Positions 1 through 64,000 of a stretch of 64,000 nucleotides of DNA are shown one piece after another (the first letter of the stretch is position 1; every line of letters starts with the position of its first letter). The DNA comes from Candidatus Omnitrophota bacterium. GTDB lineage: Bacteria; Omnitrophota; Gorgyraeia; B26-G9. The position numbers were made by a program, and so were the translations under genes. The notes beneath the pieces are model-generated. The model was not told the origin of the DNA. It saw only the letters and a program-made list of their open reading frames with translations, and made no database searches. The stretch covers positions 89,600 to 153,599 of the forward strand of contig JAZDHZ010000033.1 in assembly GCA_043805415.1 (NCBI GenBank). The letters run 5' to 3'.

Positions 1-1460
1 AAAAATGGCGGTTTAAAAAAAATAGAGTTGATCCAAATATAAAAGACATTGATTTCGCGAGCAGGTTTTTTTTATTTGCTTTTTTTGCGTTTATTATTTT
101 TTCATTTCCGCCATATTTGAGTCTGGGTAAGATATTTATTCCTTTTCCCTCATTTTTCCTGTATAAGAGTTTTTCGATGTTTCGCAACTATGCCAGAATC
201 GGGATTTTCGTTTTAATCTCAATGTGTGTTCTTGCTGGATACGGACTAGCTTATTTTATTGAGAATTTCTCCGGCAAAAAGAAACTTGGTGTTATCATTT
301 TATTGGGGAGTTTGATTTGTTTTGAATTTTTACCTTATCCGCCACAAAAAGTTGTTGACGCGACAACAGTAGCTCCTGTTTATGCGTGGTTGTCTAAACA
401 GCAAGGAGATTTTATTGTGGTTGAATATCCTATAGACGCAGATGAAAGGCCGTATTTATTTTCACAGCGCTATCATAAAAAGCGATTGATAAACGGAATA
501 ATTCCTGGAACCAAGGCTGCGGCTGTACGGAAAAAGATTATTGACATTAACGCGGAAAAAACCGCAGGCATCTTAGGATTTCTTGGTGCTAAATATCTGG
601 TGATGCATGAAGATAAATACACTAATTATGAGGGAGGTGTAATCCTCGGGCAAATCCCTGATCTTAGAGCAAACAGGGGATATGTGCTGGTAAAGGATTT
701 TGGGAATGAGAAGATTTATGAGATAACCGCGAAAGCAGTTGATCCGGAAAATGTAGTTGAAAATAATAATAATAATCAATCATCCCCGGATCGTAGCCTA
801 GAAGATAATAATTTTGGGTTTACGGTTGGCGATAAGTTTTCTTATTCAATTAAATATCTGGGGCTTGTTCCGTTATTAGATGTTTATGTGGAAGTAAAAA
901 AGGCGCGGGGTGAAAAAAATTTAGTGATTGAAGCTGATGCCAAAGCAAAAGGTATTATTGCGAAATTTATGGATATTGATATCAAATTGAAATCAATGAT
1001 CAATAAAGATGCTACTATCCCACTGGCTTACACCCAGAGTATAAGGATGCGTAAGGATACCAAACTAAAGGATGTTGTGTTTGACCGTGAGCAGTTGGTT
1101 ATGCTTAGGGGAGATAGGAAGGTATCGATTAATAAGTATACCCAGGATCCGCTTTCAGCGATCTTTTATATCGCGGCCTTTGATTTTAATCATGTGCGTA
1201 AGTTTGATGTTTTTATCAATCCGGGTAAGACAAATTATAAGCTGCGTGCAGAGGTTGTAGGAAAAACACAAAAAAAAGCTTTTAAGAGAAAAATGGATTG
1301 TTGGGAAATTAAGGGAGAATATTTTAGCTTAAAAGGTAAGCAGGAAAAGATAGCATCAGTTAAAATGTGGTTTCTAAATGACAAGGCAAAACCTTTAGTG
1401 CGTATGGAGGTTTTAACAAAAGCAGGGTTTATTACTGTTGAGAAGAATACTGAAAATTAA
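1..1460 (+). CDS. membrane protein, 5'-partial (runs off left edge), with C-terminal DUF3108-like domain
   Basis: The frame of the listed 117..1460 ORF stays open from nt 3. My translation of nt 3-116 is KWRFKKNRVDPNIKDIDFASRFFLFAFFAFIIFSFPPY with no stop, so the TTG at 117 is probably internal. There are several hydrophobic helices near the start. The last ~230 aa (FGFTVGDKFSYSIKYLGL...FITVEK) fit my recollection of the DUF3108 pattern. Sugar-modifying genes follow. Confidence 0.5.
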   Translation, partial: KWRFKKNRVDPNIKDIDFASRFFLFAFFAFIIFSFPPYLSLGKIFIPFPSFFLYKSFSMFRNYARIGIFVLISMCVLAGYGLAYFIENFSGKKKLGVIILLGSLICFEFLPYPPQKVVDATTVAPVYAWLSKQQGDFIVVEYPIDADERPYLFSQRYHKKRLINGIIPGTKAAAVRKKIIDINAEKTAGILGFLGAKYLVMHEDKYTNYEGGVILGQIPDLRANRGYVLVKDFGNEKIYEITAKAVDPENVVENNNNNQSSPDRSLEDNNFGFTVGDKFSYSIKYLGLVPLLDVYVEVKKARGEKNLVIEADAKAKGIIAKFMDIDIKLKSMINKDATIPLAYTQSIRMRKDTKLKDVVFDREQLVMLRGDRKVSINKYTQDPLSAIFYIAAFDFNHVRKFDVFINPGKTNYKLRAEVVGKTQKKAFKRKMDCWEIKGEYFSLKGKQEKIASVKMWFLNDKAKPLVRMEVLTKAGFITVEKNTEN

Positions 1461-1474
1461 ATAGGGAGTGAAGA

Positions 1475-2509
1475 ATGAAAATTCTAATAACCGGCGGAGC
1501 CGGACTGGTTGGATCGCATTGCGCCGAGTTTTACGCGCGGAAAAAAGCTAAAGTTATTGTGCTGGATAATTTAATGCGCTCGGAATTATTTAAATCAAAA
1601 AAACAAAGTGTGGAGTATAATTGGAATTATCTGGCTAAGTATAAAAATATCACAAGAATCAAAGGTGATGTGCGCAATGAACAAGATGTAAAAAAAGCAA
1701 TCGGTACAGGGGTTGACGCGGTGATTCATACTGCCGGCCAGCCGGGTGTGCCGTCTTCGGTGCGTATGCCCAGAGAAGATTTCAGTATTAATGCTTATGG
1801 GACTTTAAATGTGCTGGAATGTTTGCGCAAGAAAAGCCCAAAAGCGGCATTTGTCTATTGTTCTACAAATAAAGTCTATGGGGAAAATGTTGACAAAATT
1901 TTATTAAAGAAATTAAAAACCCGATATATTTATAAAAATATTAAAGGGGTTGATGAAACAACCTTGACTGATCTGACCGGGCATACGCCTTATGGAGTAA
2001 GTAAACTGGTCGGAGATTTGTATACCCAGGAATACGCGCATATTTATGGCATGAAGACAGCGGTTTTTAGAATGAGCTGTATCTATGGCCAGCGTCAATT
2101 TGGGTTTGAGGATCAGGGCTGGGTAGCCTGGTTTATTATTGCCAGCTTGCTGGGTAAACAAGTTACTATATTTGGTGACGGCAAACAAGTCAGAGACTTA
2201 TTATATGCTGAGGATCTGGTGCGGGCTTATGATTGCTTTATCCAAGGCAAGCAGTCGCATGCTTTGGTTAATATCGGAGGCGGAGGTAAAAACACTATAT
2301 CATTACTTGAATTTGTTAGCAAAATCAAAAACATTACTGGCAAAGAGTTAAAAGTTAAATTCGCTGATTGGCGGCCTTCGGATCAGAAAGTTTATATCAG
2401 CGATATCAGTAAAGTAAAAAAAATGCTTGGCTGGCAGCCTGAGATAAGTGTTGAGCAAGGGCTGTTAAAATTAGGGCAATGGGTAAAACAGAATATAAAG
2501 ATATTTTAG
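1475..2509 (+). CDS. NAD-dependent sugar-nucleotide epimerase/dehydratase (extended SDR)
   Basis: Rossmann motif ILITGGAGLVGSH at the N-terminus, catalytic YxxxK (YGVSK), 344 aa, GGGAG Shine-Dalgarno just upstream of the ATG. Confidence 0.8.
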   Translation: MKILITGGAGLVGSHCAEFYARKKAKVIVLDNLMRSELFKSKKQSVEYNWNYLAKYKNITRIKGDVRNEQDVKKAIGTGVDAVIHTAGQPGVPSSVRMPREDFSINAYGTLNVLECLRKKSPKAAFVYCSTNKVYGENVDKILLKKLKTRYIYKNIKGVDETTLTDLTGHTPYGVSKLVGDLYTQEYAHIYGMKTAVFRMSCIYGQRQFGFEDQGWVAWFIIASLLGKQVTIFGDGKQVRDLLYAEDLVRAYDCFIQGKQSHALVNIGGGGKNTISLLEFVSKIKNITGKELKVKFADWRPSDQKVYISDISKVKKMLGWQPEISVEQGLLKLGQWVKQNIKIF

Positions 2510-2554
2510 ATTGTTGTGCAGTCAAAAACATATCTTTTAGCTAAGCCCTGAACA
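2490..2554. repeat. direct repeat copy 1 (~60 bp) covering the stop codon and 3' flank of the epimerase gene
   Basis: AGAATATAAAGATATTTTA, then 10 nt, then CAGTCAAAAACATATCTTTTAGCTAAGCCCTGAACA. A near-identical copy lies at 3337-3395. Confidence 0.85.
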
Positions 2555-2571
2555 GCTTCGAAGGAGAGGCA

Positions 2572-3345
2572 ATGAATACCAAACCAGTGGATTCGCAGCA
2601 TTATAGTAAAGATTACTATTATAATGATAATGACGGACATAAAGAATTTGAACAAGGTTTAGATTTTGCGATGCATGGGAAATTTAAAAGATTCTTTGAT
2701 ATTGTCAATCCTGTTAAAGGCCAAAAAATTCTTGATATCGGCTGCGGAAGAGGCGAAATAGCTTATTATTCAGCGCAAAGAGGATGTGAGGTTTATTCAG
2801 TTGATTATAGCAGCGCGGCTGTGGAAATCGCTAAAAAGACATTAGAAAAGCTGTCCGCGGAAAAAAAGAATCTGGTAAAAGTTGAGTGTCTGGATATTAT
2901 CGAAGCGGAAATAAAAGAAAAATTTGATATTGTAGCATTAATTGATGTTTTGGAGCATCTTACTCCCAGACAAGCAGAAAAGTTATTTATGAATTTCAAG
3001 GATTTAGTAACTGATAAAAGTAAGGTTTTTATTAGTACGCCAAATGGTTTTTATGAGCAATATCTGTATATTTTTAAACATATGATACAATATCCCTGGA
3101 AACCATTTAAAATTCTTTGGCGGCTTTCCTGGGGGAAGTTTAAACCAAAAGGGTTTAAAGAGTTCTTTAAAAAAGCATTTAGCCTGCTTCCGGAAAGTTC
3201 AGAGAATATAGAGCTTATGCATGTGAATGTAATGACTCCTCTAGCAATAAAAAAACTTTTAAAGAAAAATGGATTTAAGGTAAAATTTTATCAGGGGAAT
3301 AATTTCATTGATAAAGAAATTGTGGTAGTGGGCAAGAGAATATAA
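2572..3345 (+). CDS. class I SAM-dependent methyltransferase
   Basis: Motif I ILDIGCGRGEIA, acidic loop VYSVDYS, ALIDVLEHL motif, AAGGAGAGG Shine-Dalgarno. Confidence 0.75.
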   Translation: MNTKPVDSQHYSKDYYYNDNDGHKEFEQGLDFAMHGKFKRFFDIVNPVKGQKILDIGCGRGEIAYYSAQRGCEVYSVDYSSAAVEIAKKTLEKLSAEKKNLVKVECLDIIEAEIKEKFDIVALIDVLEHLTPRQAEKLFMNFKDLVTDKSKVFISTPNGFYEQYLYIFKHMIQYPWKPFKILWRLSWGKFKPKGFKEFFKKAFSLLPESSENIELMHVNVMTPLAIKKLLKKNGFKVKFYQGNNFIDKEIVVVGKRI

Positions 3346-3395
3346 AGATATTTTAAAAACAGTCAAAAACATAGCTTTTAGCTAAGCCCTGGACA
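3337..3395. repeat. direct repeat copy 2 covering the stop codon and 3' flank of the methyltransferase gene
   Basis: AGAATATAAAGATATTTTA, then 4 nt, then CAGTCAAAAACATAGCTTTTAGCTAAGCCCTGGACA. The 19-nt arm is identical to 2490-2508 and the 35-36-nt arm has 2 mismatches. Confidence 0.85.
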
Positions 3396-3426
3396 ACGTA
3401 GTGTTGCCCAGGGTTCGCGTTTTTGA
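3387..3426 (+). terminator. intrinsic terminator after the methyltransferase gene
   Basis: Stem CCCTGGACAAC / GTTGCCCAGGG (11 bp, 1 mismatch), loop GTAGT, then TTCGCGTTTTT. Confidence 0.55.
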
Positions 3427-3457
3427 TGGAAAACAGAGTTTAGGTTGTGATTATTTA

Positions 3458-3486
3458 TTGACAAAATATATATTATCTGATAATTT
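3458..3486 (+). promoter_or_regulatory. sigma70-type promoter for the AAA ATPase gene
   Basis: TTGACA (3458-3463), 17-nt spacer ending in TGA, TAATTT (3481-3486). AGGAGGG Shine-Dalgarno lies before the ATG at 3530. Confidence 0.5.
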
Positions 3487-3529
3487 ATATTTACCAGATG
3501 TTTATTATTAAATAATCCAGGAGGGTATT

Positions 3530-4774
3530 ATGATTTATCATCGGTTAATAACCAATAAAATAGTTGCGCGTTTATCAGATCCTGATATTCTTATCTTAGT
3601 TGGGGCGAGACAAGTGGGAAAAACAACGATATTAAGGCAGATAAAAGAGTCTTTATCTTCTAAAGGAGAACAGACAGAATTTATTAATCTTGAAGATTTA
3701 GAATATGTGAAATTATTAGATGAAAGCCCTAAAAATCTATTCAAAATAATAGCTTTGCCGGAGAAAAAGAAGATTTTTGTTTTTGTTGATGAAATCCAAT
3801 ATCTTAAAAATCCAACTAATTTCCTGAAATATATTTATGATGAGTTTAAGGATAAAGTTAAGCTTATTGTCTCGGGATCGTCAGCGTTTTATATTGATGA
3901 AAAATTTAAAGATTCACTTGCGGGAAGAAAAATTATATTTCCCGTCCATACTCTCAGTTTGCCGGAAATGCTTATTTTTCAGGGGCATGAGGATTTAGCC
4001 GAAAAAACAGCGTTTAAAATAAGGTCTAAGAATATATTCTTGGAGGATTTTCCGCTTAAGGAAAAAGAAAAGGTTACTGCTTGTATCAACAGTCTTCTTA
4101 TCTTTGGAGGGTATCCTCGGGTTGTTTTAGAAAAAGATGTTTCCAGGAAAAGGGAGATAATAGAAGAAATAGCTTTATCTTATATAAAAAAAGATGTGCT
4201 GGAAGCAAATATTAAGAGAACTAATAAGTTTTATGAACTTTTTAAACTGCTAAGTTCTCAAGTAGGAAGCTTGCTTAATGTTAATGAACTTTCTAATACA
4301 CTTAATATATCTCAGACTTCCTTAAATAATTATTTGCATGTAATGAGAAAGTCGTTTCATATTGTTCTTATTCGGCCGTTTTATAAGAATTTGAGGAAAG
4401 AATTAACTAAAATGCCCAAGCTATATTTTATGGATTTGGGATTGAAGAATTTTTTTCTTAAAGATTTTACCCCGCTTGCCTTGCGTGAAAATCCTGGGTT
4501 TTTATACGAAAATTTTATATTTAAGCAATTCGCGGAATTGTTTTCCCTTGACGATATAAAATTTTGGAGGACACAAACTGGTAACGAAACAGATTTTATT
4601 TTAGAAAATAAAACAGCTTGTGAAGTAAAATATAATATTAATAATTTTTCAGTGGCAAAGTATAAAATGTTTTTGAATAGTTATGATGATTTTACTCTAA
4701 ATGTAATATATCATACAGGGATAGTTAAAGATAATGTCCTTAAAGATAAGCGGTTCAATTTTATAAGACTGTAA
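3530..4774 (+). CDS. AAA-family ATPase with DUF4143-like C-terminal region
   Basis: Walker A GARQVGKTT, Walker B FVFVDEIQ, 414 aa. The architecture matches my recollection of the AAA_14 + DUF4143 family. Visibly more AT-rich than its neighbours. Confidence 0.7.
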   Translation: MIYHRLITNKIVARLSDPDILILVGARQVGKTTILRQIKESLSSKGEQTEFINLEDLEYVKLLDESPKNLFKIIALPEKKKIFVFVDEIQYLKNPTNFLKYIYDEFKDKVKLIVSGSSAFYIDEKFKDSLAGRKIIFPVHTLSLPEMLIFQGHEDLAEKTAFKIRSKNIFLEDFPLKEKEKVTACINSLLIFGGYPRVVLEKDVSRKREIIEEIALSYIKKDVLEANIKRTNKFYELFKLLSSQVGSLLNVNELSNTLNISQTSLNNYLHVMRKSFHIVLIRPFYKNLRKELTKMPKLYFMDLGLKNFFLKDFTPLALRENPGFLYENFIFKQFAELFSLDDIKFWRTQTGNETDFILENKTACEVKYNINNFSVAKYKMFLNSYDDFTLNVIYHTGIVKDNVLKDKRFNFIRL

Positions 4775-4857
4775 ATCATGATAAGCCATCTGAAATAATG
4801 CCAAAGATTTTAGCTGAATTGATAATAACTGAATATTGAAATGCATAGGGTGAATAA

Positions 4858-6507
4858 ATGAAAGTTGCTTTATTACAGCTGAATATGACTGTAGGGGATA
4901 TTTCCGGTAATAGCGCGAAGATCATCAGCGCGGTTAATCATGCCAGTGCTGATAATGTCGATCTGTGCGTTAGTTCGGAATTGGCGCTTTTGGGTTATCC
5001 GCCGCGGGATCTGCTGTTTAATCATGCTTTTATTGCCCAAGCGCAAGCCGCGCTTAAAGACATTGCTTTAAAATTAAAAGATAGCCCGGCACTTATTTTA
5101 GGCACTGTCGAGCCGGTCGCGCGGGCCGGAGCAGGTAAGCCCTTGTATAATTGCGCTGTGCTTGTTCATAAGGGTAGTGTGCAGCAATCATTTCACAAGA
5201 GTCTTTTACCGACATATGATGTGTTTGATGAAGAACGTTATTTTGAGCCGGCGCTGACTCCGGGGATGTTTGAATTCAATGGGATTAAGATCGGCGTGAC
5301 GATCTGCGAAGATGTGTGGAATGATATTGATTTTAATACCAGCCGGCGCTATAAAACTGATCCTTTGCAGCTTTTGGCTAAAAACAACGCGCAATGCATA
5401 ATTAATCTTTCTGCTTCGCCGTTTTCTTTGGGCAAACAAAAATTAAGAGAAAAGTTGCTGGCTAATATTGCTAAAAAATATCAGATTGATTTGGTTTACG
5501 TTAATCAGGTCGGAGGTAATGATGATCTGGTTTTTGACGGGCGCAGTTGTGTGTTTGATAAACAAGGCGATTTGATTGCCAAGGCCAAGGCTTTCGCGGA
5601 AGATATATTGATTTGTGATATTAAGTCAAACGCGGAAAAAATTAAAAACCATGAATGTTTGCCTGAGGCTGAAGCCTGGAAAGCCTTGGTATTGGGCACG
5701 CACGATTATGTTGAGAAATGCGGATTTAAAAAAGTACTGTTGGGCTTATCCGGGGGAATTGATTCGGCGCTGACCGCGGTGATCGCGGTTGAAGCTTTGG
5801 GTGCGGATAATGTTCTGGGCGTATTATTGCCGTCGCCTTATTCAAGCAAAGGCAGTATTGATGATTCCTTAAAACTTGCCGTTAATCTGGGGATTAAAAC
5901 AATCACAATCGCGATTAAGGATATTATGCAGGCATATGCTAATGGTTTAAAACAGTCCTTTACTGATTTTGAGCCGGGATTGACGGAAGAAAATATCCAG
6001 GCAAGAATCCGCGGCAATATTTTGATGGCTTTGTCTAATAAATACAATTCCATGCTTTTGACAACCGGCAATAAATCTGAATTGGCTGTGGGTTATTGTA
6101 CGATTTATGGAGATATGTCCGGAGGGTTTGCGGTGATATCTGATGTGCCGAAAACTTTAGTTTATCGGATCGCGAACTATGTAAATAAAATAAAAGGAAC
6201 TGAGACAATTCCTCAAGTTATTATTGATAAAGCGCCGAGTGCTGAATTGCGGCCCAACCAGTTAGATCAGGATAGTTTGCCGGAATATGATGTCTTGGAC
6301 GCGATTTTATTCCTCTGTATTGAACAGCATAAATCAGCGCAAGAAATAATAGACGAGGGATTTGATGCTGAGGTGGTTAAAAGAGTTTTGAATCTTTTGT
6401 ATAAGGCGGAGTTTAAGCGTAAGCAGGCTGCTCCGGGGGTGAAAATAACGGACCGGGCTTTTGGCATTGGCTGGCGCATGCCGATTGCGTACAAGCGAAA
6501 TTTCTAA
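4858..6507 (+). CDS. nadE: glutamine-dependent NAD+ synthetase
   Basis: N-terminal CN-hydrolase domain (ELALLGYPP, ICEDVW) and C-terminal NAD synthetase with PP-loop LSGGIDSA; 549 aa. Confidence 0.9.
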   Translation: MKVALLQLNMTVGDISGNSAKIISAVNHASADNVDLCVSSELALLGYPPRDLLFNHAFIAQAQAALKDIALKLKDSPALILGTVEPVARAGAGKPLYNCAVLVHKGSVQQSFHKSLLPTYDVFDEERYFEPALTPGMFEFNGIKIGVTICEDVWNDIDFNTSRRYKTDPLQLLAKNNAQCIINLSASPFSLGKQKLREKLLANIAKKYQIDLVYVNQVGGNDDLVFDGRSCVFDKQGDLIAKAKAFAEDILICDIKSNAEKIKNHECLPEAEAWKALVLGTHDYVEKCGFKKVLLGLSGGIDSALTAVIAVEALGADNVLGVLLPSPYSSKGSIDDSLKLAVNLGIKTITIAIKDIMQAYANGLKQSFTDFEPGLTEENIQARIRGNILMALSNKYNSMLLTTGNKSELAVGYCTIYGDMSGGFAVISDVPKTLVYRIANYVNKIKGTETIPQVIIDKAPSAELRPNQLDQDSLPEYDVLDAILFLCIEQHKSAQEIIDEGFDAEVVKRVLNLLYKAEFKRKQAAPGVKITDRAFGIGWRMPIAYKRNF

Positions 6508-6509
6508 AA

Positions 6510-6628
6510 GGACACCAGGACACCAGGTCACAAGGACGCAAGAGCAGTTATGAATTACGAATGATGAGTTACGAGTTAAAAGCAGGAAAAGCAAAGAACT
6601 AAAACAGTTCATAAAGTCAAAGATAAAG
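6510..6628. repeat. mosaic tandem-oligomer 3'-UTR element, copy A
   Basis: Starts 3 nt after the nadE stop. Octamers GGACACCA GGACACCA GGTCACAA GGACGCAA (6510-6541). Heptamers AGTTATG AATTACG AATGATG AGTTACG AGTTAAA (6546-6580). Then AGCAGGAAAAGCAAAGAACTAAAACAGTTCATAAAG, which is shared with copy C. Confidence 0.85.
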
Positions 6629-6688
6629 ATGTTTAGAAGGGCAAAAAGGAATTTGGTGTTAGTAACGGGAAAGGAAAGGTTTTAAATC

Positions 6689-8110
6689 ATGAAGAAAGTG
6701 GTTTTTTATATCATGGCGGGCGGTGAGGGAATGAGACTTTGGCCTTTGAGCCGGGCCAGTTTTCCTAAACAGCTGCATCATTTATTAGGAGACAGTTCTT
6801 TATTGCAGCAGTCGATTGAACGGGTTTTAAAAATCAGTGATCCGAAAAATATCATGATCGGCACAAGAGATGATTTGTATTTTTCCATACAAGACCAGTG
6901 GAAAAAAATGAACTTAAAATGTGAGCCCTGGCTTTTGCTGGAACCAATGAGCCGCAATACCGCGCCAGCCATTGCTCTGGCCTGTCACGCGGCCCGTGAG
7001 CGTTTTGGCGAAGATGTGATTATTGTGACTTTAGCTTCGGATCACGCGATCAAAGATGAAAAACGGTTTCATCAGCTGCTTAAAACCGGGATAAAAATAG
7101 CGGAACAGGGCAATATAGTTACTTTTGGCATAGTCCCCACATATCCGGAGACGGGATATGGTTATATTAATGTGGGTAAGCAGATTGAAAAAGATGTTTT
7201 TCAGGTAGCGGCATTTAAAGAAAAACCCAGCATTGACATTGCTAAAAAATATCTTAAAACCAAAAAATATCTTTGGAATAGCGGAATGTTTGTGTTTGAT
7301 ACAAAAGTTATTGCTGATAATATGGAAAAATTCGCTCCGGATGTCTGGAAGGTGAGTAAGAAAGTATGGGACAAACGAATTGAAAATAAAGACAAAATCG
7401 GATTTGATAAAAAACAATTTGAAAGTTTTCCCTCGATTTCAATTGATTTCGCGGTTATGGAAAAAGCGCCAAAGCGGGCAGTGATCAAAGCGGATTTTCA
7501 ATGGTGTGATGTGGGCTGCTGGCATATGCTGCATCAGATATCTAAAAAAGATAAAGATAATAATGTTTTATCCGGAGATATATCTACTGTGGATACGTAT
7601 AATTCGTTTATTAAAAGCGAAAAAAGATTTGTGGCCACAGTGGGAATAAATAATCTGGTGGTTATTGATACCCCGGATGCTCTGCTTATTTCTGATAAAG
7701 ATCGTTCGCAGGATGTAAAGACAATTGTCAGCAGGCTAAATGAGAAACAGTCATCTCTGACCAAATTTCATACAACAGTTTACCGTCCCTGGGGTAAGTA
7801 TACGGTACTGGAGGAAGGCCCATTTTATAAAATTAAAAGAGTAGTGGTTAATCCTAAACAGCAGCTATCTTTACAAAAACATTTAAAACGCAGTGAGCAT
7901 TGGGTGGTAGTCTCAGGCACAGCCAGAATAATTTGCGGGGATAATTCAATTCTGCTTAAAGCAAATGAAAGTGTGTTTATTGCTAAAGGCCGCAAACATA
8001 GAATTACTAATCCCTATTCTAAGCCGGTTACAATTATCGAAGTTCAGACAGGCGGATATTTGGAAGAAGATGATATTATCCGGTTTGAGGATAAGTATGA
8101 AAGAAAATAA
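6689..8110 (+). CDS. manC: mannose-1-phosphate guanylyltransferase / mannose-6-phosphate isomerase
   Basis: N-terminal nucleotidyltransferase motif AGGEGMRLWPLSR and a C-terminal cupin (RPWGKY...EHWVVVSG...HRITNP); 473 aa. Confidence 0.85.
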   Translation: MKKVVFYIMAGGEGMRLWPLSRASFPKQLHHLLGDSSLLQQSIERVLKISDPKNIMIGTRDDLYFSIQDQWKKMNLKCEPWLLLEPMSRNTAPAIALACHAARERFGEDVIIVTLASDHAIKDEKRFHQLLKTGIKIAEQGNIVTFGIVPTYPETGYGYINVGKQIEKDVFQVAAFKEKPSIDIAKKYLKTKKYLWNSGMFVFDTKVIADNMEKFAPDVWKVSKKVWDKRIENKDKIGFDKKQFESFPSISIDFAVMEKAPKRAVIKADFQWCDVGCWHMLHQISKKDKDNNVLSGDISTVDTYNSFIKSEKRFVATVGINNLVVIDTPDALLISDKDRSQDVKTIVSRLNEKQSSLTKFHTTVYRPWGKYTVLEEGPFYKIKRVVVNPKQQLSLQKHLKRSEHWVVVSGTARIICGDNSILLKANESVFIAKGRKHRITNPYSKPVTIIEVQTGGYLEEDDIIRFEDKYERK

Positions 8111-8130
8111 TTTAGCGTAAAGCGTTTAGG

Positions 8131-8235
8131 AAAAGCAGTTATGAATTATGAGTTATGAGTGATGAGTTAAAAAATAAAAGGAATTAGCTATTGACCATTG
8201 ATTTGGTGATACGCGATACGCACGACGCAATCCAG
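8131..8235. repeat. mosaic tandem-heptamer 3'-UTR element, copy B
   Basis: Lies 21 nt after the manC stop. AGTTATG AATTATG AGTTATG AGTGATG AGTTAAA (8137-8171), CTATTGA CCATTGA module, then GATACGC GATACGC ACGACGC AATCCAG (8208-8235). Confidence 0.85.
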
Positions 8236-8245
8236 AAAATAAAAA

Positions 8246-8275
8246 TTGGCATATTTTTATTAAATAGGGTATAAT
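8246..8275 (+). promoter_or_regulatory. sigma70-type promoter with no ORF behind it
   Basis: TTGGCA (8246-8251), 18-nt spacer, consensus TATAAT (8270-8275). Confidence 0.4.
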
Positions 8276-8281
8276 TATTAT

Positions 8282-8581
8282 GTAATATGAGTACAACTAA
8301 ATTTCCAAAATGCGATTTATGTTGTAACCATAATTAGAAAAAGGCAAACCTCACGTGAGTGGGGGGCGTCCCAAGAGTCGGATGGATTAAGTAAGACAAA
8401 GGGACCTTGAAAAAAAAGAACGCTATAATATATAAAATATTTTTCAAGGCAAAGCTACGGGTCTAAAAGGGAAAATTGTAAATGGATTTTATTTGTTTTC
8501 AAGTTAGATAGCCGGGCTACCGAAAAATGGTGAACAATATTCCAACCGAACTATCTGGGACAGATGGATCGGTTTTATTTT
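8282..8581 (+). ncRNA. candidate ~300-nt non-coding RNA of unknown family
   Basis: Bounded by the promoter at 8246-8275 and the terminator at 8546-8581, with no credible ORF between. It contains a perfect 10-bp hairpin, CCTTGAAAAA (8405-8414) / TTTTTCAAGG (8440-8449). It also has a 6-bp stem capped by a GNRA loop: CCTCAC-GTGA-GTGGGG (8349-8364). I could not assign a family by eye. Confidence 0.25.
8546..8581 (+). terminator. intrinsic terminator inside the manC-pilin intergenic region
   Basis: CCGAACTATCTG (8546-8557) pairs with CAGATGGATCGG (8561-8572) with one mismatch and one G-U pair. TTTTATTTT follows. Confidence 0.5.
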
Positions 8582-8756
8582 ATATAGGGTTTGAAAATGC
8601 AGAAGGCAATTAATATCTGCAGAAAGGAGGCGCAACTGATAAAATAAACCTGCTGATTTTAGGTTTGTGGGGTCAGAAGCAGTCCTATAATCAGTCAAAC
8701 TGGGAATAAACAACATGGATAAAATTTTAGAGCGAAATTCTTGGGGAAGAATTAGC

Positions 8757-8785
8757 TTGACAGGAAAACATTGTTTTGATAAATA
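8757..8785 (+). promoter_or_regulatory. near-consensus sigma70 promoter of the orphan pilin gene
   Basis: TTGACA (8757-8762), 17-nt spacer ending in TGA (extended -10), TAAATA (8780-8785). GGAGGA Shine-Dalgarno lies before the ATG at 8811. Confidence 0.55.
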
Positions 8786-8810
8786 TATATATATAACTGG
8801 AGGAAATAAA

Positions 8811-9224
8811 ATGAATAGAAAAGGTTTTACACTTGTTGAACTTTTGATGGTAGTTATCATCATTGGTATATTGGTAACGTTGGCTGTTCCAAGTTATTAT
8901 AAGTCAATTGAAAGAGCAAAAGGCGGTAAAGCAAAATCATCTTTACGTACTATCACTAATGCTCAAATACAGTATAGAGCGCTTAATGATACATATGTTA
9001 ATGGTGCTGATTTAACTTTATTAGCTGATGTTGATTTGCCTGCGGAATTACAGGATGGAGCTACTGGAGATGGAGATTGGACATATGCATGTACTTCTAC
9101 TGATATCACTGCGGATGTTCTTACTACAGCTACAAGAAATCTTGGGCCTTATGCTGGTGATACTGTAACAATGGATCAAGATGGCTTCTATATTAATGTT
9201 GATGCCCATCAAGAATGGAACTAA
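8811..9224 (+). CDS. type IV pilin-like protein (prepilin-type N-terminal cleavage/methylation domain)
   Basis: MNRKGFTLVELLMVVIIIGILVTLAVPSYY is a class III signal peptide (G/FTLVE). I moved the start from the listed 8715 to the ATG at 8811 because of the GGAGGA Shine-Dalgarno and the promoter at 8757. Paralog of the pilin at 31225. Confidence 0.8.
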   Translation: MNRKGFTLVELLMVVIIIGILVTLAVPSYYKSIERAKGGKAKSSLRTITNAQIQYRALNDTYVNGADLTLLADVDLPAELQDGATGDGDWTYACTSTDITADVLTTATRNLGPYAGDTVTMDQDGFYINVDAHQEWN

Positions 9225-9265
9225 GAATTATCTAGTATGACAGAGAAAGTTATTTAAAGATGATG

Positions 9266-9319
9266 CCACTGATTTATTCGTTTAAAGATTTATTAAATGA
9301 ATAAATCAGTGGTTTTTTT
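9266..9319 (+). terminator. intrinsic terminator after the orphan pilin
   Basis: Perfect 14-bp stem CCACTGATTTATTC / GAATAAATCAGTGG followed by TTTTTTT. Confidence 0.8.
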
Positions 9320-9380
9320 AAACTTATCGAAAGTGTTTGTTTAGTTAGGGGTTTAACGAATTAATTGAGGAGGCGAAATA

Positions 9381-10487
9381 ATGCGGATAATTGCGGTAGC
9401 TAATCAAAAAGGCGGTTGCGGTAAAACAACGACATCAATTAATTTATCTGCTTGTTTAGCCGCGCTTAAAAAAAATGTTTTGTTAATAGACTTAGATCCA
9501 CAGGGACACGCGAGTTTGGGGTTAAATATCCAGCCGCAGGATTTATCAAAAACCATATATAATGTATTGACCACAGATAGCGAAGCCAAATTCCGGCTTG
9601 ATGAAGTTATTATCCCTATATCTGAAAATCTTGATCTGGCTCCGGCAAATATTTTGTTATCCGCGATTGAGCAGGAACTGTCTGGAAAACCAGAAAGAGA
9701 AGCAAAATTATTTCAAGCAATATCTTTAATGGTAAGTAAAAAAACATATGATTATGTAATTATTGATTGCTCTCCAAGTTTGGGTCTTTTGACTTTTAAT
9801 GGATTGCGTGCTGCTACTGAACTGATTGCTCCGGTGGACACTGGATTTTTCTCTTTGCATGGCATAAGCCGTTTACTGGAAACTGTCAATCTTATTGATA
9901 AACGCTTGAATTGTCAGATAAAAGTAAAAGCATTGATCACAATGTTTGATTCCAGAACTAAATTTTCCCATGAAGTAAAAGACGAAATTTATAAATATTT
10001 TTCAGGCAATGTTTTTGAAACAGTAATTCATAATAATGTTAGAGTAAAAGAATCTTCAAGCTATGGGGTACCTGTCGCGGCTTATGATAAGCGCTGCCGA
10101 GGGGCACAAGATTACAGCGCATTAGCCAATGAAGTTGAATCTCCGATGAGCAAGGAAAAAGCTAAAGATAAAACCAGCAGCGCTTCTGAGAAAATAACAT
10201 CTTTTATTCAGGAAGTACAGCAGGTCAAAAAAGGCACAGTAGTTACTTTTAATTCTCTGGACGCGAAAAATGTTGAAATTGCCGGTGATTTTAATAACTG
10301 GGTTAGTTCGGTTGATACTAAACTTGAACGGATTGATAATGGTGTATGGGCTAAAGTGATTCATCTTAAACCCGGTGCTTATAAATATAAATTTGTTGTT
10401 GATGGACAATGGATAACTGATCCCAATAATCCTAAGCTGGAAATTGACGAAGTAGGTAATAAAAATTCGATTTTAGAAGTTAAATAA
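9381..10487 (+). CDS. ParA/Soj-family ATPase fused to a C-terminal AMPK-beta-type glycogen-binding (CBM48) domain
   Basis: Deviant Walker A NQKGGCGKTT, A' LLIDLDPQG, Walker B YVIIDCSPS. The C-terminal ~85 aa are VVTFNSLDAKNVEIAGDFNNW...LKPGAYKYKFVVDGQWITDPNNP...GNKNSILEV. This aligns by eye with the rat AMPK beta1 CBM (VYLSGSFNNW...EGEHQYKFFVDGQWTHDP...NNIIQV). GAGGAGG Shine-Dalgarno. Confidence 0.8.
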   Translation: MRIIAVANQKGGCGKTTTSINLSACLAALKKNVLLIDLDPQGHASLGLNIQPQDLSKTIYNVLTTDSEAKFRLDEVIIPISENLDLAPANILLSAIEQELSGKPEREAKLFQAISLMVSKKTYDYVIIDCSPSLGLLTFNGLRAATELIAPVDTGFFSLHGISRLLETVNLIDKRLNCQIKVKALITMFDSRTKFSHEVKDEIYKYFSGNVFETVIHNNVRVKESSSYGVPVAAYDKRCRGAQDYSALANEVESPMSKEKAKDKTSSASEKITSFIQEVQQVKKGTVVTFNSLDAKNVEIAGDFNNWVSSVDTKLERIDNGVWAKVIHLKPGAYKYKFVVDGQWITDPNNPKLEIDEVGNKNSILEVK

Positions 10488-10507
10488 AAAAACTAGGATT
10501 ATGGTTT

Positions 10508-11425
10508 ATGAATAAATTAAAGAAGTTGGGTAAGGGATTAGAAGACATTTCCTATTTGTTTCTTTCTCCGGAGCAAGAAGATACTATTCAAGAAGAGTCC
10601 ATGGCTGAAAAAAAGAAAATTTTAACTGAAACTATTGAGATTACGACAAAAAACATTTGTTTAATCGGCAATAGCCATGATTCGCGAGATGCTTTTTTAG
10701 TGATTAATTTATCATTAGCTTTGGCTAGACTGGGGATGCGTATCGCGGTAGTTGATATGGATGAGAAGCTTCCTTGTCTAAATTTTTTATTAGGAAAAAG
10801 CGCTAACAATGGATCGCAAAATAATGATCAGGAAATTGTTCGCCAAGGGCCTTTTGGCGTAAAGCTGGCAGGGCTAAATGAGTCTCTGCTTGAAAATATG
10901 TTGGTTGATTCTGTTGCTAGAAAAACAATTATGCTGGAACTGAAAAAAATGGAAGAAGAAGTTGATCTTGTGCTGATTAGTGTATCACAAGATAGCCTTT
11001 ATTATATGAATCCATTGCTTAGAAAATCAATAGAAGAATTTCTAGTTTTTGTTTCTCCGGATAAAAACTCAATGCTTAATTCTTATAAAGTTGTAAAAAC
11101 CATTTTTTCTAATAACCCGGTTGCTAAAATTGGTACGATTATAACTGATATTGAACACATGTATGAAATTGACGCGGTGTTTAATAAAATGTTTTCCGCG
11201 GTAAAGAAATTTCTGGTTAAAGAGCTGTATAAATATGGATTTCTTTTTAAACTAAAACAGGAAATTAATAACAACGCGAATATCGCTTCTTTTTATGACG
11301 CGGATTTGACGGCTTGCATCTCAAATATCGCGCAGATTATTATATTGCGCTTGAACCTTGCGGAAAATGTTAAATCAAGCGGGGAATTATTTAAAAATGT
11401 TTTTAATGAGTTTGGGATAAATTGA
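10508..11425 (+). CDS. MinD/ParA-fold pseudo-ATPase with ParB-N-terminus-like peptide
   Basis: The region ICLIGNSHDSRDAFLVINLSLALARLGMRIAVVDMDEKLPCLNFLLG aligns with the MinD segment SGKGGVGKTT...[16 protein letters not shown]. The P-loop is replaced by GNSHDSRD, with no lysines. The N-terminus is MNKLKKLGKGLEDISYLFLS. Confidence 0.55.
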   Translation: MNKLKKLGKGLEDISYLFLSPEQEDTIQEESMAEKKKILTETIEITTKNICLIGNSHDSRDAFLVINLSLALARLGMRIAVVDMDEKLPCLNFLLGKSANNGSQNNDQEIVRQGPFGVKLAGLNESLLENMLVDSVARKTIMLELKKMEEEVDLVLISVSQDSLYYMNPLLRKSIEEFLVFVSPDKNSMLNSYKVVKTIFSNNPVAKIGTIITDIEHMYEIDAVFNKMFSAVKKFLVKELYKYGFLFKLKQEINNNANIASFYDADLTACISNIAQIIILRLNLAENVKSSGELFKNVFNEFGIN

Positions 11426-11432
11426 GGCTGTT

Positions 11433-12128
11433 ATGACAACGATATTTCACAACGCGCAAATTAATAAAGAAAAACTCAGACAGATTATTTTAAAAAATCC
11501 GCAATCTCTGCTCGCGGGATTAAGTTTTATTGATTTAGAGATGGCTACGGATGAGTCTGGAGTCATTGATTTCTTAGGAGTGGATATAACTGGGCGCATG
11601 GTGGTTGTGAATTTTGATACCCAGGCTAATGACCAGATGCTCATAGAAATATTGTCTCAAATTCAATGGCTCAAAAAAAATGAAGGATTAATCAAAAGGT
11701 TATTTTTTAGTGAGAGCGTGGATTTTGAACAAGCGCCTCAAATGCTTTTGGTTTGTCCTGTTTTTTCCAATAAAATCCAATCAGCGGTAAAACAATTGAC
11801 GGATAAAGATATAAAACTTTTAAAATTTAAATATATTGTCTCAAACGCTGATGACGCGATAATCTTTGACGAGGTATTTTCCAGTATAAATTCAGCCTCC
11901 GCGCCAGCTTTAAAAACTCAACTATCAACTGACCGGGAAAGTATAATGGTTGATCGCGCTGCTTTAACCAAGCACGCGCCGCTAATTAAAAAGACGGTAT
12001 CAGAAATAAGTGAAGACGCGAAAAAAGAACAATCTCCCCTATATGATGTGATTACTCTTACGCCGGAAGAGATTACGGAATTCATGGATTTTAATATAGC
12101 CTTGGCACAGAGCCAAGCAGCTGATTAA
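11433..12128 (+). CDS. hypothetical protein, N-terminal NucS/DUF91-like (PD-(D/E)xK-fold-like) region with degenerate active site
   Basis: SGVIDFLGVDITGRMVVVNFDT resembles the G-x-I-D-L-L-x-x-D-x-x-G-x-x-V-V-V-E-x-K core of NucS-type nucleases. Here the E-x-K reads N-F-D. Acidic C-terminus. The start lies 8 nt after the previous gene, with a GAGG Shine-Dalgarno. Confidence 0.3.
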   Translation: MTTIFHNAQINKEKLRQIILKNPQSLLAGLSFIDLEMATDESGVIDFLGVDITGRMVVVNFDTQANDQMLIEILSQIQWLKKNEGLIKRLFFSESVDFEQAPQMLLVCPVFSNKIQSAVKQLTDKDIKLLKFKYIVSNADDAIIFDEVFSSINSASAPALKTQLSTDRESIMVDRAALTKHAPLIKKTVSEISEDAKKEQSPLYDVITLTPEEITEFMDFNIALAQSQAAD

Positions 12129-12231
12129 GAATAAAACTCTAACCGATTATATAGCTGATCAAATCCTAAATTAAAACCTGCCTGATAATGATTATTAAAT
12201 TTACTACGCAAGTTCTTAGAGGTGAGAAAAT

Positions 12232-12987
12232 ATGCAAGGTGTAAATAGATCATCATCGATCTATAAAATAAATAATTTACTTCCAAACAATATTATATCC
12301 GCTTTTTCCATAGGGAAATTAAATTATGATTATCGTGCTGGGAATGAAAGTGAAGTTCTAAAAAATAGAAAAGATTTTTTTTATCAAGCAGGACTTGCGC
12401 TTGATACTGCTGTTTTTCCCCAACAAGTTCATAAAGCAAACATTCTAAAGGTTGAGCAAAAAGACAAAGGACGTGGCGCGTTTTCTTTCGCGCAGGGCAT
12501 CCCCCAAACAGACGCGTTGATAACTAACGCGAAAGGGATCGCGCTCTGCCTGCTTAGCGCTGATTGTTTGCCGATTATTTTCTATGAAGCAAATGGCAGG
12601 GCAATTGGGATCGCGCATGCCGGATGGCGGGGAATACACGCGGGGATAATTGAAAAAACAATCTTGGCCATGGCCAATGAATTCGCGATTAATCGCGAAG
12701 ATATTAAAGCGTTTTTTGGCCCGGCGATAGGGAGCTGCTGCTATGAAGTTGGCCCTGAGTTTTTAGATATTTTTCCTGAGAATATTAGCGCGCGAAATAA
12801 TAAAACATACCTGGATATTAAAAGCTTAGCTCGGATAAAATGTCTTAGTTCTGGGATTTTTCAGGATTCAATAAATGACGTATCTATTTGTACCAAATGC
12901 AGTAATGACACATTTTTCTCTTATAGATCCGGAGATAATCTCAATCGCCTAATCAGTATTGTGGCTATTGGTGAGCAATGCGGATAG
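12232..12987 (+). CDS. pgeF: YfiH/PgeF-family (DUF152, laccase-domain) protein
   Basis: Family motifs QVHKANI, LSADCLPIIF, GIAHAGWRG and C-terminal CTKC...FFSYR; 251 aa. Confidence 0.8.
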   Translation: MQGVNRSSSIYKINNLLPNNIISAFSIGKLNYDYRAGNESEVLKNRKDFFYQAGLALDTAVFPQQVHKANILKVEQKDKGRGAFSFAQGIPQTDALITNAKGIALCLLSADCLPIIFYEANGRAIGIAHAGWRGIHAGIIEKTILAMANEFAINREDIKAFFGPAIGSCCYEVGPEFLDIFPENISARNNKTYLDIKSLARIKCLSSGIFQDSINDVSICTKCSNDTFFSYRSGDNLNRLISIVAIGEQCG

Positions 12988-13038
12988 ATAGCAATTTCCG
13001 GCTTAGGGAGCTATTTTTTATTTTGACTAATTATCTGC

Positions 13039-13067
13039 TTGACATTTATATGTATCTGTAGTAATTT
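13039..13067 (+). promoter_or_regulatory. sigma70-type promoter of the K/A-repeat DUF4912-like gene
   Basis: TTGACA (13039-13044), 17-nt spacer, TAATTT (13062-13067). These are the same hexamers as the promoter at 3458. Confidence 0.5.
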
Positions 13068-13113
13068 CTTTAAATAGATAATATCTTTTAAATTAACTAA
13101 AAAATTGAAAAAT

Positions 13114-14988
13114 ATGACAAAAAAAATAAGTTTCAAAAAACAAGCAAAAGCTAAAAATACTGTTGCGAAGAAAATTAAAACAGTAGAAAAAAAAGCTTTA
13201 AAAATCAAGGTTGTGAAAACTGCGAAGCCTGCGCGCAAAAAATTAGGTAAGGGCTTGGAAGATATCTCAACCTTGTTTTTGTCTGATATTAAAAAAGACG
13301 CGGTAATTGCTAAGAAAAAAACAATAAAATCCGCGGCTAAAAAAAGTGTAATGCCAAAGGTTAAAAAAGTAAAAAGCGCAAGTGTTAAGACATTAGGCAT
13401 TGCTATAAAAAAATCTCCTAAAAAAATCATTGCAAAGGTTGCTAAAAAACCAGCGGCAGCAAAGGAAATCGTTGCTAAGACTATTGCAAAGGTTGAAACA
13501 AAACCAGCAGTATTAAAGGAAATCGTTGCGCATAAGACTATTGCAAAGGTTGAAACAAAACCAGTGGCAGCAAAGGAAATCGTTGCGCATAAGACCATTG
13601 CAAAGGTTGAAACAAAACCAGCAGTATTAAAGGAAATCGTTGCGAATAAAACTATTGCCAAGGTTGAAAAAAAGGCAACTGCAGTAAATGATAATGTTCC
13701 TAAAAAAACTGTTGCTAAACTTGCTAAAAAAATAGCTGTAGTAAAGGAAAGTATCCCGGAAAAAGTAATCGCGCGTGTTGATGCGAAATTAGACGCGGCA
13801 AAGGATAAAAATCCTGAGAAAACTATGGCTTTAACTGATAAAAAAACTGTAAAAGAGACAACAGGTAAAACACTTGAAAAAATTGCAGTAAAACAAGAAG
13901 AAGCAAAACAAGCAACTTCCAAACCAATTATGAAAATAACAGAGGTGGTAGGGATGGGAACGTTAAAAAAGTCTTCGAAAGCGGTTAAAAAACCAAAGCA
14001 GGATAAACCAGCAGAAAAAAAGAGTACTAAAACAAAAGAGAATAAAAAAACACAAACCTTAGGCCCAATCAGTGATCTGAAGACTTTGTTTAAGAAGAGA
14101 AAAACAGCCGGATTAACTGTTGAGCCGCAGAATATTCAAACAGAGCAAGTTATTGAGGATAGCAAATTTTTTGTTAGTAAGGAAACTGTAAGTCGGATCG
14201 CGGAAGATGAATTTTGTGATTTGCCTGAAGGCTACGGTGATAATAGAATTGTTATTCAGGTTAGGGATCCGTATTGGTTATTTGCTTATTGGGAAGTTTC
14301 TCAGAGAAAATTAAGTTCAGTTGTGGAGAAATATGGTAGTGCTATCCATAACGCAAAAAGAGTACTACGGGTTCATGATATTACATCGGTTGCATTCAAT
14401 GGAAAGAATTCAAACAGTTTTTTTGATATAGCGATTAATGATGTTGCCAAGAACTGGTATGTAAATGTCGGCAATCCTGGGAGAAGTTATTGTATTGATC
14501 TGGGGCTTGTCTTAGCTGATGGGCGTTTTGTCGTGTTTGCTCGTTCAAATTTTGTGACAACTCCGATTGATGGCCCAAGTCTAATAACTGATGAAGAGTG
14601 GATGATTGTTGAAGATGATTTTAACAAGCTTTATGGATTATCTGCTGGATTGGGGATTGGCCTGAGTTCCGGAGAGTTGAGAAGACAAATAAAAACAAAG
14701 ATGAAGAATTTATCATCAGGGATATTGAGTTCACCTGGGGTGACAACAGTGTCTCCGCGTCGTAATTTTTGGATGGTTGTCAATACTGAGCTAATAGTTT
14801 ATGGAGCAACTCAACCAGGTTCTGAACTTACAGTGCAGGGAAAACCGATTAAATTAAATGAAGATGGAACATTTAGTCTTCGTTTTGCCTTGCCTGATGG
14901 AGAGCAGGTCATTCCGGTTCGGGCGGTTTCTCCGGATAAGGTTGAAGAACGGGTAATTACTCCTGTGGTCAAAAAAAACACGGTGTAA
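13114..14988 (+). CDS. Lys/Ala-rich histone-H1-like repeat protein with ParB-like peptide and C-terminal DUF4912-like domain
   Basis: I prefer the ATG at 13114 over the listed TTG at 13105. Residues ~45-60 of the listed ORF are KKLGKGLEDISTLFLS. A K/A/V/P-rich region of ~300 aa follows, with four 18-19-aa tandem repeats. The C-terminal ~250 aa (RIVIQVRDPYWLFAYWEVS ... FWMVVNTELIVYGATQPGSELTVQGKPIKLNEDGTFSLRFALPDG) match my recollection of DUF4912. Confidence 0.65.
   Translation: MTKKISFKKQAKAKNTVAKKIKTVEKKALKIKVVKTAKPARKKLGKGLEDISTLFLSDIKKDAVIAKKKTIKSAAKKSVMPKVKKVKSASVKTLGIAIKKSPKKIIAKVAKKPAAAKEIVAKTIAKVETKPAVLKEIVAHKTIAKVETKPVAAKEIVAHKTIAKVETKPAVLKEIVANKTIAKVEKKATAVNDNVPKKTVAKLAKKIAVVKESIPEKVIARVDAKLDAAKDKNPEKTMALTDKKTVKETTGKTLEKIAVKQEEAKQATSKPIMKITEVVGMGTLKKSSKAVKKPKQDKPAEKKSTKTKENKKTQTLGPISDLKTLFKKRKTAGLTVEPQNIQTEQVIEDSKFFVSKETVSRIAEDEFCDLPEGYGDNRIVIQVRDPYWLFAYWEVSQRKLSSVVEKYGSAIHNAKRVLRVHDITSVAFNGKNSNSFFDIAINDVAKNWYVNVGNPGRSYCIDLGLVLADGRFVVFARSNFVTTPIDGPSLITDEEWMIVEDDFNKLYGLSAGLGIGLSSGELRRQIKTKMKNLSSGILSSPGVTTVSPRRNFWMVVNTELIVYGATQPGSELTVQGKPIKLNEDGTFSLRFALPDGEQVIPVRAVSPDKVEERVITPVVKKNTV
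13447..13671 (+). repeat. in-frame tandem repeat, 54+57+57+57 nt, inside the K/A-rich CDS
   Basis: Units encode KPAAAKEIVAKTIAKVET / KPAVLKEIVAHKTIAKVET / KPVAAKEIVAHKTIAKVET / KPAVLKEIVANKTIAKVEK. The nucleotide copies are near identical. Confidence 0.9.
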
Positions 14989-15020
14989 GTGCTGGAATCC
15001 TTTAACATGCTTTTTAATCG

Positions 15021-15058
15021 CGCCGGAATGAGTATTAACATTCCGGCGTTTTATTTTT
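15021..15058 (+). terminator. intrinsic terminator after the DUF4912-like gene
   Basis: Perfect 10-bp stem CGCCGGAATG / CATTCCGGCG, 8-nt loop, then TTTTATTTTT. Confidence 0.8.
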
Positions 15059-15073
15059 AGCAGTCAAAATCGC

Positions 15074-15102
15074 TTGAATTCTTCAGAGTACTATGCTAGT
15101 AT
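15074..15102 (+). promoter_or_regulatory. possible sigma70 promoter of the GH57 gene
   Basis: TTGAAT (15074-15079), 17-nt spacer, TAGTAT (15097-15102). Confidence 0.3.
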
Positions 15103-15185
15103 AAGAATGTTATTTTAAATTAATTATAAACCTTAAATCTTAAAGGTTTTCCGCAAAAAAGCCACTGGGTATTATAGGGGAAAAT

Positions 15186-16766
15186 ATGGAAAAAGGATAT
15201 CTTTGTATTGTTTTACATGGGCATTTACCTTTTGTTCGTCATCCTGAGCACGCGAATTTCTTAGAAGAAGAATGGCTTTACGAGGCTATAACTGAGACAT
15301 ATATTCCATTGCTTAGTATATTTGATAAGTTGATAGAAGACGGAGTTAATTTTCGGATTACCATGGGTGTATCTCCGCCATTAATATCAATGCTTCTTGA
15401 TCCTTTATTGCAGCATCGTTACATAATGCATATAGAGAAATTAATCGAATTGGCAAGTCGTGAGGTTGAAAGAACAAGATGGCAGCCGGAATTTAATAAG
15501 CTGGCTTTAATGTATCTAAGTAAATTTAATCTTGCCCGATATTATTTTGCCGAAAAACACCGGGGAAATCTTTTAGAGGCATTTAAAAGAATTCAGGATG
15601 CCGGAAGATTAGACATCATGACTTGCGGCGCTACGCATGGGTTTTTCCCATTGATGGATACATGTAGAGATTCAATTCGGGCACAGGTAAGAGCCGCGGT
15701 TGAGCAATATAAAAAAGTATTTCAGCGTCAACCAAAGGGCATTTGGCTGCCTGAGTGTGGATATCATCCTGGTGACGATGAAATCCTGCGGGAAAACGGA
15801 TTAAGATATTTCTTTAGTGATACCCATGGGGTACTTCATGGTACTCCGCGGCCCAAATATGGTGTTTTTGCTCCGGTTTTTTGTAAGTCCGGAGTTGCTT
15901 GCTTTGGACGGGATCTGGAGTCTTCAAAACAGGTTTGGAGCGCTAAGCAGGGATATCCTGGAGATTACAATTACCGGGAATTCTATCGGGATATTGGTTT
16001 TGATCTTGATTTTGATTATATAAAACCGTATATTCATCCAGATGGAATCAGAACAAATACAGGAATAAAATACTATCGGATTACCGGGGAAACCGATAAT
16101 AAACAGCCGTACAATCAAGATGTTGCTATGCAAACAGCGGCATCGCACGCGTCTAATTTTATGTTCAACCGGGAAAAACAGGCGGAGTATGTGAAGGACA
16201 TAATAAAAAGAAAACCGATTATTGTCGCTCCCTATGACGCGGAGTTATTTGGACACTGGTGGTATGAAGGCCCGGATTGGCTTAATTTTTTAATTAGAAA
16301 AATTGCTTTTGATCAAAAAAATATCAAACTTATTTCGCCATCGGATTACTTAGATGAATATCCGAAAAATCAAGTTATTACACCTTCACTTTCCAGTTGG
16401 GGATATAAAGGTTATGCCGAGTTTTGGCTGGAAGGTTCAAATGCCTGGGTTTACAGGCATTTACATAAAGCTTCTGAGCGGATGAGTGAATTAGTTAAGC
16501 TTTATCCCAATGCCGGCGGTTTGACGCTTAGGGCGCTGAACCAGGCTTTGCGTGAAGTATTACTTGCCCAAAGTTCTGACTGGGCTTTTATTATGAAAAC
16601 CGGGACACATGTTTCTTATGCTGTGGATAGAACCAAAAAACATGTGCTTAATTTTACAAAATTATACAATCAGATAAAGGCAGATAATATTAAAGAACAG
16701 TGGCTGAGTGAAATTGAGTCAAAAGATAATATATTTCCTGACATTGATTATCATTACCATTCTTAA
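15186..16766 (+). CDS. GH57-family 1,4-alpha-glucan branching enzyme
   Basis: LHGHLPFVRHPE at the N-terminus, nucleophile region IWLPECGY, acid/base region APYDAELFGHWWYEG. The C-terminal helical region resembles Thermus/Thermococcus GH57 branching enzymes; 526 aa. Confidence 0.8.
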   Translation: MEKGYLCIVLHGHLPFVRHPEHANFLEEEWLYEAITETYIPLLSIFDKLIEDGVNFRITMGVSPPLISMLLDPLLQHRYIMHIEKLIELASREVERTRWQPEFNKLALMYLSKFNLARYYFAEKHRGNLLEAFKRIQDAGRLDIMTCGATHGFFPLMDTCRDSIRAQVRAAVEQYKKVFQRQPKGIWLPECGYHPGDDEILRENGLRYFFSDTHGVLHGTPRPKYGVFAPVFCKSGVACFGRDLESSKQVWSAKQGYPGDYNYREFYRDIGFDLDFDYIKPYIHPDGIRTNTGIKYYRITGETDNKQPYNQDVAMQTAASHASNFMFNREKQAEYVKDIIKRKPIIVAPYDAELFGHWWYEGPDWLNFLIRKIAFDQKNIKLISPSDYLDEYPKNQVITPSLSSWGYKGYAEFWLEGSNAWVYRHLHKASERMSELVKLYPNAGGLTLRALNQALREVLLAQSSDWAFIMKTGTHVSYAVDRTKKHVLNFTKLYNQIKADNIKEQWLSEIESKDNIFPDIDYHYHS

Positions 16767-16770
16767 AAAC

Positions 16771-16968
16771 AAAAGCAGTTATGAATTACTAGTTATGAGT
16801 TACGAGTGAAAAGCAAAGAGCTGAAACAGTTCGTAAAGGCCAAAGGTCAATATTCAATAGCTAATGGTCGATAGAAAAAAAAGAAAGAAAAAAGCATATT
16901 GAATTATTTATCATTTAGTGTTTTTTCGCGATACGCGATACGCGCGACGCAATACAGAAAACAGAAGA
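16771..16968. repeat. mosaic tandem-heptamer 3'-UTR element, copy C
   Basis: Lies 5 nt after the GH57 stop. AGTTATG AATTACT AGTTATG AGTTACG AGTGAAA (16777-16811). AGCAAAGAGCTGAAACAGTTCGTAAAG module, shared with copy A. GGTCAAT ATTCAAT AGCTAAT GGTCGAT (16845-16872). CGCGATA CGCGATA CGCGCGA CGCAATA CAGAAAA CAGAAGA (16927-16968), shared with copy B. Confidence 0.85.
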
Positions 16969-16997
16969 CAAATGTTTTCTGTTTTCTTTAGTTTTTT
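16956..16997 (+). terminator. intrinsic terminator at the end of repeat copy C
   Basis: AGAAAACAGAAGAC (16956-16969) pairs with GTTTTCTGTTTTCT (16974-16987), about 14 bp including one G-U pair. TTAGTTTTTT follows. Confidence 0.65.
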
Positions 16998-17014
16998 GAA
17001 AAGGCGGAGATAAA

Positions 17015-17740
17015 GTGACTGCTAAAAATCAGGTTCCCCAGCATATCGCGATTATAATGGACGGCAATGGACGCTGGGCAAAAAAAAGAAGATTACCGCG
17101 GATTGCCGGCCATAGCCGGGGTGCTGAGGTTATAAAATCTATTGTCCAATCTTGCGATAAAATCGGGGTTAAATATTTAACTCTGTATACCTTTTCTACG
17201 GAAAACTGGAAAAGACCAGAGCAGGAAGTTAACTTTCTTATGCAGCTTTTAAGCGGATTTCTGTTCAAAGAAATCCAGCATTTAGTAAATGAAAATATTA
17301 AATTCTTGACTATTGGCAGGACTGAGCATTTACCGAAAAAAGCGCAGGAAGTTATTGCCTTGGCAAAGGCAAGGACTAAAGATAATACGGGCATAACTTT
17401 GATCCTGGCTTTGAATTACGGAGGCAGATCAGAGATTATTGATGCTGCCTTAAAATTATACGCGGATATTGAAAGCGGCAAAGTTCTTTTAGATAAGGTT
17501 AATGAAAAAGTGTTTTCCAATTATTTGTACACAGCCGGGATTCCTGATCCGGATTTATTGATCCGCACAAGCGGAGAAATGCGTATAAGTAATTTCTTGC
17601 TCTGGCAGTTATCCTACAGCGAGTTTTATGTTACGGAAAAGTTTTGGCCGGATTTTGATGAAACCGAACTCAAACTAGCGATTAATAGCTACCAAAAAAG
17701 AAAACGTCGTTTTGGCGGCATTGCGCATAAAAAAGGATAG
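17015..17740 (+). CDS. uppS: undecaprenyl diphosphate synthase (isoprenyl transferase)
   Basis: HIAIIMDGNGRWA, ENWKRP and LIRTSGEMRISNFLLWQ motifs; GTG start after a GGCGGAG Shine-Dalgarno. Confidence 0.9.
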   Translation: MTAKNQVPQHIAIIMDGNGRWAKKRRLPRIAGHSRGAEVIKSIVQSCDKIGVKYLTLYTFSTENWKRPEQEVNFLMQLLSGFLFKEIQHLVNENIKFLTIGRTEHLPKKAQEVIALAKARTKDNTGITLILALNYGGRSEIIDAALKLYADIESGKVLLDKVNEKVFSNYLYTAGIPDPDLLIRTSGEMRISNFLLWQLSYSEFYVTEKFWPDFDETELKLAINSYQKRKRRFGGIAHKKG

Positions 17741-17749
17741 AGTATCGCG

Positions 17750-18565
17750 ATGAATGCAATAACAAAGCGGGTTGTAACAGCAATTCTAATTATTTTATTT
17801 GTGGGATTAGGATTGTTTTTTTTGCCAGGATGGTTTTACGCGCTGGTGGTAATTTTATTAATCGGCGGCGGCTTAAATGAATTCTATGAATTAATTGAAA
17901 AAAAAGGGATTTTTATTTATAAATATTTCGGCATTTTTGTCGGGATTATTATTCCTTTAAGTATATATTTTCAATTTGAAACAACTAAAGGCTGGGAGCT
18001 GCTGTTTATAGTGACTTCCACTTTAATTTTCTTTGTTTTGCAGTTTATTCGTAAAGACAGTTCTCAGGCGATTGTGGGCATTTCTACAACACTTTTCGGA
18101 ATATTCTATGTTAGTTGGTTTCTTTCTTTTTTAATAAAAATAAGATTTTTGCCTTATGGAACTTTGCTGGCTGCTTTTCTTTTGCTGGTTACCAAGATGG
18201 GAGATGTTGGCGCTTATTTAGTCGGAAAGAGTCTGGGCAAACATACTCTAATTCCGAGAATTAGTCCGAAGAAAACTTTAGAAGGTTCATTCGGCGGACT
18301 GATTTTTAGTTTGCTTGCCGCGGGAATAAGTAAATTGTATCTGCCGTTTATCTCAATGCTGCATTTGTTGGCAATGGGCGCTTTGCTTGGTTTTCTTGCC
18401 CAGTTGGGAGATCTTTGTGAATCACTGATAAAACGAGATTGCCAAGTAAAAGACAGCGGAGACCGTTTGCCGGGGCTAGGGGGAATTCTCGATATTATTG
18501 ATAGTATTATTTTTACCGCGCCAATATTTTATTACTATTTAATTTATTTTAAATTAACTCCTTAA
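17750..18565 (+). CDS. cdsA: phosphatidate cytidylyltransferase
   Basis: Polytopic membrane protein with the CDS signature SLIKRDCQVKDSGDRLPGLGGILDIIDS. Conserved uppS-cdsA-dxr order. Confidence 0.85.
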   Translation: MNAITKRVVTAILIILFVGLGLFFLPGWFYALVVILLIGGGLNEFYELIEKKGIFIYKYFGIFVGIIIPLSIYFQFETTKGWELLFIVTSTLIFFVLQFIRKDSSQAIVGISTTLFGIFYVSWFLSFLIKIRFLPYGTLLAAFLLLVTKMGDVGAYLVGKSLGKHTLIPRISPKKTLEGSFGGLIFSLLAAGISKLYLPFISMLHLLAMGALLGFLAQLGDLCESLIKRDCQVKDSGDRLPGLGGILDIIDSIIFTAPIFYYYLIYFKLTP

Positions 18566-18569
18566 AACC

Positions 18570-19724
18570 ATGAAAAATATCGCAATCCTCGGCTCAACTG
18601 GTTCAATTGGCACAAATGCTTTAAAAATTGTCCAAAGCCGGCCAAAAGATTTTAATGTTATCGGGATTAGCGGTTATAGTAATGTTCGGTTGCTTGCTCG
18701 GCAGATCAAGGAATTTAGCCCGGAAATTGTCAGTGTTAAAGATGAGGCTGTTATCAGTAAGCTTGAGAAGTTAGTTAGGCTTAAAGGGATAAAAGTATAT
18801 CCGCAGCAAATCGGGCTAGATAAGATTGCTACAAACGCGAAAGTTAAGACACTGCTTGTGGCTACTTCTGGGATTGTAAGCCTGAAACCGACATTAGAGG
18901 CTATTGAAAGAGGAAAAACAATTGCTTTGGCTAATAAGGAACCATTGGTTATGGCCGGGCAGATTGTAATGGAAAGAATAAAAAAAACCAAAGGAAGCAT
19001 TATTCCGGTTGATTCAGAACATAGCGCGATTTTTCAATGTTTAAAACAGGAAGCGATAACTAAACTTAGGCGGATTTATCTTACAGGCAGCGGCGGTCCG
19101 TTTAGAAAATTTAAAAAGAATCAGTTGGCAGAAGTTAGTTTGTCCATGGCTTTAAACCACCCTAAATGGAAAATGGGCAAAAAAATTACAATTGACTCCG
19201 CGACCTTAATGAATAAGGGCCTGGAATTAATTGAAGCTTGCTGGCTTTTTGATGTTGCTCCTGAGAAAATTGAAGTGATAATTCATCCGGAAGCGGTAAT
19301 TCATTCTATGGTTGAATTTTGCGATCGCTCTATAATCGCCCAGTTGGGAATTACTGATATGCGATTGCCGATACAATATGCTTTTGATTATCCTCAAAGG
19401 ATAGCAAATAACTTACCGTCAATTGATTTTTTAAAAACAAAAGCATTAACTTTTTTTAAGCCGGATATAGATAATTTTCCTTGCTTGGCGATTGCCAAAC
19501 AAGTCGCGGTAAAAGGCGGCAGCAGCGGCGCGGTTATGAACGCGGCAAACGAAATTGCCGTACAAGCGTTTTTGTCGGAAAAAATTAAATTTATTGAAAT
19601 ATCAAAAGTAGTCGCGAGTGTGTTAAAGAAACACAATTTTATTAAACAACCTGTGCTTGATGAGATCTTTAAGTTAGACGTTTGGGCACGAAGGGAGGCA
19701 GAATTACTTTGTTATCAACATTAG
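18570..19724 (+). CDS. dxr: 1-deoxy-D-xylulose-5-phosphate reductoisomerase
   Basis: ILGSTGSIGTNAL NADPH motif, LANKE, PVDSEHSAIFQCL, HPKWKMGKKITIDSATLMNKGLE. Confidence 0.9.
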   Translation: MKNIAILGSTGSIGTNALKIVQSRPKDFNVIGISGYSNVRLLARQIKEFSPEIVSVKDEAVISKLEKLVRLKGIKVYPQQIGLDKIATNAKVKTLLVATSGIVSLKPTLEAIERGKTIALANKEPLVMAGQIVMERIKKTKGSIIPVDSEHSAIFQCLKQEAITKLRRIYLTGSGGPFRKFKKNQLAEVSLSMALNHPKWKMGKKITIDSATLMNKGLELIEACWLFDVAPEKIEVIIHPEAVIHSMVEFCDRSIIAQLGITDMRLPIQYAFDYPQRIANNLPSIDFLKTKALTFFKPDIDNFPCLAIAKQVAVKGGSSGAVMNAANEIAVQAFLSEKIKFIEISKVVASVLKKHNFIKQPVLDEIFKLDVWARREAELLCYQH

Positions 19725-20806
19725 TATCAGCATTGGCATTTCTATTTGTACTGGGAGTACTGGTTTTTGTCCATGAGTTTGGACATTTTATTGTAGCGAA
19801 AATGGTAAAAGTCAGAGTAGAAATTTTTTCTATTGGGTTTGGCAAAAAACTTTGGTCTTTTAAAAAGGGAGATACTGAATATAGAATTTCGATATTTCCT
19901 TTTGGCGGTTATGTTAAGCCGGCAGGGGAAAATCCGGAAGAAGAAAGAAAAGGTGAACCTTGGGAGTTTCTTTCCAAATCCGTGGGAGAACGGGCGGCAA
20001 TAATTGCTGCAGGTCCTATATTTAATTATATTTGCGCTTTTCTCTTGTTAATTCTGGTTTATTTTGTCGGGGTCCCGAATCTTACCGCTACAATCGGCAT
20101 GGTAAAAGAAAACTATCCTGCTGCTCAGGCTGGATTAAAAGAAAATGATAAAATCATTTCTATTGATGGCAAGCGGGTGAAGTTTTGGGATGAGCTTTCT
20201 GCTGCTATCCATGAAAAGACAGAGCAAAAACCAGTGGAAATTCAAGTTCAAAGACAAGGGCAAATGTTTGCGGTTTTTGTTATTCCCCAAGTTGAAACAA
20301 TTAAAACTCTCTTAGGTGAAGATAAAAAAATCGCGCTTATTGGCATCGGTCCATCTGATGATGTTGAGGTTATAAAGTACGGTTTTGTCGGGTCAATATC
20401 TGAGGCAGCTAAGCAAGTAGTGTTTAGAACAAAAATGATATTTTTCGCGCTTTATCAGATGGCATCCGGCAAAATATCTCCGCGGGAGGTAGCTGGTCCG
20501 GTGGGAATATTTCAGATTACCGGACGTGCCGCTCAACTGGGGTTTATTTATCTTTTAGATCTGATGGCTCTGTTAAGTATTAATCTGGCAATTATAAATT
20601 TATTTCCGATTCCGGTTTTAGACGGAGGGCATCTTTTGTTTCTTGCTTGGGAAAAACTGCGCGGCAAAGCAGCCAGTCTTAAGGTGCAGGAGATTGCGAC
20701 GCGGATAGGCTTTTCAATGTTAATGCTTTTAATGGTAGCTGTTTTGTTTAATGATTTAAACCGGATTGGTTTATTTGAAAAGATATTCGGTCTTTTTTTT
20801 AGATGA
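19709..20806 (+). CDS. rseP: RIP site-2 metalloprotease RseP (M50)
   Basis: HEFGHF zinc motif, central PDZ region, NLFPIPVLDGGH motif. I prefer the TTG at 19709 to the listed TTG at 19682, because an AGGGAGG Shine-Dalgarno at 19690-19697 lies inside the listed 5' extension. Confidence 0.8.
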   Translation: MLSTLVSALAFLFVLGVLVFVHEFGHFIVAKMVKVRVEIFSIGFGKKLWSFKKGDTEYRISIFPFGGYVKPAGENPEEERKGEPWEFLSKSVGERAAIIAAGPIFNYICAFLLLILVYFVGVPNLTATIGMVKENYPAAQAGLKENDKIISIDGKRVKFWDELSAAIHEKTEQKPVEIQVQRQGQMFAVFVIPQVETIKTLLGEDKKIALIGIGPSDDVEVIKYGFVGSISEAAKQVVFRTKMIFFALYQMASGKISPREVAGPVGIFQITGRAAQLGFIYLLDLMALLSINLAIINLFPIPVLDGGHLLFLAWEKLRGKAASLKVQEIATRIGFSMLMLLMVAVLFNDLNRIGLFEKIFGLFFR

Positions 20807-20825
20807 TTAAACTTTGGGGTTTGCA

Positions 20826-21887
20826 ATGAAAATAAAGCGCAGGAAATCTAGAAAGATATTTGTCGGCAGTGTTGCTATCGGCGGTAATAGCCCGATTACA
20901 ATCCAATCGATGACATCTACGGATACTAAAGATATAAAGGCTACGGTTCGGCAAATAAAAGCGCTTGAGCTTGCCGGAGTACAAATTATCAGAGTTGCTG
21001 TTCTTGATAGTGATGCCGCTATAGCAATTAGTAAAATTAAGAAAAAAATAAACATCCCGATTGTCGCGGATATTCATTTTGATTATCGACTGGCTTTGTT
21101 GGCTATAGAAAACGGGGCAGATAAAATAAGATTAAATCCGGGTAATATTGAAAAGCCTTGGCAGATTGAAGCAGTTTTAAAAGCAGCGATTAAAAATAAA
21201 GTACCAATTAGAATCGGCTTGAATTCCGGTTCAGTAAAAAGAACTAAAAAGAACATTGTTGATGATATGATCGCGGCCGCGGTTTCTTATGAAAAAATAT
21301 TTAAAAAGTATAATTTCAAAGACATGATTTTTTCTTTTAAGACCCATGATGTTTTATCCACCATAGAAGCGTATCGCAAATTCGCGAAATTAAACGATGT
21401 TCCGCTTCATTTAGGGGTTACTTCCGCGGGCCTTGAAGCCAGCGGCTTGGTGAAATCAAGCATTGGTATCGGCGCATTGCTGCTGGAAGGGATCGGCGAT
21501 ACCTTAAGGGTTTCTTTAACCGCTGATCCGATTAAGGAAGTTCAAGCCGGAAAAAATATATTGTCAGCTTTAGGATTACGTTCTGAGGGCATAGAAATTA
21601 TTTCCTGTCCCACCTGCGGACGTTGTACAATTAATCTGATAGAAGTTGTCGAACAAGCTGTAAAAGCGTTTGAACCCTTACAAAAGAAATATGCCAACCG
21701 GAAACTGAAAGTAGCGCTTATGGGCTGTATAGTTAATGGCCCAGGAGAAGCGCGGGAAGCTGATATCGGCATTGCGTGGGGCGGAAAGTCGGGCATATTA
21801 TTTAAAAAAGGAAAAAAAATAAAAAACATTGATAAGCACGCATTAATAAAAACATTGGTCGCGGAGGTTGAAAATGAAGTGGTCTGA
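20826..21887 (+). CDS. ispG: 4-hydroxy-3-methylbut-2-en-1-yl diphosphate synthase
   Basis: VGSVAIGGNSPITIQSMT, RVAV, IVADIHF, and C-terminal SCPTCGRC ... GCIVNGPGE Fe-S motifs. ATG at 20826 preferred over the TTG at 20814. Confidence 0.9.
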   Translation: MKIKRRKSRKIFVGSVAIGGNSPITIQSMTSTDTKDIKATVRQIKALELAGVQIIRVAVLDSDAAIAISKIKKKINIPIVADIHFDYRLALLAIENGADKIRLNPGNIEKPWQIEAVLKAAIKNKVPIRIGLNSGSVKRTKKNIVDDMIAAAVSYEKIFKKYNFKDMIFSFKTHDVLSTIEAYRKFAKLNDVPLHLGVTSAGLEASGLVKSSIGIGALLLEGIGDTLRVSLTADPIKEVQAGKNILSALGLRSEGIEIISCPTCGRCTINLIEVVEQAVKAFEPLQKKYANRKLKVALMGCIVNGPGEAREADIGIAWGGKSGILFKKGKKIKNIDKHALIKTLVAEVENEVV

Positions 21888-23595
21888 GCTATTGCTGCCT
21901 ACACTTAAAGAAGTGCCCTCAGAGGCAGAGGCGATAAGCCATATCCTAATGATCAGAGCTGGGCTGATCCGCAAGCTTACCTCAGGGGTGTATTCATATT
22001 TACCTGTGGGTTTGCGGGTATTAGCCAAAGTGGAAAATATAATTCGCCAGGAAATGAACAAAAAAGGGGCGCAGCAATTACTCCTGCCGGCGATTCAGCC
22101 TGCTGAATTATGGCAAAAAAGCGGACGGTTTGAAGCTTTAGGGCAAGACATGATAACATTTACTGACCGGCATAAAAAGCTGAATGTTCTTGGCCCGACG
22201 CATGAGGAGGTAATTACCTCGCTTGTAAAAAATGAGGTTAATTCTTACCGGCAGCTGCCGCTTATTTTATACCAAATACAGACAAAATTCCGCGATGAAG
22301 CGCGCCCGCGTTTTGGCATAATCCGTTCGCGTGAATTTATTATGAAAGACGCGTATAGCTTTGATCGAGATATTGAAGGGCTGGGTAAAAGCTATGATAA
22401 AATGTATGATGCTTATTGCCGCATCTTTGAACGCTGCGGATTAAATTTTGTTCCAGTTGAAGCAGATACAGGAATTATGGGTGGCGACGCGTCGCATGAG
22501 TTTATGGTTTTAGCTGACAGCGGTGAAGATAAAATTGTTCAATGTGAAAAATGTTCATATGCCGCAAGCCTAGATAAAGCCGAGTGCCTGCGTCTAAAAG
22601 ACACAGGACACAAGACACAAGACACAAGAAAAGAAGAGCCGGAGGAGGTAAGTACTCCGGGTGTAAGTAGTGTTGAAGATGTTGCTGAATTTCTAAATAT
22701 TCCGATCACTAGATTAATTAAAACAATGATTTATCTGGCTGATGGAAAACCAGTAGCTGTTTTAGTTCGTGGTGACCACGAGATCAATGAAGTAAAATTA
22801 TCCAAAGTATTAAAAGCTGCTCACTTAGAAATGGCTGCTCCTGGGATTATCGAAAAAGTAACAAAAGGGCCGATTGGTTTTAGCGGTCCAGTTGGCTTAA
22901 AGGACATTGATATTTACGCGGATTATGCTATTGAAGGAGCTGGTGATGTAGTTGTTGGAGCAAATAAAGCGGATACGCATACTCAGAATGTTGATATTGT
23001 CCGCGACGTAAAAATCAATAAATGGGCTGATATTCGCAGCATTACAGATAAAGATAAATGTCCGAGATGCGGCGCTGATATTAAAATTAAACTGGCTATT
23101 GAAGTGGGGCATGTTTTTAAATTAGGCGCGAAATATACAGACAGTCTTGGAGCAACTTTTCTTGATGAACAGGGTAAAGCTAATTCAATTATTATGGGTT
23201 GTTATGGGATTGGCGTGACTAGAATTATTGCTGCTTTTATCGAACAGAATTTTGATCAGAATGGAATTATTTGGTCAAAAGAAATAACTCCTTTCCAAGT
23301 CTTAGTCATGCCGCTTAATACAGAAGATCTGCCGAGTATGAAGATTGCTGAATCTATTTATGAACAATTGCTTAAAAAAAATGTCGAGGTACTTTTAGAT
23401 GATCGAAACTTAAGAGCAGGAATAAAATTCAAAGACGCGGATTTAATTGGTATTCCGCTGCAGGTTGTTATTGGGCAAAAGAATATCAGTCGAAATGTTA
23501 TTGAGTTAAAGGTCCGCAGCAGCGGTGAAAGACAAGAAGTTTCTATAGATGAGGCAATTAGTAAGATCATTGATCTGGTTTTAAATAATAACTAA
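21874..23595 (+). CDS. proS: prolyl-tRNA synthetase (bacterial type with INS domain)
   Basis: Class II motifs (FRDEARPRFGIIRSREFIMKDAYSF; GCYGIGVTR) and a C-terminal anticodon-binding domain. ATG at 21874 lies 6 nt after a GGAGG Shine-Dalgarno and overlaps the ispG end by 14 nt. Confidence 0.9.
   Translation: MKWSELLLPTLKEVPSEAEAISHILMIRAGLIRKLTSGVYSYLPVGLRVLAKVENIIRQEMNKKGAQQLLLPAIQPAELWQKSGRFEALGQDMITFTDRHKKLNVLGPTHEEVITSLVKNEVNSYRQLPLILYQIQTKFRDEARPRFGIIRSREFIMKDAYSFDRDIEGLGKSYDKMYDAYCRIFERCGLNFVPVEADTGIMGGDASHEFMVLADSGEDKIVQCEKCSYAASLDKAECLRLKDTGHKTQDTRKEEPEEVSTPGVSSVEDVAEFLNIPITRLIKTMIYLADGKPVAVLVRGDHEINEVKLSKVLKAAHLEMAAPGIIEKVTKGPIGFSGPVGLKDIDIYADYAIEGAGDVVVGANKADTHTQNVDIVRDVKINKWADIRSITDKDKCPRCGADIKIKLAIEVGHVFKLGAKYTDSLGATFLDEQGKANSIIMGCYGIGVTRIIAAFIEQNFDQNGIIWSKEITPFQVLVMPLNTEDLPSMKIAESIYEQLLKKNVEVLLDDRNLRAGIKFKDADLIGIPLQVVIGQKNISRNVIELKVRSSGERQEVSIDEAISKIIDLVLNNN
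22600..22627. repeat. tandem heptamer (GACACAG GACACAA x3) inside proS
   Basis: GACACAGGACACAAGACACAAGACACAA read directly from the sequence. It encodes part of KDTGHKTQDTRKEE. Confidence 0.85.
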
Positions 23596-23637
23596 AACCT
23601 AAAACATAAAAAAAATAATATAACTGGCAAAAATAGC

Positions 23638-23666
23638 TTGACATATAATTTTGTTTATAATAAAAT
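23638..23666 (+). promoter_or_regulatory. sigma70-type promoter of the pilus operon
   Basis: TTGACA (23638-23643), 17-nt spacer, TAAAAT (23661-23666). Confidence 0.5.
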
Positions 23667-23732
23667 TAAATAGTAACAGAAATATCCTTTAAGGGTGAAA
23701 TGGATTTTCACAAACATAAATGGATTTAAATT

Positions 23733-25385
23733 ATGGCTTTTTTTAGAACCACCGTAGGTCTATATATAGGTCCTAAAACTGTACAAATTGCCCAAATGCA
23801 AGCAATCGCGGGTAAGATACAGCTAACCAATTTTGTTCATGTCGATATATTCGATGGAGAACAATCCGAATCAGCCGATAAAGAGGCGCTGATTCTCTCT
23901 GCCCTCAAAAAAGCGGTAAATAAATCAAAAATTGATCTTAAAAGAGTTAATACAGTATTAATGCCAGGTATGGTATTATTACGTTATTTTCAAATGCCGA
24001 GAATTAGCGCCGAAGAGCTTGAAGAGGCGGTAAGATTTGAGGCAAGAAAATATATTCCTTTTCGTTTAGAAGAAGCGGTAACTGGTTTTTACATTCTGAA
24101 AGAAGATCAGGAAAAGAAAAAACTGGGAATCCTTTCTTTAGTAACAAAAGAAGAATCAATTAAAAACCACCTGACAATTCTCCATAAAGTTGATATCCAG
24201 CCAACGGCTGTGGAAACTGCCTCTTTTGCTTTGCTGCGTCTTTTGGAATATTCTGGAGATATCGAAAGAGATAAATCTAACGCGGTTTTGTATCTTTATG
24301 CCCAAAGAATAAATATTATAATCCTTAGAAACAGTATCCCTTATTTCGTGAGAGATATTTCTTTGGCAAAAAAAGAAGAATGGATAGATGACGAAACTGC
24401 TGAATTTTTAATGGGAGGAAAGATTAGTTCCGCTGACAGCCGGATAGTAACTCTGGAAAATATGATCAGTGAATTACGTATTTCTTTTGAATATTATAAA
24501 AAAGAGTTGGGAAAAGAAAATGTAAGTAAGATGATTTTGTGCGGAGAAGTTGATGATTTTGATGATTTAGAGCTTGTGAGCAAAGCTGCTCAAGATCAGC
24601 CGGATAATCCTTGTCCCTTGAGTGTGTTTTTAGAAAAACAATTTGATATCCCAGTTAGATTGGTTGATCCGCTAAAGAATATTGTTAGCCCTAAGGCAAA
24701 ACCCTTGCCGTATACTTTCCCAATGCTTGCCGTTACTATTGGGGCCGCTTTAAGAAACTTAAGTAAATCTACTGTGGAAATAGATCTTTTTCGTGCCAGA
24801 AAAAAAACAAGTTTAAAGGCTAAAGTCCTTATTACGAAAATGATCGGCATGGAAGTTGGCGCGCTTTTAGTTTGTTTTATTATTATGTTTATAGTATCTT
24901 CGGTGTTTATTTCCAGAGAAAATAATTTGCTGGAACAAGAAAAAAGATCAGCGCCAAAATTTATGGATTTAAGCCATTTTAGTGAAGATCAGTTAAAAAC
25001 GGGTGAGCAGGAAATAAAACAGAGAATTAATGCTTTTAATAAAATTGTTACAAATAGGTTTGTAGTCACTGATAAATTAAGCGCTTTATCAAAAATAATT
25101 CCTGATGGAATTTGGATGGATAAGTTCATTTTTTTAGTTTCGGCTAAAGAAAAAAATTATGTTGATCGTAGTCTTGAGCTTTCGCTATCGGGTTTTATTT
25201 ATACTGATCAAAAAGGTATGGAAATTGAAATGGTGAATGATTTTACTGAGGCATTAAAATCAAACGATTTGTTTTTTAGCGATTTTAAAGTAATAAAAAC
25301 TGGCTCAGTTGCCCGCGAAACATTTTACGCGATACCGGTTATGACTTTTGAATTGACATGCTTTTCTAAGGCTGGAGAAAAATAA
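23733..25385 (+). CDS. pilM: type IV pilus assembly protein, PilM-PilN fusion
   Basis: The N-terminal ~350 aa are PilM-like with an actin-type fold (VGLYIGPKTVQIAQM start; RYFQMPRISAEELEEAVRFEARKYIPF). A single TM helix (VGALLVCFIIMFIVSSVFI) follows, then a PilN-like periplasmic part. Confidence 0.7.
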   Translation: MAFFRTTVGLYIGPKTVQIAQMQAIAGKIQLTNFVHVDIFDGEQSESADKEALILSALKKAVNKSKIDLKRVNTVLMPGMVLLRYFQMPRISAEELEEAVRFEARKYIPFRLEEAVTGFYILKEDQEKKKLGILSLVTKEESIKNHLTILHKVDIQPTAVETASFALLRLLEYSGDIERDKSNAVLYLYAQRINIIILRNSIPYFVRDISLAKKEEWIDDETAEFLMGGKISSADSRIVTLENMISELRISFEYYKKELGKENVSKMILCGEVDDFDDLELVSKAAQDQPDNPCPLSVFLEKQFDIPVRLVDPLKNIVSPKAKPLPYTFPMLAVTIGAALRNLSKSTVEIDLFRARKKTSLKAKVLITKMIGMEVGALLVCFIIMFIVSSVFISRENNLLEQEKRSAPKFMDLSHFSEDQLKTGEQEIKQRINAFNKIVTNRFVVTDKLSALSKIIPDGIWMDKFIFLVSAKEKNYVDRSLELSLSGFIYTDQKGMEIEMVNDFTEALKSNDLFFSDFKVIKTGSVARETFYAIPVMTFELTCFSKAGEK

Positions 25386-25389
25386 TTTA

Positions 25390-25926
25390 ATGGCTATTAA
25401 AAAGATTATTCCACGCGAAATACAACAGGTTTTTATTGTTGGAGCAGTTATTTTTTTGTTTTTATTTTTTTGGGGTGGGCGTGTTTTGCAAAAATATCAT
25501 GACACGCAAATTATGAAGATAAGAAAACAGCGCAAAAGAGTTGAACTTGAAAATGCGGTTGCTGTGCAATTAAGTAAATTGAAAAAGCTTAAAGAAGAAA
25601 TAACAATTATTAATGAAAGTTCACGCTTTTTGGCTGAAATTGCTAAAATGTCTGGACAGCTTAATTTGAAGATTACTTCGATATCAGCGGTTCCTATTGA
25701 AAAGCGTGATGAGTTTATCAAATTAGGAGTAAGTATGGACATTGATACTACCTATCATGAGCTAGGGGTTTTTATGAGCAAACTTGAGTCAGCAGAACTA
25801 TTTATAACTGTTGAAAAATTAGAAATGATTTCTACTATGGGTAAAAATCCCGCGGAAGCGCCAAGGGTAAATGCCAAAATGAATCTTACAACTTTTGTTT
25901 TAACAGATACTATTTTGGAGAGATAA
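25390..25926 (+). CDS. pilO: type IV pilus assembly protein PilO-like
   Basis: N-terminal TM helix (VFIVGAVIFLFLFFWGG), a coiled coil and a C-terminal ferredoxin-like part. Located between pilMN and pilP/Q. Confidence 0.55.
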   Translation: MAIKKIIPREIQQVFIVGAVIFLFLFFWGGRVLQKYHDTQIMKIRKQRKRVELENAVAVQLSKLKKLKEEITIINESSRFLAEIAKMSGQLNLKITSISAVPIEKRDEFIKLGVSMDIDTTYHELGVFMSKLESAELFITVEKLEMISTMGKNPAEAPRVNAKMNLTTFVLTDTILER

Positions 25927-26474
25927 TGCGTAAAATTCTATTATTAGTTTTAGCATTAATCCTGGTTTTTTCTAGCAGCGATTCTTCTATTGCAGCGCCT
26001 GCTAAAAAGCCAGTTGCTAAAAAACCAGTTGCCAAAAAACCAGTTGCCAAAAAACCAGTTGCTAAAAAAGGCGCTGTTGAAGAAGTTGATAAAGACGTTG
26101 GTAAAGACGTAAAAAAAGAAAAATACAAATCCAGAAGTGAAATTAAATATACTGGTTTTGATTCTAAAAGGGATCCTTTTTCGCCTCCTGAAGTTGTTGT
26201 TAAGATGTTAGAAAAACCGGAAGGGATTCCTGGGGCTGAAATCTTGGCCAAGGATATTAAACTGCCTGCGATTGATTTGCAGGGAATTATTTGGTCAAAA
26301 AATATTCCACAGGTGATTATTAATGGCGGGGTGATGAAGGTGGGAGATTTCATTGAGGAGTTTGAAATAAAAGAAATTCGCAGAACTGGTATAATTTTAT
26401 TTTTTAAGGGCAATGATTATTTTATAAAAATGGTTGGTTATACCCAGAAAAATACGAAAAAGAAAAAAAGATAA
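25926..26474 (+). CDS. PilP-like pilus assembly protein with KKPVA repeats
   Basis: Signal peptide, then (KKPVA)x4, then a C-terminal beta-rich region LQGIIWSKNIPQVIINGGVMKVGDFIEEFEIKEI typical of PilP/GspC-HR-type domains. Sits directly upstream of the secretin gene. Confidence 0.45.
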   Translation: MRKILLLVLALILVFSSSDSSIAAPAKKPVAKKPVAKKPVAKKPVAKKGAVEEVDKDVGKDVKKEKYKSRSEIKYTGFDSKRDPFSPPEVVVKMLEKPEGIPGAEILAKDIKLPAIDLQGIIWSKNIPQVIINGGVMKVGDFIEEFEIKEIRRTGIILFFKGNDYFIKMVGYTQKNTKKKKR

Positions 26475-26484
26475 GGAGCTAGAA

Positions 26485-28128
26485 ATGAAAAGGATTTTTG
26501 CGATACTGATTATGTTGTGGCTGAATTTAGCTTTTTTGATGAGTATCCATCAACCTAGTTTTGTTTTTGCCCAAGCTCAGACAGAATATGCGATAGAGGA
26601 TGATTCAGCTGTTGCTGAGGCTGATGATAAAGGTTTGGTTTCTTTAGATTTTAAAGATGCTGATCTAAAAGATGTTTTAAAAGTTTTTTCTCAGCAGTCG
26701 GGTCTAAACTTTGTCGCGGCCAAAAACATAGAAGATAGAGCGATAACTCTGTATATGAATGATGTTTTAGTGGAAGATGCTTTAAAGACTTTGTTAGACG
26801 CGAATAATTTAGGGCTTGAGCAAAATCCAGGCAGTAATATTTTGATTGTCAACGCTAAGCCGACCCTGCCAATCCAAACCATCACTCGAGTTTATAAAGT
26901 TCGATATTATCATGGTAATGTTTCTCCGGGTACTTACCTTTTAACTGAAGGTAAAAATAAGGAAACTAGAGGATCTGGAGATTGGAAAGATATTATTAAG
27001 CCTTTATTGAGTGAGTTTGGGGTTGTGATTGATTATACGAATATCTTAATAATTACAGATGTGCCTGACCGATTTAAACTTATTGATCAAGTAATCAGCG
27101 AAATTGACCGTCCGATTCCTGAAGTAATGCTTGAGGTTGAATTAATTGAAACAACCTCTAATTTTCTGAAAAAAATTGGAATGGAGTGGAGTGAGCAAAT
27201 GATGACATTTTCCGGAGCTTCAACTATTACAGCTTTTCCATTTGTTACAGAAGGTCGCTCGCGTGCGGCTCCAGGTTTTACCACATTGATTACTCCCTTA
27301 GCTAAAGAAGGAGCTTTTTTTAGTTACGGGCTTTTAGATTCAAGTGTTATGCAGTGGACGATGAGGATGTTGCAGACTGATACCAATACAAAGTTTCTCT
27401 CAAAACCAAGAATTCTTGTCCAGGACCGAGAGTGGGCGGAAATTAAAGTAACAGCTGATCAAATTGTTTCCGTGCAATCAACTGTTGATAATGAAACCGG
27501 AGATGTTACAACAAAAGTTGAAAGAATGGAAGTTGGAACAATTTTACGCCTAGTTCCGATTATTAACGCGGAAGAGGGATTTGTTTCAATTCTTTTAGAA
27601 CCAAGTATTTCCCGTCCGGTTCAGTCAGTATTTAAATCTATTGATGATACTAATTTCGTTGATCCGCATTCAAGAAGTATGCGTACTGTAGTGATGTCGC
27701 GTGATGGAGAAACAATAGCAATCGGTGGTTTTATTACAACTGAAGATCAAGAAGTAAAGACTAAAGTGCCTTGGCTGGGAGATTTGCCGCTTCTCGGTAT
27801 GTTTTTCCGTCATACTTCAAATGACCGGGTGGATAAGGAATTGCTGATTTTTGTTACGCCAAGAATTGTAAATCCTTCTGAGAAAGTGGAAATGTGGATG
27901 AGTGATAGTTTTAACAAAGGAGTGCTTGAGCATGCTCAAGGCCGTGAACAATCCGCATCTGCGCCGACGCAAGATAATAATAAAGTTTTAGTAAAGAAAG
28001 GTGATTCTGAAGCGAAAGAAACATCTTTAAATGATATGCCTTTTAGAGAACAGGAAGAAACAATAGACAGTAGTATTGATTTAACTTTACAGAGTTCAAG
28101 TTTGACTACCGTTGATTTAATAAAATAG
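26485..28128 (+). CDS. pilQ: type IV pilus secretin PilQ
   Basis: Secretin C-domain signature VPWLGDLPLLGMFFRHTSNDRVDKELLIFVTPRIV and N-terminal secretin-N type repeats. Start moved to the ATG at 26485, which follows an AAGGAG Shine-Dalgarno and begins a signal peptide (MKRIFAILIMLWLNLAF). Confidence 0.85.
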   Translation: MKRIFAILIMLWLNLAFLMSIHQPSFVFAQAQTEYAIEDDSAVAEADDKGLVSLDFKDADLKDVLKVFSQQSGLNFVAAKNIEDRAITLYMNDVLVEDALKTLLDANNLGLEQNPGSNILIVNAKPTLPIQTITRVYKVRYYHGNVSPGTYLLTEGKNKETRGSGDWKDIIKPLLSEFGVVIDYTNILIITDVPDRFKLIDQVISEIDRPIPEVMLEVELIETTSNFLKKIGMEWSEQMMTFSGASTITAFPFVTEGRSRAAPGFTTLITPLAKEGAFFSYGLLDSSVMQWTMRMLQTDTNTKFLSKPRILVQDREWAEIKVTADQIVSVQSTVDNETGDVTTKVERMEVGTILRLVPIINAEEGFVSILLEPSISRPVQSVFKSIDDTNFVDPHSRSMRTVVMSRDGETIAIGGFITTEDQEVKTKVPWLGDLPLLGMFFRHTSNDRVDKELLIFVTPRIVNPSEKVEMWMSDSFNKGVLEHAQGREQSASAPTQDNNKVLVKKGDSEAKETSLNDMPFREQEETIDSSIDLTLQSSSLTTVDLIK

Positions 28129-28150
28129 GTGTTTTTACACAGGTGAAATT

Positions 28151-29851
28151 ATGATTAAATCTAATTTGAAATTAGGTGATATTTTAATTAAACAAGGATT
28201 GCTCTCTGAAGAGCAATTGATTGCTGTTTTAGATGAACAAAAGGAATCAGGAGTTAAGCTGGGAGAAATTTTAATTCAAAAGAAATTTGTTTCGGAAAAA
28301 GATATAGCAGGTGCTCTTTCTAAACAAATGGGCATTTTATTCGCTTCAATTGAAAAAGGTTTATTGCGTCCGAACCTTCATCAGGAACTTGAAAAAATAA
28401 TTCCTGAGGACTACGCGATATATCATCGAACGATTCCGCTTTCGAGACATAGTAATAATATTACCATCGCAATGGTTGATCCATTGGATATTATGACCAT
28501 TGATGATGTTATGAAGATGGCTGGTTGTGATGTTAATGTTGTAGTAACGACCAGCAGTGATATGGACAAGGCAATCAATGACTTTTATAAAAGCAAGGAT
28601 ATGGAAAAGAAAAATATCCAGGAAAAGTTTATATTAATGGATGGGGATGAAGTAAGAGATCAAAGAGAGACTGATGTTCGCGATGTGGTTTCGGAAGCGG
28701 ATGCCGCGCCAGTTGTTAAGTTTGTTGATATTATCTTAAGTGACGCGATAGAACAGGGAGCATCGGATATTCATATTGAACATTATGAAGAAAGAGTAAG
28801 TTTAAGATACAGGATTGATGGGGTGCTTTATGACGCGAATGCTCCTGATATAAAAATGTATTTCGCGATTATTTCTCGGATTAAGATTTTAGCTAAAATG
28901 GATATTGCTGAGCGCCGCCTTCCTCAGGATGGCGGATTTTCGATTGCTTTTGGTGAAAAATTTATTGATGTCCGCGTTTCAAGTATTCCCGCGATATTTG
29001 GTGAAAAAATTGTTATGCGTTTATTAGATCAAGCAAAACTTCCTTTGGAATTTAAATATTTGGGTTTTGACGAGCAGGATTTAAAATTGCTGAGAAGGGA
29101 AATTTTTAAGCCATACGGGATGGTTTTTGTTACAGGTCCTACGGGATCAGGAAAATCCACGTCCCTTTATACGATGTTAAACGCGATAAAAAGTCCGCGT
29201 AAAAATATTATTACTTGTGAAGATCCTGTTGAATATAAACTCGATGGGATCAATCAGGTGCAGGTTAAGCCGCTTATTGGTCTAAATTTTGCCAATACCT
29301 TAAGAGCTTTTTTAAGACAAGATCCAGATGTTATTATGGTTGGAGAAGTCAGAGACTTAGAGACAGCTCAAATGTGTATTCGCGCCGCGTTAACGGGTCA
29401 CTTGGTTTTAAGTACTTTGCATACTAATGACGCGCCGACTGCTGTTACCAGAATTATGGATATTGGAATAGAACCTTTTTTACTAGTTTCCGCCTTAAGG
29501 CTTGTTGTTGCCCAGAGGTTGATCCGAAGGTTGTGTGAAAAGTGTAAGCAGCCTGTAGCTAATCCTGGAGTAAAGTATAAAGACTTAGATTTGGAAGGAA
29601 ATACTATTTATGAGTCTCAGGGTTGCGAGGAGTGTCGGTTTACTGGGTTTAAAGGCAGAATTGGAATATATGAGCTTTTGCCGATTAATGAGGAAGTTAG
29701 AAATATGATTTATTATCGTAAGTCCAGTGATGAAATTAGAAAAAGAGCAGAAGCTACCGGTATGCGCAGTTTATATCAATGCGGGATAGCGAAAATGAAG
29801 CAGGGGATTACAACGCTTGAAGAGGTAATTGCAGTTACAGTATCTGATTAA
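28151..29851 (+). CDS. pilB: type IV pilus assembly ATPase PilB (GspE family) with MshEN-type N-terminus
   Basis: Walker A GPTGSGKST, Walker B DPDVIMVGEVRD, His box LVLSTLHTND, tetracysteine CEKC...CEEC. Two N-terminal 24-aa MshEN motifs. Confidence 0.9.
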   Translation: MIKSNLKLGDILIKQGLLSEEQLIAVLDEQKESGVKLGEILIQKKFVSEKDIAGALSKQMGILFASIEKGLLRPNLHQELEKIIPEDYAIYHRTIPLSRHSNNITIAMVDPLDIMTIDDVMKMAGCDVNVVVTTSSDMDKAINDFYKSKDMEKKNIQEKFILMDGDEVRDQRETDVRDVVSEADAAPVVKFVDIILSDAIEQGASDIHIEHYEERVSLRYRIDGVLYDANAPDIKMYFAIISRIKILAKMDIAERRLPQDGGFSIAFGEKFIDVRVSSIPAIFGEKIVMRLLDQAKLPLEFKYLGFDEQDLKLLRREIFKPYGMVFVTGPTGSGKSTSLYTMLNAIKSPRKNIITCEDPVEYKLDGINQVQVKPLIGLNFANTLRAFLRQDPDVIMVGEVRDLETAQMCIRAALTGHLVLSTLHTNDAPTAVTRIMDIGIEPFLLVSALRLVVAQRLIRRLCEKCKQPVANPGVKYKDLDLEGNTIYESQGCEECRFTGFKGRIGIYELLPINEEVRNMIYYRKSSDEIRKRAEATGMRSLYQCGIAKMKQGITTLEEVIAVTVSD

Positions 29852-29886
29852 AATATTTGTTAAAGCCAGCCTAAAGGCCTCTTATA

Positions 29887-29895
29887 TGGTATAAT
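29887..29895 (+). promoter_or_regulatory. possible internal extended -10 promoter ahead of pilC
   Basis: TGGTATAAT (TGn + consensus TATAAT). No good -35 element. Confidence 0.3.
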
Positions 29896-29972
29896 ATATT
29901 AAAGGCTAAAATCTCAAGTAGCTAAATAATTTGACTTTAGAGTAAAAAATTGTTCAGGAGATATTAACTAGA

Positions 29973-31208
29973 ATGCCGGATTTTTTATATAAAGCAAGAG
30001 ACTCTGATGGAAATCTAGTTCAGGGTACAATGATTGCTGAATCGGAGTCTGAAGTTATAGAAATTCTACAGCGCAGAGCCTTGCTTATTACATCAGTACA
30101 GGAAATAGTTGTAAAACAAAAAGCAAAAGGTTTTGGTTTTAAATTCGGAAAAAAAATTTCGCTTTCTAGCAGAGTTAAACTTGATGACTTGTGTATTTTC
30201 GCGAGACAACTTGGAACTTTGCTGAATGCTGGTGTGCCTTTGTTAAGAAGCCTTTCGGTATTAGCTAAACAGATCGGCAGTGCTCCTTTACGTGATGCGG
30301 TTGAGAAAATTAAGGAAGATATTCAGAGTGGAAGCACTTTACGTGATGCTTTAGATAAACATCCTAAAGTGTTTTCCTCTTTTTGGGTTAATTTAGTTGG
30401 AACTGGTGAAGCTTCTGGTCAATTGCCTTCAGTTCTTGAGCAAATCGCGCAGTATTTTGAAAGTTCTGGGGAATTGCAAAGAAAGATAGTTTCGGCATTA
30501 ACTTATCCGGCGATTCTAATGGTTGTTTGTTTAGGAGCAATTTTAGTTTTTGTTATGAAGATTGTACCTGTTTTTGCTGAAATGTTTGCAAGTTTTGGAA
30601 CCGCGCTTCCTCCAGCTACGCAATTTGTTGTAGACCTTAGTGCTTTTATGAGCAAGTTTGGTTTGCCTCTCTTGATTTTAACCCCAGTACTAATTTTTTT
30701 AATAAGAAAATTATTAAAAACTGATAAAGGCCGGTTCTATTTTGACCATTTTCGGCTAAAGATGCCTATTTTTGGGATACTTTTTAGAAATATTGCAATC
30801 GCGAATTTTGCCAGAGGCCTGGGAACAATGATATCTAGTGGTGTTCCTATTCTTTATGCTCTAGAAATTGTTACAAAAACTGTGGGCAATAGAGTTATTG
30901 AAGACGCGCTTGAAATGGTCAAAGACAGTGTACGTGATGGTAAGTCAATTGCTGAGCCGCTTGAACAATGCGGAATTTTTCCTCCAATGGTTGTGTTGAT
31001 GGTTAATGTCGGCGAAGAAACTGGTGAATTAGCTGATATGCTTAAACATGTCGCTATATTTTATGAGGAAAGAATATCAATGATGGTAGAGAGATTATCC
31101 GCGCTTATTGAGCCTTTTATGTTAGTTTTTATGGGCGGACTGGTAGGCTTTTTAGTTATTGCTATGTTTATGCCGATATTTAAATTAGCTACAGCGGTAA
31201 ATATGTAA
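29973..31208 (+). CDS. pilC: type IV pilus platform protein PilC (GspF family)
   Basis: Two GspF-type repeats (FARQLGTLLNAGVPLLRSL and FARGLGTMISSGVPILYAL) and three TM segments; 411 aa. Confidence 0.85.
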   Translation: MPDFLYKARDSDGNLVQGTMIAESESEVIEILQRRALLITSVQEIVVKQKAKGFGFKFGKKISLSSRVKLDDLCIFARQLGTLLNAGVPLLRSLSVLAKQIGSAPLRDAVEKIKEDIQSGSTLRDALDKHPKVFSSFWVNLVGTGEASGQLPSVLEQIAQYFESSGELQRKIVSALTYPAILMVVCLGAILVFVMKIVPVFAEMFASFGTALPPATQFVVDLSAFMSKFGLPLLILTPVLIFLIRKLLKTDKGRFYFDHFRLKMPIFGILFRNIAIANFARGLGTMISSGVPILYALEIVTKTVGNRVIEDALEMVKDSVRDGKSIAEPLEQCGIFPPMVVLMVNVGEETGELADMLKHVAIFYEERISMMVERLSALIEPFMLVFMGGLVGFLVIAMFMPIFKLATAVNM

Positions 31209-31224
31209 TTCACAGGAGGATATT

Positions 31225-31617
31225 ATGAAGAAAAAAGCGTTTACCTTGATTGAATTAATGATAACGGTTATGATTATCGCTATTTTAGTGAGCATTGCTA
31301 TTCCGAATTACATTAATACTGTGGAAAGAGCACGCGCTCGCGAGGCAAGATCAACATTGGAATCCATGCTTGCTGCTGAACGGAGCTATGCTGCTGAGCG
31401 ACGTTCGTTTATTAGTCTGGGAGCAGCTACAACTACTGATTGGCAAGCAATTGGTTTGGAAAATCCGAATCTTAATACCAATAATTCCTGGACATATACC
31501 GGAACAGCAGCTGGGACTAATTTTACCGCGACCGCAACCCGGATTGACGGTCCATATGGTGGAGCTACTATTGATCTTGACCAGGATGGAGCAGAGACAG
31601 TTAGTACTTTTTATTAA
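31225..31617 (+). CDS. pilA: type IV pilin (major pilin candidate of the operon)
   Basis: MKKKAFTLIELMITVMIIAILVSIAIPNY class III signal. AGGAGGA Shine-Dalgarno. Its C-terminus (GPYGGATIDLDQDG) is paralogous to the pilin at 8811 (GPYAGDTVTMDQDG). Confidence 0.8.
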   Translation: MKKKAFTLIELMITVMIIAILVSIAIPNYINTVERARAREARSTLESMLAAERSYAAERRSFISLGAATTTDWQAIGLENPNLNTNNSWTYTGTAAGTNFTATATRIDGPYGGATIDLDQDGAETVSTFY

Positions 31618-32755
31618 TTGTTTTCAGGATAGCTTGAGCCGCGTTTTTGTTTACCTGTCCGGAGCCAAGTTTATGCTTAACGGCTAAAAGCTTTTGGGTT
31701 TGAGCCTGCTTAAACGCGGTATTTTTATTTAAAAAACGAATGGTACAAGACACAATATTATTTTTATTAGATTGTCCCTGAATAAACTCAGGGACAATTT
31801 TTTTTCTGGCAACAACATTAACTAATCCGATATAAGGCAGTTTGATCAGCAGTTTGGAAATAAACCAAGTAAAAAAGCTGGTTTTATAAGTAATCAGCAT
31901 GGGAATGCCGAGAATCGCGGTTTCTAAAGTAGCTGTACCGGAACAAACCCAGGCATATGAACAAATACTGATAAAATCATAACTATGATCAGTGATTATT
32001 TCAATCGCTAGATGTTTGTAATTATTAAGATAAGTTTCAATAGTTCCTGGTTTAATATTAGCTGCTTTGATTAAAACAAAGCGAACAGCAGGCATTTTTT
32101 GGTGTAATTTATCCGCGCTGGCCAGCATAACCGGCAATAATCTTTTTACTTCAATCTGCCGCGAACCAGGAAGCAGGGCAATAATTGTATCAGACGGGGT
32201 AATTCCTTTTGCTTTGATTAATTCCGCTTTATTCTCTGAGAGCACAACGCTTTCCATCAGGGGATGTCCGACAAATTCAGCATCAATTCCATGCTGATTA
32301 TACAGGGTTGCTTCAAAATCAAAAACAACCAGCATTTTATCCACGATTTTTTCAATTAGTTTAATCCGTTTTTTACCCCAGGCCCAAACCTGCGGGCTGA
32401 TATAATAAATTATTTTTACATCCGGAAACAAGTGTTTAACTTTTTTGGCCAAACGAAGATTGAAACCCGGATAATCAATAAGTATCAGAGCCTTGGGCTG
32501 TATTTGTTTTATTTTTTCTAAAGTTAAATCAAAAGCTTTTTTGAAGATTGAGTAATGTTTTAAAACCTCAATAAAGCCGATTACCGCGTATTGCGCCAGA
32601 TCAGTAAAAATTTCCACGCCGGCTTTTTCCATCAGCCTGCTGCCAATGCCGTAAATCCGCAACTCGGGATTAAGCGTCTTTAATTCTTTTACTAAAGCAG
32701 CGCCATGCATATCCGCAGATGGTTCTCCAGCTATAATGATTATTGAATTATTCAT
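31601..32755 (-). CDS. lpxB: lipid-A-disaccharide synthase
   Basis: N-terminus IIIIAGEPSADMHGAALVKELK...IYGIGSRLMEKAG matches the LpxB GT19 pattern; 384 aa. Confidence 0.85.
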   Translation of the reverse strand: MNNSIIIIAGEPSADMHGAALVKELKTLNPELRIYGIGSRLMEKAGVEIFTDLAQYAVIGFIEVLKHYSIFKKAFDLTLEKIKQIQPKALILIDYPGFNLRLAKKVKHLFPDVKIIYYISPQVWAWGKKRIKLIEKIVDKMLVVFDFEATLYNQHGIDAEFVGHPLMESVVLSENKAELIKAKGITPSDTIIALLPGSRQIEVKRLLPVMLASADKLHQKMPAVRFVLIKAANIKPGTIETYLNNYKHLAIEIITDHSYDFISICSYAWVCSGTATLETAILGIPMLITYKTSFFTWFISKLLIKLPYIGLVNVVARKKIVPEFIQGQSNKNNIVSCTIRFLNKNTAFKQAQTQKLLAVKHKLGSGQVNKNAAQAILKTINKKY

Positions 32756-32818
32756 ATATTAGTATCAATGGCTTAGGGTTAAGGTTTTTATTCGCGCAAT
32801 TGTCTATAAACGCGGGGA

Positions 32819-33742
32819 TTAGTTTATTTTTTTACGAATTATTTTAGTTATTCTCAGGGCGATTTTTAGCGCTTTTTTCGCATCTTGCCCCTGCACAATA
32901 GGAGATTTTCCGGTTTTAATGCATTGGATAAAAGAATGAAGCTCTTCTACGAGCGGTTCTTTTTTTTCAACAAAAATTTCTTTCTTTGTAATTTTTTTAC
33001 CTGCTTTTTTATACATAACTATTTTTTGCAAAGCATAATCTAAACTTATGTATGAGTTTTTTTGAAAGATTCTTATTTTTCGCAGAACATCCTCGCTTAT
33101 CCGGCTTGAGGTCAGGTTGCAAACAGTTCCATTGGCAAATGTAAGCCGCACATTGGCAATATCTTCAAATGATGATATTGCTTTTACGCCAATTGCGTGA
33201 ATGCTTTTCAAAGGAGATTTAACTAAAGAAAGAACTATATCAATATCATGGATCATTAAATCCAGGATAACGCTGACATCAGTGCCGCGTAAAGGGTATG
33301 GGCTTAATCGATGGCATTCAATAAACTGGGGGTTTTTACAGAAACGCGACAGCATTTTAATTGCCGGATTAAAGCGCTCAACATGCCCGACTTGGAGAAG
33401 AACTTTGTTTTTTTTAGCTAATTTTATGAGTTTTTCCGCTTCTTGAATTTTCTTAGTGATTGGTTTCTCAACCATTACATGTATTTTATGTTGGAGAAAA
33501 TCAGCCGCAATTTTAAAATGCGAACTGGTCGGGGTAGCAATGCTTACAGCATCAGCTTGATCGAAAAGTTGTGTGTAGTCAGTATAGGCTGTTGTCGAGA
33601 AACTTTGGGCATGGGTTTTTGCTTTATCTAAATCTGTATCACAAATTCCGATCAGCTCGGCATCTTTACATTGTGCGTAAATGCGAGCGTGAATTTTTCC
33701 TAAATGGCCAGCTCCGATAACAGCAACTTTAATTTTTTTCAT
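32819..33742 (-). CDS. Gfo/Idh/MocA-family NAD-dependent oxidoreductase
   Basis: Rossmann motif KVAVIGAGHLGKIHA, EKP motif (VMVEKPI), 307 aa. Co-oriented immediately upstream of lpxB. Confidence 0.75.
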   Translation of the reverse strand: MKKIKVAVIGAGHLGKIHARIYAQCKDAELIGICDTDLDKAKTHAQSFSTTAYTDYTQLFDQADAVSIATPTSSHFKIAADFLQHKIHVMVEKPITKKIQEAEKLIKLAKKNKVLLQVGHVERFNPAIKMLSRFCKNPQFIECHRLSPYPLRGTDVSVILDLMIHDIDIVLSLVKSPLKSIHAIGVKAISSFEDIANVRLTFANGTVCNLTSSRISEDVLRKIRIFQKNSYISLDYALQKIVMYKKAGKKITKKEIFVEKKEPLVEELHSFIQCIKTGKSPIVQGQDAKKALKIALRITKIIRKKIN

Positions 33743-33811
33743 AATGTAATTAATTTAGCACATTTAAGAATATATTGTCAATCATTCTAATTTTATAAGG
33801 TTAAGTGCGGT

Positions 33812-33931
33812 CTAGAATCAATTATTTATGCTCATTCTCGCATTACATCCTGTAATGCTTCGAGGATAAATCTCTGATTTTGCCAGTCCTATCAAAATCA
33901 GGCTTTAAACCCGCCAAAATAATTATTCTAG
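33812..33931. other. ~120-nt three-stem structured element (small RNA or MITE-like), strand unknown
   Basis: The outer inverted repeat is CTAGAAT(C)AATTATTT (33812-33827) / AAATAATTATTCTAG (33917-31), 15 bp with one bulge. It encloses hairpin GCATTAC-ATCCT-GTAATGC (33840-33858). It also encloses hairpin CTGATTTTG-10 nt-CAAAATCAG (33874-33901). Confidence 0.3.
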
Positions 33932-33982
33932 CCCTTGAGTTTTAGGCTTTTCTGTTCGCTTTTTTCCGTCTTCTATTTTCTT

Positions 33983-34014
33983 GTGACATTGTGACATTGT
34001 GTCATTGTGACAAA
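33983..34014. repeat. tandem octamer array
   Basis: GTGACATT GTGACATT GTGTCATT GTGACAAA, 52 nt upstream of the lpxL-like start. Confidence 0.85.
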
Positions 34015-34065
34015 GTATTCCAACAAAATATTGACCTTAATTTAGATTTATAGTATTCTAGGGCC

Positions 34066-34971
34066 ATGAAGAAAATCATAAAGAAAAAATTCGCCTCAGT
34101 ACTAAGTGTTGTCGGTCTACGGTTACTTGTGAGTACAATTAGATTTTTGCCCAGAGGGATTACGTATTCTTGCGGCAGCATTTTGAGTAGAATTTACTAT
34201 ATATGTGCTAGGAAAAACAGAAGAACTGCGCTAATGAATTTAGGTAGTGCTTTGGGTAGCGCATTTTCTTTATCAGAATTAAGTAGAATCGCAAAAGAGA
34301 GTTTTAATACTATGGGGCATATTGTTCTCGATACCGTAAGGTATAAGGATTTTTCTAAACAGCAATTAGAATCATCAATTGAAATCCAAGGTATTGAAAA
34401 TCTGGAACAGGCTTTAACCAAAGGCAAAGGGGTTATTGGGGCAAGCGCGCATTTAGGCAGTTTTACTTTAATGGGTGGGCGATTAACCGCTATGGGGCAT
34501 AAATCTACTTTTGTCGCCAGACACGCTCGGAATAAAAGAGTTGAAAAGATTATGATGGATTTTTGCCGTCAGGCGGGTCAAAAAGTTATATTTAACCGTC
34601 CCATAGTTACTTGCATGAGACGCTGTATGCAAGTTCTTGCCCGGAATAATGTATTGATAATTGAAATGGATCAAAATTTTGGTACTGAGGGACTTGAAGT
34701 TAATTTTTTTGGAAAAACAGCTATGGTTGCCAGCGGGCCGATAAAACTGGCTTTGAGTACACAAGCAGCAATAGTTCCGATGTTTATAATCAGAAAGCCG
34801 AATAATAATCATATTATTATAATTGAACCTCAGGTAAAATTTGATATTTCGGGGAATATAGCTACAGATGTAAAAGTCAATCTGCAGAAGACGATTGATA
34901 TTATTGAAAGATATATCCGCCAATACCCTGGTCAATGGGTTAACTGGATCCATAAACAGTGGGAAGTTTGA
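34066..34971 (+). CDS. lipid A late acyltransferase family protein (LpxL/HtrB-like)
   Basis: Aligns by eye with E. coli LpxL: GKGVIGASAHLGSFTLMGG vs GRGVMVVGVHFMSLELGG; IIEMDQNFG vs WFAPDQDYG; PGQWVNWIHKQW vs PEQYLWIHRRF. Confidence 0.65.
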   Translation: MKKIIKKKFASVLSVVGLRLLVSTIRFLPRGITYSCGSILSRIYYICARKNRRTALMNLGSALGSAFSLSELSRIAKESFNTMGHIVLDTVRYKDFSKQQLESSIEIQGIENLEQALTKGKGVIGASAHLGSFTLMGGRLTAMGHKSTFVARHARNKRVEKIMMDFCRQAGQKVIFNRPIVTCMRRCMQVLARNNVLIIEMDQNFGTEGLEVNFFGKTAMVASGPIKLALSTQAAIVPMFIIRKPNNNHIIIIEPQVKFDISGNIATDVKVNLQKTIDIIERYIRQYPGQWVNWIHKQWEV

Positions 34972-34979
34972 TACATAGT

Positions 34980-35030
34980 CACGGCTTTGCTTGAACCAGA
35001 TATTTTGTTTAAGTCCGGCCGTGGCTTTTT
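34980..35030 (+). terminator. probable intrinsic terminator after the lpxL-like gene
   Basis: CACGGC (34980-85) / GCCGTG (35018-23) close a long imperfect hairpin (inner CTTGAAC / GTTTAAG). GCTTTTT follows. Confidence 0.4.
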
Positions 35031-35045
35031 ATCTCTGAGTTTATA

Positions 35046-35074
35046 TTGACATTTTGATAAGAAACATATAGAAT
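35046..35074 (+). promoter_or_regulatory. sigma70-type promoter of hisG
   Basis: TTGACA (35046-51), 17-nt spacer, TAGAAT (35069-74). Confidence 0.5.
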
Positions 35075-35109
35075 ATAAAGACATTAAAATTTAACTATTC
35101 GAAATAACG

Positions 35110-35994
35110 GTGAGGAAAATGAAGAAAAAAATAAGAATTGGATTACCCAAAGGCAGTTTACAGGAATCAACCCTGCGGATGCTTAAAAAGGCGGGATTTT
35201 CGATAACTGTTTCCAGTCGGTCATATTTTCCCAGAATTGATGATTCGGAGATAGAGGCAGTTCTTTTAAGAGCGCAGGAATTGCCAAGATATATTGAAAA
35301 TGGGGTTTTGGATTGTGGAATTACTGGTGCTGATTGGATTTTGGAAAATAACGCGAAAGTTATCGTGGCTGCTGATTTGATGTACGCGAAACAGGGAAAA
35401 ACTCCTGTGCGTTGGGTGCTTGCGGTGCCGGCTGATTCAAAAATTAAAAGTGTTAAAGATTTACAAGGTAAGCGTTTGGCTACAGAATTAGTTAATGTTA
35501 CCAAGCAATATCTTAAGAAAAATAAAGTTAAGGCTGATGTTGAATTTAGTTGGGGAGCTACTGAGGCCAAAGTTCCCGAACTAGTTGATGCTATAGTCGA
35601 ACTGACAGAAACCGGGTCGAGTTTACGGGCACATAATCTTAAAATAATTGATACTTTGTGTGAGAGTGTTACACAACTTATTGCCAATAAAACTTCTTGG
35701 AAAGATGATTGGAAACGGGAAAAGATTGAAAATATAGCAATGCTTTTAAAGGGAGCGATTTTGGCGGAAGATAAAGTTGGGTTAAAATTAAACGCCTGTG
35801 AGAAAAATCTGGATAAGATACTTGCTTTGCTGCCGGCGATGAGAAATCCAACCATATCGCATCTTTCCCGAAAAGATTGGTACGCGATTGAAATTATCGC
35901 TGATGAAAAAAATGTAAGAGATTTGATTCAAAAATTAAAAAAAGCTGGAGCGGAAGATATAATTGAATATAATTTGACTAAAGTAATACCTTAA
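35110..35994 (+). CDS. hisG: ATP phosphoribosyltransferase, long form
   Basis: [12 protein letters not shown] start, [10 protein letters not shown]-terminal regulatory domain; ~294 aa. The start is ambiguous between the GTG at 35110 and the ATG at 35119. Confidence 0.85.
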
Positions 35995-36023
35995 GCAGAA
36001 GACACCTTGAAGGAGGAATTAGA

Positions 36024-36119
36024 ATGCCTTGCGGAAGAAAAAGAAAAAGAAAGAAAATATCTACTCATAAGAGAAAAAAGAGATTAAGAAGAGATAGACA
36101 TAAGAAAAAGAACTCATAA
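36024..36119 (+). CDS. 31-aa highly basic protein, bS22 / AURKAIP1-COX24-like candidate ribosomal protein
   Basis: Not in the ORF track because it is under 60 aa. ATG lies 7 nt after an AAGGAGGA Shine-Dalgarno. Translation: MPCGRKRKRKKISTHKRKKRLRRDRHKKKNS. Resembles mycobacterial bS22 and the short bacterial proteins annotated as AURKAIP1/COX24 domain (from memory). Confidence 0.5.
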   Translation: MPCGRKRKRKKISTHKRKKRLRRDRHKKKNS

Positions 36120-36134
36120 AAGGCACATATTGTA

Positions 36135-37706
36135 ATGAGAGCTGATAAGCGAGATGCTTGCGGTGTGATATTATTGCTGTTAACACTTTCTTTTATCTTC
36201 AATGGTTGTGCTTCCCAGAAGGCATCTTTGGGGAAGAGTGTGCTTAAAACTGATTACAACAACCAAACAGTTATCAGATCGAAAAAATCAGCGGACAAAA
36301 GAAACTTGATCTCAAAAGCCTACGCACATTATTTGCGTGGGCTTTTATATGAGAAAGAGAATCAGTTGAAATTAGCAATAAAAGAATATGAGTCCGCGGC
36401 GAGTTTTGATAAAAAATCTTCGGTGATTTTTGTAAAACTGGGAACAGCTTACTTTAAACAAGGTGATTTTACCAGCGCGATTACTCAGTTTAAAAAAGTT
36501 TTAGACTATTCACCTGAGGATATCAGAGTAAGATTACTGTTGGGACTTATTTATACTTCTTTGGGGGATCTTAAAACAGCAGAAAAATTTTATGAAGACG
36601 CGATTAAGCTTGATCCTAAAAATAATCAGGCGAGTCTTAGTTTAGCTGATTTGTATGTTCTGGGACATAACTTTGACAAGGCAATAGTTGTTTATGAATC
36701 TCTTGCCCGGCAGGAAATTAATCTGCCCTATGTTTATTTCAATCTAGGGATGCTGTATAGCCAAATGGATAGATACGCTGAGGCTATTCCCTATTTAGAA
36801 AAAACAATTAGCATATCTCCTGATTATATCGAAGCGTATTTAGGCTTAGGACTTGTCTATGAATTGCAAAATGAAATTGAAAAATCGCAGCAGGCTTACG
36901 AACATGCGATTCAAATAGACCCGGCCAATGCTTTGGCTTATTTTAGGCTGGGGCAGATGTATGCGAATCGGAATAAACTCGAACAAGCACTTGAGAAATT
37001 TAAGCAGGTTTTAGTGCTTAACCCCCGAGTTGTTGATACATATTTTGAAATAGCGCATATTTATTTAAAACAAGATAAGACAGATCAAGCAATAGAAGTA
37101 TTGTCTAGTGCTGAATCATTGCTAAAAGATAAATCGCGTTTGTATCTTCTTTTAGGCTTAGCTTACAGCCTCAAAGAAGATTATATCCAAGCTGAGCAAT
37201 TCTATAAAAAAACTATTGAAATTAATCCTAATGATGAGCTTGTATATTTTTACCTGGGAGCTTTATATGAGAAACAGGGAAAACGAGAACTGGCGGAAAA
37301 ACAGTTTACAAAAACTTTGGCCATAAATCCCGATAATGCGGATGCTTGTAATTATTTAGGCTATATGTATGTAGAAGAGGGTAAGCAGCTGGATAAGGCT
37401 ATTGAACTAATAACTACAGCCTTAAAGCTTGAGCCTGAAAATGGGGCATATATTGATTCTCTGGGTTGGGCTTATTACAAAAAAGGGGAATTTATTAAGG
37501 CTCAAGAATTGCTTGAGAAGGCGGTTATCGCGTTAAGTTCTGATCCAGTAATTAATGACCATTTAGGGGACGCGTATTTTAAGAATGGCTTAAAAGACAA
37601 AGCTCAGGCTCAATGGGAAAAGTCGCTTAAACTTGATCCTAAGCAAAAAAAGGTTCAAGATAAGCTTGAATTACTAAAAAATAATGTAATTCCGGCTAAA
37701 TTATAA
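36135..37706 (+). CDS. TPR-repeat lipoprotein
   Basis: Lipobox LSFIFNGC, then about 12 TPR-like 34-aa repeats (A..Y..A...DP.N..A...LG..Y). Confidence 0.7.
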   Translation: MRADKRDACGVILLLLTLSFIFNGCASQKASLGKSVLKTDYNNQTVIRSKKSADKRNLISKAYAHYLRGLLYEKENQLKLAIKEYESAASFDKKSSVIFVKLGTAYFKQGDFTSAITQFKKVLDYSPEDIRVRLLLGLIYTSLGDLKTAEKFYEDAIKLDPKNNQASLSLADLYVLGHNFDKAIVVYESLARQEINLPYVYFNLGMLYSQMDRYAEAIPYLEKTISISPDYIEAYLGLGLVYELQNEIEKSQQAYEHAIQIDPANALAYFRLGQMYANRNKLEQALEKFKQVLVLNPRVVDTYFEIAHIYLKQDKTDQAIEVLSSAESLLKDKSRLYLLLGLAYSLKEDYIQAEQFYKKTIEINPNDELVYFYLGALYEKQGKRELAEKQFTKTLAINPDNADACNYLGYMYVEEGKQLDKAIELITTALKLEPENGAYIDSLGWAYYKKGEFIKAQELLEKAVIALSSDPVINDHLGDAYFKNGLKDKAQAQWEKSLKLDPKQKKVQDKLELLKNNVIPAKL

Positions 37707-37716
37707 AGGGGGCAGC

Positions 37717-39342
37717 ATGAATAAAATTACTTTCCTAAGAAAAATTAAAATCTTCGTTGAAGATTATTGGGTAGCCATACTGATTGTTTTTGTCGCATTG
37801 ATTTTGATGGGTTTATCTGCTATCGGGATGTCGCAACTTGAATCATATGCTCGAATTTCCGCATTGGCAAATATGCCTTTAACTATTTTAGTTATGCTGG
37901 TCAGTGGCGCGGTTACGGCTTTTATTTATGTTTCGGTTATGTTCGGCTATATGGGCAAAATGAAGACCAAGAAAGTTGATCCGACAAAAGTTAATATCAA
38001 ATTTTCTGATGTTATTGGTATTGATCAAGCTGTTCAGGAAGCGCGTGAGGTAACTCAATTATTACTTGACCGCACAGCATTAAAAAATATGGGCGCGCAG
38101 TTTATAAAAGGGATTCTGATGGTCGGGCCTCCTGGATGCGGAAAAACTTATTTAGCCAAGGCGATAGCTACCGAAACCGGAGTGCCGTTTTTAAGTATGG
38201 CCGGCAGTGAATTCGTGGAGATGTTTGTGGGTGTTGGCGCAAGCCGGATTAGAAAAATGTTTCATAAGGCACGCCGCCTTGCTTATGCTAATGGCGGCTG
38301 TATAATTTTCATTGACGAAATTGACGCGGTTGGAAGAGTGCGTTCTTTTAGCATGGGCGGCGGACAGGAAACTAACAATACACTGAACCAGCTTTTAGTT
38401 GAGCTTGATGGTGTTACTGGCAGCGCGAACATTGTTATTATCGGGGCGACTAATGCTGCTGAAGGGCATTTGGATCCGGCTTTAATGCGTCCCGGAAGAT
38501 TTGATCGGAAAATTTATTTTAATCTGCCTGATTCAGATCAAAGAGAGGCAATTTTTCAATACTATCTTAAGAAAGTAAAATGCGCGCCGAATCTTGATAT
38601 TAAAAAACTTTCGAGACAAGCTGTGGGCAAGACTCCAGCGGATATTGAAAATATTGTCCGCGAAGGAGCCTTGGTTGCCGCCAGGAACAAAATGGATTGC
38701 ATTTCTCATAAGGAATTAAGTGAAGCAATGGAACGCATAGACCTTGGACTTAAGCATCGAATGAAAATGACGGACAAAGAGCGAACAATGACGGCCTATC
38801 ATGAAGCTGGACATCTGATTGCTACTTTTTTCTTGCATCCATATGATGATGTGTTTAAGGCTTCAATTATCCCGCGCAAAAGTTCTCTGGGAGTTGTGCA
38901 TCATCAGCCTCGAGAGGAATATGTCGGACTTAATTTAAATCACATTATGGCGCAGATAAAAGTTTCATTAGCTGGATATGCCGCGGAAAAAATTCAGTTT
39001 GGGATTACGACATTAGGAGTATCCAGTGATTTTAAACAAGCAATGTTATGCGCGCATCAAATGGTTTGGAAATACGGAATGGGTATTTCCGGTCATATTG
39101 GGGATTATGATGTAATTCCCCAGCAGCAATTATCGGAAGCGCTGAAGCAACGCTTGAATGAAGAAACTAATCAAATATTACAAAATTGTTTAAAAGAAGT
39201 ACAAAATCTTTTAAAAAAGGAAAAGGATATTTTAGATAGATTTGCTAATGAGCTATTAGAAAAAGAAGAATTAGAATATGATGAGATCGAAGCTATTTTT
39301 AAAGAGTTTGGCAAAACTGCTCCTGGAACAGAAAAGACTTAG
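37717..39342 (+). CDS. ftsH: FtsH-family AAA+ zinc metalloprotease (compact paralog)
   Basis: Walker A GPPGCGKT, Walker B IIFIDEIDA, SRH GATNAAEGHLDPALMRPGRFDR, zinc site HEAGH. Two N-terminal TM helices are separated by only ~15 aa. Confidence 0.8.
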   Translation: MNKITFLRKIKIFVEDYWVAILIVFVALILMGLSAIGMSQLESYARISALANMPLTILVMLVSGAVTAFIYVSVMFGYMGKMKTKKVDPTKVNIKFSDVIGIDQAVQEAREVTQLLLDRTALKNMGAQFIKGILMVGPPGCGKTYLAKAIATETGVPFLSMAGSEFVEMFVGVGASRIRKMFHKARRLAYANGGCIIFIDEIDAVGRVRSFSMGGGQETNNTLNQLLVELDGVTGSANIVIIGATNAAEGHLDPALMRPGRFDRKIYFNLPDSDQREAIFQYYLKKVKCAPNLDIKKLSRQAVGKTPADIENIVREGALVAARNKMDCISHKELSEAMERIDLGLKHRMKMTDKERTMTAYHEAGHLIATFFLHPYDDVFKASIIPRKSSLGVVHHQPREEYVGLNLNHIMAQIKVSLAGYAAEKIQFGITTLGVSSDFKQAMLCAHQMVWKYGMGISGHIGDYDVIPQQQLSEALKQRLNEETNQILQNCLKEVQNLLKKEKDILDRFANELLEKEELEYDEIEAIFKEFGKTAPGTEKT

Positions 39343-40159
39343 TGTTTTAGTATTGGTTTTTTTGCTTATTATAAATGTTAATGGCTGTGCTCCTAGTTAT
39401 CCCAAGGAAAAACTAGCAGAGTCCTTAATTAAGATTTGTGAAAAAACATATAATATTAATGTTCAGGTGAAATTAATCGGCCGGAATATAGTTGTATTTA
39501 TCCCTTTAACTGAACTGTTTAATTCTAATCTTGATATTGCGCCTGAGGCTGTTAATAAAATTGAAAGTGTGATACTAAGTACATCACGGCTGCTTTTCAG
39601 CACAGACGCGAAAGTGGATTTTTATACGATTATTGCCGCGGATGTGCACGCAACAGCCGCGGAAGTAATCCTTGTGCGTTGCATGGATGATGTTTATAAG
39701 TTCATGCATGGGTGGATAAGCCGTGAAGAGTACAGGAAAAGAATATTGTGGCAAGTGAATTTTAATATAGAATTAATCAAAGATGCTCCTTTTAATTTTG
39801 ATATTGAGGAAATGACTATGCCGAATTTTTTGGCAGAACAAATTTCTCAGCGAATAAATCTTAAATTTAACTCTTCGATTGTTAACAAAGCTAAGGTTTC
39901 GGGCTCTTATTCTGAAGAAAAAGAACTTTTTTCCTTTTCCTTGCCGGTTAAGGATAACTCCAGGTTTAATAAAATATATGTACCGATAATTTTAAACATA
40001 GCCGAACAGGTTCTACTGCAATATAAATTTACTGGATTTAATCAGCTAGAAGTAAAAAATGAATTGTTAAGAAATTTTGTTGTTTTTGATAAGGCTGAAC
40101 TCGAGGGGTATCGGACTATTAATATTGACGAATTATTGACATTGCCATATTATGATTAG
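39278..40159 (+). CDS. hypothetical lipoprotein
   Basis: Signal peptide with lipobox IINVNGC. No family recognised. The listed ATG start overlaps the ftsH 3' end by 65 nt, so the true start is uncertain. Confidence 0.4.
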   Translation: MMRSKLFLKSLAKLLLEQKRLSVLVLVFLLIINVNGCAPSYPKEKLAESLIKICEKTYNINVQVKLIGRNIVVFIPLTELFNSNLDIAPEAVNKIESVILSTSRLLFSTDAKVDFYTIIAADVHATAAEVILVRCMDDVYKFMHGWISREEYRKRILWQVNFNIELIKDAPFNFDIEEMTMPNFLAEQISQRINLKFNSSIVNKAKVSGSYSEEKELFSFSLPVKDNSRFNKIYVPIILNIAEQVLLQYKFTGFNQLEVKNELLRNFVVFDKAELEGYRTINIDELLTLPYYD

Positions 40160-40237
40160 CTGAAATAAATTATTTAGATAACGTTTCGAAGTTAATGTAG
40201 ACGCATTTATCCGAGAATATTAACAAGGAGTTAACAG

Positions 40238-41050
40238 GTGGAAATTAAGCAATTAGAGAAAAAAGCAAAACAAATGCGGCGGGAAGTAATTAAGATGCTG
40301 ACTAAAGCCGGCTCAGGACATCCTGGCGGATCATTATCATCAACTGATGTCATAACCTGCTTATTTTTTAAAGTATTAAACCATAATCCGCAAAATCCGA
40401 ATTGGCCGGACAGAGATAGATTCCATATGTCAAAGGGCCACTGCTGTCCGATCTGGTATGTGGCTTTGGCTGAGTGCGGATATTTTGATAAAGCCCATCT
40501 GAATAATTTACGGAGTTTTGGCGCTTTATTGCAAGGCCATCCGGATGTGAATGTACCGGGAGTTGATGTGGCCAGCGGTTCTTTAGGCCAGGGCTTGTCT
40601 GTGGCTCTGGGCATGTCTTTGGCTGCAAAAATAGATAAAAAAGATTATCGGGTATACTGTCTGATGGGCGATGGCGAAATCCAAGAAGGAAATATTTGGG
40701 AAGCGGCAATGGCAGCTGCGCATTTCAAGAGTGATAATATTTGCGCGATTCTTGATCATAATGGATTGCAAATTGATGGTTGTATAAAAGATGTAATGGG
40801 AATCGAGCCTATTGCCGATAAGTGGAAGGCTTTTGGCTGGAATGTTATAGATATTGATGGACATAATATGGAACAGATCCTTGATGCCTTTGCTCTAGCA
40901 AAACAAGTAAAAGGTAAGCCAAGTATTATAATTGCCCGGACAGTAAAAGGAAAAGATGTTTCTTTTATGGAAAACGTGGTTAATTTTCATGGAGTTGCCC
41001 CAACAAAAGAAGAAGAAGCAAGAGCCTTGAAGGAGTTATCTGATGAGTAA
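40238..41050 (+). CDS. transketolase, N-terminal (TPP-binding) subunit
   Basis: GSGHPGGSLS, HPDVNVPGVDVASGSLGQG and GDGEIQEGNIWEA motifs. GTG start after an AAGGAG Shine-Dalgarno. Confidence 0.85.
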   Translation: MEIKQLEKKAKQMRREVIKMLTKAGSGHPGGSLSSTDVITCLFFKVLNHNPQNPNWPDRDRFHMSKGHCCPIWYVALAECGYFDKAHLNNLRSFGALLQGHPDVNVPGVDVASGSLGQGLSVALGMSLAAKIDKKDYRVYCLMGDGEIQEGNIWEAAMAAAHFKSDNICAILDHNGLQIDGCIKDVMGIEPIADKWKAFGWNVIDIDGHNMEQILDAFALAKQVKGKPSIIIARTVKGKDVSFMENVVNFHGVAPTKEEEARALKELSDE

Positions 41051-41981
41051 TGAAATGATGTACCAGCGTGATGTTTATGGACGGACATTAGTTGAATTAG
41101 GAAAAGAAAATAAGGATATTGTTGTGCTTGATGCTGATTTATCCGGTTCAACGCGAACCGCGTTTTTTGCCTGTGAATTTCCGGAGCGGTTTTTTAATTT
41201 TGGAGTTGCCGAACAAAATATGATGGCTGCGGCAGCAGGATTAGCTAGTTGCGGTAAAACTGTTTTTGCTTCTACTTTTGCCATGTTTGCCACCGGCAGG
41301 GCTTGGGATCAAGTGCGGAACTCAATTTGTTATAGCAAGCTTAATGTAAAAATTGTCGCGACTCATGCCGGGATTACTGTTGGCCCAGATGGCGCGACTC
41401 ATCAAGCTTTAGAAGATATCGCGATAATGAGAGTTATTCCCAATATGACGGTTATTGTTCCTTGCGATGGGCCGCAGACAAAAGACGCGATAAAAGCTTC
41501 ATTAGCTATAAAAGGGCCTGTTTATATAAGGCTCGGCAGATCAAAGGTGCCTACGGTTGAGGGCAAGGGAGCCTTTAGATTAGGCAAAGCAGATGTTTTA
41601 ACCCAGGGTGAAGACGTCTCAATTTTTGCTTGTGGAATTATGACAAAGTTAGCGCTTGACGCTTGCCAGATACTGAAAAAAGAGGACATTAAAGCAACAG
41701 TAATCAATATGCATACAATTAAGCCGATTGATGAAGATATTGTCAGGCAAATGACAAAAAAAACAAAAGCAATGATAATTTGCGAAGAACATTCTATTAC
41801 CGGTGGGCTGGGTTGTGCTATTGAGGAAATCGTTGCCGAATGCGCTGCGGGTATTCCAGTCGCGCGCATCGGCGTAAAAAATAGGTTTGGCCAGTCAGGA
41901 AATGAAAAAGATCTGCTCAAGGAATATAATTTACAAGCAGAGGATATTGTAAATAAAGTTAAGAAAATGCTGAATAAATAA
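41043..41981 (+). CDS. transketolase, C-terminal (pyrimidine-binding) subunit
   Basis: FNFGVAEQNMM, GPDGATHQALEDIA and C-terminal domain. Overlaps the N-subunit gene by 8 nt. Confidence 0.85.
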   Translation: MSNEMMYQRDVYGRTLVELGKENKDIVVLDADLSGSTRTAFFACEFPERFFNFGVAEQNMMAAAAGLASCGKTVFASTFAMFATGRAWDQVRNSICYSKLNVKIVATHAGITVGPDGATHQALEDIAIMRVIPNMTVIVPCDGPQTKDAIKASLAIKGPVYIRLGRSKVPTVEGKGAFRLGKADVLTQGEDVSIFACGIMTKLALDACQILKKEDIKATVINMHTIKPIDEDIVRQMTKKTKAMIICEEHSITGGLGCAIEEIVAECAAGIPVARIGVKNRFGQSGNEKDLLKEYNLQAEDIVNKVKKMLNK

Positions 41982-41983
41982 TA

Positions 41984-42826
41984 ATGATTATTAATACCCC
42001 GGCTAAAATAAATTTATTTCTTGAAGTTTTAGATAAGCGTAAAGACGGTTATCATAATATTGAAACTTTATTTTTAAAAATAAAGCTCTTTGATAAATTA
42101 GATCTGAAAATTATCAAAAAAGAGATTAAGATCAGCTGTGATCATCCGGATGTTCCAGAGGATGAAACAAACCTGGTTTATAAGGCAGCAAAGTTATTGC
42201 AGCAAAAAACAGGTACAGATAAAGGGGTATATATCAAAATAAAGAAAAATATCCCTGTTTTTGCCGGTTTAGGCGGAGGTTCGAGCGATGCCGCGGCTGC
42301 TTTGCTTGGACTTAATAAACTATGGAAATTAGGCCTTGAGCAAAAAGATTTATTGTCGATAGCTAGAAAAATTGGGGCTGATGTGCCGGTATTTATCACT
42401 AATTATAATGCGGCTATAGGCAAATCAAGGGGAGATAGGCTGACGCCCTTAAATCTAGAAACAAAATTTTGGGTATTGCTTGTGAAACCGAATATCGCGG
42501 TTTCAACAAAAGAGGTTTATTCCGGGCTATTACCAAACTTGACAAAGACGAGAAATGATGTTAAACTGCTAATTCGTGCATTAAGAAGTAACCGTATGGA
42601 ACTAATTGAAAAAGCATTATTTAACAGACTGGAAACAGTAGCTTTTAAACGATATAAACAGCTAAAAGAGATAAAAAAAAATATATCCGCCCGTGGCGTG
42701 AGGGCGGTTTTAATGTCTGGGAGTGGATCAGTAATCTTTGGTTTGACAAAAACTAGAGAGGAGGCGATAAGTCTCAAGAATGAGCTTCAGGGCGCTTATG
42801 ATGTAGTGGTGGTAAGAAGTCTATAA
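41984..42826 (+). CDS. ispE: 4-diphosphocytidyl-2-C-methyl-D-erythritol kinase
   Basis: [10 protein letters not shown] start, GHMP kinase motif [17 protein letters not shown]. Confidence 0.85.
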
Positions 42827-42858
42827 CTGCGTGCATCTTGGAAAGGAGTGGTTCGAAG

Positions 42859-43314
42859 ATGGAAGTTACAGAAGTAAGAGTTTTTTTGCGTAATAAAGAC
42901 AGTAATAAGAAATTAAAAGCTTATGTTACCGTAACCTTTGATAATTGTTTTGTTGTCAGAGACGTAAAAGTAATCGAAGGCAGCAAGGGATTATTTGTTG
43001 CCATGCCATCAGCAAAAATGAAAACAACTTGCCCTACGTGCGGACATCGCAATGTAGTGCGCAGTAAGTATTGCAATCAGTGCAGCGCAAATATAGAGAA
43101 CCAGCAGATAAAGCCAGCAGCAACTCCAGAAGAAGCTCGCCAGACAGAGCATAAAGATATCGCGCATCCGATTACTCCAGAGTCTAGGGAGTATATACAG
43201 AAGAAAGTTTTAGAGGCTTATGATATTGAAGCCGCCAAAGATCCTGAACTAGAGGATTATGACTCTGCGCTGAGTCATAAATCTGAGGGGATAACAGAGA
43301 AAGAAATAGACTAA
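42859..43314 (+). CDS. spoVG: SpoVG-family protein with inserted zinc ribbon
   Basis: [10 protein letters not shown]...[21 protein letters not shown] and DIAHPIT align with B. subtilis SpoVG. About 45 aa containing CPTC-x10-CNQC are inserted between them. ATG at 42859 preferred, after a GAAAGGAG Shine-Dalgarno. Confidence 0.75.
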
Positions 43315-43326
43315 GTTAGCAAAAAT

Positions 43327-43401
43327 TGCCCGGTGGTGTAATTGGCAACACGAAAGAATTTGGATCTTTTGTTCATGGTTCGAGTCCATGCCGGGCAGCC
43401 A
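43327..43401 (+). tRNA. tRNA-Gln (anticodon UUG), CCA encoded
   Basis: Manual cloverleaf fold. Acceptor TGCCCGG/CCGGGCA (U1-A72), D arm GTGT-AATTGGCA-ACAC, anticodon arm AAAGA-ATTTGGA-TCTTT. T arm CATGG-TTCGAGT-CCATG, discriminator G, then CCA. Confidence 0.9.
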
Positions 43402-43437
43402 TTTTATACAATAATAAATTTAACCCATTAGGTAATA

Positions 43438-44703
43438 ATGAAAAATATTAGTGCTGTGATATTAGCCGCTGGTGAAGGCACCAGAATGAATTCTAACATT
43501 CCCAAGATTTTGCACAAGATGGGAAACAAACCAATGCTTGGACATGTGATGGATAATGTGCAGGCAGCTGGGGTTGAAAACGTTTTTATTATTACCGGCT
43601 ATAAGTCAGAAATGGTTGAGAAATATGTTGGCCAAAAAGCTAAGTGTGTGCAGCAAAAAAAACTTTTGGGTACCGGTGATGCTGTTTGGCAGATAAATGA
43701 TGAAAAAGTGTTTAAGAATAAAGATGCGCGTTTGTTGATTATTTATGGAGATACCCCGCTGATTACTTGTTCAACCATAAAAAACTTACTGGAAAAACAT
43801 TATGAGGATAACGCGGTAGGAACACTGCTTACAGTTCGGACAAATAATCCCGTTGGTTATGGCCGAATAATTAGAAATGACGCGGGAAATCTTGCTAAGA
43901 TTGTAGAAGAAAATGATGCTAATGTTTATGAGCGCGCTATAGAAGAAATTAATGTGGGTGTTTATATTTTTAAGGCAGAAGAGCTTTTCGATGCTTTAAA
44001 AAAAGTTAAGCCGGATAATAATAAAAAAGAGTATTATCTTACTGATGTTGTAGCGGTAATGAATAAAGCTAAATTTAAAATAAATGCTGTAGAGACACTG
44101 GATCAAGCTGAAATACTGGGAGTCAATTCCCGGGAAAGTTTAGCCCAGGCTTATGAGATTTTTAGAAACAGAATAGTAAAAAAAATTGTGGCCGGCGGGG
44201 TGACGGTAATGGACCCTCAAACTACTTTTATCGACGAAGAGGTGCAAATCGGAAAAGATACGGTTATTTACCCCTTTACGATTATTGAAAGAGATGTTGT
44301 GATTGGAGAAAATTGCAGTTTAGGTCCTTTTTGCCGTATTCGCTCAGGATCAAAGGTTGCCCATGATGTAGCTATTGGTAATTTTGTTGAATTTAATCGA
44401 TCAACTATTGGGGAATTTTCAAAAATAAAACACCAAAGCTATATAGGTGATACAGAGATAGAAGATAAGGTTAATATTGGCGCAGGTACGATTGTTGCTA
44501 ACTATGACGGTAAAAATAAGAATAAAACAGTGATAAAATCCGGGGCTTTTATCGGCACAGGAACGATTCTTGTTGCTCCGGTAAAAATAGGTAAATTCGC
44601 TATGACCGGTGCTGGTGCGGTTGTTACGAGAAATAAAGATGTGCCTGATAATACTGTTGTAATTGGTGTCCCGGCACGTGAGTTAAAAAAAACGCAAAAA
44701 TAA
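43438..44703 (+). CDS. glmU: bifunctional GlcNAc-1-P uridyltransferase / GlcN-1-P acetyltransferase
   Basis: AVILAAGEGTRMNSNIPKILH N-terminal motif. C-terminal left-handed beta-helix with NYDGKNKNKTVIKSGAFIGTGTILVAPV. Confidence 0.85.
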   Translation: MKNISAVILAAGEGTRMNSNIPKILHKMGNKPMLGHVMDNVQAAGVENVFIITGYKSEMVEKYVGQKAKCVQQKKLLGTGDAVWQINDEKVFKNKDARLLIIYGDTPLITCSTIKNLLEKHYEDNAVGTLLTVRTNNPVGYGRIIRNDAGNLAKIVEENDANVYERAIEEINVGVYIFKAEELFDALKKVKPDNNKKEYYLTDVVAVMNKAKFKINAVETLDQAEILGVNSRESLAQAYEIFRNRIVKKIVAGGVTVMDPQTTFIDEEVQIGKDTVIYPFTIIERDVVIGENCSLGPFCRIRSGSKVAHDVAIGNFVEFNRSTIGEFSKIKHQSYIGDTEIEDKVNIGAGTIVANYDGKNKNKTVIKSGAFIGTGTILVAPVKIGKFAMTGAGAVVTRNKDVPDNTVVIGVPARELKKTQK

Positions 44704-44760
44704 ATCTAAAAATCTAAAAAAAAGATTGTTGTTTTTTAATGAATTGAAAGGTGAAGCAAT

Positions 44761-45699
44761 ATGCAAGAAAGATTAACGGTATTTACAGGCAATGCTAATC
44801 CGCAACTGGCAAAAGATATATGTAAACACTTGGGTATTGCTTTGGGAGCGGCTTTTGTTGGTAAATTCAGCGAAGGGGAAATAAAAGTCAGAGTTGATCA
44901 GAATGTAAGAGGTAAAGATGTTTTTGTGATTCAGCCTACTTGTCCTCCGACAAATGATAATCTTATGGAATTATTGATTCTTATTGATGCCTTGGCGCGT
45001 GCTTCTGCCGGAAGATTAACCGCGGTTATTCCTTATTACGGATATGCGCGGCAAGACAGAAAAGATCAACCGCGTGTTCCAATAACAGCTAAGCTGGTCG
45101 CTAATTTGATTGCTAATGCCGGCGCGGATAGAGTTTTAACTATGGATTTACATGCTGGGCAGATACAAGGGTTTTTTGACATCCCGGTAGATCATCTTTT
45201 TGCTGCTCCAGTGCTGATCGAGCATTTTAAGAAATTCATTGGAGAGGATGTTGTGATTGTTTCTCCTGATGTCGGCGGGGTGAAAATGGCCAGGGCTTTT
45301 GCTAAACGCCTGGGCGCCCCATTGGGAATTGTGGATAAACGCCGAATCGACGGTGAAAGCACGGAAGCGATGAATGTTTTAGGTGATGTTGATGGTAAAA
45401 TTGCCATTTTAATTGATGATATGTGCGCGACTGCCGGATCATTGACTGAGGCAGCAAACGCGCTTAAGCAAAAAGGGGCAAAGGCTGTATACGCGGGAGT
45501 TACGCATGGTGTTTTTTCAGGTCCGGCATTAGAAAGAATAGAAAAAAGCGGGTTAAAAGAAATTATTGTTACTGATTCAATTCCGCTGAATGATGATAAA
45601 AAACATCCAAAGGTGAAAGTGGTTAGTATCGCGAAATTGCTTGCGGAGGCAATTAAAAGAATTCATAATGAAGAGTCTGTCAGCTCTTTGTTTATCTAA
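44761..45699 (+). CDS. prs: ribose-phosphate pyrophosphokinase
   Basis: [21 protein letters not shown] and PRPP-binding loop [12 protein letters not shown]. Confidence 0.9.
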
Positions 45700-45738
45700 T
45701 GAATACAAAAATGATGTTTATTAAAGGAGGCGTAACAA

Positions 45739-46404
45739 GTGGAAAAGGTATTACTGAACGCGAAAATTAGAACAGGTAGCGGCACCTCGGCTGCAAAAAA
45801 AGTAAGAGCCCTGGGGTTTGTTCCGGCAATAGTTTATGCTAAAAAAGAAAATCCTATTCAAGTGGGAGTGAACCACAAAGAATTAATAAAGCTTGTTCAT
45901 AAATATGGAGAAACTGCTATTATTAATTTAAAATTGGATAATAATGGAGCAATAACTGATTATCCAGTAATAATTAAAGAAATACAAATTGATCATATAA
46001 AAAATAATGTTTTACATGTTGATTTTAAATTAATCAATATGACTGAAAAAATTCGTGTACATGTACCTCTAGTGACAAAAGGCGATAGTGATGCTCCGGG
46101 AGTAAAAGAAGGCGGAATCCTAGAGCATGTATTACATGAAATTGAAATTGAAAGTTTGCCGATGAACTTGCCGAAACAGATAGTAGTGGATGTCTCGGGC
46201 TTAAAAGTGGGCGAGTCAATCCATGTTAGAGATTTGATTATGGATGAAGGCGTGCATGTTATCAGCAATCCTGACCAAGTAGCTGTTTTGGTTAAATATG
46301 AAGCAGTGGAAAAACCAGAGGAAGAAGCAGTCGTTGAGCCATCTAGCGGTGAACCTGAGGTTATTAAAAAAGGTAAAACTGACGAAGACGAAGCAAAGAA
46401 ATAA
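45739..46404 (+). CDS. rplY: 50S ribosomal protein L25 / general stress protein Ctc
   Basis: N-terminal L25 domain (GFVPAIVYAK...) with a Ctc-type C-terminal extension and acidic tail. GTG start after an AAAGGAGG Shine-Dalgarno. Confidence 0.85.
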   Translation: MEKVLLNAKIRTGSGTSAAKKVRALGFVPAIVYAKKENPIQVGVNHKELIKLVHKYGETAIINLKLDNNGAITDYPVIIKEIQIDHIKNNVLHVDFKLINMTEKIRVHVPLVTKGDSDAPGVKEGGILEHVLHEIEIESLPMNLPKQIVVDVSGLKVGESIHVRDLIMDEGVHVISNPDQVAVLVKYEAVEKPEEEAVVEPSSGEPEVIKKGKTDEDEAKK

Positions 46405-46501
46405 TTAGATTAATAATGGTTTTTTATATTTTTCAGTCCAATTATATCAGAATTCGATGAGTGGATTAGTCGTAAGGCAAAACTGAAGGCTGATAATTTA
46501 T

Positions 46502-47098
46502 ATGGCAATAAAACTTATAGTTGGGCTTGGCAATCCGGGTGCAAATTATAAAAACACAAAACATAATGCGGGGTTCTGGGTAGTAGAAGCAATAGCCAAA
46601 GAGCTTGATATTTCTTTGAATCAGCGCAAATTTAATTCGCAATGGGCACAGGGCAAGTATTGTAATAGCAGCTTTATCCTGGCAAAGCCTCTAACTTATA
46701 TGAATTTGAGTGGTAATGCCGTTAGAAGCTTTGTTGATTATTTCAAGATTTCCTTGACTGATATATTAATTATTTTTGATGATGCGCATCTAAAATTAGG
46801 AACAATCAGAATCCGCAAATCCGGGAGTGCCGGCGGGCACAATGGTTTGCGTTCGATTATAAAAGAGCTGGGTACTTCTGATATTGCCCGATTACGTTTT
46901 GGGGTCAGTTCTGGAGCACCGGGGATTGATTTATCAAATTATGTTTTGAGTGGTTTTAGTAATAAAGCCGATGAACAAATAGCAAAGGAAACCGTAGCCG
47001 AAGCTAAAAATGCCGGCTTAAGCTGGATGGAAAAAGATATAGATTTTGCAATGAATACATTCAATCCAAAAAGAAGGGAGAATTCAGACGATGAATAA
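46502..47098 (+). CDS. pth: peptidyl-tRNA hydrolase
   Basis: LIVGLGNPGANYKNTKHNAGF and GSAGGHNGLRSI motifs. Confidence 0.9.
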   Translation: MAIKLIVGLGNPGANYKNTKHNAGFWVVEAIAKELDISLNQRKFNSQWAQGKYCNSSFILAKPLTYMNLSGNAVRSFVDYFKISLTDILIIFDDAHLKLGTIRIRKSGSAGGHNGLRSIIKELGTSDIARLRFGVSSGAPGIDLSNYVLSGFSNKADEQIAKETVAEAKNAGLSWMEKDIDFAMNTFNPKRRENSDDE

Positions 47099-47378
47099 CT
47101 ATGAAGGAGTTTTTATTCTAAAAGCTTCCCTGGACAATGATGCACAGGAAAAGCTGGTCGAAGAAATCAAGGCAGTTATTAATAAGAACAAAGGTACCTC
47201 CGGTGAAGTTCAAAGCTGGGGAAAGAAGAAATTTACTTTTGATATCAAAAAGCAGAGCGAGGGATTTTATTATTGCCTTGACTTTAGCTTAGACCCAGCA
47301 TCAGTTAAAAAAATTGAAAGCCTTTTCAAGCTTAACGATGATATTTTAAGGGTTATGATTATCAGCAAGGAATCCTAA
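47091..47378 (+). CDS. rpsF: 30S ribosomal protein S6
   Basis: MNNYEGVFIL start, 95 aa, conserved rpsF-ssb-rpsR-rplI order. Confidence 0.9.
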   Translation: MNNYEGVFILKASLDNDAQEKLVEEIKAVINKNKGTSGEVQSWGKKKFTFDIKKQSEGFYYCLDFSLDPASVKKIESLFKLNDDILRVMIISKES

Positions 47379-47387
47379 GGAGGAGAG

Positions 47388-47840
47388 ATGGCAAATTTAA
47401 ATAAAGTTTTGCTAATGGGAAATCTTACACGTGATCCGGAGCTGCGTTATGCTCCAAGCGGTACAGCGGTTACTACTTTTACCATAGCGATGAGCAGAGC
47501 TTTTAATTCCACTGCTGGAGAGAAAAAAGAAGATGTTTGCTATGTGCGGGTTGTTTGTTGGGCAAAACTTGCTCAAATATGCAGTGAGTACTTATTTAAG
47601 GGGCGTCCAGTTTTTGTAGAGGGAAGATTGCAAAGCCGGTCATGGCAGGCTCCTGATGGGGCAAAACGCAATACTATGGAAGTTGTTGCCCAGAATATTC
47701 AATTTCTCGGTAAAGGGAAAGCTCAGGGATCGGAGCAAAAACAAGCAATGCCTGAATACTCCCATGAAGAAATGTCAATGGATGAATCAATGGATCATTT
47801 TCCTTTAGAGTCCCGCAAGGATGAGGAAGTTCCTTTTTAA
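47388..47840 (+). CDS. ssb: single-stranded DNA-binding protein
   Basis: OB-fold start NKVLLMGNLTRDPELRY and acidic tail DEEVPF. Confidence 0.9.
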   Translation: MANLNKVLLMGNLTRDPELRYAPSGTAVTTFTIAMSRAFNSTAGEKKEDVCYVRVVCWAKLAQICSEYLFKGRPVFVEGRLQSRSWQAPDGAKRNTMEVVAQNIQFLGKGKAQGSEQKQAMPEYSHEEMSMDESMDHFPLESRKDEEVPF

Positions 47841-47875
47841 TTTAATAATCTATATAGCAAGAGGAGAAAAAAGTA

Positions 47876-48139
47876 ATGTTAATGCGTAAAAAAGGTAAAA
47901 TGCTGAAAAAGCCTTCTAAAAGAACCGTACTGTTTAAAAAAAAGGTATGCCGTTTTTGTATAGATAAGGCTGATAAGGTTGATTATAAAGATGTTAGCAA
48001 GTTGGTTAAATTTATATCGGAAAGAGGAAAAATTGTTCCTTCACGTGTAAGTGGAACTTGTTCTAAACATCAGCGTAAACTGGCACAGGCAATTAAAAGG
48101 GCAAGATTTATCGCGCTATTGCCTTATGCTGCCGAATAA
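47876..48139 (+). CDS. rpsR: 30S ribosomal protein S18
   Basis: CRFC...[33 protein letters not shown] pattern. Confidence 0.9.
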
Positions 48140-48324
48140 AAACGAAAGCCTGATATTAAATCTGATTATGGGAAGGGAAAGATGTTTTCGAATTTTATGC
48201 TTAAATAATAATGATTCCGAAAGTGTCTGCTAGGTCGCAGCCATTTCGGACTAAATTCGCGCTGGCTGACTTGACGTCGTAAAAATACTCCGTAAGTCAG
48301 TAGCTCATTTAAGGAGTTACAATA

Positions 48325-48765
48325 ATGAAAGTAGTTTTAAAAACAGATCTTAATAAATTAGGAAAGATCGGGGATGTTGTTGAGGTAGCAGAGGGTTATG
48401 CTCGCAACTACTTGCTTCCTCAAGGTAAAGCCCTGGAAGCTAATAAAAACAATCTACAGATACTTGAACAGGTTAAAAAAGTAAATAATAAAAAATTGTT
48501 AAAGTTAAAACAAGAAGCCGAAGAAATAGCAAAAAAAATTGAAGGTGTTTCCTGCACAATTGTTATGCAGGCACACGATGAGCAACTTTATGGGGCAGTG
48601 ACAAGTGCTGATATCGCGAAATCTCTGTCGCAGGAAGGGATATCTGTGGATAAAAAAGATATCTTATTAGATGAACCGATCAAAGCCTTAGGGGTCTATC
48701 ATGTTCCTGTTAAACTACATCCAGAAGTAAAACCTCAGGTAAAAGTATGGGTGGTCAAAGAATAA
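48325..48765 (+). CDS. rplI: 50S ribosomal protein L9
   Basis: MKVVLKTDLNKLGKIGDVVEVAEGYARNYLLPQGKA N-domain; AAGGAG Shine-Dalgarno. Confidence 0.9.
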   Translation: MKVVLKTDLNKLGKIGDVVEVAEGYARNYLLPQGKALEANKNNLQILEQVKKVNNKKLLKLKQEAEEIAKKIEGVSCTIVMQAHDEQLYGAVTSADIAKSLSQEGISVDKKDILLDEPIKALGVYHVPVKLHPEVKPQVKVWVVKE

Positions 48766-50135
48766 ATCGCAAGCCGGAGAGAATCCAACCTTTAGGCTCA
48801 TCTTCACTTCTGGATAAAGTTCCGCCGCAAAATAATGAGGCGGAGATGGCTGTATTAGGGTCAATGTTGCTTGAAGAAGCGGCTATCTCTGACATTGTGG
48901 AAATATTAGATGAGGATTGTTTTTATCGTGACAATCATCAAAAAATTTTCAAAGCAATGATTGGGCTTTATAGTGAAGCTAAGCCAATAGATTTAATTAC
49001 TCTGAGCGATTTTTTATTCAAGGAGAATGAATTAGAAAAAGTCGGGGGAGCGGGATATCTTACTGAACTTGCCAATGCAGTTCCTACAGCAGCCAATGTG
49101 CTGCATCACGCGAAAATTGTTAAAGAAAAAGCAATATTACGCAAATTAATATCAACCGCAACTAATATCGTAACCCAGGGATATGAGCCGGATCAGGATG
49201 TGGATGGTTTGCTTGATACGGCTGAACGATTGATCTTTGAAATTGCTGGATCAAAGGCTAAAAGTGGTATTGTTTCGATAAAAGAGTTGATCAAGAATAG
49301 TATAGAAACAATCGAAAAACTTTATCAGCGCAAAACCCAAGTTACCGGGATTCCTACTGGTTTTCAGGATATTGATGTTATTACCGCTGGGCTTCAGCCC
49401 GCGGATCTAATTATCGTGGCTGGCCGTCCTTCGATGGGCAAAAGTGCTTTAATCTGCGGATTCGCGGAGCATGCGGCGGTTATTCAAAAAGTGCCGACAG
49501 CAATTTTTAGTTTAGAAATGTCCAAAGAATCTTTGGTCCAAAGAATTCTTTGTTCTCATGCTAGGGTCGATATGCAGGCTGTGCGCACAGGATTTTTATC
49601 TCAGGATCATTGGGGAGATTTGGTTAATGCCGCGGGGCGAATGTCAACCGCGCCTTTATTTATTGACGATAGTCCAGGGTTAAATGTTTTAGAACTTAGA
49701 GCCAAAGCAAGACGTTTAAAAGCACAGCATAATATTGGGATGATAATTTTAGATTATCTTCAGCTTATGCAAGCTGCTGGTTTTCGCGGGGAAAGCAGAC
49801 AACAGGAAATATCGGATATTTCCCGTTCTTTAAAAGGATTAGCCCGAGAAATTAATGTGCCGCTTATTGCTGTAAGTCAGTTATCGCGGGCTACTGAATC
49901 GCGAGATGGTTTTAGACCTAGACTTTCTGATCTTAGAGATTCAGGGGCCATTGAACAGGATGCGGATGTTGTTATGCTATTATTCCGTGAGGAATATTAT
50001 AATCCTACCGAGGAGAATAAGGGGATAGCGGAAGTTATTATCGCAAAACAAAGAAATGGTCCGGTGGGGACAAAGAAACTTACATTTGTAAAAGAGTTCA
50101 GTAGATTTGAAAATCTTACACAGAGAGAAGAATAA
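48747..50135 (+). CDS. dnaB: replicative DNA helicase
   Basis: PPQNNEAEMAVLGSMLL N-domain, Walker A GRPSMGKSA, Walker B IILDYLQLM, SQLSR motif. Confidence 0.9.
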   Translation: MGGQRINRKPERIQPLGSSSLLDKVPPQNNEAEMAVLGSMLLEEAAISDIVEILDEDCFYRDNHQKIFKAMIGLYSEAKPIDLITLSDFLFKENELEKVGGAGYLTELANAVPTAANVLHHAKIVKEKAILRKLISTATNIVTQGYEPDQDVDGLLDTAERLIFEIAGSKAKSGIVSIKELIKNSIETIEKLYQRKTQVTGIPTGFQDIDVITAGLQPADLIIVAGRPSMGKSALICGFAEHAAVIQKVPTAIFSLEMSKESLVQRILCSHARVDMQAVRTGFLSQDHWGDLVNAAGRMSTAPLFIDDSPGLNVLELRAKARRLKAQHNIGMIILDYLQLMQAAGFRGESRQQEISDISRSLKGLAREINVPLIAVSQLSRATESRDGFRPRLSDLRDSGAIEQDADVVMLLFREEYYNPTEENKGIAEVIIAKQRNGPVGTKKLTFVKEFSRFENLTQREE

Positions 50136-50138
50136 GAT

Positions 50139-52412
50139 ATGAAAAAAAACGCCATTATATTTTTTAGCTTTATGTTTTTACTATTTTCAGCTAATGTTTT
50201 TGCCCAAAATTCCGAGCGCTTGATTAATAAACTGAAAGTAATAAATAATAAGGTCGTAAGCGAACAAACAATTCTTTCTAAGTTGCAATCTAAAGAAGGT
50301 TCAGAATATTCACCTTTAATTTTAAGCGACGATATAAAACGTTTGTACGCGACAGGACTTTTTAATGATGTCAGCGCGGATTTGGTTGATGAAACAGATG
50401 GGATAACAATTGTTTTTAAGGTGGAAGAAAAACCAATGCTTAAAGAGATTGTTTTTTCAGGAAACCGCAGAATCCGGACAAAGAAGCTTAGGTCTGAGAT
50501 GACAGTTAAAACCGGAGAAATATTTGATCAGTTTCAACTAAAAGAAGATATTGTTAATTTGAAAAAACTATACGCGAAAAAGGGTTATTCATGCGCTGAT
50601 TTAGACTACTCTTTTGAGGCAAAAGATAATAGCGTTGTAGTGAATGTAACTGTTAAGGAAGGCACAAGAGTAAGAATTAGAAAAATTGGTTTTGCGGGTA
50701 ATAAGTTTTTTAATGATAGTCGGCTTCGTAAAGTTATTAAAACGAAAAAAAAAGGATGGTTTAATTCCGGGTTTTACAAGGAAGATGTCTGGACAGAAGA
50801 TTTGGATAGACTGAACAGTTTTTACAATACAGAAGGTTTTATTGATGCTAAGATTGAGCCAATAATTGAATATAATAAAAACAATGATTCGATGTATCTG
50901 ACTTTTAACATAATTGAAGGCAAACAATACAAAGCGGGCAATGTTTCATTTAAAGGAAATCAGGTTTTTTTAGCTTCAGATCTTAGCGAAAATCTGGAAC
51001 TTTTAAATGAGCAGGTGTATAGCGAAAATAAATTACGCGGAGATATTTCTAAAATTCAGTCGCATTATTTTGATGCCGGCTATATCGCTTCCTCAGTGAA
51101 AGCAGATACTATGCTTAATTCTGAGACTGGACATGTTGATGTAGCCTATAATATTAGTGAAGGGAAGATCGGGTATCTTGATAAAATAAACATTAAGGGT
51201 AATCTTCGGACAAAAGATGTTATCATAAGACGTGAAATGCGCTTATTTCCCGGAGACCGTTATAATGGCGAAAAATTAAGAAGAAGCCGTCAACGTTTAT
51301 ATAATTTAGGCTATTTTGAGGAGGTATCTTTTAATACTGAAGAAGAACCTTCCACCTTGCCGGATAAATATGATTTGGATATATTTGTTAAAGAGTCGAA
51401 AACAGGAGAATTTAGTTTTGGGGCAGGATACAGCTCAGTAGATAAATTTATTGGGTTTGTTGACCTTACTCAGCAAAATTTTGATATTTTTAATTTTCCG
51501 ACTTTTACAGGTGCTGGTCAAAAGCTGCGACTGCGTATGGAGTTTGGTTCAGAAAAAAAAGACTATGAGCTTAGTTTTGTTGAGCCTTGGTTATTAGGTT
51601 ATCCTTTGGCAACTGGTTTTAATGTGTTTAGCCGAACCAGAAATTGGGATAAATATGATGAGAAAAGAATCGGCGGCAATCTTTTTGTTAGTAAAGAATT
51701 AGGCGAATATTGGTTAAATAAATGGACTTATCGTTTTGAAAGTATCCGGATTAGTGACATTGAAGATGATGCTTCTAATGAAATCAAAGCCGAAGATGGG
51801 AAAAACTACATAAGCGGTATTCAAACCGATATTATTCATGATACTAGAGATAATATCTATAATCCTCGAACCGGAGCTTATAATCAATTGTCTACGGAGT
51901 ATGCCGGCGGCAGCCTGGGTGGAGACAAAGATTTTATCAGATATGAAACTAAAAATAATAAGTATTTTCCGATCGGAAAAGACGGAGTGCTTGATTTACA
52001 GGGAAGCCTGGGAATGGTAGAGGCTTTTGGCGATTCTATAGATGTCCCTGTTTACGAGCGGTTTTATGCCGGCGGCGCGAATACTATCAGGGGATATAAG
52101 GAAAGAAGAATTGGCCCGGAAGGAGAAAGGGGCGATCCTATTGGAGGTAGGTTAAGGGCAATATTTAATGCTGAATATACCCATAAATTAACTAATAATC
52201 TTAAATGGGCCTTTTTCTATGATATCGGAAATGTTTGGGCAAATAATCAGGAGTTTAGCTGGGATAAGCTTAAGCTTAAGGCAAGTATTGGAACCGGGAT
52301 TAGGGTGAAGACTCCTCTCGGTCCGATTAGACTTGATTATGGGTATGCGCTTAACCCTAAAGAAGGTGATTCTAAGGGCAGGTTCCATTTTGCTATGAGT
52401 CATGAATTTTAG
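50139..52412 (+). CDS. bamA: outer membrane protein assembly factor BamA
   Basis: Signal peptide, five POTRA-like repeats, C-terminal Omp85 barrel (FYAGGANTIRGY ... terminal aromatic F). Confidence 0.85.
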   Translation: MKKNAIIFFSFMFLLFSANVFAQNSERLINKLKVINNKVVSEQTILSKLQSKEGSEYSPLILSDDIKRLYATGLFNDVSADLVDETDGITIVFKVEEKPMLKEIVFSGNRRIRTKKLRSEMTVKTGEIFDQFQLKEDIVNLKKLYAKKGYSCADLDYSFEAKDNSVVVNVTVKEGTRVRIRKIGFAGNKFFNDSRLRKVIKTKKKGWFNSGFYKEDVWTEDLDRLNSFYNTEGFIDAKIEPIIEYNKNNDSMYLTFNIIEGKQYKAGNVSFKGNQVFLASDLSENLELLNEQVYSENKLRGDISKIQSHYFDAGYIASSVKADTMLNSETGHVDVAYNISEGKIGYLDKINIKGNLRTKDVIIRREMRLFPGDRYNGEKLRRSRQRLYNLGYFEEVSFNTEEEPSTLPDKYDLDIFVKESKTGEFSFGAGYSSVDKFIGFVDLTQQNFDIFNFPTFTGAGQKLRLRMEFGSEKKDYELSFVEPWLLGYPLATGFNVFSRTRNWDKYDEKRIGGNLFVSKELGEYWLNKWTYRFESIRISDIEDDASNEIKAEDGKNYISGIQTDIIHDTRDNIYNPRTGAYNQLSTEYAGGSLGGDKDFIRYETKNNKYFPIGKDGVLDLQGSLGMVEAFGDSIDVPVYERFYAGGANTIRGYKERRIGPEGERGDPIGGRLRAIFNAEYTHKLTNNLKWAFFYDIGNVWANNQEFSWDKLKLKASIGTGIRVKTPLGPIRLDYGYALNPKEGDSKGRFHFAMSHEF

Positions 52413-52436
52413 ATGGTAACAGGGGTTGAGATTAGA

Positions 52437-52464
52437 TTGACAAAATTTTCTATTGTGTTACAAT
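52437..52464 (+). promoter_or_regulatory. sigma70-type promoter of skp-lpxD-lpxC/fabZ
   Basis: TTGACA (52437-42), 16-nt spacer with TGT, TACAAT (52459-64). Confidence 0.5.
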
Positions 52465-52506
52465 AAAGCAAATAATTGTTATAAACAAGCAAAAATGGGA
52501 GGAAAA

Positions 52507-52992
52507 ATGAAGAAAATAATTTTAATTATTACACTGATCGGTGCGATTTTTTGTGTTCAGACCAAATGTTTTGCCGAAGAATTAACAATAGGCTATATTA
52601 ACCTTGCTAAGATTTTTGAAGGATATAAGAAAGTAGCTGATTCTAATGAAAAAATTGATAAGTTAAAAAATGATGTGAATGCTATGCTTCAAGATATGAA
52701 AAAAATGAATGAGGGATTTGATACTCTTAGCAAAGAAGCTCAAGAAGAAAGAAAAAATCAAATGTTGGCTAAACAAGATGTGATTCGTAAGCAGACAGTT
52801 GATATTAGAAAAGACGAAGAGACCATATTAAGAGAAATCCTAAAAGATGTTGAAAATGTCTCAAAGGAGTTGCGCAAAAAGAAAAAGCTAACTTATATCA
52901 TTGATGACAGATTAATTATTGATGGCCCAAAAGAGAGTGATTTGACTGATGAGATAATGAAGCTGCTGAATGAACGCTATAAAGGGAATTAA
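52507..52992 (+). CDS. skp: OmpH/Skp-family periplasmic chaperone
   Basis: Signal peptide MKKIILIITLIGAIFCV, coiled-coil K/E-rich body, located between bamA and lpxD. ATG at 52507 follows a GGGAGGA Shine-Dalgarno. Confidence 0.65.
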   Translation: MKKIILIITLIGAIFCVQTKCFAEELTIGYINLAKIFEGYKKVADSNEKIDKLKNDVNAMLQDMKKMNEGFDTLSKEAQEERKNQMLAKQDVIRKQTVDIRKDEETILREILKDVENVSKELRKKKKLTYIIDDRLIIDGPKESDLTDEIMKLLNERYKGN

Positions 52993-53007
52993 AACAAGGA
53001 AATAAAC

Positions 53008-54072
53008 ATGAAGAAAACCTTAAATGAAATAGCGCAACTTATTGATGGGTCTGTAGTCGGAGATGGAAATATTGAGATTGTCGGAGTTTCTGGAATAAAA
53101 GAGGCCAAAAAAGGTGAGATTACTTTTGTGGCTAATCCAAAGTATATTTCCCTAATGGACCATACTAATGCTTCAGCAATTATTACTACCCCGGATGTGA
53201 AACAGTCATCAAAACCTCTGATTCTAACCGAAAATCCATCTTTGGCTTTTGCGAAATTATTGACTTTAGTCGCGCCTGAAGAGTCTAATCATTATAAAGG
53301 TATTCATCCGAGCGCGGTGATCGGTGAAAATGTAAAAATTGGTAAAGATGCCGCGATTTATCCGTTTGTGGTAATAGAAGATTATGCGGAAATTGGCGAT
53401 AATACTGTGCTTTGTGCTGGAGTATTTGTAGGTCACAATACAATAATCGGTAAAAATACAGTGGTTTATCCGCATGTAAGCATCAGAGAAAGAGTTATTA
53501 TCGGTGATCGGGTTATTATTCATAGCGGAACAGTGATTGGCAGTGATGGTTTTGGTTTTGCCACAGTAAAGGGTTTGCATCAAAAAATTCCACAGATTGG
53601 AACAGTGGTTATTGAGGATGATGTGGAAATCGGCGCTAATGTGACTATTGATCGAGCCCGTTTTGATAAAACCTTAATAAAACATGGAACAAAAATTGAT
53701 AATCTCGTGCAAATCGCGCATAATGTGGTTATTGGTGAGAATTCAATAATTGTCGCTCAGGCGGGAATTTCCGGGAGTACGACTTTAGGTAAAAATGTAA
53801 CTTTAGCTGGCCAGGCAGGTGTTATCGGACATATTAATATTGGTGATAATGCGGTGGTTGCCGCTCAGGCAGGAGTAACAAAATCAGTGCCTGAGAATAC
53901 CTGTGTCTCTGGGTATCCGGCAAAGCCTCATAAAAAAGCTAAAAGAATAAATGCCTGTATCCAAAAGCTGCCGGACTTATATAAGCTAGTTAATGAATTA
54001 GAAGAAAAAATTGCAACTTTAGAAGAGACATTAAAGGAACAGAAAAATGGAATTTCAAAAAACAATAATTAA
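53008..54072 (+). CDS. lpxD: UDP-3-O-acylglucosamine N-acyltransferase
   Basis: N-terminal LpxD domain ([10 protein letters not shown]...), hexapeptide-repeat beta-helix, C-terminal helix. Confidence 0.9.
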
Positions 54073-55354
54073 TTCAGTAACGCTAAGCGGTATAGGTTTA
54101 CATACAGGACAAAAAGTTAATGTTAAATTTACTGCTGCTCCGGAAGACAATGGAGTAGAGTTTGTGCGTGTTGACCAGGCTGGCAGGCCTCGGGTTAAAG
54201 CGCACATGTCTAATCTTATTGAAAGACCGCGTCGGACTTCAATCGGAATTCGGAATATTGAAATTCATACTATTGAGCATGTTATGGCTGCTTTAGTGGG
54301 CTTGGGAATAGATAATATCATAATTGAGATGGACGCGGAAGAATTACCAGGACTTGATGGCAGTGCTTTGCCTTTTTTTGAAACATTAAAAAAAGCGGGT
54401 ATAGTTGAGCAAAAAGCTCAGAGAAAATATTTTCAGCCAAAAGAAGCTTTGTTTATGGAAGAGGGGGATTCTTCCTTAATGATCTTGCCTGCTAATGAAT
54501 TCCGGGTTTCTTATACCATGAGCTATCCGCATCCAATGCTAAAATCTCAATATGCTTCTTTTGATTTTGATGCTCAAGTTTTTGAAAAAGAATTGGCTCC
54601 GAGCAGAACTTTTTGTTTGCAGCAGGAAGCGGAAGAATTAACCAGACAAGGGCTGGGTAAGGGCGCTAATTATGATAATACTGTTGTGGTTGGAGATAAT
54701 GAAATAGTCAATAATAAATTACGATTTGAAGATGAATTTGTAAGGCATAAGATTTGTGATTTAATCGGCGATCTGTATCTTTTAGGGCATCCGATTATTG
54801 GACATGTTATTGGAATTAAAAGCGGTCATCCTTTAAATATTAAACTTCTTCAAAAAATTAAGCATCTTCATGATCGACAAACACAGGCTAGCATTGGCAC
54901 TACAAGTACTGATTTTAACAGTATTCCACCGCTTAATATTAATGATATACAGCAAATCCTTCCGCATCGATATCCTTTTCTGCTAGTTGACAAAATCCTT
55001 GAGCTGAAAGAGGACAAATTCGCAGTGGGGATAAAAAATGTTACGATAAATGAGCATTTCTTTAAAGGCCACTTTCCTGGTCGGCCAGTTATGCCAGGAG
55101 TTTTAATTGTTGAAGCTATGGCGCAGGTTGTGGGAGTTTTATTGCTTAGTAAGTCTGGAAATCAAGGGAAACGGGCTTATTTTATGAGCATAGATAAGGT
55201 GAAATTCAGAAGAATGGTTCTGCCCGGAGATCAGCTAAGATTAGAAGTGTCTGTTCTTAAACTAAAATCAAAAGTTGGCCAAGCATATGCTCGGGCATTG
55301 GTTGATAATAAAGTGGTAGCAGAAGCAGTGCTAATGTTTACTTTAGGTGAGTAA
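54047..55354 (+). CDS. lpxC: bifunctional UDP-3-O-acyl-GlcNAc deacetylase / 3-hydroxyacyl-ACP dehydratase (LpxC-FabZ fusion)
   Basis: The N-terminal ~290 aa are LpxC ([38 protein letters not shown]). The C-terminal ~145 aa are FabZ ([36 protein letters not shown]). Confidence 0.85.
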
Positions 55355-55372
55355 AAATAATAAGTTATGACA

Positions 55373-55437
55373 AAGACCAACTATCCTGACGATTCGATTT
55401 CGCGAAAATTGTCCAATAAGTTGGTCTTTTTTATTTT
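55373..55437 (+). terminator. possible terminator after lpxC-fabZ
   Basis: AAGACCAAC (55373-81) / GTTGGTCTT (55420-28) followed by TTTTATTTTT. The loop is long (~38 nt). Confidence 0.4.
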
Positions 55438-55478
55438 TCAGCTTGATTTTTTAACCTCTCTGTTATAAGGTATTGCAT

Positions 55479-56267
55479 ATGAATCAAAAGAATAATATAC
55501 ATCCAACCGCTTGCGTTAATCCAAAAGCTAAAATCGATAAGGGCGTTATTATCGGCCCATATTCTATTATTGGCGAAAATGTGAAAATTGGAGAAGATAC
55601 TGTTATTGGCAGTTCTTGTGTGATTGACGGCAGAACACGTTTAGGCAAACGTTGTAAGGTTTTTACTGGCGCGATTATCGGCAGTGAGCCTCAGGATTTG
55701 AAATACCAGGGAGAGAAAACGCAAGCGATTATCGGTGATGATAATATCATTCGCGAATACGTTACGATTAACTTGGGAACAATGGAAAAAGGTAAAACAG
55801 TTGTGGGGAATAAAAATTTATTTATGGCTTATAGCCATATCGCGCATGACTGTGTGGTGGGGAATGAAACTGTAATTGCTAATGTGGGGACTTTAGCCGG
55901 ACATGTTAGTGTAGAAGATAGATCAATTATTGGAGGGATGGTAGCGATTCATCAATTCTCGAGAGTTGGTAAAATGTCGATTATTGGCGGCTGTTCCAAG
56001 GTTATTCAGGATATTCCTCCTTTTTCAATTGTCGACGGGCATCCAGCCAAAGTTTATGGGATAAATAGTATTGGATTAAAAAGAGGAAATGTCCCCTTAC
56101 AAAGCGTTAAGAATCTAAAGTCTGCTTTTAAAATTTTATTTAAATTAAAAATATCTACCTCGAATGCTTTAAAAAAGATAAAAGATAATATTCCTGAAGA
56201 TCCTTATGTATCATATCTTGTAAAATTTATTAAAAAATCCCAACGCGGTGTTTGCAAGGGCAGCTGA
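55479..56267 (+). CDS. lpxA: acyl-ACP:UDP-GlcNAc O-acyltransferase
   Basis: IHPTACVNPKAKI start, hexapeptide repeats, HIAHDC motif, C-terminal helical domain. Confidence 0.9.
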   Translation: MNQKNNIHPTACVNPKAKIDKGVIIGPYSIIGENVKIGEDTVIGSSCVIDGRTRLGKRCKVFTGAIIGSEPQDLKYQGEKTQAIIGDDNIIREYVTINLGTMEKGKTVVGNKNLFMAYSHIAHDCVVGNETVIANVGTLAGHVSVEDRSIIGGMVAIHQFSRVGKMSIIGGCSKVIQDIPPFSIVDGHPAKVYGINSIGLKRGNVPLQSVKNLKSAFKILFKLKISTSNALKKIKDNIPEDPYVSYLVKFIKKSQRGVCKGS

Positions 56268-56287
56268 TCAGCAATGTAAAAGTCTCA

Positions 56288-56322
56288 AGCAGAGAGTGAT
56301 ATATTGAGCTTTCTGCTTTTTC
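56288..56322 (+). terminator. possible intrinsic terminator after lpxA
   Basis: AGCAGAGAG / CTTTCTGCT (9 bp with one G-U pair), 12-nt loop, then TTTTCATTATT. Confidence 0.4.
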
Positions 56323-56341
56323 ATTATTCAGAGGATATTAC

Positions 56342-57142
56342 ATGGAAAAAATTGCTTTAATAGCCGGGAATGGAAATCTGCCTATTGTTTCAGCACTTGC
56401 CGCAAAAAAGACCGGGGCTTATGTTGTGGTCATAGCGATTAAAGAAGAAGCAGACAAGCAACTATCTGATATCGCGGATAAAATATATTGGATCAGTGTT
56501 GGACAATTTAAAACTCTTATCGGAATTTTAAAAAAAGAGGAAATTAAAAAAGCGATTATGGTTGGACAGATCAAGCATAAATTGCTTTTTAGCCAAATTG
56601 AGCTTGATTTGGAATTAACAAAACTATTATTTACTTTAAAAGACAAAAAAACCGATACTATTCTCGGTGCAATAGCGCAGCGGATTTCACAGCTGGGAAT
56701 CGAGATGCTTGATTCCAGTACTTTTATAAAAGACCAGTTAGCTCCATCCGGAGTGCTTACGGATAAGGCTCCAACTAAAGCTCAATATGAAGATATTGAA
56801 TTCGGATATAAAATCGCCAAGCAAATTGCCGGCCTGGATATTGGGCAAACTGTAGTGGTTAAAGATAAAGTAGTTTTAAGCGTTGAAGCAATAGAAGGAA
56901 CTGATGAGGCAATCCGGCGCGCTAATTATTATTGTCATGGCAATGCGGTTGTGGTGAAGGTGAGTAAACCCAATCAGGATATGCGTTTTGATATACCTCT
57001 AATCGGATTAAAAACAATAGAAACGCTAATACAAGAAAATGTTGCTGTTTTAGCAATTGAAGCTGAAAAGACATTATTTCTGGATAAAACTCTGGTTTTA
57101 GTCCAAGCAAATAAACAGGGAATTGTGATTGTCGCAAAATAG
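56342..57142 (+). CDS. lpxI: UDP-2,3-diacylglucosamine pyrophosphatase LpxI (DUF1009 family)
   Basis: IALIAGNGNLP start and overall 266-aa layout as I remember the LpxI/DUF1009 family. Located directly after lpxA. No lpxH in the window. Confidence 0.6.
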   Translation: MEKIALIAGNGNLPIVSALAAKKTGAYVVVIAIKEEADKQLSDIADKIYWISVGQFKTLIGILKKEEIKKAIMVGQIKHKLLFSQIELDLELTKLLFTLKDKKTDTILGAIAQRISQLGIEMLDSSTFIKDQLAPSGVLTDKAPTKAQYEDIEFGYKIAKQIAGLDIGQTVVVKDKVVLSVEAIEGTDEAIRRANYYCHGNAVVVKVSKPNQDMRFDIPLIGLKTIETLIQENVAVLAIEAEKTLFLDKTLVLVQANKQGIVIVAK

Positions 57143-57156
57143 TTTATCCTGAGTTT

Positions 57157-57229
57157 GCCCACGTAGCTCAGTTGGTAGAGCAAGGCTTTCGTAAAGCTTA
57201 GGTCGGGGGTTCGATTCCTCTCGTGGGCT
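57157..57229 (+). tRNA. tRNA-Thr (anticodon CGU)
   Basis: Manual cloverleaf fold. Acceptor GCCCACG/CGTGGGC, D arm GCTC-AGTTGGTA-GAGC, anticodon arm AGGCT-TTCGTAA-AGCTT. T arm GGGGG-TTCGATT-CCTCT, discriminator T. Confidence 0.9.
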
Positions 57230-57243
57230 TTAAAAATTATAAA

Positions 57244-58485
57244 ATGAGTAAATTTAGCAAGATACTTACTGATAGAAATTTCTTTTGTTTTTGGGTTGGG
57301 CAGATTATCTCCCAGTTTGGGGATCGGCTTAATCAAATGGCACTCATAGCGCTTGTGTTTCAGCGCATGGGGGGCTCGGCTTTTGGTTTGGCTAAGCTGA
57401 TGTCTTTCACAATTATCCCATCGTTTATTCTTAGTCCAATTGCCGGTGCTTATGTCGATCGCTGGAACCATAAGCGTACGATGATAATAACGGACATTAT
57501 AAGAGCCTGTTTGGTTGTATTGATTCCTTTGTGTTTTTTGCGTACCAGCTCGTTTATTCCTATTTATATAACAGTTTTCCTTGTGTTTTCTACCAGCTGC
57601 TTTTTTCTGCCTTCAAAATTTTCAATTATTCCCGAGATAGTGGAAAAAGATGAATTACTTATTGCCAATTCTCTAACCAATACAACGATGATGGTCGCGG
57701 TGGTTTTTGGTGTGGGATTAGGCGGGCCTTTAATTGAAGCCATTGGAGCAAAAAACGGTTTTTATATTGATGCGGCTAGTTATCTATTGTCGGCTTTCTT
57801 TTTGTGTTTTATAAAAATAAAACATTCGGCTTTACAAAAAGAAGCTGAGCAAAATACAAGTCAGGAAAAATTCAGCCAATCAATATTTTTAGATGTACAA
57901 GAAGGCTTTAAATATGTGCTTACTCATCCCTATGTCAGATTTGTGTTTTTTACTATATTCTTGCTAATGTGCGCGGCTGGAGCTTTATATGTTGTGGGCA
58001 TAGTTTTTATTCAGCAGGCTTTTGGCTCGATTACAAGGGATTTAGGGGTATTGTCAGTTTTTCTGGGTATTGGTTTTTTCTTGGGCGCGCTTTTCTGTGG
58101 GCGATTTGGGAATAAATTATCTAAAGTAAAAATTATATTTCTAAGCGCGATAATCTGCGGTATCTTTATTAGCTGTTTTGGCTTATGTTTAAAAAGATAT
58201 CCGTCGATAATGCTGGCAATGATACTCTCTGTTTTTATTGGAGTCGGGGTGGGGCCGATATTTATTTCCGGCAATACCTTGATTCATGAGGTTATCAAAC
58301 CCCAAATGCGGGGAAGAATATTTAGTTCATTGGGCATTGTTATGAATTTAGGGTTTATAATTTTTATGTTTATTTCGTCAAAACTGTCTGAGTTTTTTAA
58401 TCCCACGTGGGTAATTTTAGGCATTGGCTGTTGTTTCATAATATATGGTATTTCCGGCCTTCTGCGGTTTAAGGGGAAACTTTAA
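57244..58485 (+). CDS. MFS transporter
   Basis: About 12 predicted TM helices and the MFS loop motif GAYVDRWNHKRTM. ATG at 57244 is chosen because the listed start at 57223 lies inside the tRNA. Confidence 0.7.
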   Translation: MSKFSKILTDRNFFCFWVGQIISQFGDRLNQMALIALVFQRMGGSAFGLAKLMSFTIIPSFILSPIAGAYVDRWNHKRTMIITDIIRACLVVLIPLCFLRTSSFIPIYITVFLVFSTSCFFLPSKFSIIPEIVEKDELLIANSLTNTTMMVAVVFGVGLGGPLIEAIGAKNGFYIDAASYLLSAFFLCFIKIKHSALQKEAEQNTSQEKFSQSIFLDVQEGFKYVLTHPYVRFVFFTIFLLMCAAGALYVVGIVFIQQAFGSITRDLGVLSVFLGIGFFLGALFCGRFGNKLSKVKIIFLSAIICGIFISCFGLCLKRYPSIMLAMILSVFIGVGVGPIFISGNTLIHEVIKPQMRGRIFSSLGIVMNLGFIIFMFISSKLSEFFNPTWVILGIGCCFIIYGISGLLRFKGKL

Positions 58486-58531
58486 TTCTGAAAAAACAGA
58501 GTATTAGAGAGTAATGCCGCTAAAAGCAGCT

Positions 58532-58560
58532 TTGACAATATAGCGAGTTTATGCTAAGAT
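58532..58560 (+). promoter_or_regulatory. sigma70-type promoter of accD
   Basis: TTGACA (58532-37), 17-nt spacer, TAAGAT (58555-60). Confidence 0.45.
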
Positions 58561-58662
58561 ATTATGAATAAACGCGAGCTATGTTTATGTTAAAATATAT
58601 TAGATTATGTTTTTAAACCAATATAAATTTTTTAAGCTTAGGATTAAAATGGCGGTATAAAT

Positions 58663-59496
58663 ATGTTTGGAAAACCAAAATATACTATAGTAAAGATCAA
58701 AAAAAAAGATATGCCCGGGGGCTTATGTACAAAATGCAGTGGTTGCGGGCAGATTATCTTCACAAAACAGCTCAAAGAAAATATGAGTATTTGTCCTAAA
58801 TGTGACCATCATTTTGTGCTTTCGGCAAAGCAGAGAATGGATATTTTAATTGATGAAGGGACTTTTACTGAATATGATCATAATTTAAGTTCCAAGGATA
58901 TAATCGGCTTTAAAGGCCCTAAGACTTATGTACAAAAAATTAAGCAAGACCAAAAAGCTACTGGGATTATTGATGCTGTGCTGACTGGTCAAGGCGAAAT
59001 GGATGCCAGAAAAGTAGTTATGGCAGTTACTGATTCTAGATTTATTATGGGATCAATGGGCTCTGTAGTAGGAGAGAGAATTACTCGAGCCACAGAGAAA
59101 GCTACAGAACTGAAACTTCCGTTAGTCATTGTTTCCGGTTCTGGCGGCGGAGCTCGAATGTATGAAGGATTAACAAGTCTTATGCAAATGGCAAAGACCT
59201 CCGCGGCATTGGCTAAACATAAAGAAAAAGGTCTTTTGTTTCTTTCGGTATTGACCAATCCTACAATGGCAGGGATTATGGCTAGCTTTGCTAGTTTAGG
59301 CGATGTGACGATTGCAGAGCCTAAGGCATTGATTGGTTTTACCGGCCCGCGGGTTATTGAGCAAACAATAAGGCAAACACTTCCGATGGGGTTTCAGAGT
59401 TCAGAATTTCTGATTGAGCATGGGATGCTTGATTTGATTGCGCATAGAAAACAGATGAAGGCATTATTAGGACAATTGATTGATTATTTAACCTAA
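58663..59496 (+). CDS. accD: acetyl-CoA carboxylase carboxyltransferase beta subunit
   Basis: N-terminal zinc ribbon CTKCSGC...CPKCDHH and a carboxyltransferase domain with SGSGGGARMYEG. Confidence 0.85.
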   Translation: MFGKPKYTIVKIKKKDMPGGLCTKCSGCGQIIFTKQLKENMSICPKCDHHFVLSAKQRMDILIDEGTFTEYDHNLSSKDIIGFKGPKTYVQKIKQDQKATGIIDAVLTGQGEMDARKVVMAVTDSRFIMGSMGSVVGERITRATEKATELKLPLVIVSGSGGGARMYEGLTSLMQMAKTSAALAKHKEKGLLFLSVLTNPTMAGIMASFASLGDVTIAEPKALIGFTGPRVIEQTIRQTLPMGFQSSEFLIEHGMLDLIAHRKQMKALLGQLIDYLT

Positions 59497-59537
59497 TAGC
59501 ATATTGAAAATAAAAGATTAGTTCGGAGGAGAAGTAA

Positions 59538-60539
59538 GTGCCAACAGAAAGACGTAAGAATGCAAGTACTCGCTATACTATCGGAGTTGATTTTGGGGGA
59601 ACAAATGTTAAATTAGCATTAGTTTGTTTTACGGGAGATGGTTTCAAAATTGAAGGCTTTTCTTCCTTTCAAACTAAAAACTATAAAAGAGATGAATTGA
59701 TTGAACAGTTGGTTATTAGGATTATTAAATTAAAAGCGGAAAGTACTTATAAAGGCAATCGAGTGCGGGGTGTTGGAATTGGGGTGCCTGGTAGAGTTGA
59801 TTTTAATCAGGGAATTGTTTTTGATCTGACTAATGTTGCCGGCTGGAAAAATGTTCATTTGCGTGATGCCTTAAATGCAAAGGTTAAAATTCCGGTTTTG
59901 GTTGACAATGATGCTAATCTTATGGCACTTGCGGAGAGTAAATTTGGCGCAGCCAAAGGGCACAAAGATTGTCTTTGTGTGACAATGGGTACAGGAATCG
60001 GCGGCGGGATTGTTTTTGACAGTAAAATATACAGAGGAATGAATTTTGCCGCTGGGGAAATCGGGCATATGACGATTAATGAAAATGGCCCGCTTTGTGT
60101 TTGCGGCGGAAAAGGCTGCGTGGAAAGATATGCTGGTAATAGATATATTTTGGAAACAGCTGTTAAGAGACTGCGCAATGGGGCAAAAAGCATGCTTAAA
60201 AGTCAACTGGCTGGAAAATATTCAAACCTTACATTGGAGATGCTGACCCAGGCCGCGAGAAAGAAAGACCCATTTTCTTTACTGATCTGGCAGGAAGTTG
60301 GTATGCATATGGGAGCTGTTTTAGCAAATGTGGTAAACCTGCTTAATCCTGAGATTATAGTTTTAGGTGGGGGAGTCGCAAATGCCGGGGCACTAATCCT
60401 TGATCCGATAAGAAGGACAGTAAAGGAGCGAGCTTTTCAAGTTTCATGCCGCAATTTAAAAATAGTGCCATCTAAATTTAAGGAAAAAGCAGGCATTATT
60501 GGCGCGGCTTCATTAGTATTGACCAATAAGGAGAAATAA
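59538..60539 (+). CDS. ROK-family glucokinase
   Basis: GVDFGGTNVKLAL, DNDANLMALAE and ROK zinc motif CVCGGKGCVERY. GTG start after a GGAGGAG Shine-Dalgarno. Confidence 0.8.
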   Translation: MPTERRKNASTRYTIGVDFGGTNVKLALVCFTGDGFKIEGFSSFQTKNYKRDELIEQLVIRIIKLKAESTYKGNRVRGVGIGVPGRVDFNQGIVFDLTNVAGWKNVHLRDALNAKVKIPVLVDNDANLMALAESKFGAAKGHKDCLCVTMGTGIGGGIVFDSKIYRGMNFAAGEIGHMTINENGPLCVCGGKGCVERYAGNRYILETAVKRLRNGAKSMLKSQLAGKYSNLTLEMLTQAARKKDPFSLLIWQEVGMHMGAVLANVVNLLNPEIIVLGGGVANAGALILDPIRRTVKERAFQVSCRNLKIVPSKFKEKAGIIGAASLVLTNKEK

Positions 60540-61501
60540 TGAGAATTTTACTTACAGGCGGTGCGGGGTTTGTAGGTTCACACTTAGCTGAAAGTTTAAT
60601 TAAAGATGGGCATGAACTTACAGTTGTAGATAATCTTACAACTGGAAACAAAGAGAATATACTGCATTTAGACGGAATTGATGGATTTAGATTTATAGAA
60701 GGCAGCATTTTAGATTATAAACTTATGCTGAAACTGGTTACGGAATGTGATTTAATTTACCATCTGGCTGCCGCGGTTGGGGTTAAATATGTTATTGATA
60801 ATCCGCTTGATTCTTTAATTACTAATGTGCGCGGAACAGAAATTATTTTTGAACTAGCTCATGTTTTTAATAAAAAAGTTTTTTTTGCTTCTTCCTCAGA
60901 GGTTTACGGTAAAGATGCTGCGGCGCCTTTTAATGAAGATGCTGATAGAATAATGGGTTCTGTATCAAAATCCAGATGGGGTTATGCTTTTGCTAAGGGG
61001 TTTGATGAATTTCTAGCAGTCGCATATTCCCAAGAAAAAAAGCTTCCAATAGTTATTGGGCGTTTATTTAATATCTGTGGTCCAAGACAGAGTCATAATT
61101 ACGGTATGGTAATTCCCCGTTTTATTCAGCAAGCGCTTAAAAATGAGCCGATTACTGTTTATGGTGATGGAAAACAGATCAGGTCTTTTACGTATATTGA
61201 TTATGTCGTAAGCGCGATGAAAGCTTTAATGGCTAATCCGCAAGCTCCAGGGCAAATATTCAATATCGGCAGCAGTCAATCTATTGCTATCGGTGATCTT
61301 GCCAAAAAGATAAAACAGCTTTGCAACAGTGATTCTGAAATCATATCTGTTCCTTATTCTCAGGTCTATGGTGATAATTTTGAAGATATGCTGTATCGTG
61401 TTCCCGATACAGCTAAGTTTGAAAAGTTAACCGGTTTTACCCCAAGCATTAAGCTGGATGAAATGCTGCATACAATTATTGATTATCATAGGGGAAGTTA
61501 G
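60539..61501 (+). CDS. NAD-dependent sugar-nucleotide epimerase/dehydratase (extended SDR)
   Basis: ILLTGGAGFVGSHL, SSSEVYG, YAFAK (YxxxK); 320 aa. Confidence 0.8.
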   Translation: MRILLTGGAGFVGSHLAESLIKDGHELTVVDNLTTGNKENILHLDGIDGFRFIEGSILDYKLMLKLVTECDLIYHLAAAVGVKYVIDNPLDSLITNVRGTEIIFELAHVFNKKVFFASSSEVYGKDAAAPFNEDADRIMGSVSKSRWGYAFAKGFDEFLAVAYSQEKKLPIVIGRLFNICGPRQSHNYGMVIPRFIQQALKNEPITVYGDGKQIRSFTYIDYVVSAMKALMANPQAPGQIFNIGSSQSIAIGDLAKKIKQLCNSDSEIISVPYSQVYGDNFEDMLYRVPDTAKFEKLTGFTPSIKLDEMLHTIIDYHRGS

Positions 61502-63886
61502 TTGCGATCATTCCAAAGCAAACCCCTCAGTTTTTTTTTAAGATTTTTTCTTTTCTGCTTTATTTTTAATAACGCATTTATTTTCTTTTCTCTTCCCAAT
61601 GGCTTTTCCCAAGACAATATAAATAACAAACCAAAAGCAAATACTGCATCCCGCAGCCCGGTTATTGTTGATGCCGATGATGTTGAATACCTTGAGACAA
61701 TGATCACCGGTAAAGGTAATGTTAAGATTGATTATGATGGAGTTATTTTGAAATCTGACCGTGCTGATGTTGATATGATGTCAAAAGGGATTGTTGCTTC
61801 CGGTAATGTTATTATTGCTTACAAGGGGATTACCTTATACGGGGAGAAACTCGAATACGATATTGATTCAAAACAGGGATTTATTGAAAGCCTGACCAAT
61901 AATTCTGGTAAGGTTTACGCTTTATATCAAGATGTAAGAATAGATTCAACCAAAATAGACTTTGACTTGGATAATCAAATTGCTCAGGCTCAAGGGGATG
62001 TGGTTTTAACCCAAGGGGATTCTGTTTTAACCGGACATACTCTGCAATATGATTTTAAAACAGAAAGCGGGGGATTAGTTGATCCTATAATAAAAAGCGA
62101 TATTTGGTTTGGTAAGGCCCAGAAGGCTGATAAAAAAGCGCTAAAAAACCTAATAGAATTAGATCACGCGTATGTTACAACCTGTGATATATCGGAAAAA
62201 CCGCATTATCGTATTCAAGCAAAAAGAATTGATTACTATATTGATGATAAGATTGTTGCTAAAAACGCGCTGATGTTTGTGGGGAACATCCCAGTGGTTT
62301 ATTTTCCTTACTGGAGTCAGTCGCTTAAGGACGGCAGGAACAATCCGACAGTAAGTGTCGGGTATAAAAAAGAGTGGGGAGCATTTATTCTTACTACTTG
62401 GAGATATGATTTGAATGAGTATTTACAGTATAAAATTCATGCTGATCACAGAGATTTGAAAGGTTTTGCCAGCGGAGTAGATGCGGAGTATGATACCAAA
62501 GATTATGGATCGGGAACAGTTAAAACCTATTATATGAATGAACGTGATAAATATTGGGATAATGAGCAAGATAAGCCTAAGGAGACCGAGCGCTATCGGG
62601 CTCAGATAAAACATCGTTGGCAGGCAGATAAATCGACTTTAGGATTATTTGAATATAATAAATTAAGCGATATAGATTTTACTAAAGATTATCTTTATAA
62701 AGAATACGCAGAAGATTTTCAGCCGGTATCTGCGGGATCGATTACTCATTATGAGGATGACTATAGCGTGAGTATTTATGCCCGCAAGCGAACCAACCGC
62801 TTTTATTCAGAAGTAGAACGTTTGCCTGAGCTTGAGTTTAATACTGTGGGCAAGGAAATTGCTGATTCTAATTTTTATCTCCGCAATGACTTGGCTTTGG
62901 CTAATTTGAATAAAAAAATTGCTAATAGTGGAGAAGATACAGACGCAAACAGGATGGATAGTTATAATGAATTAAAATATCCGACAAAATTACCGGGAAA
63001 TTTTGACTGGATTAATATTGCTCCTTATGTAGGAACGCGCCAGACCTATTATTCTAAGGATAATATTGGGCTGAAAGAGGACTTTATCAGAGGTATTCAT
63101 TATTATGGGTTTGATATGAATACAAAATTTTTTCGGATATATGAATATAGCGGCAAGCCTTTGGGGATTGAGGTTAATCGGCTTCGGCATGTTATTACTC
63201 CAAGTGTAAAATACGCGTATATTCACAGCCCAACTGTTCCAGCGAGTAAACTTGGGCTATTTGATGAGATTGATTCTATTAGCGCCGCGAATTTCTTTAC
63301 TTTTGGAATTGAAAACCATTTACAGACTAAATGGACCCCAAGTAAAACAGGCGAATTAGAAAATGTTGATCTTGTTTATTTTTATCCTTATTTAGATTAT
63401 TATCAAAATGCCGCTCCTGGGGTTAAACATTTTGGATTTATTAATACTGAGCTCGATCTTAGACCTTATCGTTGGTTGCATTTGGATTCTGATACAGTTT
63501 TAAATCAGTATCAAAGAAGAATTCAAACCGTTAATATCGACTTATATGCAACCGGATACGATAAATGGAGATTGGGGTTAGGTAAGCGTTATGACCGGAA
63601 TATCAGCGATCAGCTTACTACGGATATATATTATAAAATAAATGATAAATGGCAGGTGCGGGCATATACGCGTTATTTAGGATATACTGATAGCTTCCAG
63701 GAACAGCAATATACTATATACCGAGATTTACATTGCTGGCTTTTAGAAACAAGTTATGATATAAAGCTAAATGATGATGGCTCTGTTGCGGATAAAACTT
63801 TTTGGTTTATTTTTAAGCTGAAAGCATTTCCAGATGAAACTTCGCTTCAGTTTAATGTGGGATATGAAACAACACGCCGAATATAG
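61502..63886 (+). CDS. lptD: LPS-assembly outer membrane protein LptD (OstA family)
   Basis: Signal-like N-terminus, OstA-type beta-jellyroll repeats (GNVKIDYDGVILKSDRADVD..., AQGDVVLTQGDSVLTGHTLQYD), and a large aromatic-rich C-terminal barrel; 794 aa. TTG start. Confidence 0.7.
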   Translation: MRSFQSKPLSFFLRFFLFCFIFNNAFIFFSLPNGFSQDNINNKPKANTASRSPVIVDADDVEYLETMITGKGNVKIDYDGVILKSDRADVDMMSKGIVASGNVIIAYKGITLYGEKLEYDIDSKQGFIESLTNNSGKVYALYQDVRIDSTKIDFDLDNQIAQAQGDVVLTQGDSVLTGHTLQYDFKTESGGLVDPIIKSDIWFGKAQKADKKALKNLIELDHAYVTTCDISEKPHYRIQAKRIDYYIDDKIVAKNALMFVGNIPVVYFPYWSQSLKDGRNNPTVSVGYKKEWGAFILTTWRYDLNEYLQYKIHADHRDLKGFASGVDAEYDTKDYGSGTVKTYYMNERDKYWDNEQDKPKETERYRAQIKHRWQADKSTLGLFEYNKLSDIDFTKDYLYKEYAEDFQPVSAGSITHYEDDYSVSIYARKRTNRFYSEVERLPELEFNTVGKEIADSNFYLRNDLALANLNKKIANSGEDTDANRMDSYNELKYPTKLPGNFDWINIAPYVGTRQTYYSKDNIGLKEDFIRGIHYYGFDMNTKFFRIYEYSGKPLGIEVNRLRHVITPSVKYAYIHSPTVPASKLGLFDEIDSISAANFFTFGIENHLQTKWTPSKTGELENVDLVYFYPYLDYYQNAAPGVKHFGFINTELDLRPYRWLHLDSDTVLNQYQRRIQTVNIDLYATGYDKWRLGLGKRYDRNISDQLTTDIYYKINDKWQVRAYTRYLGYTDSFQEQQYTIYRDLHCWLLETSYDIKLNDDGSVADKTFWFIFKLKAFPDETSLQFNVGYETTRRI

Positions 63887-63932
63887 GTTTATATTTTAAA
63901 TTAAGGCCGAGCAAGGATTAAATGAGGTAGGA

Positions 63933-64000
63933 ATGAAAAGATCAAAATTCGAGAGAATAGTAATTTCGAGCATACTTTTTATAGCGTGCTTAGTATTGTT
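63933..64000 (+). CDS. hypothetical protein, 3'-partial (runs off right edge)
   Basis: ATG after a GAGGTAGG Shine-Dalgarno. MKRSKFERIVISSILFIACLVL looks like a signal or TM start. Only 22 codons are visible. Confidence 0.2.
   Translation, partial: MKRSKFERIVISSILFIACLVL

Follow-up and report, generated by a model that had tools for sequence, protein, structure and literature searches.

A degenerate MinD/FlhG-like protein as a candidate partner and adaptor of a ParA ATPase that carries a glycogen-binding module

ParA/MinD ATPases determine where chromosomes, plasmids, carboxysomes, chemoreceptor arrays, flagella and division sites are located, and every new cargo or adaptor is instructive on how one ATPase chassis is re-targeted. 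In a Candidatus Omnitrophota MAG, the gene of a MinD-like protein that lacks a P-loop (pseudo-MinD in the following) lies immediately downstream of a parA gene, which raises the question of what a catalytically degenerate member of the superfamily may do next to an active one. From the 64,000 nucleotides analyzed here (the window; Table 1), the answer that we consider probable is that pseudo-MinD is a dead paralogue of the FlhG/MinD branch, which acts as partner and adaptor of the upstream ParA in a ParA-type positioning module. No name or Pfam family was found for any component of this system, and a literature search for ParA with CBM48 (AMPK1_CBM) modules, for ParA-like positioning of glycogen granules, for DUF4912 and for pseudo-ATPase MinD/ParA proteins returned nothing relevant to it.

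Table 1. Features of the locus; positions count from the first nucleotide of the window.
Feature	Position	Strand	Basis and remarks
20-bp-stem hairpin with T-run	9266..9312	+	interval between pilin-like gene and parA
Soj-like ParA ATPase fused to AMPK-beta-type CBM48	9381..10487	+	Pfam AAA_31 3.5e-53; AMPK1_CBM 3.8e-16
Pseudo-MinD/FlhG-like protein	10508..11425	+	ORF, ATG start, 305 aa; 20 nt past ParA stop codon
N-terminal ParB-type ParA-binding peptide KKLGKGLEDISYLFLS, K5 to S20	10520..10567	+	
MinD/FlhG-like alpha/beta core	10649..11257	+	residues 48-250
Degenerate Walker A segment G54-N-S-H-D-S-R-D-A62	10667..10693	+	HMM alignment to FlhG SGKGGVGKS
C-terminal amphipathic tail G-E-L-F-K-N-V-F-N-E-F	11381..11413	+	function putative only
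NucS/EndoMS-like PD-(D/E)XK-fold protein	11433..12128	+	domain residues 1-153; disordered linker 154-206
C-terminal acidic short linear motif L-T-P-E-E-I-T-E-F-M-D-F of NucS-like protein	12057..12092	+	
PgeF/YfiH-type (Cu-oxidase_4) gene	12232..12987	+	Pfam 8.9e-60; synteny
DUF4912 protein	13105..14988	+	Pfam DUF4912 7.9e-38; Glucodextran_B 6e-6; start TTG 13105 or ATG 13114
Second ParA-binding peptide copy K-K-L-G-K-G-L-E-D-I-S-T-L-F-L-S	13237..13284	+	inside DUF4912 protein
GC-rich terminator-like hairpin past DUF4912 gene	15020..15049	+	consensus scan only
GH57-family 1,4-alpha-glucan branching enzyme	15186..16766	+	Pfam Glyco_hydro_57 6e-39; BE_C 2e-41

Single-sequence scans of pseudo-MinD against Pfam and NCBIfam gave nothing above threshold, the only matches being to MinD/CbiA (Pfam CbiA, E=0.0016, under the gathering score), so that a family profile was required. 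Built from 23 sequences, this profile matched FlhG (3.9e-16), FleN (4.8e-15) and archaeal MinD (2.5e-9) in the PDB; a phmmer search of the PDB with pseudo-MinD itself also yielded FlhG (4rz2, E=6.7e-7). When the AF2 model (pLDDT 75.5, pTM 0.74; the AF2 models used here rest on shallow alignments of 23 and 21 sequences) was submitted to Foldseek, the top match was again FlhG 4rz2 (E~1e-13, TM 0.65/0.76), followed by MinD, FleN and NifH. The profile and Foldseek matches to FlhG bear out the MinD/ParA fold of the original prediction: pseudo-MinD has a SIMIBI fold of the MinD/FlhG type, with a similarity well above chance.

The catalytic site is lost from this fold. In the HMM register, N55-S56-H57-D58-S59-R60-D61-A62 correspond to G-K-G-G-V-G-K-S: S56 stands for the signature lysine, D61 for the P-loop lysine and A62 for the Ser/Thr, and the Gly-rich loop is gone. 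The P-loop is thus obliterated, as had been predicted, with signature and P-loop lysines both absent; the octapeptide GNSHDSRD, to which its position had been assigned, is one residue out of register. Neither the deviant Walker A of ParA/MinD ATPases (K-G-G-x-G-K-[ST]) nor the Walker B/Switch II aspartate (h-h-h-h-D-x-x-G) is present; for the latter, FlhG ‘LIFDMGAG’ aligns with ‘LVLISVSQD’. The D-M-D of Switch I is kept (‘VVDMD’). Having no Walker A or B, pseudo-MinD is not expected to act as an ATP switch. The loss extends far beyond this genome: Walker A is missing in all 44 close homologues, and GxxxxGK[ST] occurs in only 1 of 103 peptide-bearing relatives, which span at least five phyla; members without P-loop come from Zixibacteria, Gemmatimonadota, Nitrospirae and others. 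The former loop (positions 55-61) is hypervariable, with less conservation than any other part of the alignment, the remainder of the protein being conserved. Judged from these alignments, the loss of the P-loop is ancient and under selection. At the other end of the protein, the ‘FF/LF’ of the tail is kept in all phyla, the AF2 model has a helix at residues 294-301, and the median hydrophobic moment is 0.55, compared with 0.38 for the linker, with MinD MTS sequences as controls; the tail might possibly form a membrane-targeting or autoinhibitory helix, similar to that of MinD/FlhG.

The most conserved segment of pseudo-MinD is its N-terminal peptide, KKLGKGLEDISYLFLS, located at residues 5-20 within a stretch that is predicted to be disordered (residues 1-44, pLDDT <50 in the AF2 model). 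Its L7-G-K9-G-L11-E-D-I14 agrees with the experimentally and mutationally defined ParA-binding motif of ParB, L-x-[R/K]-x-L-x-x-[L/I], its counterparts in M. xanthus ParB being L11/R13/L15/L18 (PMC12462528). The peptide is nearly invariant in A1; among the 103 relatives, which belong to several phyla and have bodies that are <30% identical, its conservation is still at least 80%. It is also portable: the same peptide is found on non-homologous proteins beside ParA-CBM48, namely a 190-aa protein (locus L005), fusions to NucS-like proteins and DUF4912 proteins. A scan of metagenomes with the back-translated peptide returned 70 loci; of the 66 that extend far enough, 64 encode ParA immediately upstream. 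In 27 genome loci, ParA lies directly upstream of the peptide gene wherever upstream sequence is present. Motif, conservation and synteny are in line with the earlier proposal of an ATPase-stimulating peptide. Paired ParB peptides stimulate ParA >10-fold better than single ones (PMC12462528). Pseudo-MinD has no Pfam ParB match and lacks the ParB/Srx domain, the HTH and the GERRxRA box of ParB proteins. Given its near match to the canonical ParB motif, the peptide might additionally, or alternatively, be directed at the chromosomal ParA; a second ParA or a ParB box is absent from the 64-kb window.

The ParA next door retains intact KGGCGKT, D37/D39 and D129, which supports its designation as an active ATPase in the original prediction. 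The protein consists of the ATPase (residues 1-~255), a linker of ~30 aa and a glycogen-binding module (~283-368), a fusion that the ParA upstream of pseudo-MinD usually carries. The best PDB match of the ParA is M. xanthus ParA (8ray, 3e-57), followed by Soj (1wcv/6iub, ~1e-41), and that of the CBM48 is the CBM of AMPK beta (7e-11). Across 120 homologues, the residues for catalysis, for the ParB pocket and for DNA and sugar binding are conserved. The pocket residues L150/L152/L187/L192 and the DNA-binding R238 of M. xanthus ParA all have equivalents in the window ParA; two pocket positions differ from M. xanthus ParA (L155 to F, V116 to Q), and these changes are likewise conserved in the 120 homologues. 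The family-specific Q98 and F139 may serve to insulate the pocket from canonical ParB. Classically, the cargo is occupied by the partner alone, whereas here ParA itself carries the CBM48, which is a misfit with the adaptor reading. The CBM48 on ParA, the NucS-like third gene and the second peptide copy on the DUF4912 protein were not mentioned in the original prediction.

The synteny of the third gene is strict: wherever the genome loci extend far enough, a NucS-like gene lies directly 3' of pseudo-MinD, and the same holds for 23/24 metagenome loci with room for it. Its product is recognized by Pfam NucS_C (0.0023), by its profile against NucS 2vld (0.0048) and by Foldseek (EndoMS 5gke, 3.3e-7) with an AF2 model of pLDDT >85 over residues 1-150; N-F-D stands in place of the catalytic E-x-K, with E to N and K to D in the 2vld alignment. 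The metagenome scan revealed two types of system: type A (41 loci) encodes peptide-bearing pseudo-MinD plus the NucS-like protein, and type B (23 loci) lacks pseudo-MinD and has the peptide joined directly to the NucS-like protein in one chain. All 23/23 complete NucS-like proteins beside pseudo-MinD (type A) carry the acidic motif [LIV]-[TA]-x-x-E-x-x-x-F, compared with 0/22 fusions without pseudo-MinD (type B), a covariation that also tracks phylogeny; type B is largely confined to one soil, Acidobacteriota-like clade, so that independent events may be few. We propose that the acidic motif is the docking site for pseudo-MinD, and it is on this covariation that pseudo-MinD is read as an adaptor, a role that the original prediction had suggested and that the comparison of the two types specifically favors.

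These components could be assembled in the following manner: The disordered N-terminus of pseudo-MinD, by its ParB-type motif, would bind ParA-CBM48 and stimulate its ATPase. The MinD-like body, which has presumably lost nucleotide binding, would scaffold the dead NucS-like protein through physical binding of its C-terminal acidic motif and may also hold the peptides in paired form; the amphipathic tail, for its part, may confer affinity for membranes or autoinhibition. ParA-CBM48, pseudo-MinD and the NucS-like protein would then constitute a ParA-type, diffusion-ratchet-like positioning module, which is found in Omnitrophota, Zixibacteria, Gemmatimonadota, Nitrospirae, Acidobacteriota and others.

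The intergenic gaps within the operon are short (ParA/pseudo-MinD, 20 nt; pseudo-MinD/NucS-like, 7 nt), and a consensus scan gave no terminator-like site between 9381 and 14988. The hairpin in front of parA, near-identical in locus L009 with a compensatory A:T to G:C change, is probably the upstream operon boundary. The PgeF/YfiH-type gene is syntenic within Omnitrophota only and probably lies outside the core module. The DUF4912 protein that follows has a Lys-rich, repetitive N-terminal half and, towards its C-terminus, a Glucodextran_B-like domain; tandem repeats of 57 nt lie at 13416-13750. Its peptide copy is matched by tblastn of pseudo-MinD against the window (E=8e-5). The two copies are identical in 15/16 residues, and 9/16 codons differ at synonymous sites; this divergence indicates that purifying selection holds the match. 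Recent duplication as the origin of the DUF4912 copy is ruled out on the same grounds. The copy recurs in nine other Omnitrophota loci and is missing from six (L001, L002, L009, L011, L018 and L021). A universal presence of the peptide on DUF4912 proteins is ruled out by these six loci and a second lineage. A GH57+BE_C gene directly follows the module in Zixibacteria and Gemmatimonadota as well, three phyla in all. A tie with alpha-glucan (glycogen) storage, with glycogen as a candidate cargo, is suggested by the CBM48, by the branching enzymes of the GH57 family next to the module in these phyla and by the peptide-tagged DUF4912 protein. In its most specific form, this reading holds that a multi-phylum ParA/MinD system positions or partitions glycogen granules: the CBM48 would grip the polysaccharide, pseudo-MinD and the NucS-like protein would replace ParB, and DUF4912-type granule proteins would join via the peptide. 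We regard this extension as tentative and rather doubtful as it stands.

A different cargo is somewhat less likely still: the dead NucS-like domain could bind DNA in place of ParB, with a chromosomal locus as cargo and the CBM48 as a regulatory glycogen sensor. NucS/EndoMS domains bind DNA, type B proteins resemble small centromere-binding proteins (N-terminal activating peptide, linker, nuclease-fold domain), and the ParA, which has its nearest relatives among chromosomal Soj/ParA proteins, has retained the arginines for DNA binding. Yet no repeat array or centromere-like site is found beside the operon, the only element there being a terminator-like hairpin; the CBM48 sugar-binding residues are conserved in 120/120 ParA homologues, and the adjacent branching enzyme and the recruitment of the peptide onto DUF4912 speak for glucan. 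As segregation of DNA concerns the cargo, the adaptor role of pseudo-MinD is compatible with either. The contact itself could be of another kind, in that ParA and pseudo-MinD pair face-to-face across the nucleotide sandwich as a pseudo-heterodimer with one active site, the body providing the main contact and the peptide a secondary one. The two proteins share one fold, their genes are adjacent and probably co-translated, Switch I D-M-D is kept, and one relative with an intact ATPase (P0216) adjoins a ParA. This arrangement, which would be the hetero-partner of the original prediction in the sense of a sandwich, is nevertheless disfavored and in our judgment unlikely, because the segment that would form the sandwich is the most variable one and type B systems retain ParA and peptide but drop the MinD body; in addition, the signature lysine that would reach across the interface is missing, and Soj-type ParA and FlhG-type pseudo-MinD belong to distant subfamilies.

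Two further readings concern the nature of pseudo-MinD itself. It may be a true flagellar or division regulator of the FlhG/MinD type with a non-canonical nucleotide site, as suggested by FlhG, FleN and MinD being its best structural and sequence matches and by the amphipathic tail. The DQAxxLR enhancer helix is absent, however, there are no glycines or lysines from which a phosphate-binding loop could be built, and no flhF, fli, minC or minE was seen in the ~100 loci inspected; we deem this very improbable. The least credible possibility, for which we see practically no room, is a decaying gene or annotation artefact, i.e. a former MinD/FlhG gene that lost its function in this genome. It would account for the loss of Walker A and B and the lack of an above-threshold Pfam match, but same-length, full-length orthologues (34-89% identity) exist in 44 clusters and homologues in at least five phyla, the N- and C-terminal motifs are invariant, and the synonymous divergence at the peptide indicates purifying selection. 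The original prediction had named P-loop loss across orthologs as a point to check; since the loss is conserved in 44/44 close homologues and 102/103 relatives, the gene is not decaying, and the conservation data refute this reading.

If pseudo-MinD is the adaptor that we propose, several consequences follow. To our knowledge, it is the first candidate for a ParA activator that comes, in catalytically dead form, from the ParA/MinD superfamily itself. Types A and B would be a natural experiment on adaptor modularity, non-covalent via pseudo-MinD and acidic motif in the one and covalent via peptide fusion in the other, and the 16-residue peptide would amount to a portable ‘ParA tag’, one that DUF4912 and other proteins could pick up. 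A ParA with an AMPK-type glycogen-binding module and a genomic link to GH57 branching enzymes makes active positioning of glycogen granules directly testable; if true, these granules would be a new class of cargo for ParA/MinD systems. A 2024 review of ParA/MinD systems (PMC11407121) does not mention glycogen as a cargo.

Among known systems, FlhG/FleN (4RZ2, 5J1J) come nearest to pseudo-MinD by sequence and structure. FlhG is built of a helix at the N-terminus that stimulates a partner NTPase, a MinD core and an MTS at the C-terminus (PMC12826062), a three-part layout to which that of pseudo-MinD would correspond if its amphipathic tail is such an MTS. The N-terminal enhancer helix of FlhG, DQAxxLR, activates FlhF (PMC12826062), and FlhG also recognizes an acidic motif of FliM, EIDAL (bioRxiv 10.1101/2022.04.21.489128), L-S-x-x-E-I-x-x-L-L, which the acidic motif of the NucS-like protein resembles. 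In contrast to FlhG/FleN, pseudo-MinD has no Walker A or B, and its helix is of the ParB type, aimed at a ParA ATPase rather than at the FlhF GTPase; flagellar neighbors (flhF, fliA, C-ring genes) are absent from the window and from ~100 related loci. With ParB/Spo0J, pseudo-MinD shares a disordered N-terminus with L-G-[K/R]-G-L-x-x-[I/L], corresponding to a motif at residues 11-19 in M. xanthus ParB (PMC12462528), and the position directly downstream of a Soj-like ParA with a conserved peptide pocket. Unlike ParB/Spo0J, it has no ParB/Srx CTPase domain, HTH or parS, and its motif is longer and far stricter (…E-D-I-S-[H/Y]-L-F-L-S).

The NucS-like protein retains the PD-(D/E)XK fold and the G-x-I-D-x-x-G-V-D of the C-terminal domain of NucS/EndoMS (2VLD, 5GKE); it differs from NucS/EndoMS in the change of E-x-K to N-F-D, the missing N-terminal domain and the addition of a long disordered linker and the acidic C-terminal motif. 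As a whole, the system is reminiscent of the orphan ParA/MinD adaptors, McdB of carboxysomes, PomX/PomY for PomZ and ParP for ParC (PMC11407121), in which a non-ParB partner, with its gene beside that of the ATPase, makes contact by an N-terminal region and provides the link to a cargo other than a plasmid. It departs from them in two respects: the proposed adaptor is a degenerate member of the ParA/MinD superfamily that can be swapped for a direct peptide fusion, and the ATPase itself bears a cargo-type glycogen-binding domain.

On our reading, the window encodes a ParA-type module for positioning, whose adaptor architecture is new and whose cargo may be new too. Neither ParA-CBM48, nor this pseudo-MinD family, nor glycogen as a ParA/MinD cargo was found in full-text literature searches and a 2024 review of the ParA/MinD family; database labels of the components are 'hypothetical', 'AAA family ATPase' and 'MinD/ParA family protein'. 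The ORF of pseudo-MinD, a MinD/FlhG-fold protein, lies exactly where originally predicted, 20 nt behind the ParA stop and 7 nt ahead of the gene for a NucS-like protein.

Features of the module and its surroundings (window positions unless a locus from another genome or metagenome is named)
Feature	Position	Strand	Remarks
Promoter-like site, strong	8246-8275		11/12 match
c-di-GMP-I (GEMM-I, RF03167) riboswitch-like match	8334-8525	+	29.5 bits vs gathering score 59; E=6e-5 (561-nt region)
Type IV pilin-like gene, probable true start	~8808		MNRKGFTLVELL
Hairpin between pilin-like gene and parA	9266-9312	+	20-bp stem, T-run
Counterpart hairpins	L009 8697-8744; L016 8819-8870; L011 8609-8677		
ParA	9381-10487		368 aa
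Pseudo-MinD	10508-11425	+	ATG start, 305 aa
NucS-like protein	11433-12128		231 aa; folded domain, disordered linker, acidic C-terminal helix
Internal peptide copy, DUF4912 protein	13237-13284		after Lys-rich region
57-nt tandem repeats	13416-13750	+	in ORF 13105-14988; ~4-6 copies, 78-91% matches
Motif before DUF4912 core	~14040-14080		LGPISDLKTLFKKRK
Downstream terminator-like hairpin	15020-15049		
AMPK1_CBM/CBM48 protein	L031 6020-6499		159 aa
MerR-family HTH gene	L028 8526-9005; L029 8599-9078		
DUF3467 gene	L026 5386-5724		
Cys-containing peptide protein	L005 8092-8664		190 aa; peptide MERKRLGRGIEDISNIFIS; directly after ParA-CBM48
P0216	L103 1266-3034		N-terminal peptide SLGRNLKDVSDVFFS; intact SGKGGTGKS and DTGAG

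Pseudo-MinD has exactly the same sequence as a protein annotated 'hypothetical protein' in a Candidatus Omnitrophota MAG. Despite marginal single-sequence scores (Pfam CbiA, E=0.0016, below threshold; TIGR minD_arch, 0.0047), its proposed similarity to MinD is real: phmmer against the PDB retrieves FlhG (4rz2, 6.7e-7), a family profile built from 23 members matches FlhG (3.9e-16), FleN (4.8e-15) and archaeal MinD (2.5e-9), and Foldseek places the AlphaFold2 model (pLDDT 75.5, pTM 0.74, residues 1-44 disordered) closest to FlhG (E~1e-13, TM 0.65/0.76), then MinD, FleN and NifH. The original prediction rightly called the P-loop obliterated, with both lysines missing, but its register was one residue off relative to the HMM, which leaves the conclusion the same. 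In the HMM register, N55-S-H-D-S-R-D61-A62 corresponds to G-K-G-G-V-G-K-S, so that S56 takes the place of the signature Lys, D61 that of the P-loop Lys and A62 that of the Mg-binding Ser/Thr; pseudo-MinD has lost the Walker B Asp too ('ISVSQD' opposite 'FDMGAG').

The degenerate 'CLIG[ND]xxDxxDAF' is common to 44/44 close homologues (34-89% identity, ~300 aa, Omnitrophota/PVC MAGs), and a species-genome scan revealed further pseudo-MinDs of 27-30% identity in Zixibacteria, Gemmatimonadota and Nitrospirae MAGs, with equally non-functional Walker A segments ('TGDHRSLEKS', 'SLVPRLPSA'). Exhaustive profile searching of 1.84 billion representatives gave 2404 matches; in the best 150, ~40 peptide-bearing clusters lacking Walker A stand beside 105 ordinary MinD/FlhG proteins that have it. 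Among 103 pooled peptide-bearing MinD-like proteins, GxxxxGK[ST] occurs only in P0216; positions 55-61 are hypervariable, in contrast to the conserved helix next to them (A-F-L-x-x-N-L-x-L-A-L-A-R-x-G) and to many conserved positions of the core. The loss of the P-loop, proposed for comparison among orthologs, thus extends to every close homologue and to 102 of the pooled relatives. Judged from sequence, pseudo-MinD is an old pseudo-enzyme family and not a decaying gene; decay is effectively excluded, with a probability near nil. A genuine FlhG/MinD function, to which the fold might point, is very improbable and likewise effectively excluded. P0216, directly after a 259-aa ParA without CBM48 and followed by no NucS-like gene in L103, may be a surviving active, ancestor-like form, with two ATPases in tandem.

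The best-conserved segment of the family is K-[KR]-L-G-[KR]-G-L-E-D-I-S-[HY]-L-F-L-S, a peptide at least 80% identical across phyla, between which the pseudo-MinD bodies share <30% identity. It fits the motif through which ParB binds ParA, where L11, R13 (a Lys in roughly half of ParBs), L15, L18 and I19 matter (PMC12462528). Scanning a metagenome collection with the back-translated peptide (by our own estimate, <1 chance match) yielded 70 loci: 41 of type A, with the peptide on pseudo-MinD; 23 of type B, with the peptide fused to a ~200-aa NucS-like protein and no pseudo-MinD present; and six truncated or other. Of the 66 loci whose sequence reaches far enough, 64 have the end of a ParA gene just upstream of the peptide gene; 56 of these 64 ParAs carry CBM48. 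The L005 protein, which has no Pfam match and is unrelated to pseudo-MinD, is a third kind of client or partner. Internal copies, preceded by a Lys-rich region, are found on the DUF4912 proteins of the window and of nine other Omnitrophota loci; since the window's two copies differ at nine synonymous codon positions while 15/16 residues are identical, they are kept by selection and are not the product of recent copying. From its distribution, the peptide is a putative portable ParA tag.

The ATPase domain of ParA is nearest in the PDB to M. xanthus chromosomal ParA (8ray, 3e-57) and Soj. In 120 full-length homologues, the lysines of the signature and of the P-loop never vary, nor do D37/D39 and the Walker B Asp, and two Arg/Lys positions, which we take to be equivalent to Soj R189, are conserved. 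The C-terminal ~85 residues form an AMPK-beta-type CBM48 (Pfam 3.8e-16; PDB AMPK beta CBM 7e-11), whose FNNW, YKF, DGQW and GxxN positions, conserved in the same homologues, presumably bind sugar as in the AMPK beta1 CBM-cyclodextrin structure. This fusion is widespread outside Omnitrophota too; the Nitrospirae versions of the ATPase are without CBM48. Conservation in the 120 homologues extends to the residue that corresponds to M. xanthus R238, of which the R238E exchange abolishes non-specific DNA binding, and the hydrophobic ParB-peptide pocket (V116, L150, L152, L155, L187, L192) (PMC12462528) corresponds to Q98, L134, L136, F139, L171 and L176, with Q98 and F139 as family signatures.

In every Omnitrophota locus examined, the ParA/pseudo-MinD/NucS-like trio is found in synteny, as it is in MAGs of Zixibacteria, Gemmatimonadota and Nitrospirae and in unclassified ones; the Omnitrophota order is ManC, pilin-like, ParA-CBM48, pseudo-MinD, NucS-like, PgeF, DUF4912 and GH57 branching enzyme. 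Terminator-like hairpins flank parA to DUF4912, and a hairpin/terminator scan of the cluster found no comparable site inside. The hairpin before parA, kept in sequence among diverged Omnitrophota (GRTTTATTC in common; a compensatory A:T to G:C change in L009), is probably a terminator, though unusually conserved for one. Between the promoter-like site and the pilin-like gene, the riboswitch-like match retains the core GAAAAAGGCAAA...GCAAAGCUACGG...AGCCGGGCUACC, with ~100-nt and ~35-nt insertions. Directly upstream of ParA lie the MerR-family gene in the Nitrospirae loci L028 and L029 (CBM48-less ParA), the DUF3467 gene in the Zixibacteria locus L026 and a small ORF in the Gemmatimonadota locus L027. 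Across the window (1-64000), only one 2-kb bin departs from a strongly positive GC skew and the + strand carries nearly every long ORF, except at ~31.6-35.9 kb (skew down to about 0, several - strand genes), consistent with one replichore and a strong gene-strand bias.

A GH57 + BE_C branching enzyme directly follows the module in Zixibacteria and Gemmatimonadota and stands two genes further on in Omnitrophota. DUF4912 and GH57 occur in 7/13 type A metagenome loci with enough flank, some on the opposite strand, and in 0/6 type B loci. L031, from a Pseudomonadota MAG, has a stand-alone CBM48 gene ~2 kb upstream of its ParA-CBM48/peptide-protein/NucS-like module; in its peptide protein, a Pro/Ser-rich insertion of ~110 aa separates the peptide from the MinD-like body. 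Recruitment of the DUF4912 protein to the peptide is one pointer to alpha-glucan beside CBM48 and GH57, suggestive but circumstantial. The N-terminal half of this protein contains the Lys/Ala-rich 19-aa repeat KEIVAxKTIAKVETKPAxx, encoded by the 57-nt repeats; the low complexity of this region almost certainly makes the 303-aa antisense ORF (13011-13922) an artefact. A second short motif, [LM]-[GEQ]-[PS]-I-S-x-L-[KS]-x-L-[FLI], loosely like the ParA-binding peptide (L-G-x-x-x-x-I/L-S-x-L-F), recurs in L008, L009, L012 and L016, in L009 on a protein without the canonical peptide.

A NucS-like gene follows pseudo-MinD in 23/24 loci with room. Residues 1-153 of its product are confidently modelled as a NucS/EndoMS nuclease fold (Foldseek 3.3e-7), with N-F-D replacing the catalytic E-x-K, and the C-terminal acidic helix L-T-P-E-E-I-[AT]-E-F-M-D-F is conserved. 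Scored as [LIV]-[TA]-x-x-E-x-x-x-F, the acidic motif is present, across the metagenome loci, in 23/23 complete NucS-like proteins beside pseudo-MinD and in 0/22 complete fusions of type B, whose sequence ends a few residues past the folded domain. The simplest reading of this contrast is that the motif may serve pseudo-MinD as its handle on the NucS-like protein; type B fusions would make the same connection, ParA-binding peptide to NucS-like domain, covalently, and handle and adaptor would therefore be dispensable. The best-supported reading, which we consider rather probable, is that pseudo-MinD both activates ParA-CBM48 and, as its adaptor, connects it with the NucS-like protein. A sandwich heterodimer of ParA and pseudo-MinD is very unlikely, because the former active-site face of pseudo-MinD is hypervariable and type B systems exist. 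DNA segregation, as a reading of the module's cargo, is compatible with an adaptor role; we regard it as unlikely. As an adaptor, pseudo-MinD might also be a scaffold presenting peptides in pairs, which would make mechanistic sense because paired ParB peptides stimulate ParA >10-fold better than single ones (PMC12462528). Whatever in this reading of the module goes beyond sequence, fold, synteny and covariation, we infer.

The acidic motif has the same spacing as the EIDAL motif of FliM (L-S-x-x-E-I-x-x-L-L), a lead only. FlhG, which offers a precedent, binds this short acidic motif of FliM (bioRxiv 10.1101/2022.04.21.489128). FlhG comprises an N-terminal NTPase-stimulating helix, a MinD core and a C-terminal amphipathic helix (PMC12826062), and pseudo-MinD has the same three-part layout, including a conserved, amphipathic FF/LF tail at its C-terminus.

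What the first reader, a model, noticed from the sequence alone, without database searches (positions are those of the whole stretch)
13114..14988. Histone-H1-like K/A repeat region joined to a DUF4912-like domain, directly upstream of GH57
The N-terminal ~300 aa are Lys/Ala/Val/Pro-rich and include four nearly identical 54-57-nt in-frame repeats (13447-13671). The composition is like AlgP/Hc1/PhaF-type polyanion- or DNA-binding tails. The C-terminal half (RDPYWLFAYWEV ... LIVYGATQPG..L.V.G..I.L..DGTFSLRF) matches what I remember of DUF4912. I also recall that family as a frequent neighbour of GH57/alpha-glucan genes, and that adjacency is directly visible here. By analogy with PhaF, which links PHA granules to the nucleoid, this protein could bridge glucan granules and DNA. 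It also carries the ParB-like peptide.
Basis: partly seen in the sequence, partly recalled or inferred. Interest (0 to 1): 0.6.

Follow-up and report, generated by a model that had tools for sequence, protein, structure and literature searches.

The report
Lysine-tailed partner of glycogen branching enzyme
This is a real gene for a two-part protein: a long lysine-rich tail carrying a short ParB-like docking peptide, joined to a conserved domain that is always encoded just before a GH57 glycogen-branching enzyme. Together with a nearby ParA ATPase that has its own glycogen-binding module, it may belong to an undescribed system for tethering or distributing glycogen granules.

Summary
ORF 13114-14988(+) encodes 624 aa. 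It has a disordered polycationic N-terminal part (28% Lys, net +64) with a 57-nt in-frame repeat array. Next come DUF4912 (Pfam E=8e-38) and a second FN3-like beta-sandwich, with a GH57+BE_C branching enzyme directly downstream.

New findings:
1. DUF4912 followed by GH57 is a near-obligate gene pair. It holds in 85/85 Omnitrophota genome loci and 75/80 metagenome loci (the other five run off the contig), and also in Bacillota and Nitrospirota.
2. Across the family, the N-terminal position holds a Rho_N module or a basic tail.
3. The "ParB-like" peptide KKLGKGLEDISTLFLS is the signature N-terminus of the partner gene next to a Soj-type ParA fused to an AMPK-type glycogen-binding CBM48 (9381-10487).
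4. DUF4912 proteins carry this peptide only in the clade where that ParA operon lies directly upstream. There it stays almost unchanged while the rest of the tail diverges.

Best reading (confidence about 0.5): a granule- or branching-enzyme-bound adaptor with a nucleoid-binding tail and a docking tag for ParA-CBM48, acting in glycogen granule tethering or positioning. No binding activity has been tested. The fold is generic FN3. The tag was gained in a single evolutionary event.

I found no literature on this. I rate it a new variant of known ParA-cargo and PhaF/AlgP-type systems.

The parts
13114..14988 (+). Complete ORF, 624 aa: polycationic tail, then DUF4912, then a second beta-sandwich
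13114..14232 (+). N-terminal part, about 373 aa, Lys-rich (net about +64) and predicted mostly disordered. pLDDT is below 50 except aa 168-232, which are predicted as three helices at pLDDT 71-80.
13237..13284 (+). ParB-like peptide KKLGKGLEDISTLFLS (aa 42-57), the putative docking/activating tag for ParA-CBM48
13419..13817 (+). 57-nt (19-codon) in-frame tandem repeat array. The near-identical core is 13429-13673 (unit about KEIVAHKTIAKVETKPAVL) and the flanking units are degenerate.
13933..13980 (+). Second conserved island in the tail (KITEVVGMGTLKKSSK; consensus KKTEVxRM..KKS)
14059..14100 (+). Third conserved island (LGPISDLKTLFKKR; consensus LxPISELKxLFKKK)
14233..14589 (+). DUF4912 domain (aa 374-492), an FN3-like beta-sandwich with an inserted helix. 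It contains the conserved RDPYWLFAYWE motif.
14791..14961 (+). C-terminal beta-sandwich (aa 560-616), Glucodextran_B-like at 26.9 bits against a cutoff of 27. 83 of 116 family representatives match this model at E<1e-3.
15020..15049 (+). Intrinsic-terminator-like hairpin (11-bp stem, 7 G-C pairs) followed by a T-run, between the DUF4912 gene and the GH57 gene
15186..16766 (+). GH57 + BE_C alpha-glucan branching-enzyme homologue, the conserved downstream partner gene
9381..10487 (+). Soj-type ParA ATPase (Walker A NQKGGCGKTT) fused to a C-terminal AMPK-beta-type CBM48 glycogen-binding module
10508..11425 (+). Degenerate MinD/ParA-like protein without a Walker A motif. Its N-terminus (10520-10567) is KKLGKGLEDISYLFLS. 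It is the conserved partner of ParA-CBM48.
11433..12128 (+). Third conserved gene of the ParA-CBM48 trio, weakly NucS_C-like

Best explanation
The gene encodes a cytoplasmic, two-part accessory protein of the GH57-type alpha-glucan (glycogen) branching enzyme.

C-terminal half (DUF4912 plus a second FN3-like sandwich): this is the family-defining module. I infer that it binds the branching enzyme or the glucan particle that enzyme builds.

N-terminal part (about 370 aa): a disordered polycation. I infer that it binds nucleoid DNA, or another polyanion, non-specifically. Other family members have a Rho_N module or a shorter basic tail at this position.

Embedded peptide (aa 42-57, KKLGKGLEDISTLFLS): this is the same peptide that forms the N-terminus of the partner protein encoded beside a Soj-type ParA fused to a glycogen-binding CBM48, 2.6 kb upstream on the same strand. 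I infer that it docks onto and activates that ParA. The DUF4912 protein would then mark glucan granules, or the enzyme on them, as clients of a nucleoid-based, ATP-driven ParA system that tethers, spaces or partitions glycogen granules. In effect it would combine a PhaF/AlgP-type tether and a McdB/ParB-type ParA partner in one polypeptide.

Shown here: domain content, composition, the gene pairing, sharing of the peptide, its selective conservation, and its co-occurrence with the adjacent ParA operon.

Inferred: every binding activity and the cellular role.
For: 1. Link to GH57.
- GH57+BE_C lies downstream on the same strand in 85/85 Omnitrophota genome loci, 84 of them directly downstream; in L020 it lies 3.6 kb away.
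- The same holds in 75/80 metagenome loci seeded with a Rho_N-type relative. The other five have less than 300 bp of contig left.
- It also holds in Bacillota and Nitrospirota MAGs.
- The median gap outside the ParA clade is 39 bp.
- Other neighbours include further GH57 genes, GlgA-type Glyco_transf_5, DUF3536, AmyA-gluTrfs_C, NTP_transferase and PGI.

2. N-terminus as a polyanion or nucleic-acid module.
- The tail has net charge +64, has no hydrophobic segment, and has pLDDT below 50.
- Family-wide, 35/116 representatives have Rho_N and one matches HC2.
- 121/139 representatives have an extension of at least 40 aa, and 90 of these have net charge of +5 or more.

3. Peptide as a ParA-CBM48 tag.
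- The strict motif is at residues 3-20 in 39/44 homologues of the downstream partner gene. All of these lack a Walker A motif.
- The motif recurs at the N-terminus of the gene after ParA-CBM48 in distant loci that have no DUF4912 nearby: L086 has MDKKLGKGLDQLSQVF and L088 has MERKRLGRGIEDISNIF.
- In DUF4912 proteins the motif is found in 11/18 distinct loci with the ParA operon upstream and in 0/66 without it.
- It stays almost unchanged in orthologues whose tails range from 172 to 339 aa and are otherwise barely alignable.
- The two copies in the window differ at synonymous sites, so they are not a recent duplication.

4. The ParA.
- It is Soj-like (8RAY 1e-57, TtSoj, HpSoj). The Arg of NVRVKES aligns with NVRL(S/A)E of the Soj proteins.
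- Its CBM aligns with the AMPK beta2 CBM at E=3e-11, with FNNW, YKF, DGQW and Asn retained.
- Equating that Arg with a DNA-binding residue of Soj, and those CBM residues with the AMPK glycogen-binding site, rests on my own knowledge.

5. Literature principle. [quoted passage not shown]

6. Transcription. No strong terminator lies between 9313 and 15020, and there is a strong one at 15020-15049. In the ParA clade the gap between the DUF4912 and GH57 genes widens to a median of 214 bp. This is consistent with the gene having been drawn into the ParA unit.
Against: - No binding was tested.
- The tag sits 41 residues from the N-terminus, not at it.
- Its 'ParB-likeness' could not be shown statistically. 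The single peptide and a 13-sequence profile gave nothing significant against PDB sequences, and tblastn against plasmids gave nothing. The resemblance rests on the LG[KR]GL core as I know it from ParB N-termini.
- On a neighbour-joining tree the tag-bearing proteins form one inner clade, with one loss (L010). The co-occurrence is therefore a single evolutionary event and the Fisher p-values are not independent evidence.
- Basal members of the clade have the ParA operon adjacent but no tag. ParA-CBM48 trios also exist far from any DUF4912 gene.
- An unrelated PgeF gene lies between the ParA trio and this gene.
- The near-identical repeats are private to this genome, so copy number is probably not functional in itself.
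- These organisms are uncultured, and glycogen granules have not been seen in them.
Confidence: 0.5

Rival explanations
1. It is a non-catalytic subunit, scaffold or regulator of the GH57 branching enzyme and nothing more. The two FN3-like domains bind the enzyme. The basic tail binds the product, phosphate-bearing glucan or polyphosphate, or simply keeps the complex soluble. The LGKGL peptide has a role unrelated to ParA.
For: - The gene pair is near-obligate, with gaps of 5-100 bp typical of co-translated partners.
- FN3-like folds are common protein-protein modules.
- 18/139 family representatives have almost no N-terminal extension and 17 have non-basic ones, so the tail is dispensable for the core function.
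Against: - It does not explain why the N-terminal position is so often filled by Rho_N or a strongly basic tail.
- It does not explain why the peptide is the same as the conserved N-terminus of the ParA-CBM48 partner, nor why it appears only where that operon is adjacent.
Confidence: 0.25
2. The ParA-CBM48 trio is primarily a chromosome or cell-cycle system. It would be a Soj whose ParB-type partner has been replaced by the tag-bearing pseudo-ATPase. The DUF4912 protein would then be a secondary client that couples glycogen metabolism to chromosome segregation or division, rather than a granule-positioning factor.
For: - The ATPase domain is closest to chromosomal Soj/ParA structures.
- Source databases call it a 'chromosome partitioning protein'.
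- The trio occurs away from glucan genes in other lineages.
- The third gene has a weak nuclease-fold (NucS_C) signal, which suggests DNA binding.
Against: - The CBM48 keeps the residues that align with the AMPK beta CBM motifs.
- No ParBc/HTH protein or parS-type feature is present in the operon.
- No ParB gene was found in any fetched locus. These loci cover only 10-20 kb each.
Confidence: 0.12
3. It is a nucleic-acid-binding regulator, a 'Rho-like' factor. Through Rho_N or the basic tail it would control transcription or translation of the adjacent GH57 gene.
For: - Rho_N is present in 35/116 family members.
- A 2026 paper flags Rho_N-DUF4912 proteins as 'Rho-like' in cyanobacteria (PMC13613805).
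Against: - There is no RNA-binding CSD-like domain and no ATPase domain, as the same paper notes.
- The conserved part consists of two beta-sandwiches with no HTH.
- This reading does not explain the ParA tag.
Confidence: 0.06
4. The long tail is largely neutral low-complexity expansion by replication slippage in an AT-rich genome, and the repeat array has no function of its own.
For: - The near-identical 57-nt units occur only in this genome. Relatives at 84-86% identity have only degenerate versions.
- Tail length varies from 172 to 339 aa among orthologues.
Against: - Three short islands inside the tail are strongly conserved across that variation.
- Positive charge is maintained across the family.
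Confidence: 0.3

Closest known systems
PhaF / PhaM (PHB granules) and AlgP (polyphosphate granules): storage-granule-to-nucleoid tethers with histone-H1-like tails
   Same: They are bipartite: one module is for the granule or its enzyme and one is a Lys/Ala-rich polycationic tail. Their cargo is a storage polymer. PhaM also partners the polymerising enzyme, as this protein may partner the branching enzyme (review PMC13052382).
   Different: - There is no sequence relationship: no Pfam hit in the tail at E<=0.01.
- The tail is N-terminal rather than C-terminal.
- It is K/A/V/T-rich with only 4% Pro, rather than made of KPAA/AAKP repeats.
- The cargo would be alpha-glucan.
- It also carries a putative ParA tag, whereas no ATPase is known for the Pha/AlgP systems (the review lists them as 'ATP-dependent? 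Unknown').
[quoted passage not shown]
   Same: A short conserved peptide rich in Lys sits in a disordered region, is grafted onto a cargo-binding protein, and is encoded near a nucleoid-type ParA. The LG[KR]GL[DE] core resembles chromosomal ParB N-termini (own knowledge). The principle is stated in PMC7993993 and PMC10241942.
   Different: - The peptide is internal (aa 42-57).
- There is no ParBc/HTH domain and no homology to McdB or PomX.
- The ParA itself carries a cargo-binding module (CBM48).
- Two different proteins in the locus carry the same tag, and one of them is a dead ParA-like protein.
[quoted passage not shown]
   Same: They share the conserved DUF4912 + Glucodextran_B-like C-terminal half and the position directly upstream of GH57+BE_C.
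   Different: The N-terminal module is Rho_N in those proteins. Here it is a 370-aa Lys-rich tail with the ParA tag and a recent repeat array. At 624 aa, this protein is among the longest listed: only one of the 150 representatives is longer (682 aa), and none of the 120 hits.
CBM48 / AMPK beta-subunit glycogen-binding module (relevant to the upstream ParA fusion)
   Same: E=3e-11 to the AMPK beta2 CBM, with the aligned FNNW, YKF, DGQW and Asn positions retained.
   Different: It is fused to a ParA ATPase rather than to a kinase scaffold, phosphatase or glycoside hydrolase.

Membership tests
DUF4912 (PF16258) | Match to the family HMM above the gathering threshold | tested here: met
   129.8 bits against a cutoff of 29.4, E=7.9e-38, aa 374-492 covering profile positions 1-116 of 118
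DUF4912 (PF16258) | Family-typical C-terminal second beta-sandwich (Glucodextran_B-like) | tested here: inconclusive
   26.9 bits against a cutoff of 27. 83/116 family representatives match at E<1e-3. The AF2 model shows a confident beta-sandwich there.
DUF4912 (PF16258) | Genomic pairing with GH57+BE_C directly downstream (an empirical feature found here, not part of the Pfam definition) | tested here: met
   GH57+BE_C is at 15186-16766. The pairing holds in 85/85 and 75/80 sampled loci and in Bacillota and Nitrospirota.
Rho_N-DUF4912 architecture | N-terminal Rho_N (PF07498) domain | tested here: not met
   No Rho_N hit at E<=0.01 in this protein. It is present in 35/116 relatives.
Histone-H1-like bacterial tails (Hc1/Hc2, AlgP, PhaF/PhaM C-termini) | Sequence similarity to those families, or their KPAA/AAKP-type Lys/Ala/Pro repeats | tested here: not met
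   No Pfam family other than DUF4912 and Glucodextran_B at E<=0.01. Pro is only 4.3% and the repeat unit is KEIVAHKTIAKVETKPAVL. The resemblance is in charge and disorder only.
Histone-H1-like bacterial tails (Hc1/Hc2, AlgP, PhaF/PhaM C-termini) | Non-specific DNA or polyanion binding | not testable with these tools
   Only composition (net +64) and predicted disorder are available.
ParB / Spo0J | ParBc (CTP-binding) domain and HTH centromere-binding domain | tested here: not met
   No ParBc or HTH hit. The protein is not a ParB.
ParB / Spo0J | N-terminal ParA-activating peptide with the LG[KR]GL core | tested here: inconclusive
   The core is present at aa 44-48. Peptide and profile searches against PDB sequences and plasmids gave nothing significant. 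The comparison with ParB rests on my own knowledge.
ParA/MinD partner proteins (ATPase-activating proteins) | Conserved, positively charged peptide in a disordered N-terminal region | tested here: met
   KKLGKGLEDISTLFLS is almost unchanged in 11 orthologues within an otherwise divergent tail of low pLDDT. It starts at residue 42, not at the very N-terminus.
ParA/MinD partner proteins (ATPase-activating proteins) | Encoded with a cognate ParA/MinD ATPase and co-distributed with it | tested here: met
   ParA-CBM48 lies 2.6 kb upstream on the same strand. The tag is present only in loci with that operon: 11/18 against 0/66. This reflects a single gain.
ParA/MinD partner proteins (ATPase-activating proteins) | Binds the ATPase dimer and stimulates ATP hydrolysis | not testable with these tools
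   No multimer prediction or biochemistry is available. Chimeric inputs are not accepted by the structure tool.
Carbohydrate-binding modules (glycogen/starch-binding) | Similarity of the DUF4912 half to a known CBM family by sequence or fold | tested here: not met

The most novel reading that the evidence does not exclude
Some bacteria may position or partition glycogen granules with a dedicated ATP-driven ParA system. In this reading the ParA carries its own glycogen-binding CBM48. Granule-borne DUF4912 proteins are the general link between GH57-made glucan and the nucleoid, and in this clade they also carry the ParA-activating tag, so they would act as activator and tether together. That would add a fourth class of storage or metabolic body, after carboxysomes, PHB granules and polyphosphate granules, to those organised on the nucleoid. 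It would also give DUF4912 a function.
Probability: 0.3. Interest if true: 0.85.

Novelty: new variant of a known kind. Interest (0 to 1): 0.62.

Why it matters
How bacteria organise and inherit glycogen granules is essentially unaddressed. A 2025 review of bacterial organelle positioning never mentions glycogen. I found no paper linking ParA-like ATPases to glycogen granules. Only two papers in the searched library mention DUF4912.

This locus offers testable parts:
- a domain of unknown function tied to the GH57 branching enzyme across several phyla;
- a ParA ATPase with a built-in glycogen-binding module;
- a 16-residue tag shared by two candidate partners.

If the model holds, DUF4912 gets a function. 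The PhaF/AlgP 'histone-tail tether' idea and the McdAB 'ParA plus tagged partner' idea would be joined in one system. The tag-plus-CBM pair could also be a compact tool for positioning polysaccharide bodies in engineered cells.

If it fails, the DUF4912/GH57 pairing still identifies a likely unknown subunit or regulator of GH57 branching enzymes.

Tried and rejected
- Statistical test of 'ParB-likeness'. The peptide alone and a profile of 13 tags against PDB sequences gave only one chance-level hit (E=1.6). tblastn of the peptide against plasmids found nothing. No ParB gene was present in any fetched locus for a direct comparison.
- Recent duplication as the origin of the second tag. Rejected, because the two DNA copies differ at many synonymous positions.
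- Secreted or cell-surface protein (FN3 and Glucodextran_B hints). Rejected, because there is no hydrophobic signal or TM segment; the maximum 19-residue Kyte-Doolittle mean is 1.36, and it lies inside the folded domain.
- Rosetta-stone fusion of DUF4912 with GH57. None among 116 representatives.
- Other glycogen genes in the window. The larger ORFs scanned are housekeeping genes (GlmU, not GlgC; DnaB, BamA, LpxC-FabZ and others).
- Fisher tests of tag against ParA adjacency. Kept only as description, because the tree shows a single gain.
- Structure jobs. The first full-length job failed and was rerun.
- An early count of 12/21 tag-bearing loci was corrected to 11/18 after removing a duplicate locus (L004 = L019).
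Full report
**What is there.**

The + strand is open from 13105 to 14988. The ATG at 13114 gives a 624-aa protein.

- The first 330 residues contain 95 K+R against 30 D+E. The rest of the protein has net charge -4.
- The 329-aa stretch before the conserved part is K 27.7%, A 13.4%, V 10.0%, T 9.1%, I 7.9% and only 4.3% P. It is Lys/Ala/Val/Thr-rich, not Pro-rich.
- Tandem Repeats Finder reports a 57-nt (19-codon) period at 13429-13673, with 4.4 copies at 86% matches. Read with a 114-nt period, matches are 91%.
- Degenerate units extend the array to 13419-13817.
- Pfam places DUF4912 at aa 374-492 (E=7.9e-38, 129.8 bits, cutoff 29.4). It places a Glucodextran_B-like segment at aa 560-616 (26.9 bits, cutoff 27).
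- The next gene, 15186-16766, is GH57 plus the branching-enzyme C-terminal domain BE_C.
- The peptide KKLGKGLEDISTLFLS is at aa 42-57.
- The antisense ORF 13011-13922 is the Phe/Leu/Ser-rich mirror of the Lys-rich coding strand. I regard it as spurious.

**Who has it.**

- The closest homologues are 'DUF4912 domain-containing proteins' of Candidatus Omnitrophota MAGs.
- An upstream protein is 100% identical to one on a 234-kb NCBI Omnitrophota contig.
- An exhaustive search finds 6062 cluster representatives at E<=1e-3. Members are named from Bacillota, Syntrophothermus, Nitrospirota and Ca. Ozemobacter.
- Of 116 diverse representatives, all match DUF4912, 83 match Glucodextran_B, 35 carry an N-terminal Rho_N domain and one matches the chlamydial histone-like HC2.
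- Of 139 representatives with a recognisable domain start, 121 have an N-terminal extension of at least 40 aa (median 107). Of those, 90 have net charge of +5 or more.
- The family plan is therefore a variable, usually basic or Rho_N-type N-terminus followed by a constant DUF4912 plus beta-sandwich. This protein has one of the longest and most highly charged tails.

**Structure.**

- An AlphaFold model of aa 330-624, built on a 70-sequence alignment, gives two confident beta-sandwiches (pLDDT above 90) joined by a poorly predicted linker.
- A sequence profile finds no solved relative.
- The full-length model has pLDDT below 50 for nearly all of aa 1-374. The exception is three helices at aa 168-232, with pLDDT 71-80.
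- There is no hydrophobic segment that could act as a signal peptide or membrane anchor.
- The fold neither supports nor excludes glucan binding. It fits protein-protein binding equally well.

**The GH57 link.**

- Omnitrophota genome loci: in 85 loci (five from exact look-ups, 80 from a scan of species-representative genomes), a GH57 branching-enzyme homologue lies downstream on the same strand in all 85. It is directly downstream in 84 and 3.6 kb away in L020.
- Metagenome loci: a second scan, seeded with a Rho_N-type relative, gave the same arrangement in 75 of 80 loci. The remaining five have less than 300 bp of contig after the gene.
- Other phyla: a Bacillota contig has Rho_N-DUF4912 followed after 16 bp by GH57+BE_C, and a Nitrospirota contig has the same pair.
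- Other neighbours: in ten other contexts, the surrounding genes include seven more GH57 proteins, a GlgA-type Glyco_transf_5, DUF3536, AmyA-gluTrfs_C, an NTP_transferase and PGI.
- Only two papers in the searched library mention DUF4912. One calls the cyanobacterial Rho_N-DUF4912 proteins 'Rho-like' and leaves their function open.

**The peptide and the ParA.**

The upstream genes on the same strand are:

- 9381-10487: a ParA (AAA_31, E=3.5e-53) with a C-terminal AMPK1_CBM/CBM48 (E=3.8e-16).
  - Its ATPase part is closest to Soj-type ParAs (8RAY 1e-57; T. thermophilus and H. pylori Soj). The Arg in NVRVKES aligns with NVRL(S/A)E of the Soj proteins. From my own knowledge this is the region of the DNA-binding arginine of B. 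subtilis Soj.
  - Its CBM aligns with the AMPK beta2 CBM (E=3e-11), with FNNW, YKF, DGQW and an Asn retained. From my own knowledge these are the glycogen-contacting positions.
- 10508-11425: a degenerate MinD/ParA-like protein (CbiA E=1.6e-3). Its Walker A motif is replaced by GNSHDSRDAF and its N-terminus is MNKLKKLGKGLEDISYLFLS.
- 11433-12128: a weakly NucS_C-like protein.
- 12232-12987: PgeF.

The six-frame translation of the window contains the LG[KR]GL..[ILVM] pattern only twice, in the pseudo-ATPase and in the DUF4912 protein.

Evidence that the peptide is the mark of a ParA-CBM48 partner:

- Among 44 homologues of the pseudo-ATPase, 39 have the strict motif at residues 3-20.
- The ParA-CBM48 fusion is widespread.
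- In distant loci with no DUF4912 or GH57 nearby, the gene after it again starts with the peptide: L086 has MDKKLGKGLDQLSQVF, L088 has MERKRLGRGIEDISNIF, and L087 has a degenerate form.

**Distribution of the tag in DUF4912 proteins.**

- The ParA-CBM48 block lies directly upstream of the DUF4912 gene in 18 distinct loci, all in the clade with at least 58% identity to the window protein. Eleven of these DUF4912 proteins carry the tag.
- None of 66 loci without the block carries it.
- In the metagenome set, the one tag-bearing protein (L095) is the one locus with ParA-CBM48 in its flank.
- On a neighbour-joining tree of the DUF4912 half plus GH57, the ParA-adjacent loci are monophyletic. The tag-bearing ones form a single inner clade with one tagless member, L010.
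- The likely history is adjacency first, then one gain of a long tail with the tag, then one loss. The Fisher p-values therefore describe one event and are not independent evidence.
- The better evidence is selective conservation. Across eleven orthologues with tails of 172 to 339 aa, the tails are otherwise barely alignable, yet LGKGLxDISxLFLS stays almost unchanged. Two further islands are also kept: KKTEVxRM..KKS, and LxPISELKxLFKKK.
- The two tag copies in the window differ at many synonymous sites, so this is not a recent copy.

**Transcription signals.**

- Terminator-like hairpins lie at 9266-9312, 15020-15049 and 16956-16987.
- The stronger hairpins are all outside 9313-15019; the only same-strand matches inside it are two short ones within coding sequence, at 9830-9845 and 14505-14524.
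- The gap between the DUF4912 and GH57 genes has a median of 214 bp in ParA-adjacent loci and 39 bp elsewhere.
- This is consistent with the DUF4912 gene having been detached from GH57 and attached to the ParA unit in this clade. That is an inference.

**Mechanism proposed.**

[quoted passage not shown] Storage granules of PHB and polyphosphate are tethered to the nucleoid by proteins with histone-like tails (PhaM, PhaF, AlgP), for which no ATPase is known (PMC13052382).

The protein studied here would combine both ideas:

- a conserved module tied to the glucan branching enzyme;
- a polycationic tail for the nucleoid;
- a tag for a ParA that itself binds glycogen.

I put about 0.5 on this overall. 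I am more confident in the functional association with GH57 (about 0.85) than in the ParA link (about 0.55) or in DNA binding (about 0.5).

**What weakens it.**

- No binding was tested.
- The fold is generic.
- The tag is internal rather than N-terminal.
- Its similarity to ParB N-termini could not be shown statistically.
- The gain of the tag is a single event.
- Basal clade members have the adjacent ParA but no tag.
- ParA-CBM48 trios occur far from glucan genes.
- The near-identical repeats are private to this genome, so their number is probably not functional.
- No other glycogen gene was seen among the larger ORFs of the window that I scanned.

**Novelty.**

The protein is an ordinary member of a known domain family of unknown function. 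Three things appear undescribed in the searched literature:

- the obligate DUF4912-GH57 pairing;
- the ParA-CBM48 fusion with its tagged partners;
- the appearance of that tag inside a histone-like tail.

I class it as a new variant of known kinds: ParA-cargo systems and nucleoid tethers of storage granules.

Noticed in passing
window 9381-10487 (+): A Soj-type ParA ATPase is fused to an AMPK-beta-type CBM48 glycogen-binding module. The fusion is widespread in metagenomes: nearly all of the best 120 hits have both parts, including one from Schekmanbacteria. I found no literature on it.
   Followed up: partly
window 10508-11425 (+): A MinD/ParA-like protein has lost its Walker A motif (GNSHDSRDAF in place of KGGxGK[ST]), as have all 44 homologues. 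It carries the ParB-like tag at its N-terminus. It looks like a dead ATPase acting as partner of a live one.
   Followed up: partly
window 11433-12128 (+): This is the third conserved gene of the ParA-CBM48 trio. It is weakly NucS_C / PD-(D/E)xK-like (NCBIfam NucS 2e-6 over aa 12-65). It has a conserved acidic-aromatic C-terminal motif (T.EE..EF..F) that is also seen in L086 and L087.
   Followed up: no
window 13933-13980 and 14059-14100 (+): Two further short conserved islands sit in the otherwise hypervariable tail: KKTEVxRM..KKS, and LxPISELKxLFKKK. The second loosely resembles the tag (LG..S.L..LF). Their function is unknown.
   Followed up: partly
window 13615-13809 (+), aa 168-232: This is the only part of the tail that AlphaFold predicts with moderate confidence (three helices, pLDDT 71-80). 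It corresponds to the degenerate repeat units that are conserved in L006 and L007, not to the near-identical ones.
   Followed up: no
window 9266-9312, 15020-15049, 16956-16987 (+): Terminator-like hairpins at these three sites bracket 9313-15049 as one possible transcription unit and set GH57 apart. Inside 9313-15019 the only same-strand matches are two short ones within coding sequence. The gap between the DUF4912 and GH57 genes has a median of 214 bp in ParA-adjacent loci and 39 bp elsewhere.
   Followed up: partly
window 8715-9224 (+); also L001-L004 and L086: A type IV pilin-like gene (N_methyl, ComP_DUS) sits directly upstream of ParA-CBM48. It does so even in an Omnitrophota locus (L086) where DUF4912 and GH57 are elsewhere. 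This synteny is conserved and unexplained.
   Followed up: no
L020 10873-14474: This is the only locus where GH57 is not the next gene. About 3.6 kb is inserted between the DUF4912 gene and GH57.
   Followed up: no
L119, L139, L151, L166, L131 (downstream of the GH57 branching enzyme): In several other lineages a second GH57-family gene (about 553-568 aa; 802 aa in L131) directly follows the GH57+BE_C gene, making a DUF4912-GH57-GH57 cassette.
   Followed up: no
window 13011-13922 (-): This 303-aa antisense ORF is rich in Phe, Leu and Ser. It is the reverse-complement artefact of the Lys-rich (AAA/AAG) coding strand and not a gene.
   Followed up: yes

Follow-up and report, generated by a model that had tools for sequence, protein, structure and literature searches.

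A family of mosaic heptanucleotide arrays behind genes of a Candidatus Omnitrophota bacterium

Introduction

The classical STRR1–3 units are the heptanucleotides CCCCAGT, TTGGTCA and CAACAGT, and STRR heptanucleotide sequences were reportedly described in 1990 by Mazel and co-workers in heterocystous cyanobacteria (Calothrix, Nostoc). The REP/BIME elements of enterobacteria are mosaics of short modules that lie behind genes or between cistrons, some of which act as terminators or stabilisers; their REP units are imperfect palindromes mobilised by RAYT (IS200/IS605-like) transposases.

STRR sequences are also mentioned in a study in which the Xanthomonas and Nostoc repeats are given as GGGAATC and GGGGAYT (PMC4692102). 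In the SPADE survey, no tandem repeat of prokaryotic intergenic DNA is more abundant than the heptamer, for whose function there is "no clear clue" (PMC6344855). According to two studies (PMC4692102; PMC4679880, citing Mrazek 2007), heptamer repeats lie around 28 nt from the 3′ end of the upstream ORF vs. 160 nt from the next ORF and vary in length between related strains, for which polymerase slippage has been proposed. Direct repeats of TAACTGA were found in marine Beggiatoaceae, Cyanobacteria and Bacteroidetes (PMC4679880). A period of seven nucleotides is also known from two protein recognition systems. On single-stranded RNA, HutP recognises three XAG triplets with 4 nt between successive ones, i.e., with a 7-nt period (PMC2425495), and the operators and parS of omega2 (inc18 plasmid) consist of 6–10 unspaced WATCACW heptads, direct or inverted, with one dimer per heptad (PMC4627068).

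No published link between Omnitrophota and heptamer repeats was found in a literature search. Here we analyse the window, i.e., a stretch of 64,000 nucleotides in which three arrays of degenerating heptamers (copies A, B and C) follow nadE, manC and the gene of a GH57 1,4-alpha-glucan branching enzyme (hereafter GH57). A preliminary description had likened these arrays to STRR sequences while judging that the DNA does not look cyanobacterial, and the latter point is correct: the organism is Candidatus Omnitrophota, and the best relatives of its GH57 protein, reached by homology search, are proteins of Candidatus Omnitrophota MAGs (an exact-protein look-up gave no exact match on record).

The STRR analogy itself holds in the broad sense, i.e., tandem 7-nt units with adjacent unit types that lie in intergenic regions, many of them in the case of STRR, and vary between close relatives. 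Units GAGTTAT and GAGTGAT also occur in many phyla and in a Nostoc locus (L115), which carries AGCAGTTATGAGTTAGGAGTTATGAGTGATGAGTTAAA, nearly the same string as copy B. In the strict sense the analogy fails: the host is Omnitrophota, the units here are YGARTKA, CGCGATA, AGGACAC(C), TTAGCGN and GGTCAAT, and there is a defined five-unit core of constant length and orientation. With the general prokaryotic heptamers the arrays share the period of 7, the intergenic position nearer to the upstream ORF, the strain variation and occasional in-ORF copies. However, the general surveys concern homogeneous arrays, whereas here a single register of successive unit types extends over a whole gap, and loci have blocks in common. 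The TAACTGA repeats are similar in being heptamers scattered across phyla, mixed with other units and subject to 7-nt indels between strains. However, the unit found here, TAACTCA on the − strand, is one base different, and TAACTGA in the Beggiatoa genome lies forward, just upstream of start codons, whereas the present arrays lie just past stop codons.

Lattices behind three genes

The three copies, which had been placed at 6510–6628, 8131–8235 and 16771–16968, close behind + strand genes, were all located there, starting 0–21 nt past the stop codons of nadE, manC and GH57 (Table 1). Heptads begin at the base following each stop codon, and the AGCAGTTATGA core starts 36, 24 and 8 nt past the stop in A, B and C, respectively.

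Table 1. Genes, array parts and associated sites in the window (positions counted from its first base; TRF, Tandem Repeats Finder)
Feature	Position	Strand	Context or evidence
nadE (NAD+ synthase)	4858–6507	+	gene 5′ of copy A; stop codon 6505–6507
A leading array, (AGGACACC)-type units, period 8, ~4 units	6508–6543	+	directly after nadE stop; TRF, lag-8 z 2.4
A five-heptad core GCAGTTA TGAATTA CGAATGA TGAGTTA CGAGTTA	6544–6578	+	90% identical to C core, 42 nt
A module 2 (AAAAGCAAAGAACTAAAACAGTTCATAAAG)	6587–6616	+	common to C; 3 substitutions in 30 vs. C
manC (mannose-1-phosphate guanylyltransferase)	6689–8110	+	gene 5′ of copy B; stop 8108–8110
B leading heptads TTTAGCG TAAAGCG TTTAGGA	8111–8134	+	directly after manC stop; missing in L001
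B five-heptad core GCAGTTA TGAATTA TGAGTTA TGAGTGA TGAGTTA	8135–8169	+	TRF, blastn-short
B block CTATTGA CCATTGA	8180–8204	+	reverse complement of C's GGTCAAT-type module
B module 4 GATACGC GATACGC ACGACGC AATCCAG AAAA	8208–8239	+	94% over 32 nt vs. C
Promoter-like site TTGGCA, 18 nt, TATAAT	8246–8275	+	3′ boundary of lattice B; outside repeat
GH57 1,4-alpha-glucan branching enzyme	15186–16766	+	gene 5′ of copy C; stop 16764–16766
C five-heptad core GCAGTTA TGAATTA CTAGTTA TGAGTTA CGAGTGA	16775–16809	+	TRF, blastn-short
C module 2 (AAAAGCAAAGAGCTGAAACAGTTCGTAAAG)	16809–16838	+	blastn-short
C module 3 GGTCAAT ATTCAAT AGCTAAT GGTCGAT AG	16845–16874	+	
C decayed A/T-rich heptads, register kept	16875–16926	+	lag-7 0.518, z 4.9 for 16810–16926
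C module 4 CGCGATA CGCGATA CGCGCGA CGCAATA CAGAAAA	16927–16961	+	TRF, blastn-short
C intrinsic terminator, inverted heptads AGAAAAC AGAAGAC / GTTTTCT GTTTTCT + TTAGTTTTTT tail	16956–16997	+	
uppS	from 17015		next gene 3′ of copy C
proS in-frame (AAGACAC) x 4.6, hypervariable linker, encodes KDTGHKTQDTRK	22598–22632	+	TRF; between conserved blocks
(TGTCACAA) x 4, period 8	33979–34013	−	divergent region, lpxB-oxidoreductase operon / lipid A acyltransferase gene; lag-8 z 3.6

Tandem Repeats Finder reported period-7 arrays in addition to the period-8 array heading copy A. Self-match at lag 7 was computed over whole elements and compared with dinucleotide shuffles, and head-to-tail 7-nt units in at least three copies were found beyond chance. 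For copy C (16767–17000), the self-match was 0.551 against 0.284 ± 0.028 in shuffles (z 9.4), and for copy B (8111–8245) it was 0.547 against 0.284 ± 0.037 (z 7.0). Even the middle of C, 16810–16926, in which no array is evident by eye, exceeded its shuffles (0.307 ± 0.043). The periodicity of copy A is weaker, with period 8 mixed with period 7 (z 2.1). The stepwise drift of units within one register, noticed at the outset, was upheld. B and C are continuous 7-nt lattices: B keeps a single register from the end of manC up to the −35 hexamer of the next promoter-like site, and the 33 heptads of C begin at the GH57 stop codon and lead into an intrinsic terminator. The promoter-like site matches at 11 of 12 positions, which is the best within 6300–17300, and is conserved in a close strain (L001, see below).

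Blocks common to the three copies were identified by blastn-short at 87–94% identity, in agreement with the earlier view of a related mosaic family; when each copy was searched against the window, only the other copies rose above noise. Between A and C, a stretch of 42 nt is 90% identical (E 1.7e-9), as is another of 31 nt. B and C have in common a 32-nt block with 94% identity (E 3e-8) and a 30-nt block with 93%, and A and B share 39 nt at 87%, all in + / + orientation. Only the GGTCAAT-type block departs from this, its orientation in B being opposite to that in C, with a 12-nt exact reverse-complement match (8183–8194 / 16854–16865). A copy similar to module 3, with 4 substitutions in 30, was found in another Omnitrophota genome (L014:57).

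The window has 25 intergenic regions that are 60 nt or longer, and the lag-7 signal is confined to the three that hold A, B and C; one more, 33743–34065, carries a signal of period 8. Pervasive arrays within the window are ruled out by this count. The arrays are mainly intergenic and near the end of the upstream ORF, the exceptions being the proS linker and the divergent promoter region. The 64 kb contain three loci and two related arrays; three copies occur in MAG MM_PC_MetaG.mb.228. Array density is about 2.4 times that of unrelated genomes among those sampled.

Independent assemblies and turnover in relatives

A strain whose GH57 is 97% identical to that of the window was assembled independently from two sequencing runs (L001, L002). 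Homologous arrays are present in the contigs of both runs, showing that the arrays are not assembly artefacts, which had been named as the outcome that would undo the description. Short A/T-rich matches are common at the genome's G+C of 37%. However, the inter-copy E-values (1e-8 to 1e-9), the lag-7 z of up to 9.4 and the comparison of copy B with L001 rule out chance similarity or an artefact, the probability of which is negligible. Behind GH57, both Logan contigs break around 98 nt past the stop codon, inside the repeat, as is expected where an assembly meets one.

Related strains differ by whole 7-nt units, by unit order and by whole modules. A check for copy-number change between relatives revealed an exact 7-nt indel and a permutation of units between the window and L001: in copy B of L001, the core has five units as in the window with their order permuted, and module 4 has exactly one additional 7-nt unit. 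At the site of copy A, L001 carries a period-7 AAGACAC array instead of the period-8 AGGACACC array, module 2 is missing, and a ParE toxin-antitoxin cassette follows the core. Behind GH57, the heptads of the L001/L002 strain are entirely different (GCGNTTA, GCTGATA); units of the type leading copy B follow this gene in L001 and L118. In more distant relatives, at 81–83% identity, the GH57–uppS gap holds GAGTAGC with inverted GCTACTC (L003, L120) or GAATAGC-type units (L118). At 77% identity (L121), it has neither gap nor array, and the manC–pilin gap of the same genome contains an ordinary terminator hairpin in place of the lattice. Arrays are thus replaced or missing at orthologous loci in relatives at 77–97% protein identity. 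Modules 2 and 4 were found only in the window strain and L001; module 4 (ATACGCRCGACGCAATNCAGAAAA) had no matches in metagenome contigs and module 2 none in viral contigs, so that these searches gave no evidence of wide dispersal.

A five-heptad core

The segment common to A, B and C is a core of 35 nt, i.e., GCAGTTA followed by four YGARTKA units. An alignment of 19 Omnitrophota-type copies, from the window, L001, five MAGs and two JGI metagenomes, reads AAAAGCAG, then Y-G-A-R-T-K-A consensus heptads, then AAAA(G), with A3, T5 and A7 of the units nearly invariant. At least 17 independent Omnitrophota loci carry the core, and its length is exactly five heptads in 15 of the 19 copies, GCAGTTA counted first. 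Relative to the gene on its 5′ side it is in sense orientation in 15 of 17 independent copies. Within the window, nearly all genes lie on one strand and the + strand has a strong excess of G over C, so that orientation to transcription and to replication are inseparable there.

Neither the sense bias nor the near-constant length is predicted by neutral slippage, and both count against it; viral contigs with the same unit type hold 3–7 units. Common descent from one spreading progenitor, a replication-strand bias or, equally, selection on RNA or DNA could account for the two regularities. A sequence-specific role of the core, e.g., the binding of a putative protein, is one possible reading.

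As RNA, the core reads CAG/GAA/UAG/GAG/GAG with a 7-nt period (CAG-UUAU-GAA-UUAC-UAG-UUAU-GAG-UUAC-GAG), one or two of the triplets being NAA rather than NAG. The fixed spacing of these NAG/NAA triplets resembles that of the HutP/TRAP sites. It raises the possibility, which we consider rather unlikely, of an RNA-level platform: an unstructured A/U-rich core RNA, presenting NAG/NAA triplets every 7 nt, would be bound by a putative oligomeric protein that controls stability, termination or translation of the adjacent genes. The sense bias, the predominance of five units with their invariant positions, and the retention of five units in copy B of both the window and L001 despite unit turnover are consistent with this reading, as is the lack of significant secondary structure in A and B, which would leave the RNA accessible. 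In addition, MacGregor proposed RNA-binding proteins (S1, Csp or CsrA-type) for the TAACTGA repeats (PMC4679880), and deletion of heptamer repeats alters the expression of a recO reporter in Nostoc constructs (bioRxiv 10.1101/2022.06.06.494920). However, relatives at 77–83% identity do not retain the core at orthologous loci, other phyla carry these units in both orientations to genes, and orientation and length are explicable by descent from one progenitor. HutP sites, moreover, comprise two groups of three triplets that flank a terminator within a single operon leader, whereas no second triplet set was found in A, B or C, and most flanking arrays, e.g., CGCGATA and AGGACACC, lack NAG triplets. 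A more specific proposal is regarded as unlikely: the 35-nt core flanked by AAAAG would be under selection as a strand-specific platform that a putative oligomeric Omnitrophota protein recognises in single-stranded form, as RNA or DNA. In a stronger version, the heptads behind stop codons in several phyla would be written by dedicated machinery, not by polymerase slippage.

The surroundings of the core vary among Omnitrophota and include GGACGA or GGATGA heptads, a CCTCC..GGAGG palindrome and the motif GTGCTATCCTGAAAWAGGTTGACAG, which in L118 forms an inverted pair around ~330 nt. Two loci that are unlinked in one MAG (L090, L101) are identical over at least 87 nt, i.e., 60 nt upstream of the core and ~27 nt into it, suggesting recent copying between loci. 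These observations bear on the possibility, about as unlikely as the RNA-level platform, that the core belongs to a miniature mobile element (REP/BIME-, MITE- or Nostoc-small-repeat-like) that a trans-acting enzyme would insert after genes or into heptad arrays. Such an element would fit a core of about 45 nt at many unlinked loci in several MAGs and metagenomes, the AAAGCAG-type heptads found in several copies to either side of the TTATGAR block, the palindrome and GTGCTATCCTGAAAWAGGTTGACAG adjoining the core in relatives, and the ParE cassette inserted beside copy A in L001. However, A, B and C are bounded by no terminal inverted repeats (the only inverted matches being the terminator arms and the inverted module 3) and no clear target-site duplications. 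The window contains neither the palindrome (TCCTCC..GGAGGA) nor the TIR-like motif (GTGCTATCCTGAAAWAGGTTGACAG, CCTGAAAWAGGTTGACAG) that accompany the core in relatives within the phylum. Module boundaries vary from copy to copy, which describes a mosaic rather than a unit element, no transposase is linked, and modules 2 and 4 have the narrow occurrence noted above. The REP/BIME elements are similar in their mosaic of modules in variable combinations and orientations. They differ in that the heptads of the core are direct repeats, neither palindromic nor significantly folded.

Structure and transcription

The terminator hairpin of heptads that was said to end copy C proved real: 14 pairs at 16956–16987 (−17.0 kcal/mol) are followed by TTAGTTTTTT, and the hairpin is better on the + strand owing to one G-T pair. 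The fold of the whole of C has a z of −3.3, mostly from this terminator. No significant fold was found in A or B (z −0.85 and −1.26), and no terminator-like site lies in or ahead of either, so that a stem-loop with a T-run is present in C alone. With no terminator before them, A and B are probably transcribed. A search of the whole window at Rfam gathering thresholds returned two tRNAs only, and E-value searches of 6400–8800 and 16700–17100 gave the elements chance-level matches only.

The hairpin of C invites the reading that the arrays are structured 3′ elements, i.e., terminators or REP-like stabilising hairpins made from inverted heptad arrays. Forward and inverted arrays are indeed paired in L003, L120, L121 and many copies from other phyla. 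However, with A and B lacking both a terminator-like site and a significant fold, and with the core never paired with an inverted copy among the Omnitrophota loci aligned, this reading of the family as a whole is improbable.

The placement of the arrays had also suggested a transcribed, RNA-level role in stability, protein binding or termination. Such a putative function would fit the sense orientation of the core and the probable transcription of A and B. Against a locus-specific RNA role stand the lack of significant structure in A and B, the restriction of the terminator to C, the replacement or absence of arrays in relatives, and the arrays in proS and at the divergent promoter. The term "3′-UTR element" describes the placement of the copies and not yet a function.

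Arrays at other sites and in other phyla

The in-frame array in proS falls in a linker at which relatives also carry heptad arrays, i.e., AGACCAA x 4.5 in L121 (lag-7 0.64), GACCACA in L120 (lag-7 0.62) and a weaker one in L003. In-frame arrays thus occupy the proS linker in four lineages, with stop-codon-free units only, which points to a clade-wide, DNA-level tendency to make and keep 7-nt arrays where they are tolerated. An insulator with stops in all three frames was considered and rejected: TGAGTTA arrays contain a TGA in each 7-nt unit of the + strand and a TAA in each unit of the − strand, but CGCGATA and AGGACAC units are stop-free on either strand, and the idea is therefore not general.

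The period-8 TGTCACAA unit of the divergent region resembles GGTCACA units of copy A and L083. A DNA-level operator or centromere-like array, on which one ribbon-helix-helix dimer would sit per heptad as in omega2, is highly unlikely. It would share with omega2 sites the architecture of unspaced direct or inverted heptads (PMC4627068), GTCACA-containing units occur both in copy A and in the period-8 array of this promoter region, and copy B abuts a promoter. However, omega2 sites overlap promoters and repeat one conserved unit, whereas the AGTTATG cores lie behind genes and the unit type changes along a single array. In addition, an orientation bias to transcription is unexpected for a DNA site, and no partner protein gene is linked in the window.

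Genome contigs were scanned with the 17-mer AAAGCAGTTATGARTTA; among the matches listed, most are chance (~140 expected). Among these matches, core-like unit vocabulary follows the search word in Chitinophagaceae, Flavobacteriaceae, Saprospiraceae, Rhodothermales, Chloroflexota, Terriglobia, Ignavibacteria, Nitrospiraceae, Elusimicrobia and Nostoc. The arrays of other phyla, among the matches listed, often begin 0–7 nt past a stop codon and often combine forward and inverted units that form hairpins; core-type units lie there in either orientation to the genes. The 5′ flanks vary among the 22 viral contigs with (TTATGAG)3, which rules out AAAGCAG as a universal leader of (TTATGAG)n arrays across phyla. 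Judged by this unbiased sample, the AAAGCAG leader outside Omnitrophota is imposed by the search pattern. In this clade as in unrelated genomes, arrays of period 7 are more numerous than those of the other periods not divisible by three.

Proposed origin of the arrays

The evidence points first to a DNA-level repeat-generating process. On balance, and by a little over even chances, A, B and C are STRR-like heptanucleotide repeats produced by 7-nt slippage, strand switching and inter-locus copying, and present in transcripts as 3′ spacers. Slipped strands would duplicate or delete seven nucleotides at a time, and later point mutations would make the units drift; occasional strand switching would generate inverted arrays and hence hairpins, the terminator of C included. 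Degenerate unit orders common to several loci argue for copying rather than independent slippage, and from them we infer block copying between loci, perhaps by ectopic recombination or template switching on repetitive microhomology, which would yield the mosaic. Arrays would persist where tolerated, i.e., in post-stop gaps, in a hypervariable protein linker (as stop-free units only) and in a divergent promoter region, and selection may trim the lattices at stop codon, promoter and terminator. A and B would then be transcribed as 3′ trailers or intercistronic spacers, nothing terminating ahead of them, and the last heptads of C may have been co-opted as the GH57 terminator.

Significance

The Omnitrophota arrays extend a known, unexplained phenomenon of intergenic heptamers to a new phylum. 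A heptad lattice in one register can occupy a whole gap, its limits coinciding exactly with stop codon, promoter and terminator; different genomes carry a five-unit core that is constant in length and orientation; and in-frame heptad arrays persist across the clade in a housekeeping gene, proS. These facts give checkable predictions that separate models of replication slippage, mobility and RNA binding. The arrays also break short-read assemblies, as both Logan contigs end inside one. If the core is indeed a selected platform, its constant length and sense orientation would reflect function, and it would provide the first concrete handle on the dominance of tandem heptamers in prokaryotic intergenic DNA.

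Tandem repeats and accompanying motifs

The features located in the window and in related contigs are collected in the table below. L001 is a contig of a strain with a 97% identical GH57 branching enzyme, and L120 and L121 come from more distant relatives, as do L003 and L118.

Coordinates of repeats, the candidate riboswitch and the inserted cassette
Feature	Location	Strand	Context
Candidate c-di-GMP-I-type riboswitch	window 8334-8525	+	Rfam c-di-GMP-I-GGC model match
57/114-nt repeat, 4-6 copies	window 13416-13750		within DUF4912 protein gene (13105-14988)
In-frame heptad arrays in proS	window 22598-22632; L120:17387-17427; L121:17559-17609		
15-nt repeat (TGCTAAAAAACCAGT), 4.7 copies	window 26000-26069		within ORF 25926-26474
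Period-8 array, (TTGTGACA) x 4	window 33979-34013		divergent intergenic region
ParE toxin gene with small upstream partner gene	L001:1091-1592		directly 3' of copy A

Downstream of the promoter-like site at 8246-8275 and upstream of the pilin gene (8715-9224), a segment was matched by the c-di-GMP-I-GGC model with 29.5 bits (E 2.6e-4), which does not reach the gathering score of 59, and it has two large insertions. In L001, L003, L120 and L121 this segment is kept 5' of the type IV pilin gene, with compensatory changes in its first hairpin (CCTCACGTGAGTGGGG / CTTCACGTAAGTGAAG / CCCTGTGAAAACAGGG). It is a candidate c-di-GMP-I-type riboswitch.

In several Omnitrophota lineages, the hypervariable low-complexity linker of prolyl-tRNA synthetase is encoded by in-frame heptad arrays, whose units in proS are AAGACAC, GACCACA and AGACCAA. 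Three heptad units equal seven codons, so every one of the three reading frames of the unit is used. The ispG-proS gap of L121 also contains a forward (AATCCTA)n array (16624-16659) and a near-inverted (TTTAGAG)n array (16756-16794), with about 100 nt between them; the manC and GH57 gaps of this contig are without lattices.

The period-8 array lies in the divergent region that separates an lpxB-oxidoreductase operon on the - strand from the + strand gene of a lipid A acyltransferase. The GTCACA core of the array is similar to the heptads of copy A and looks like the WATCACW heptads to which omega2-type repressors bind, and the array may be an operator. Nearly all window genes are carried on the + strand, which shows a strong, uniform excess of G over C (nearly all 2-kb bins of the whole window have a skew close to +0.2), the sole dip, at 32-34 kb, being the location of the two - strand genes.

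Other motifs were found in further Omnitrophota contigs. The motif GTGCTATCCTGAAAWAGGTTGACAG, absent from the window, is repeated in intergenic regions of L118, L014, L090, L091, L116 and L135; in the GH57-uppS gap of L118 (11620-11990) it forms an inverted pair enclosing about 330 nt of GC-rich sequence with hairpins, which looks MITE-like. A REP-like palindrome lies 5' of the five-heptad core in L124, L126, L129, L135 and L140, with the form CCTCCATAGCC TTGG GGCTATGGAGG in L124 and partly decayed in other copies. In the metagenome contig L140, the core copy is followed on its 3' side, from about position 1000 on, by a long run of (GCATAAA)n heptads that exceeds 15 units.

Insertion beside copy A

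The ParE cassette of L001 has no counterpart in the window. The array-bearing gaps appear to be hot spots of insertion or rearrangement.
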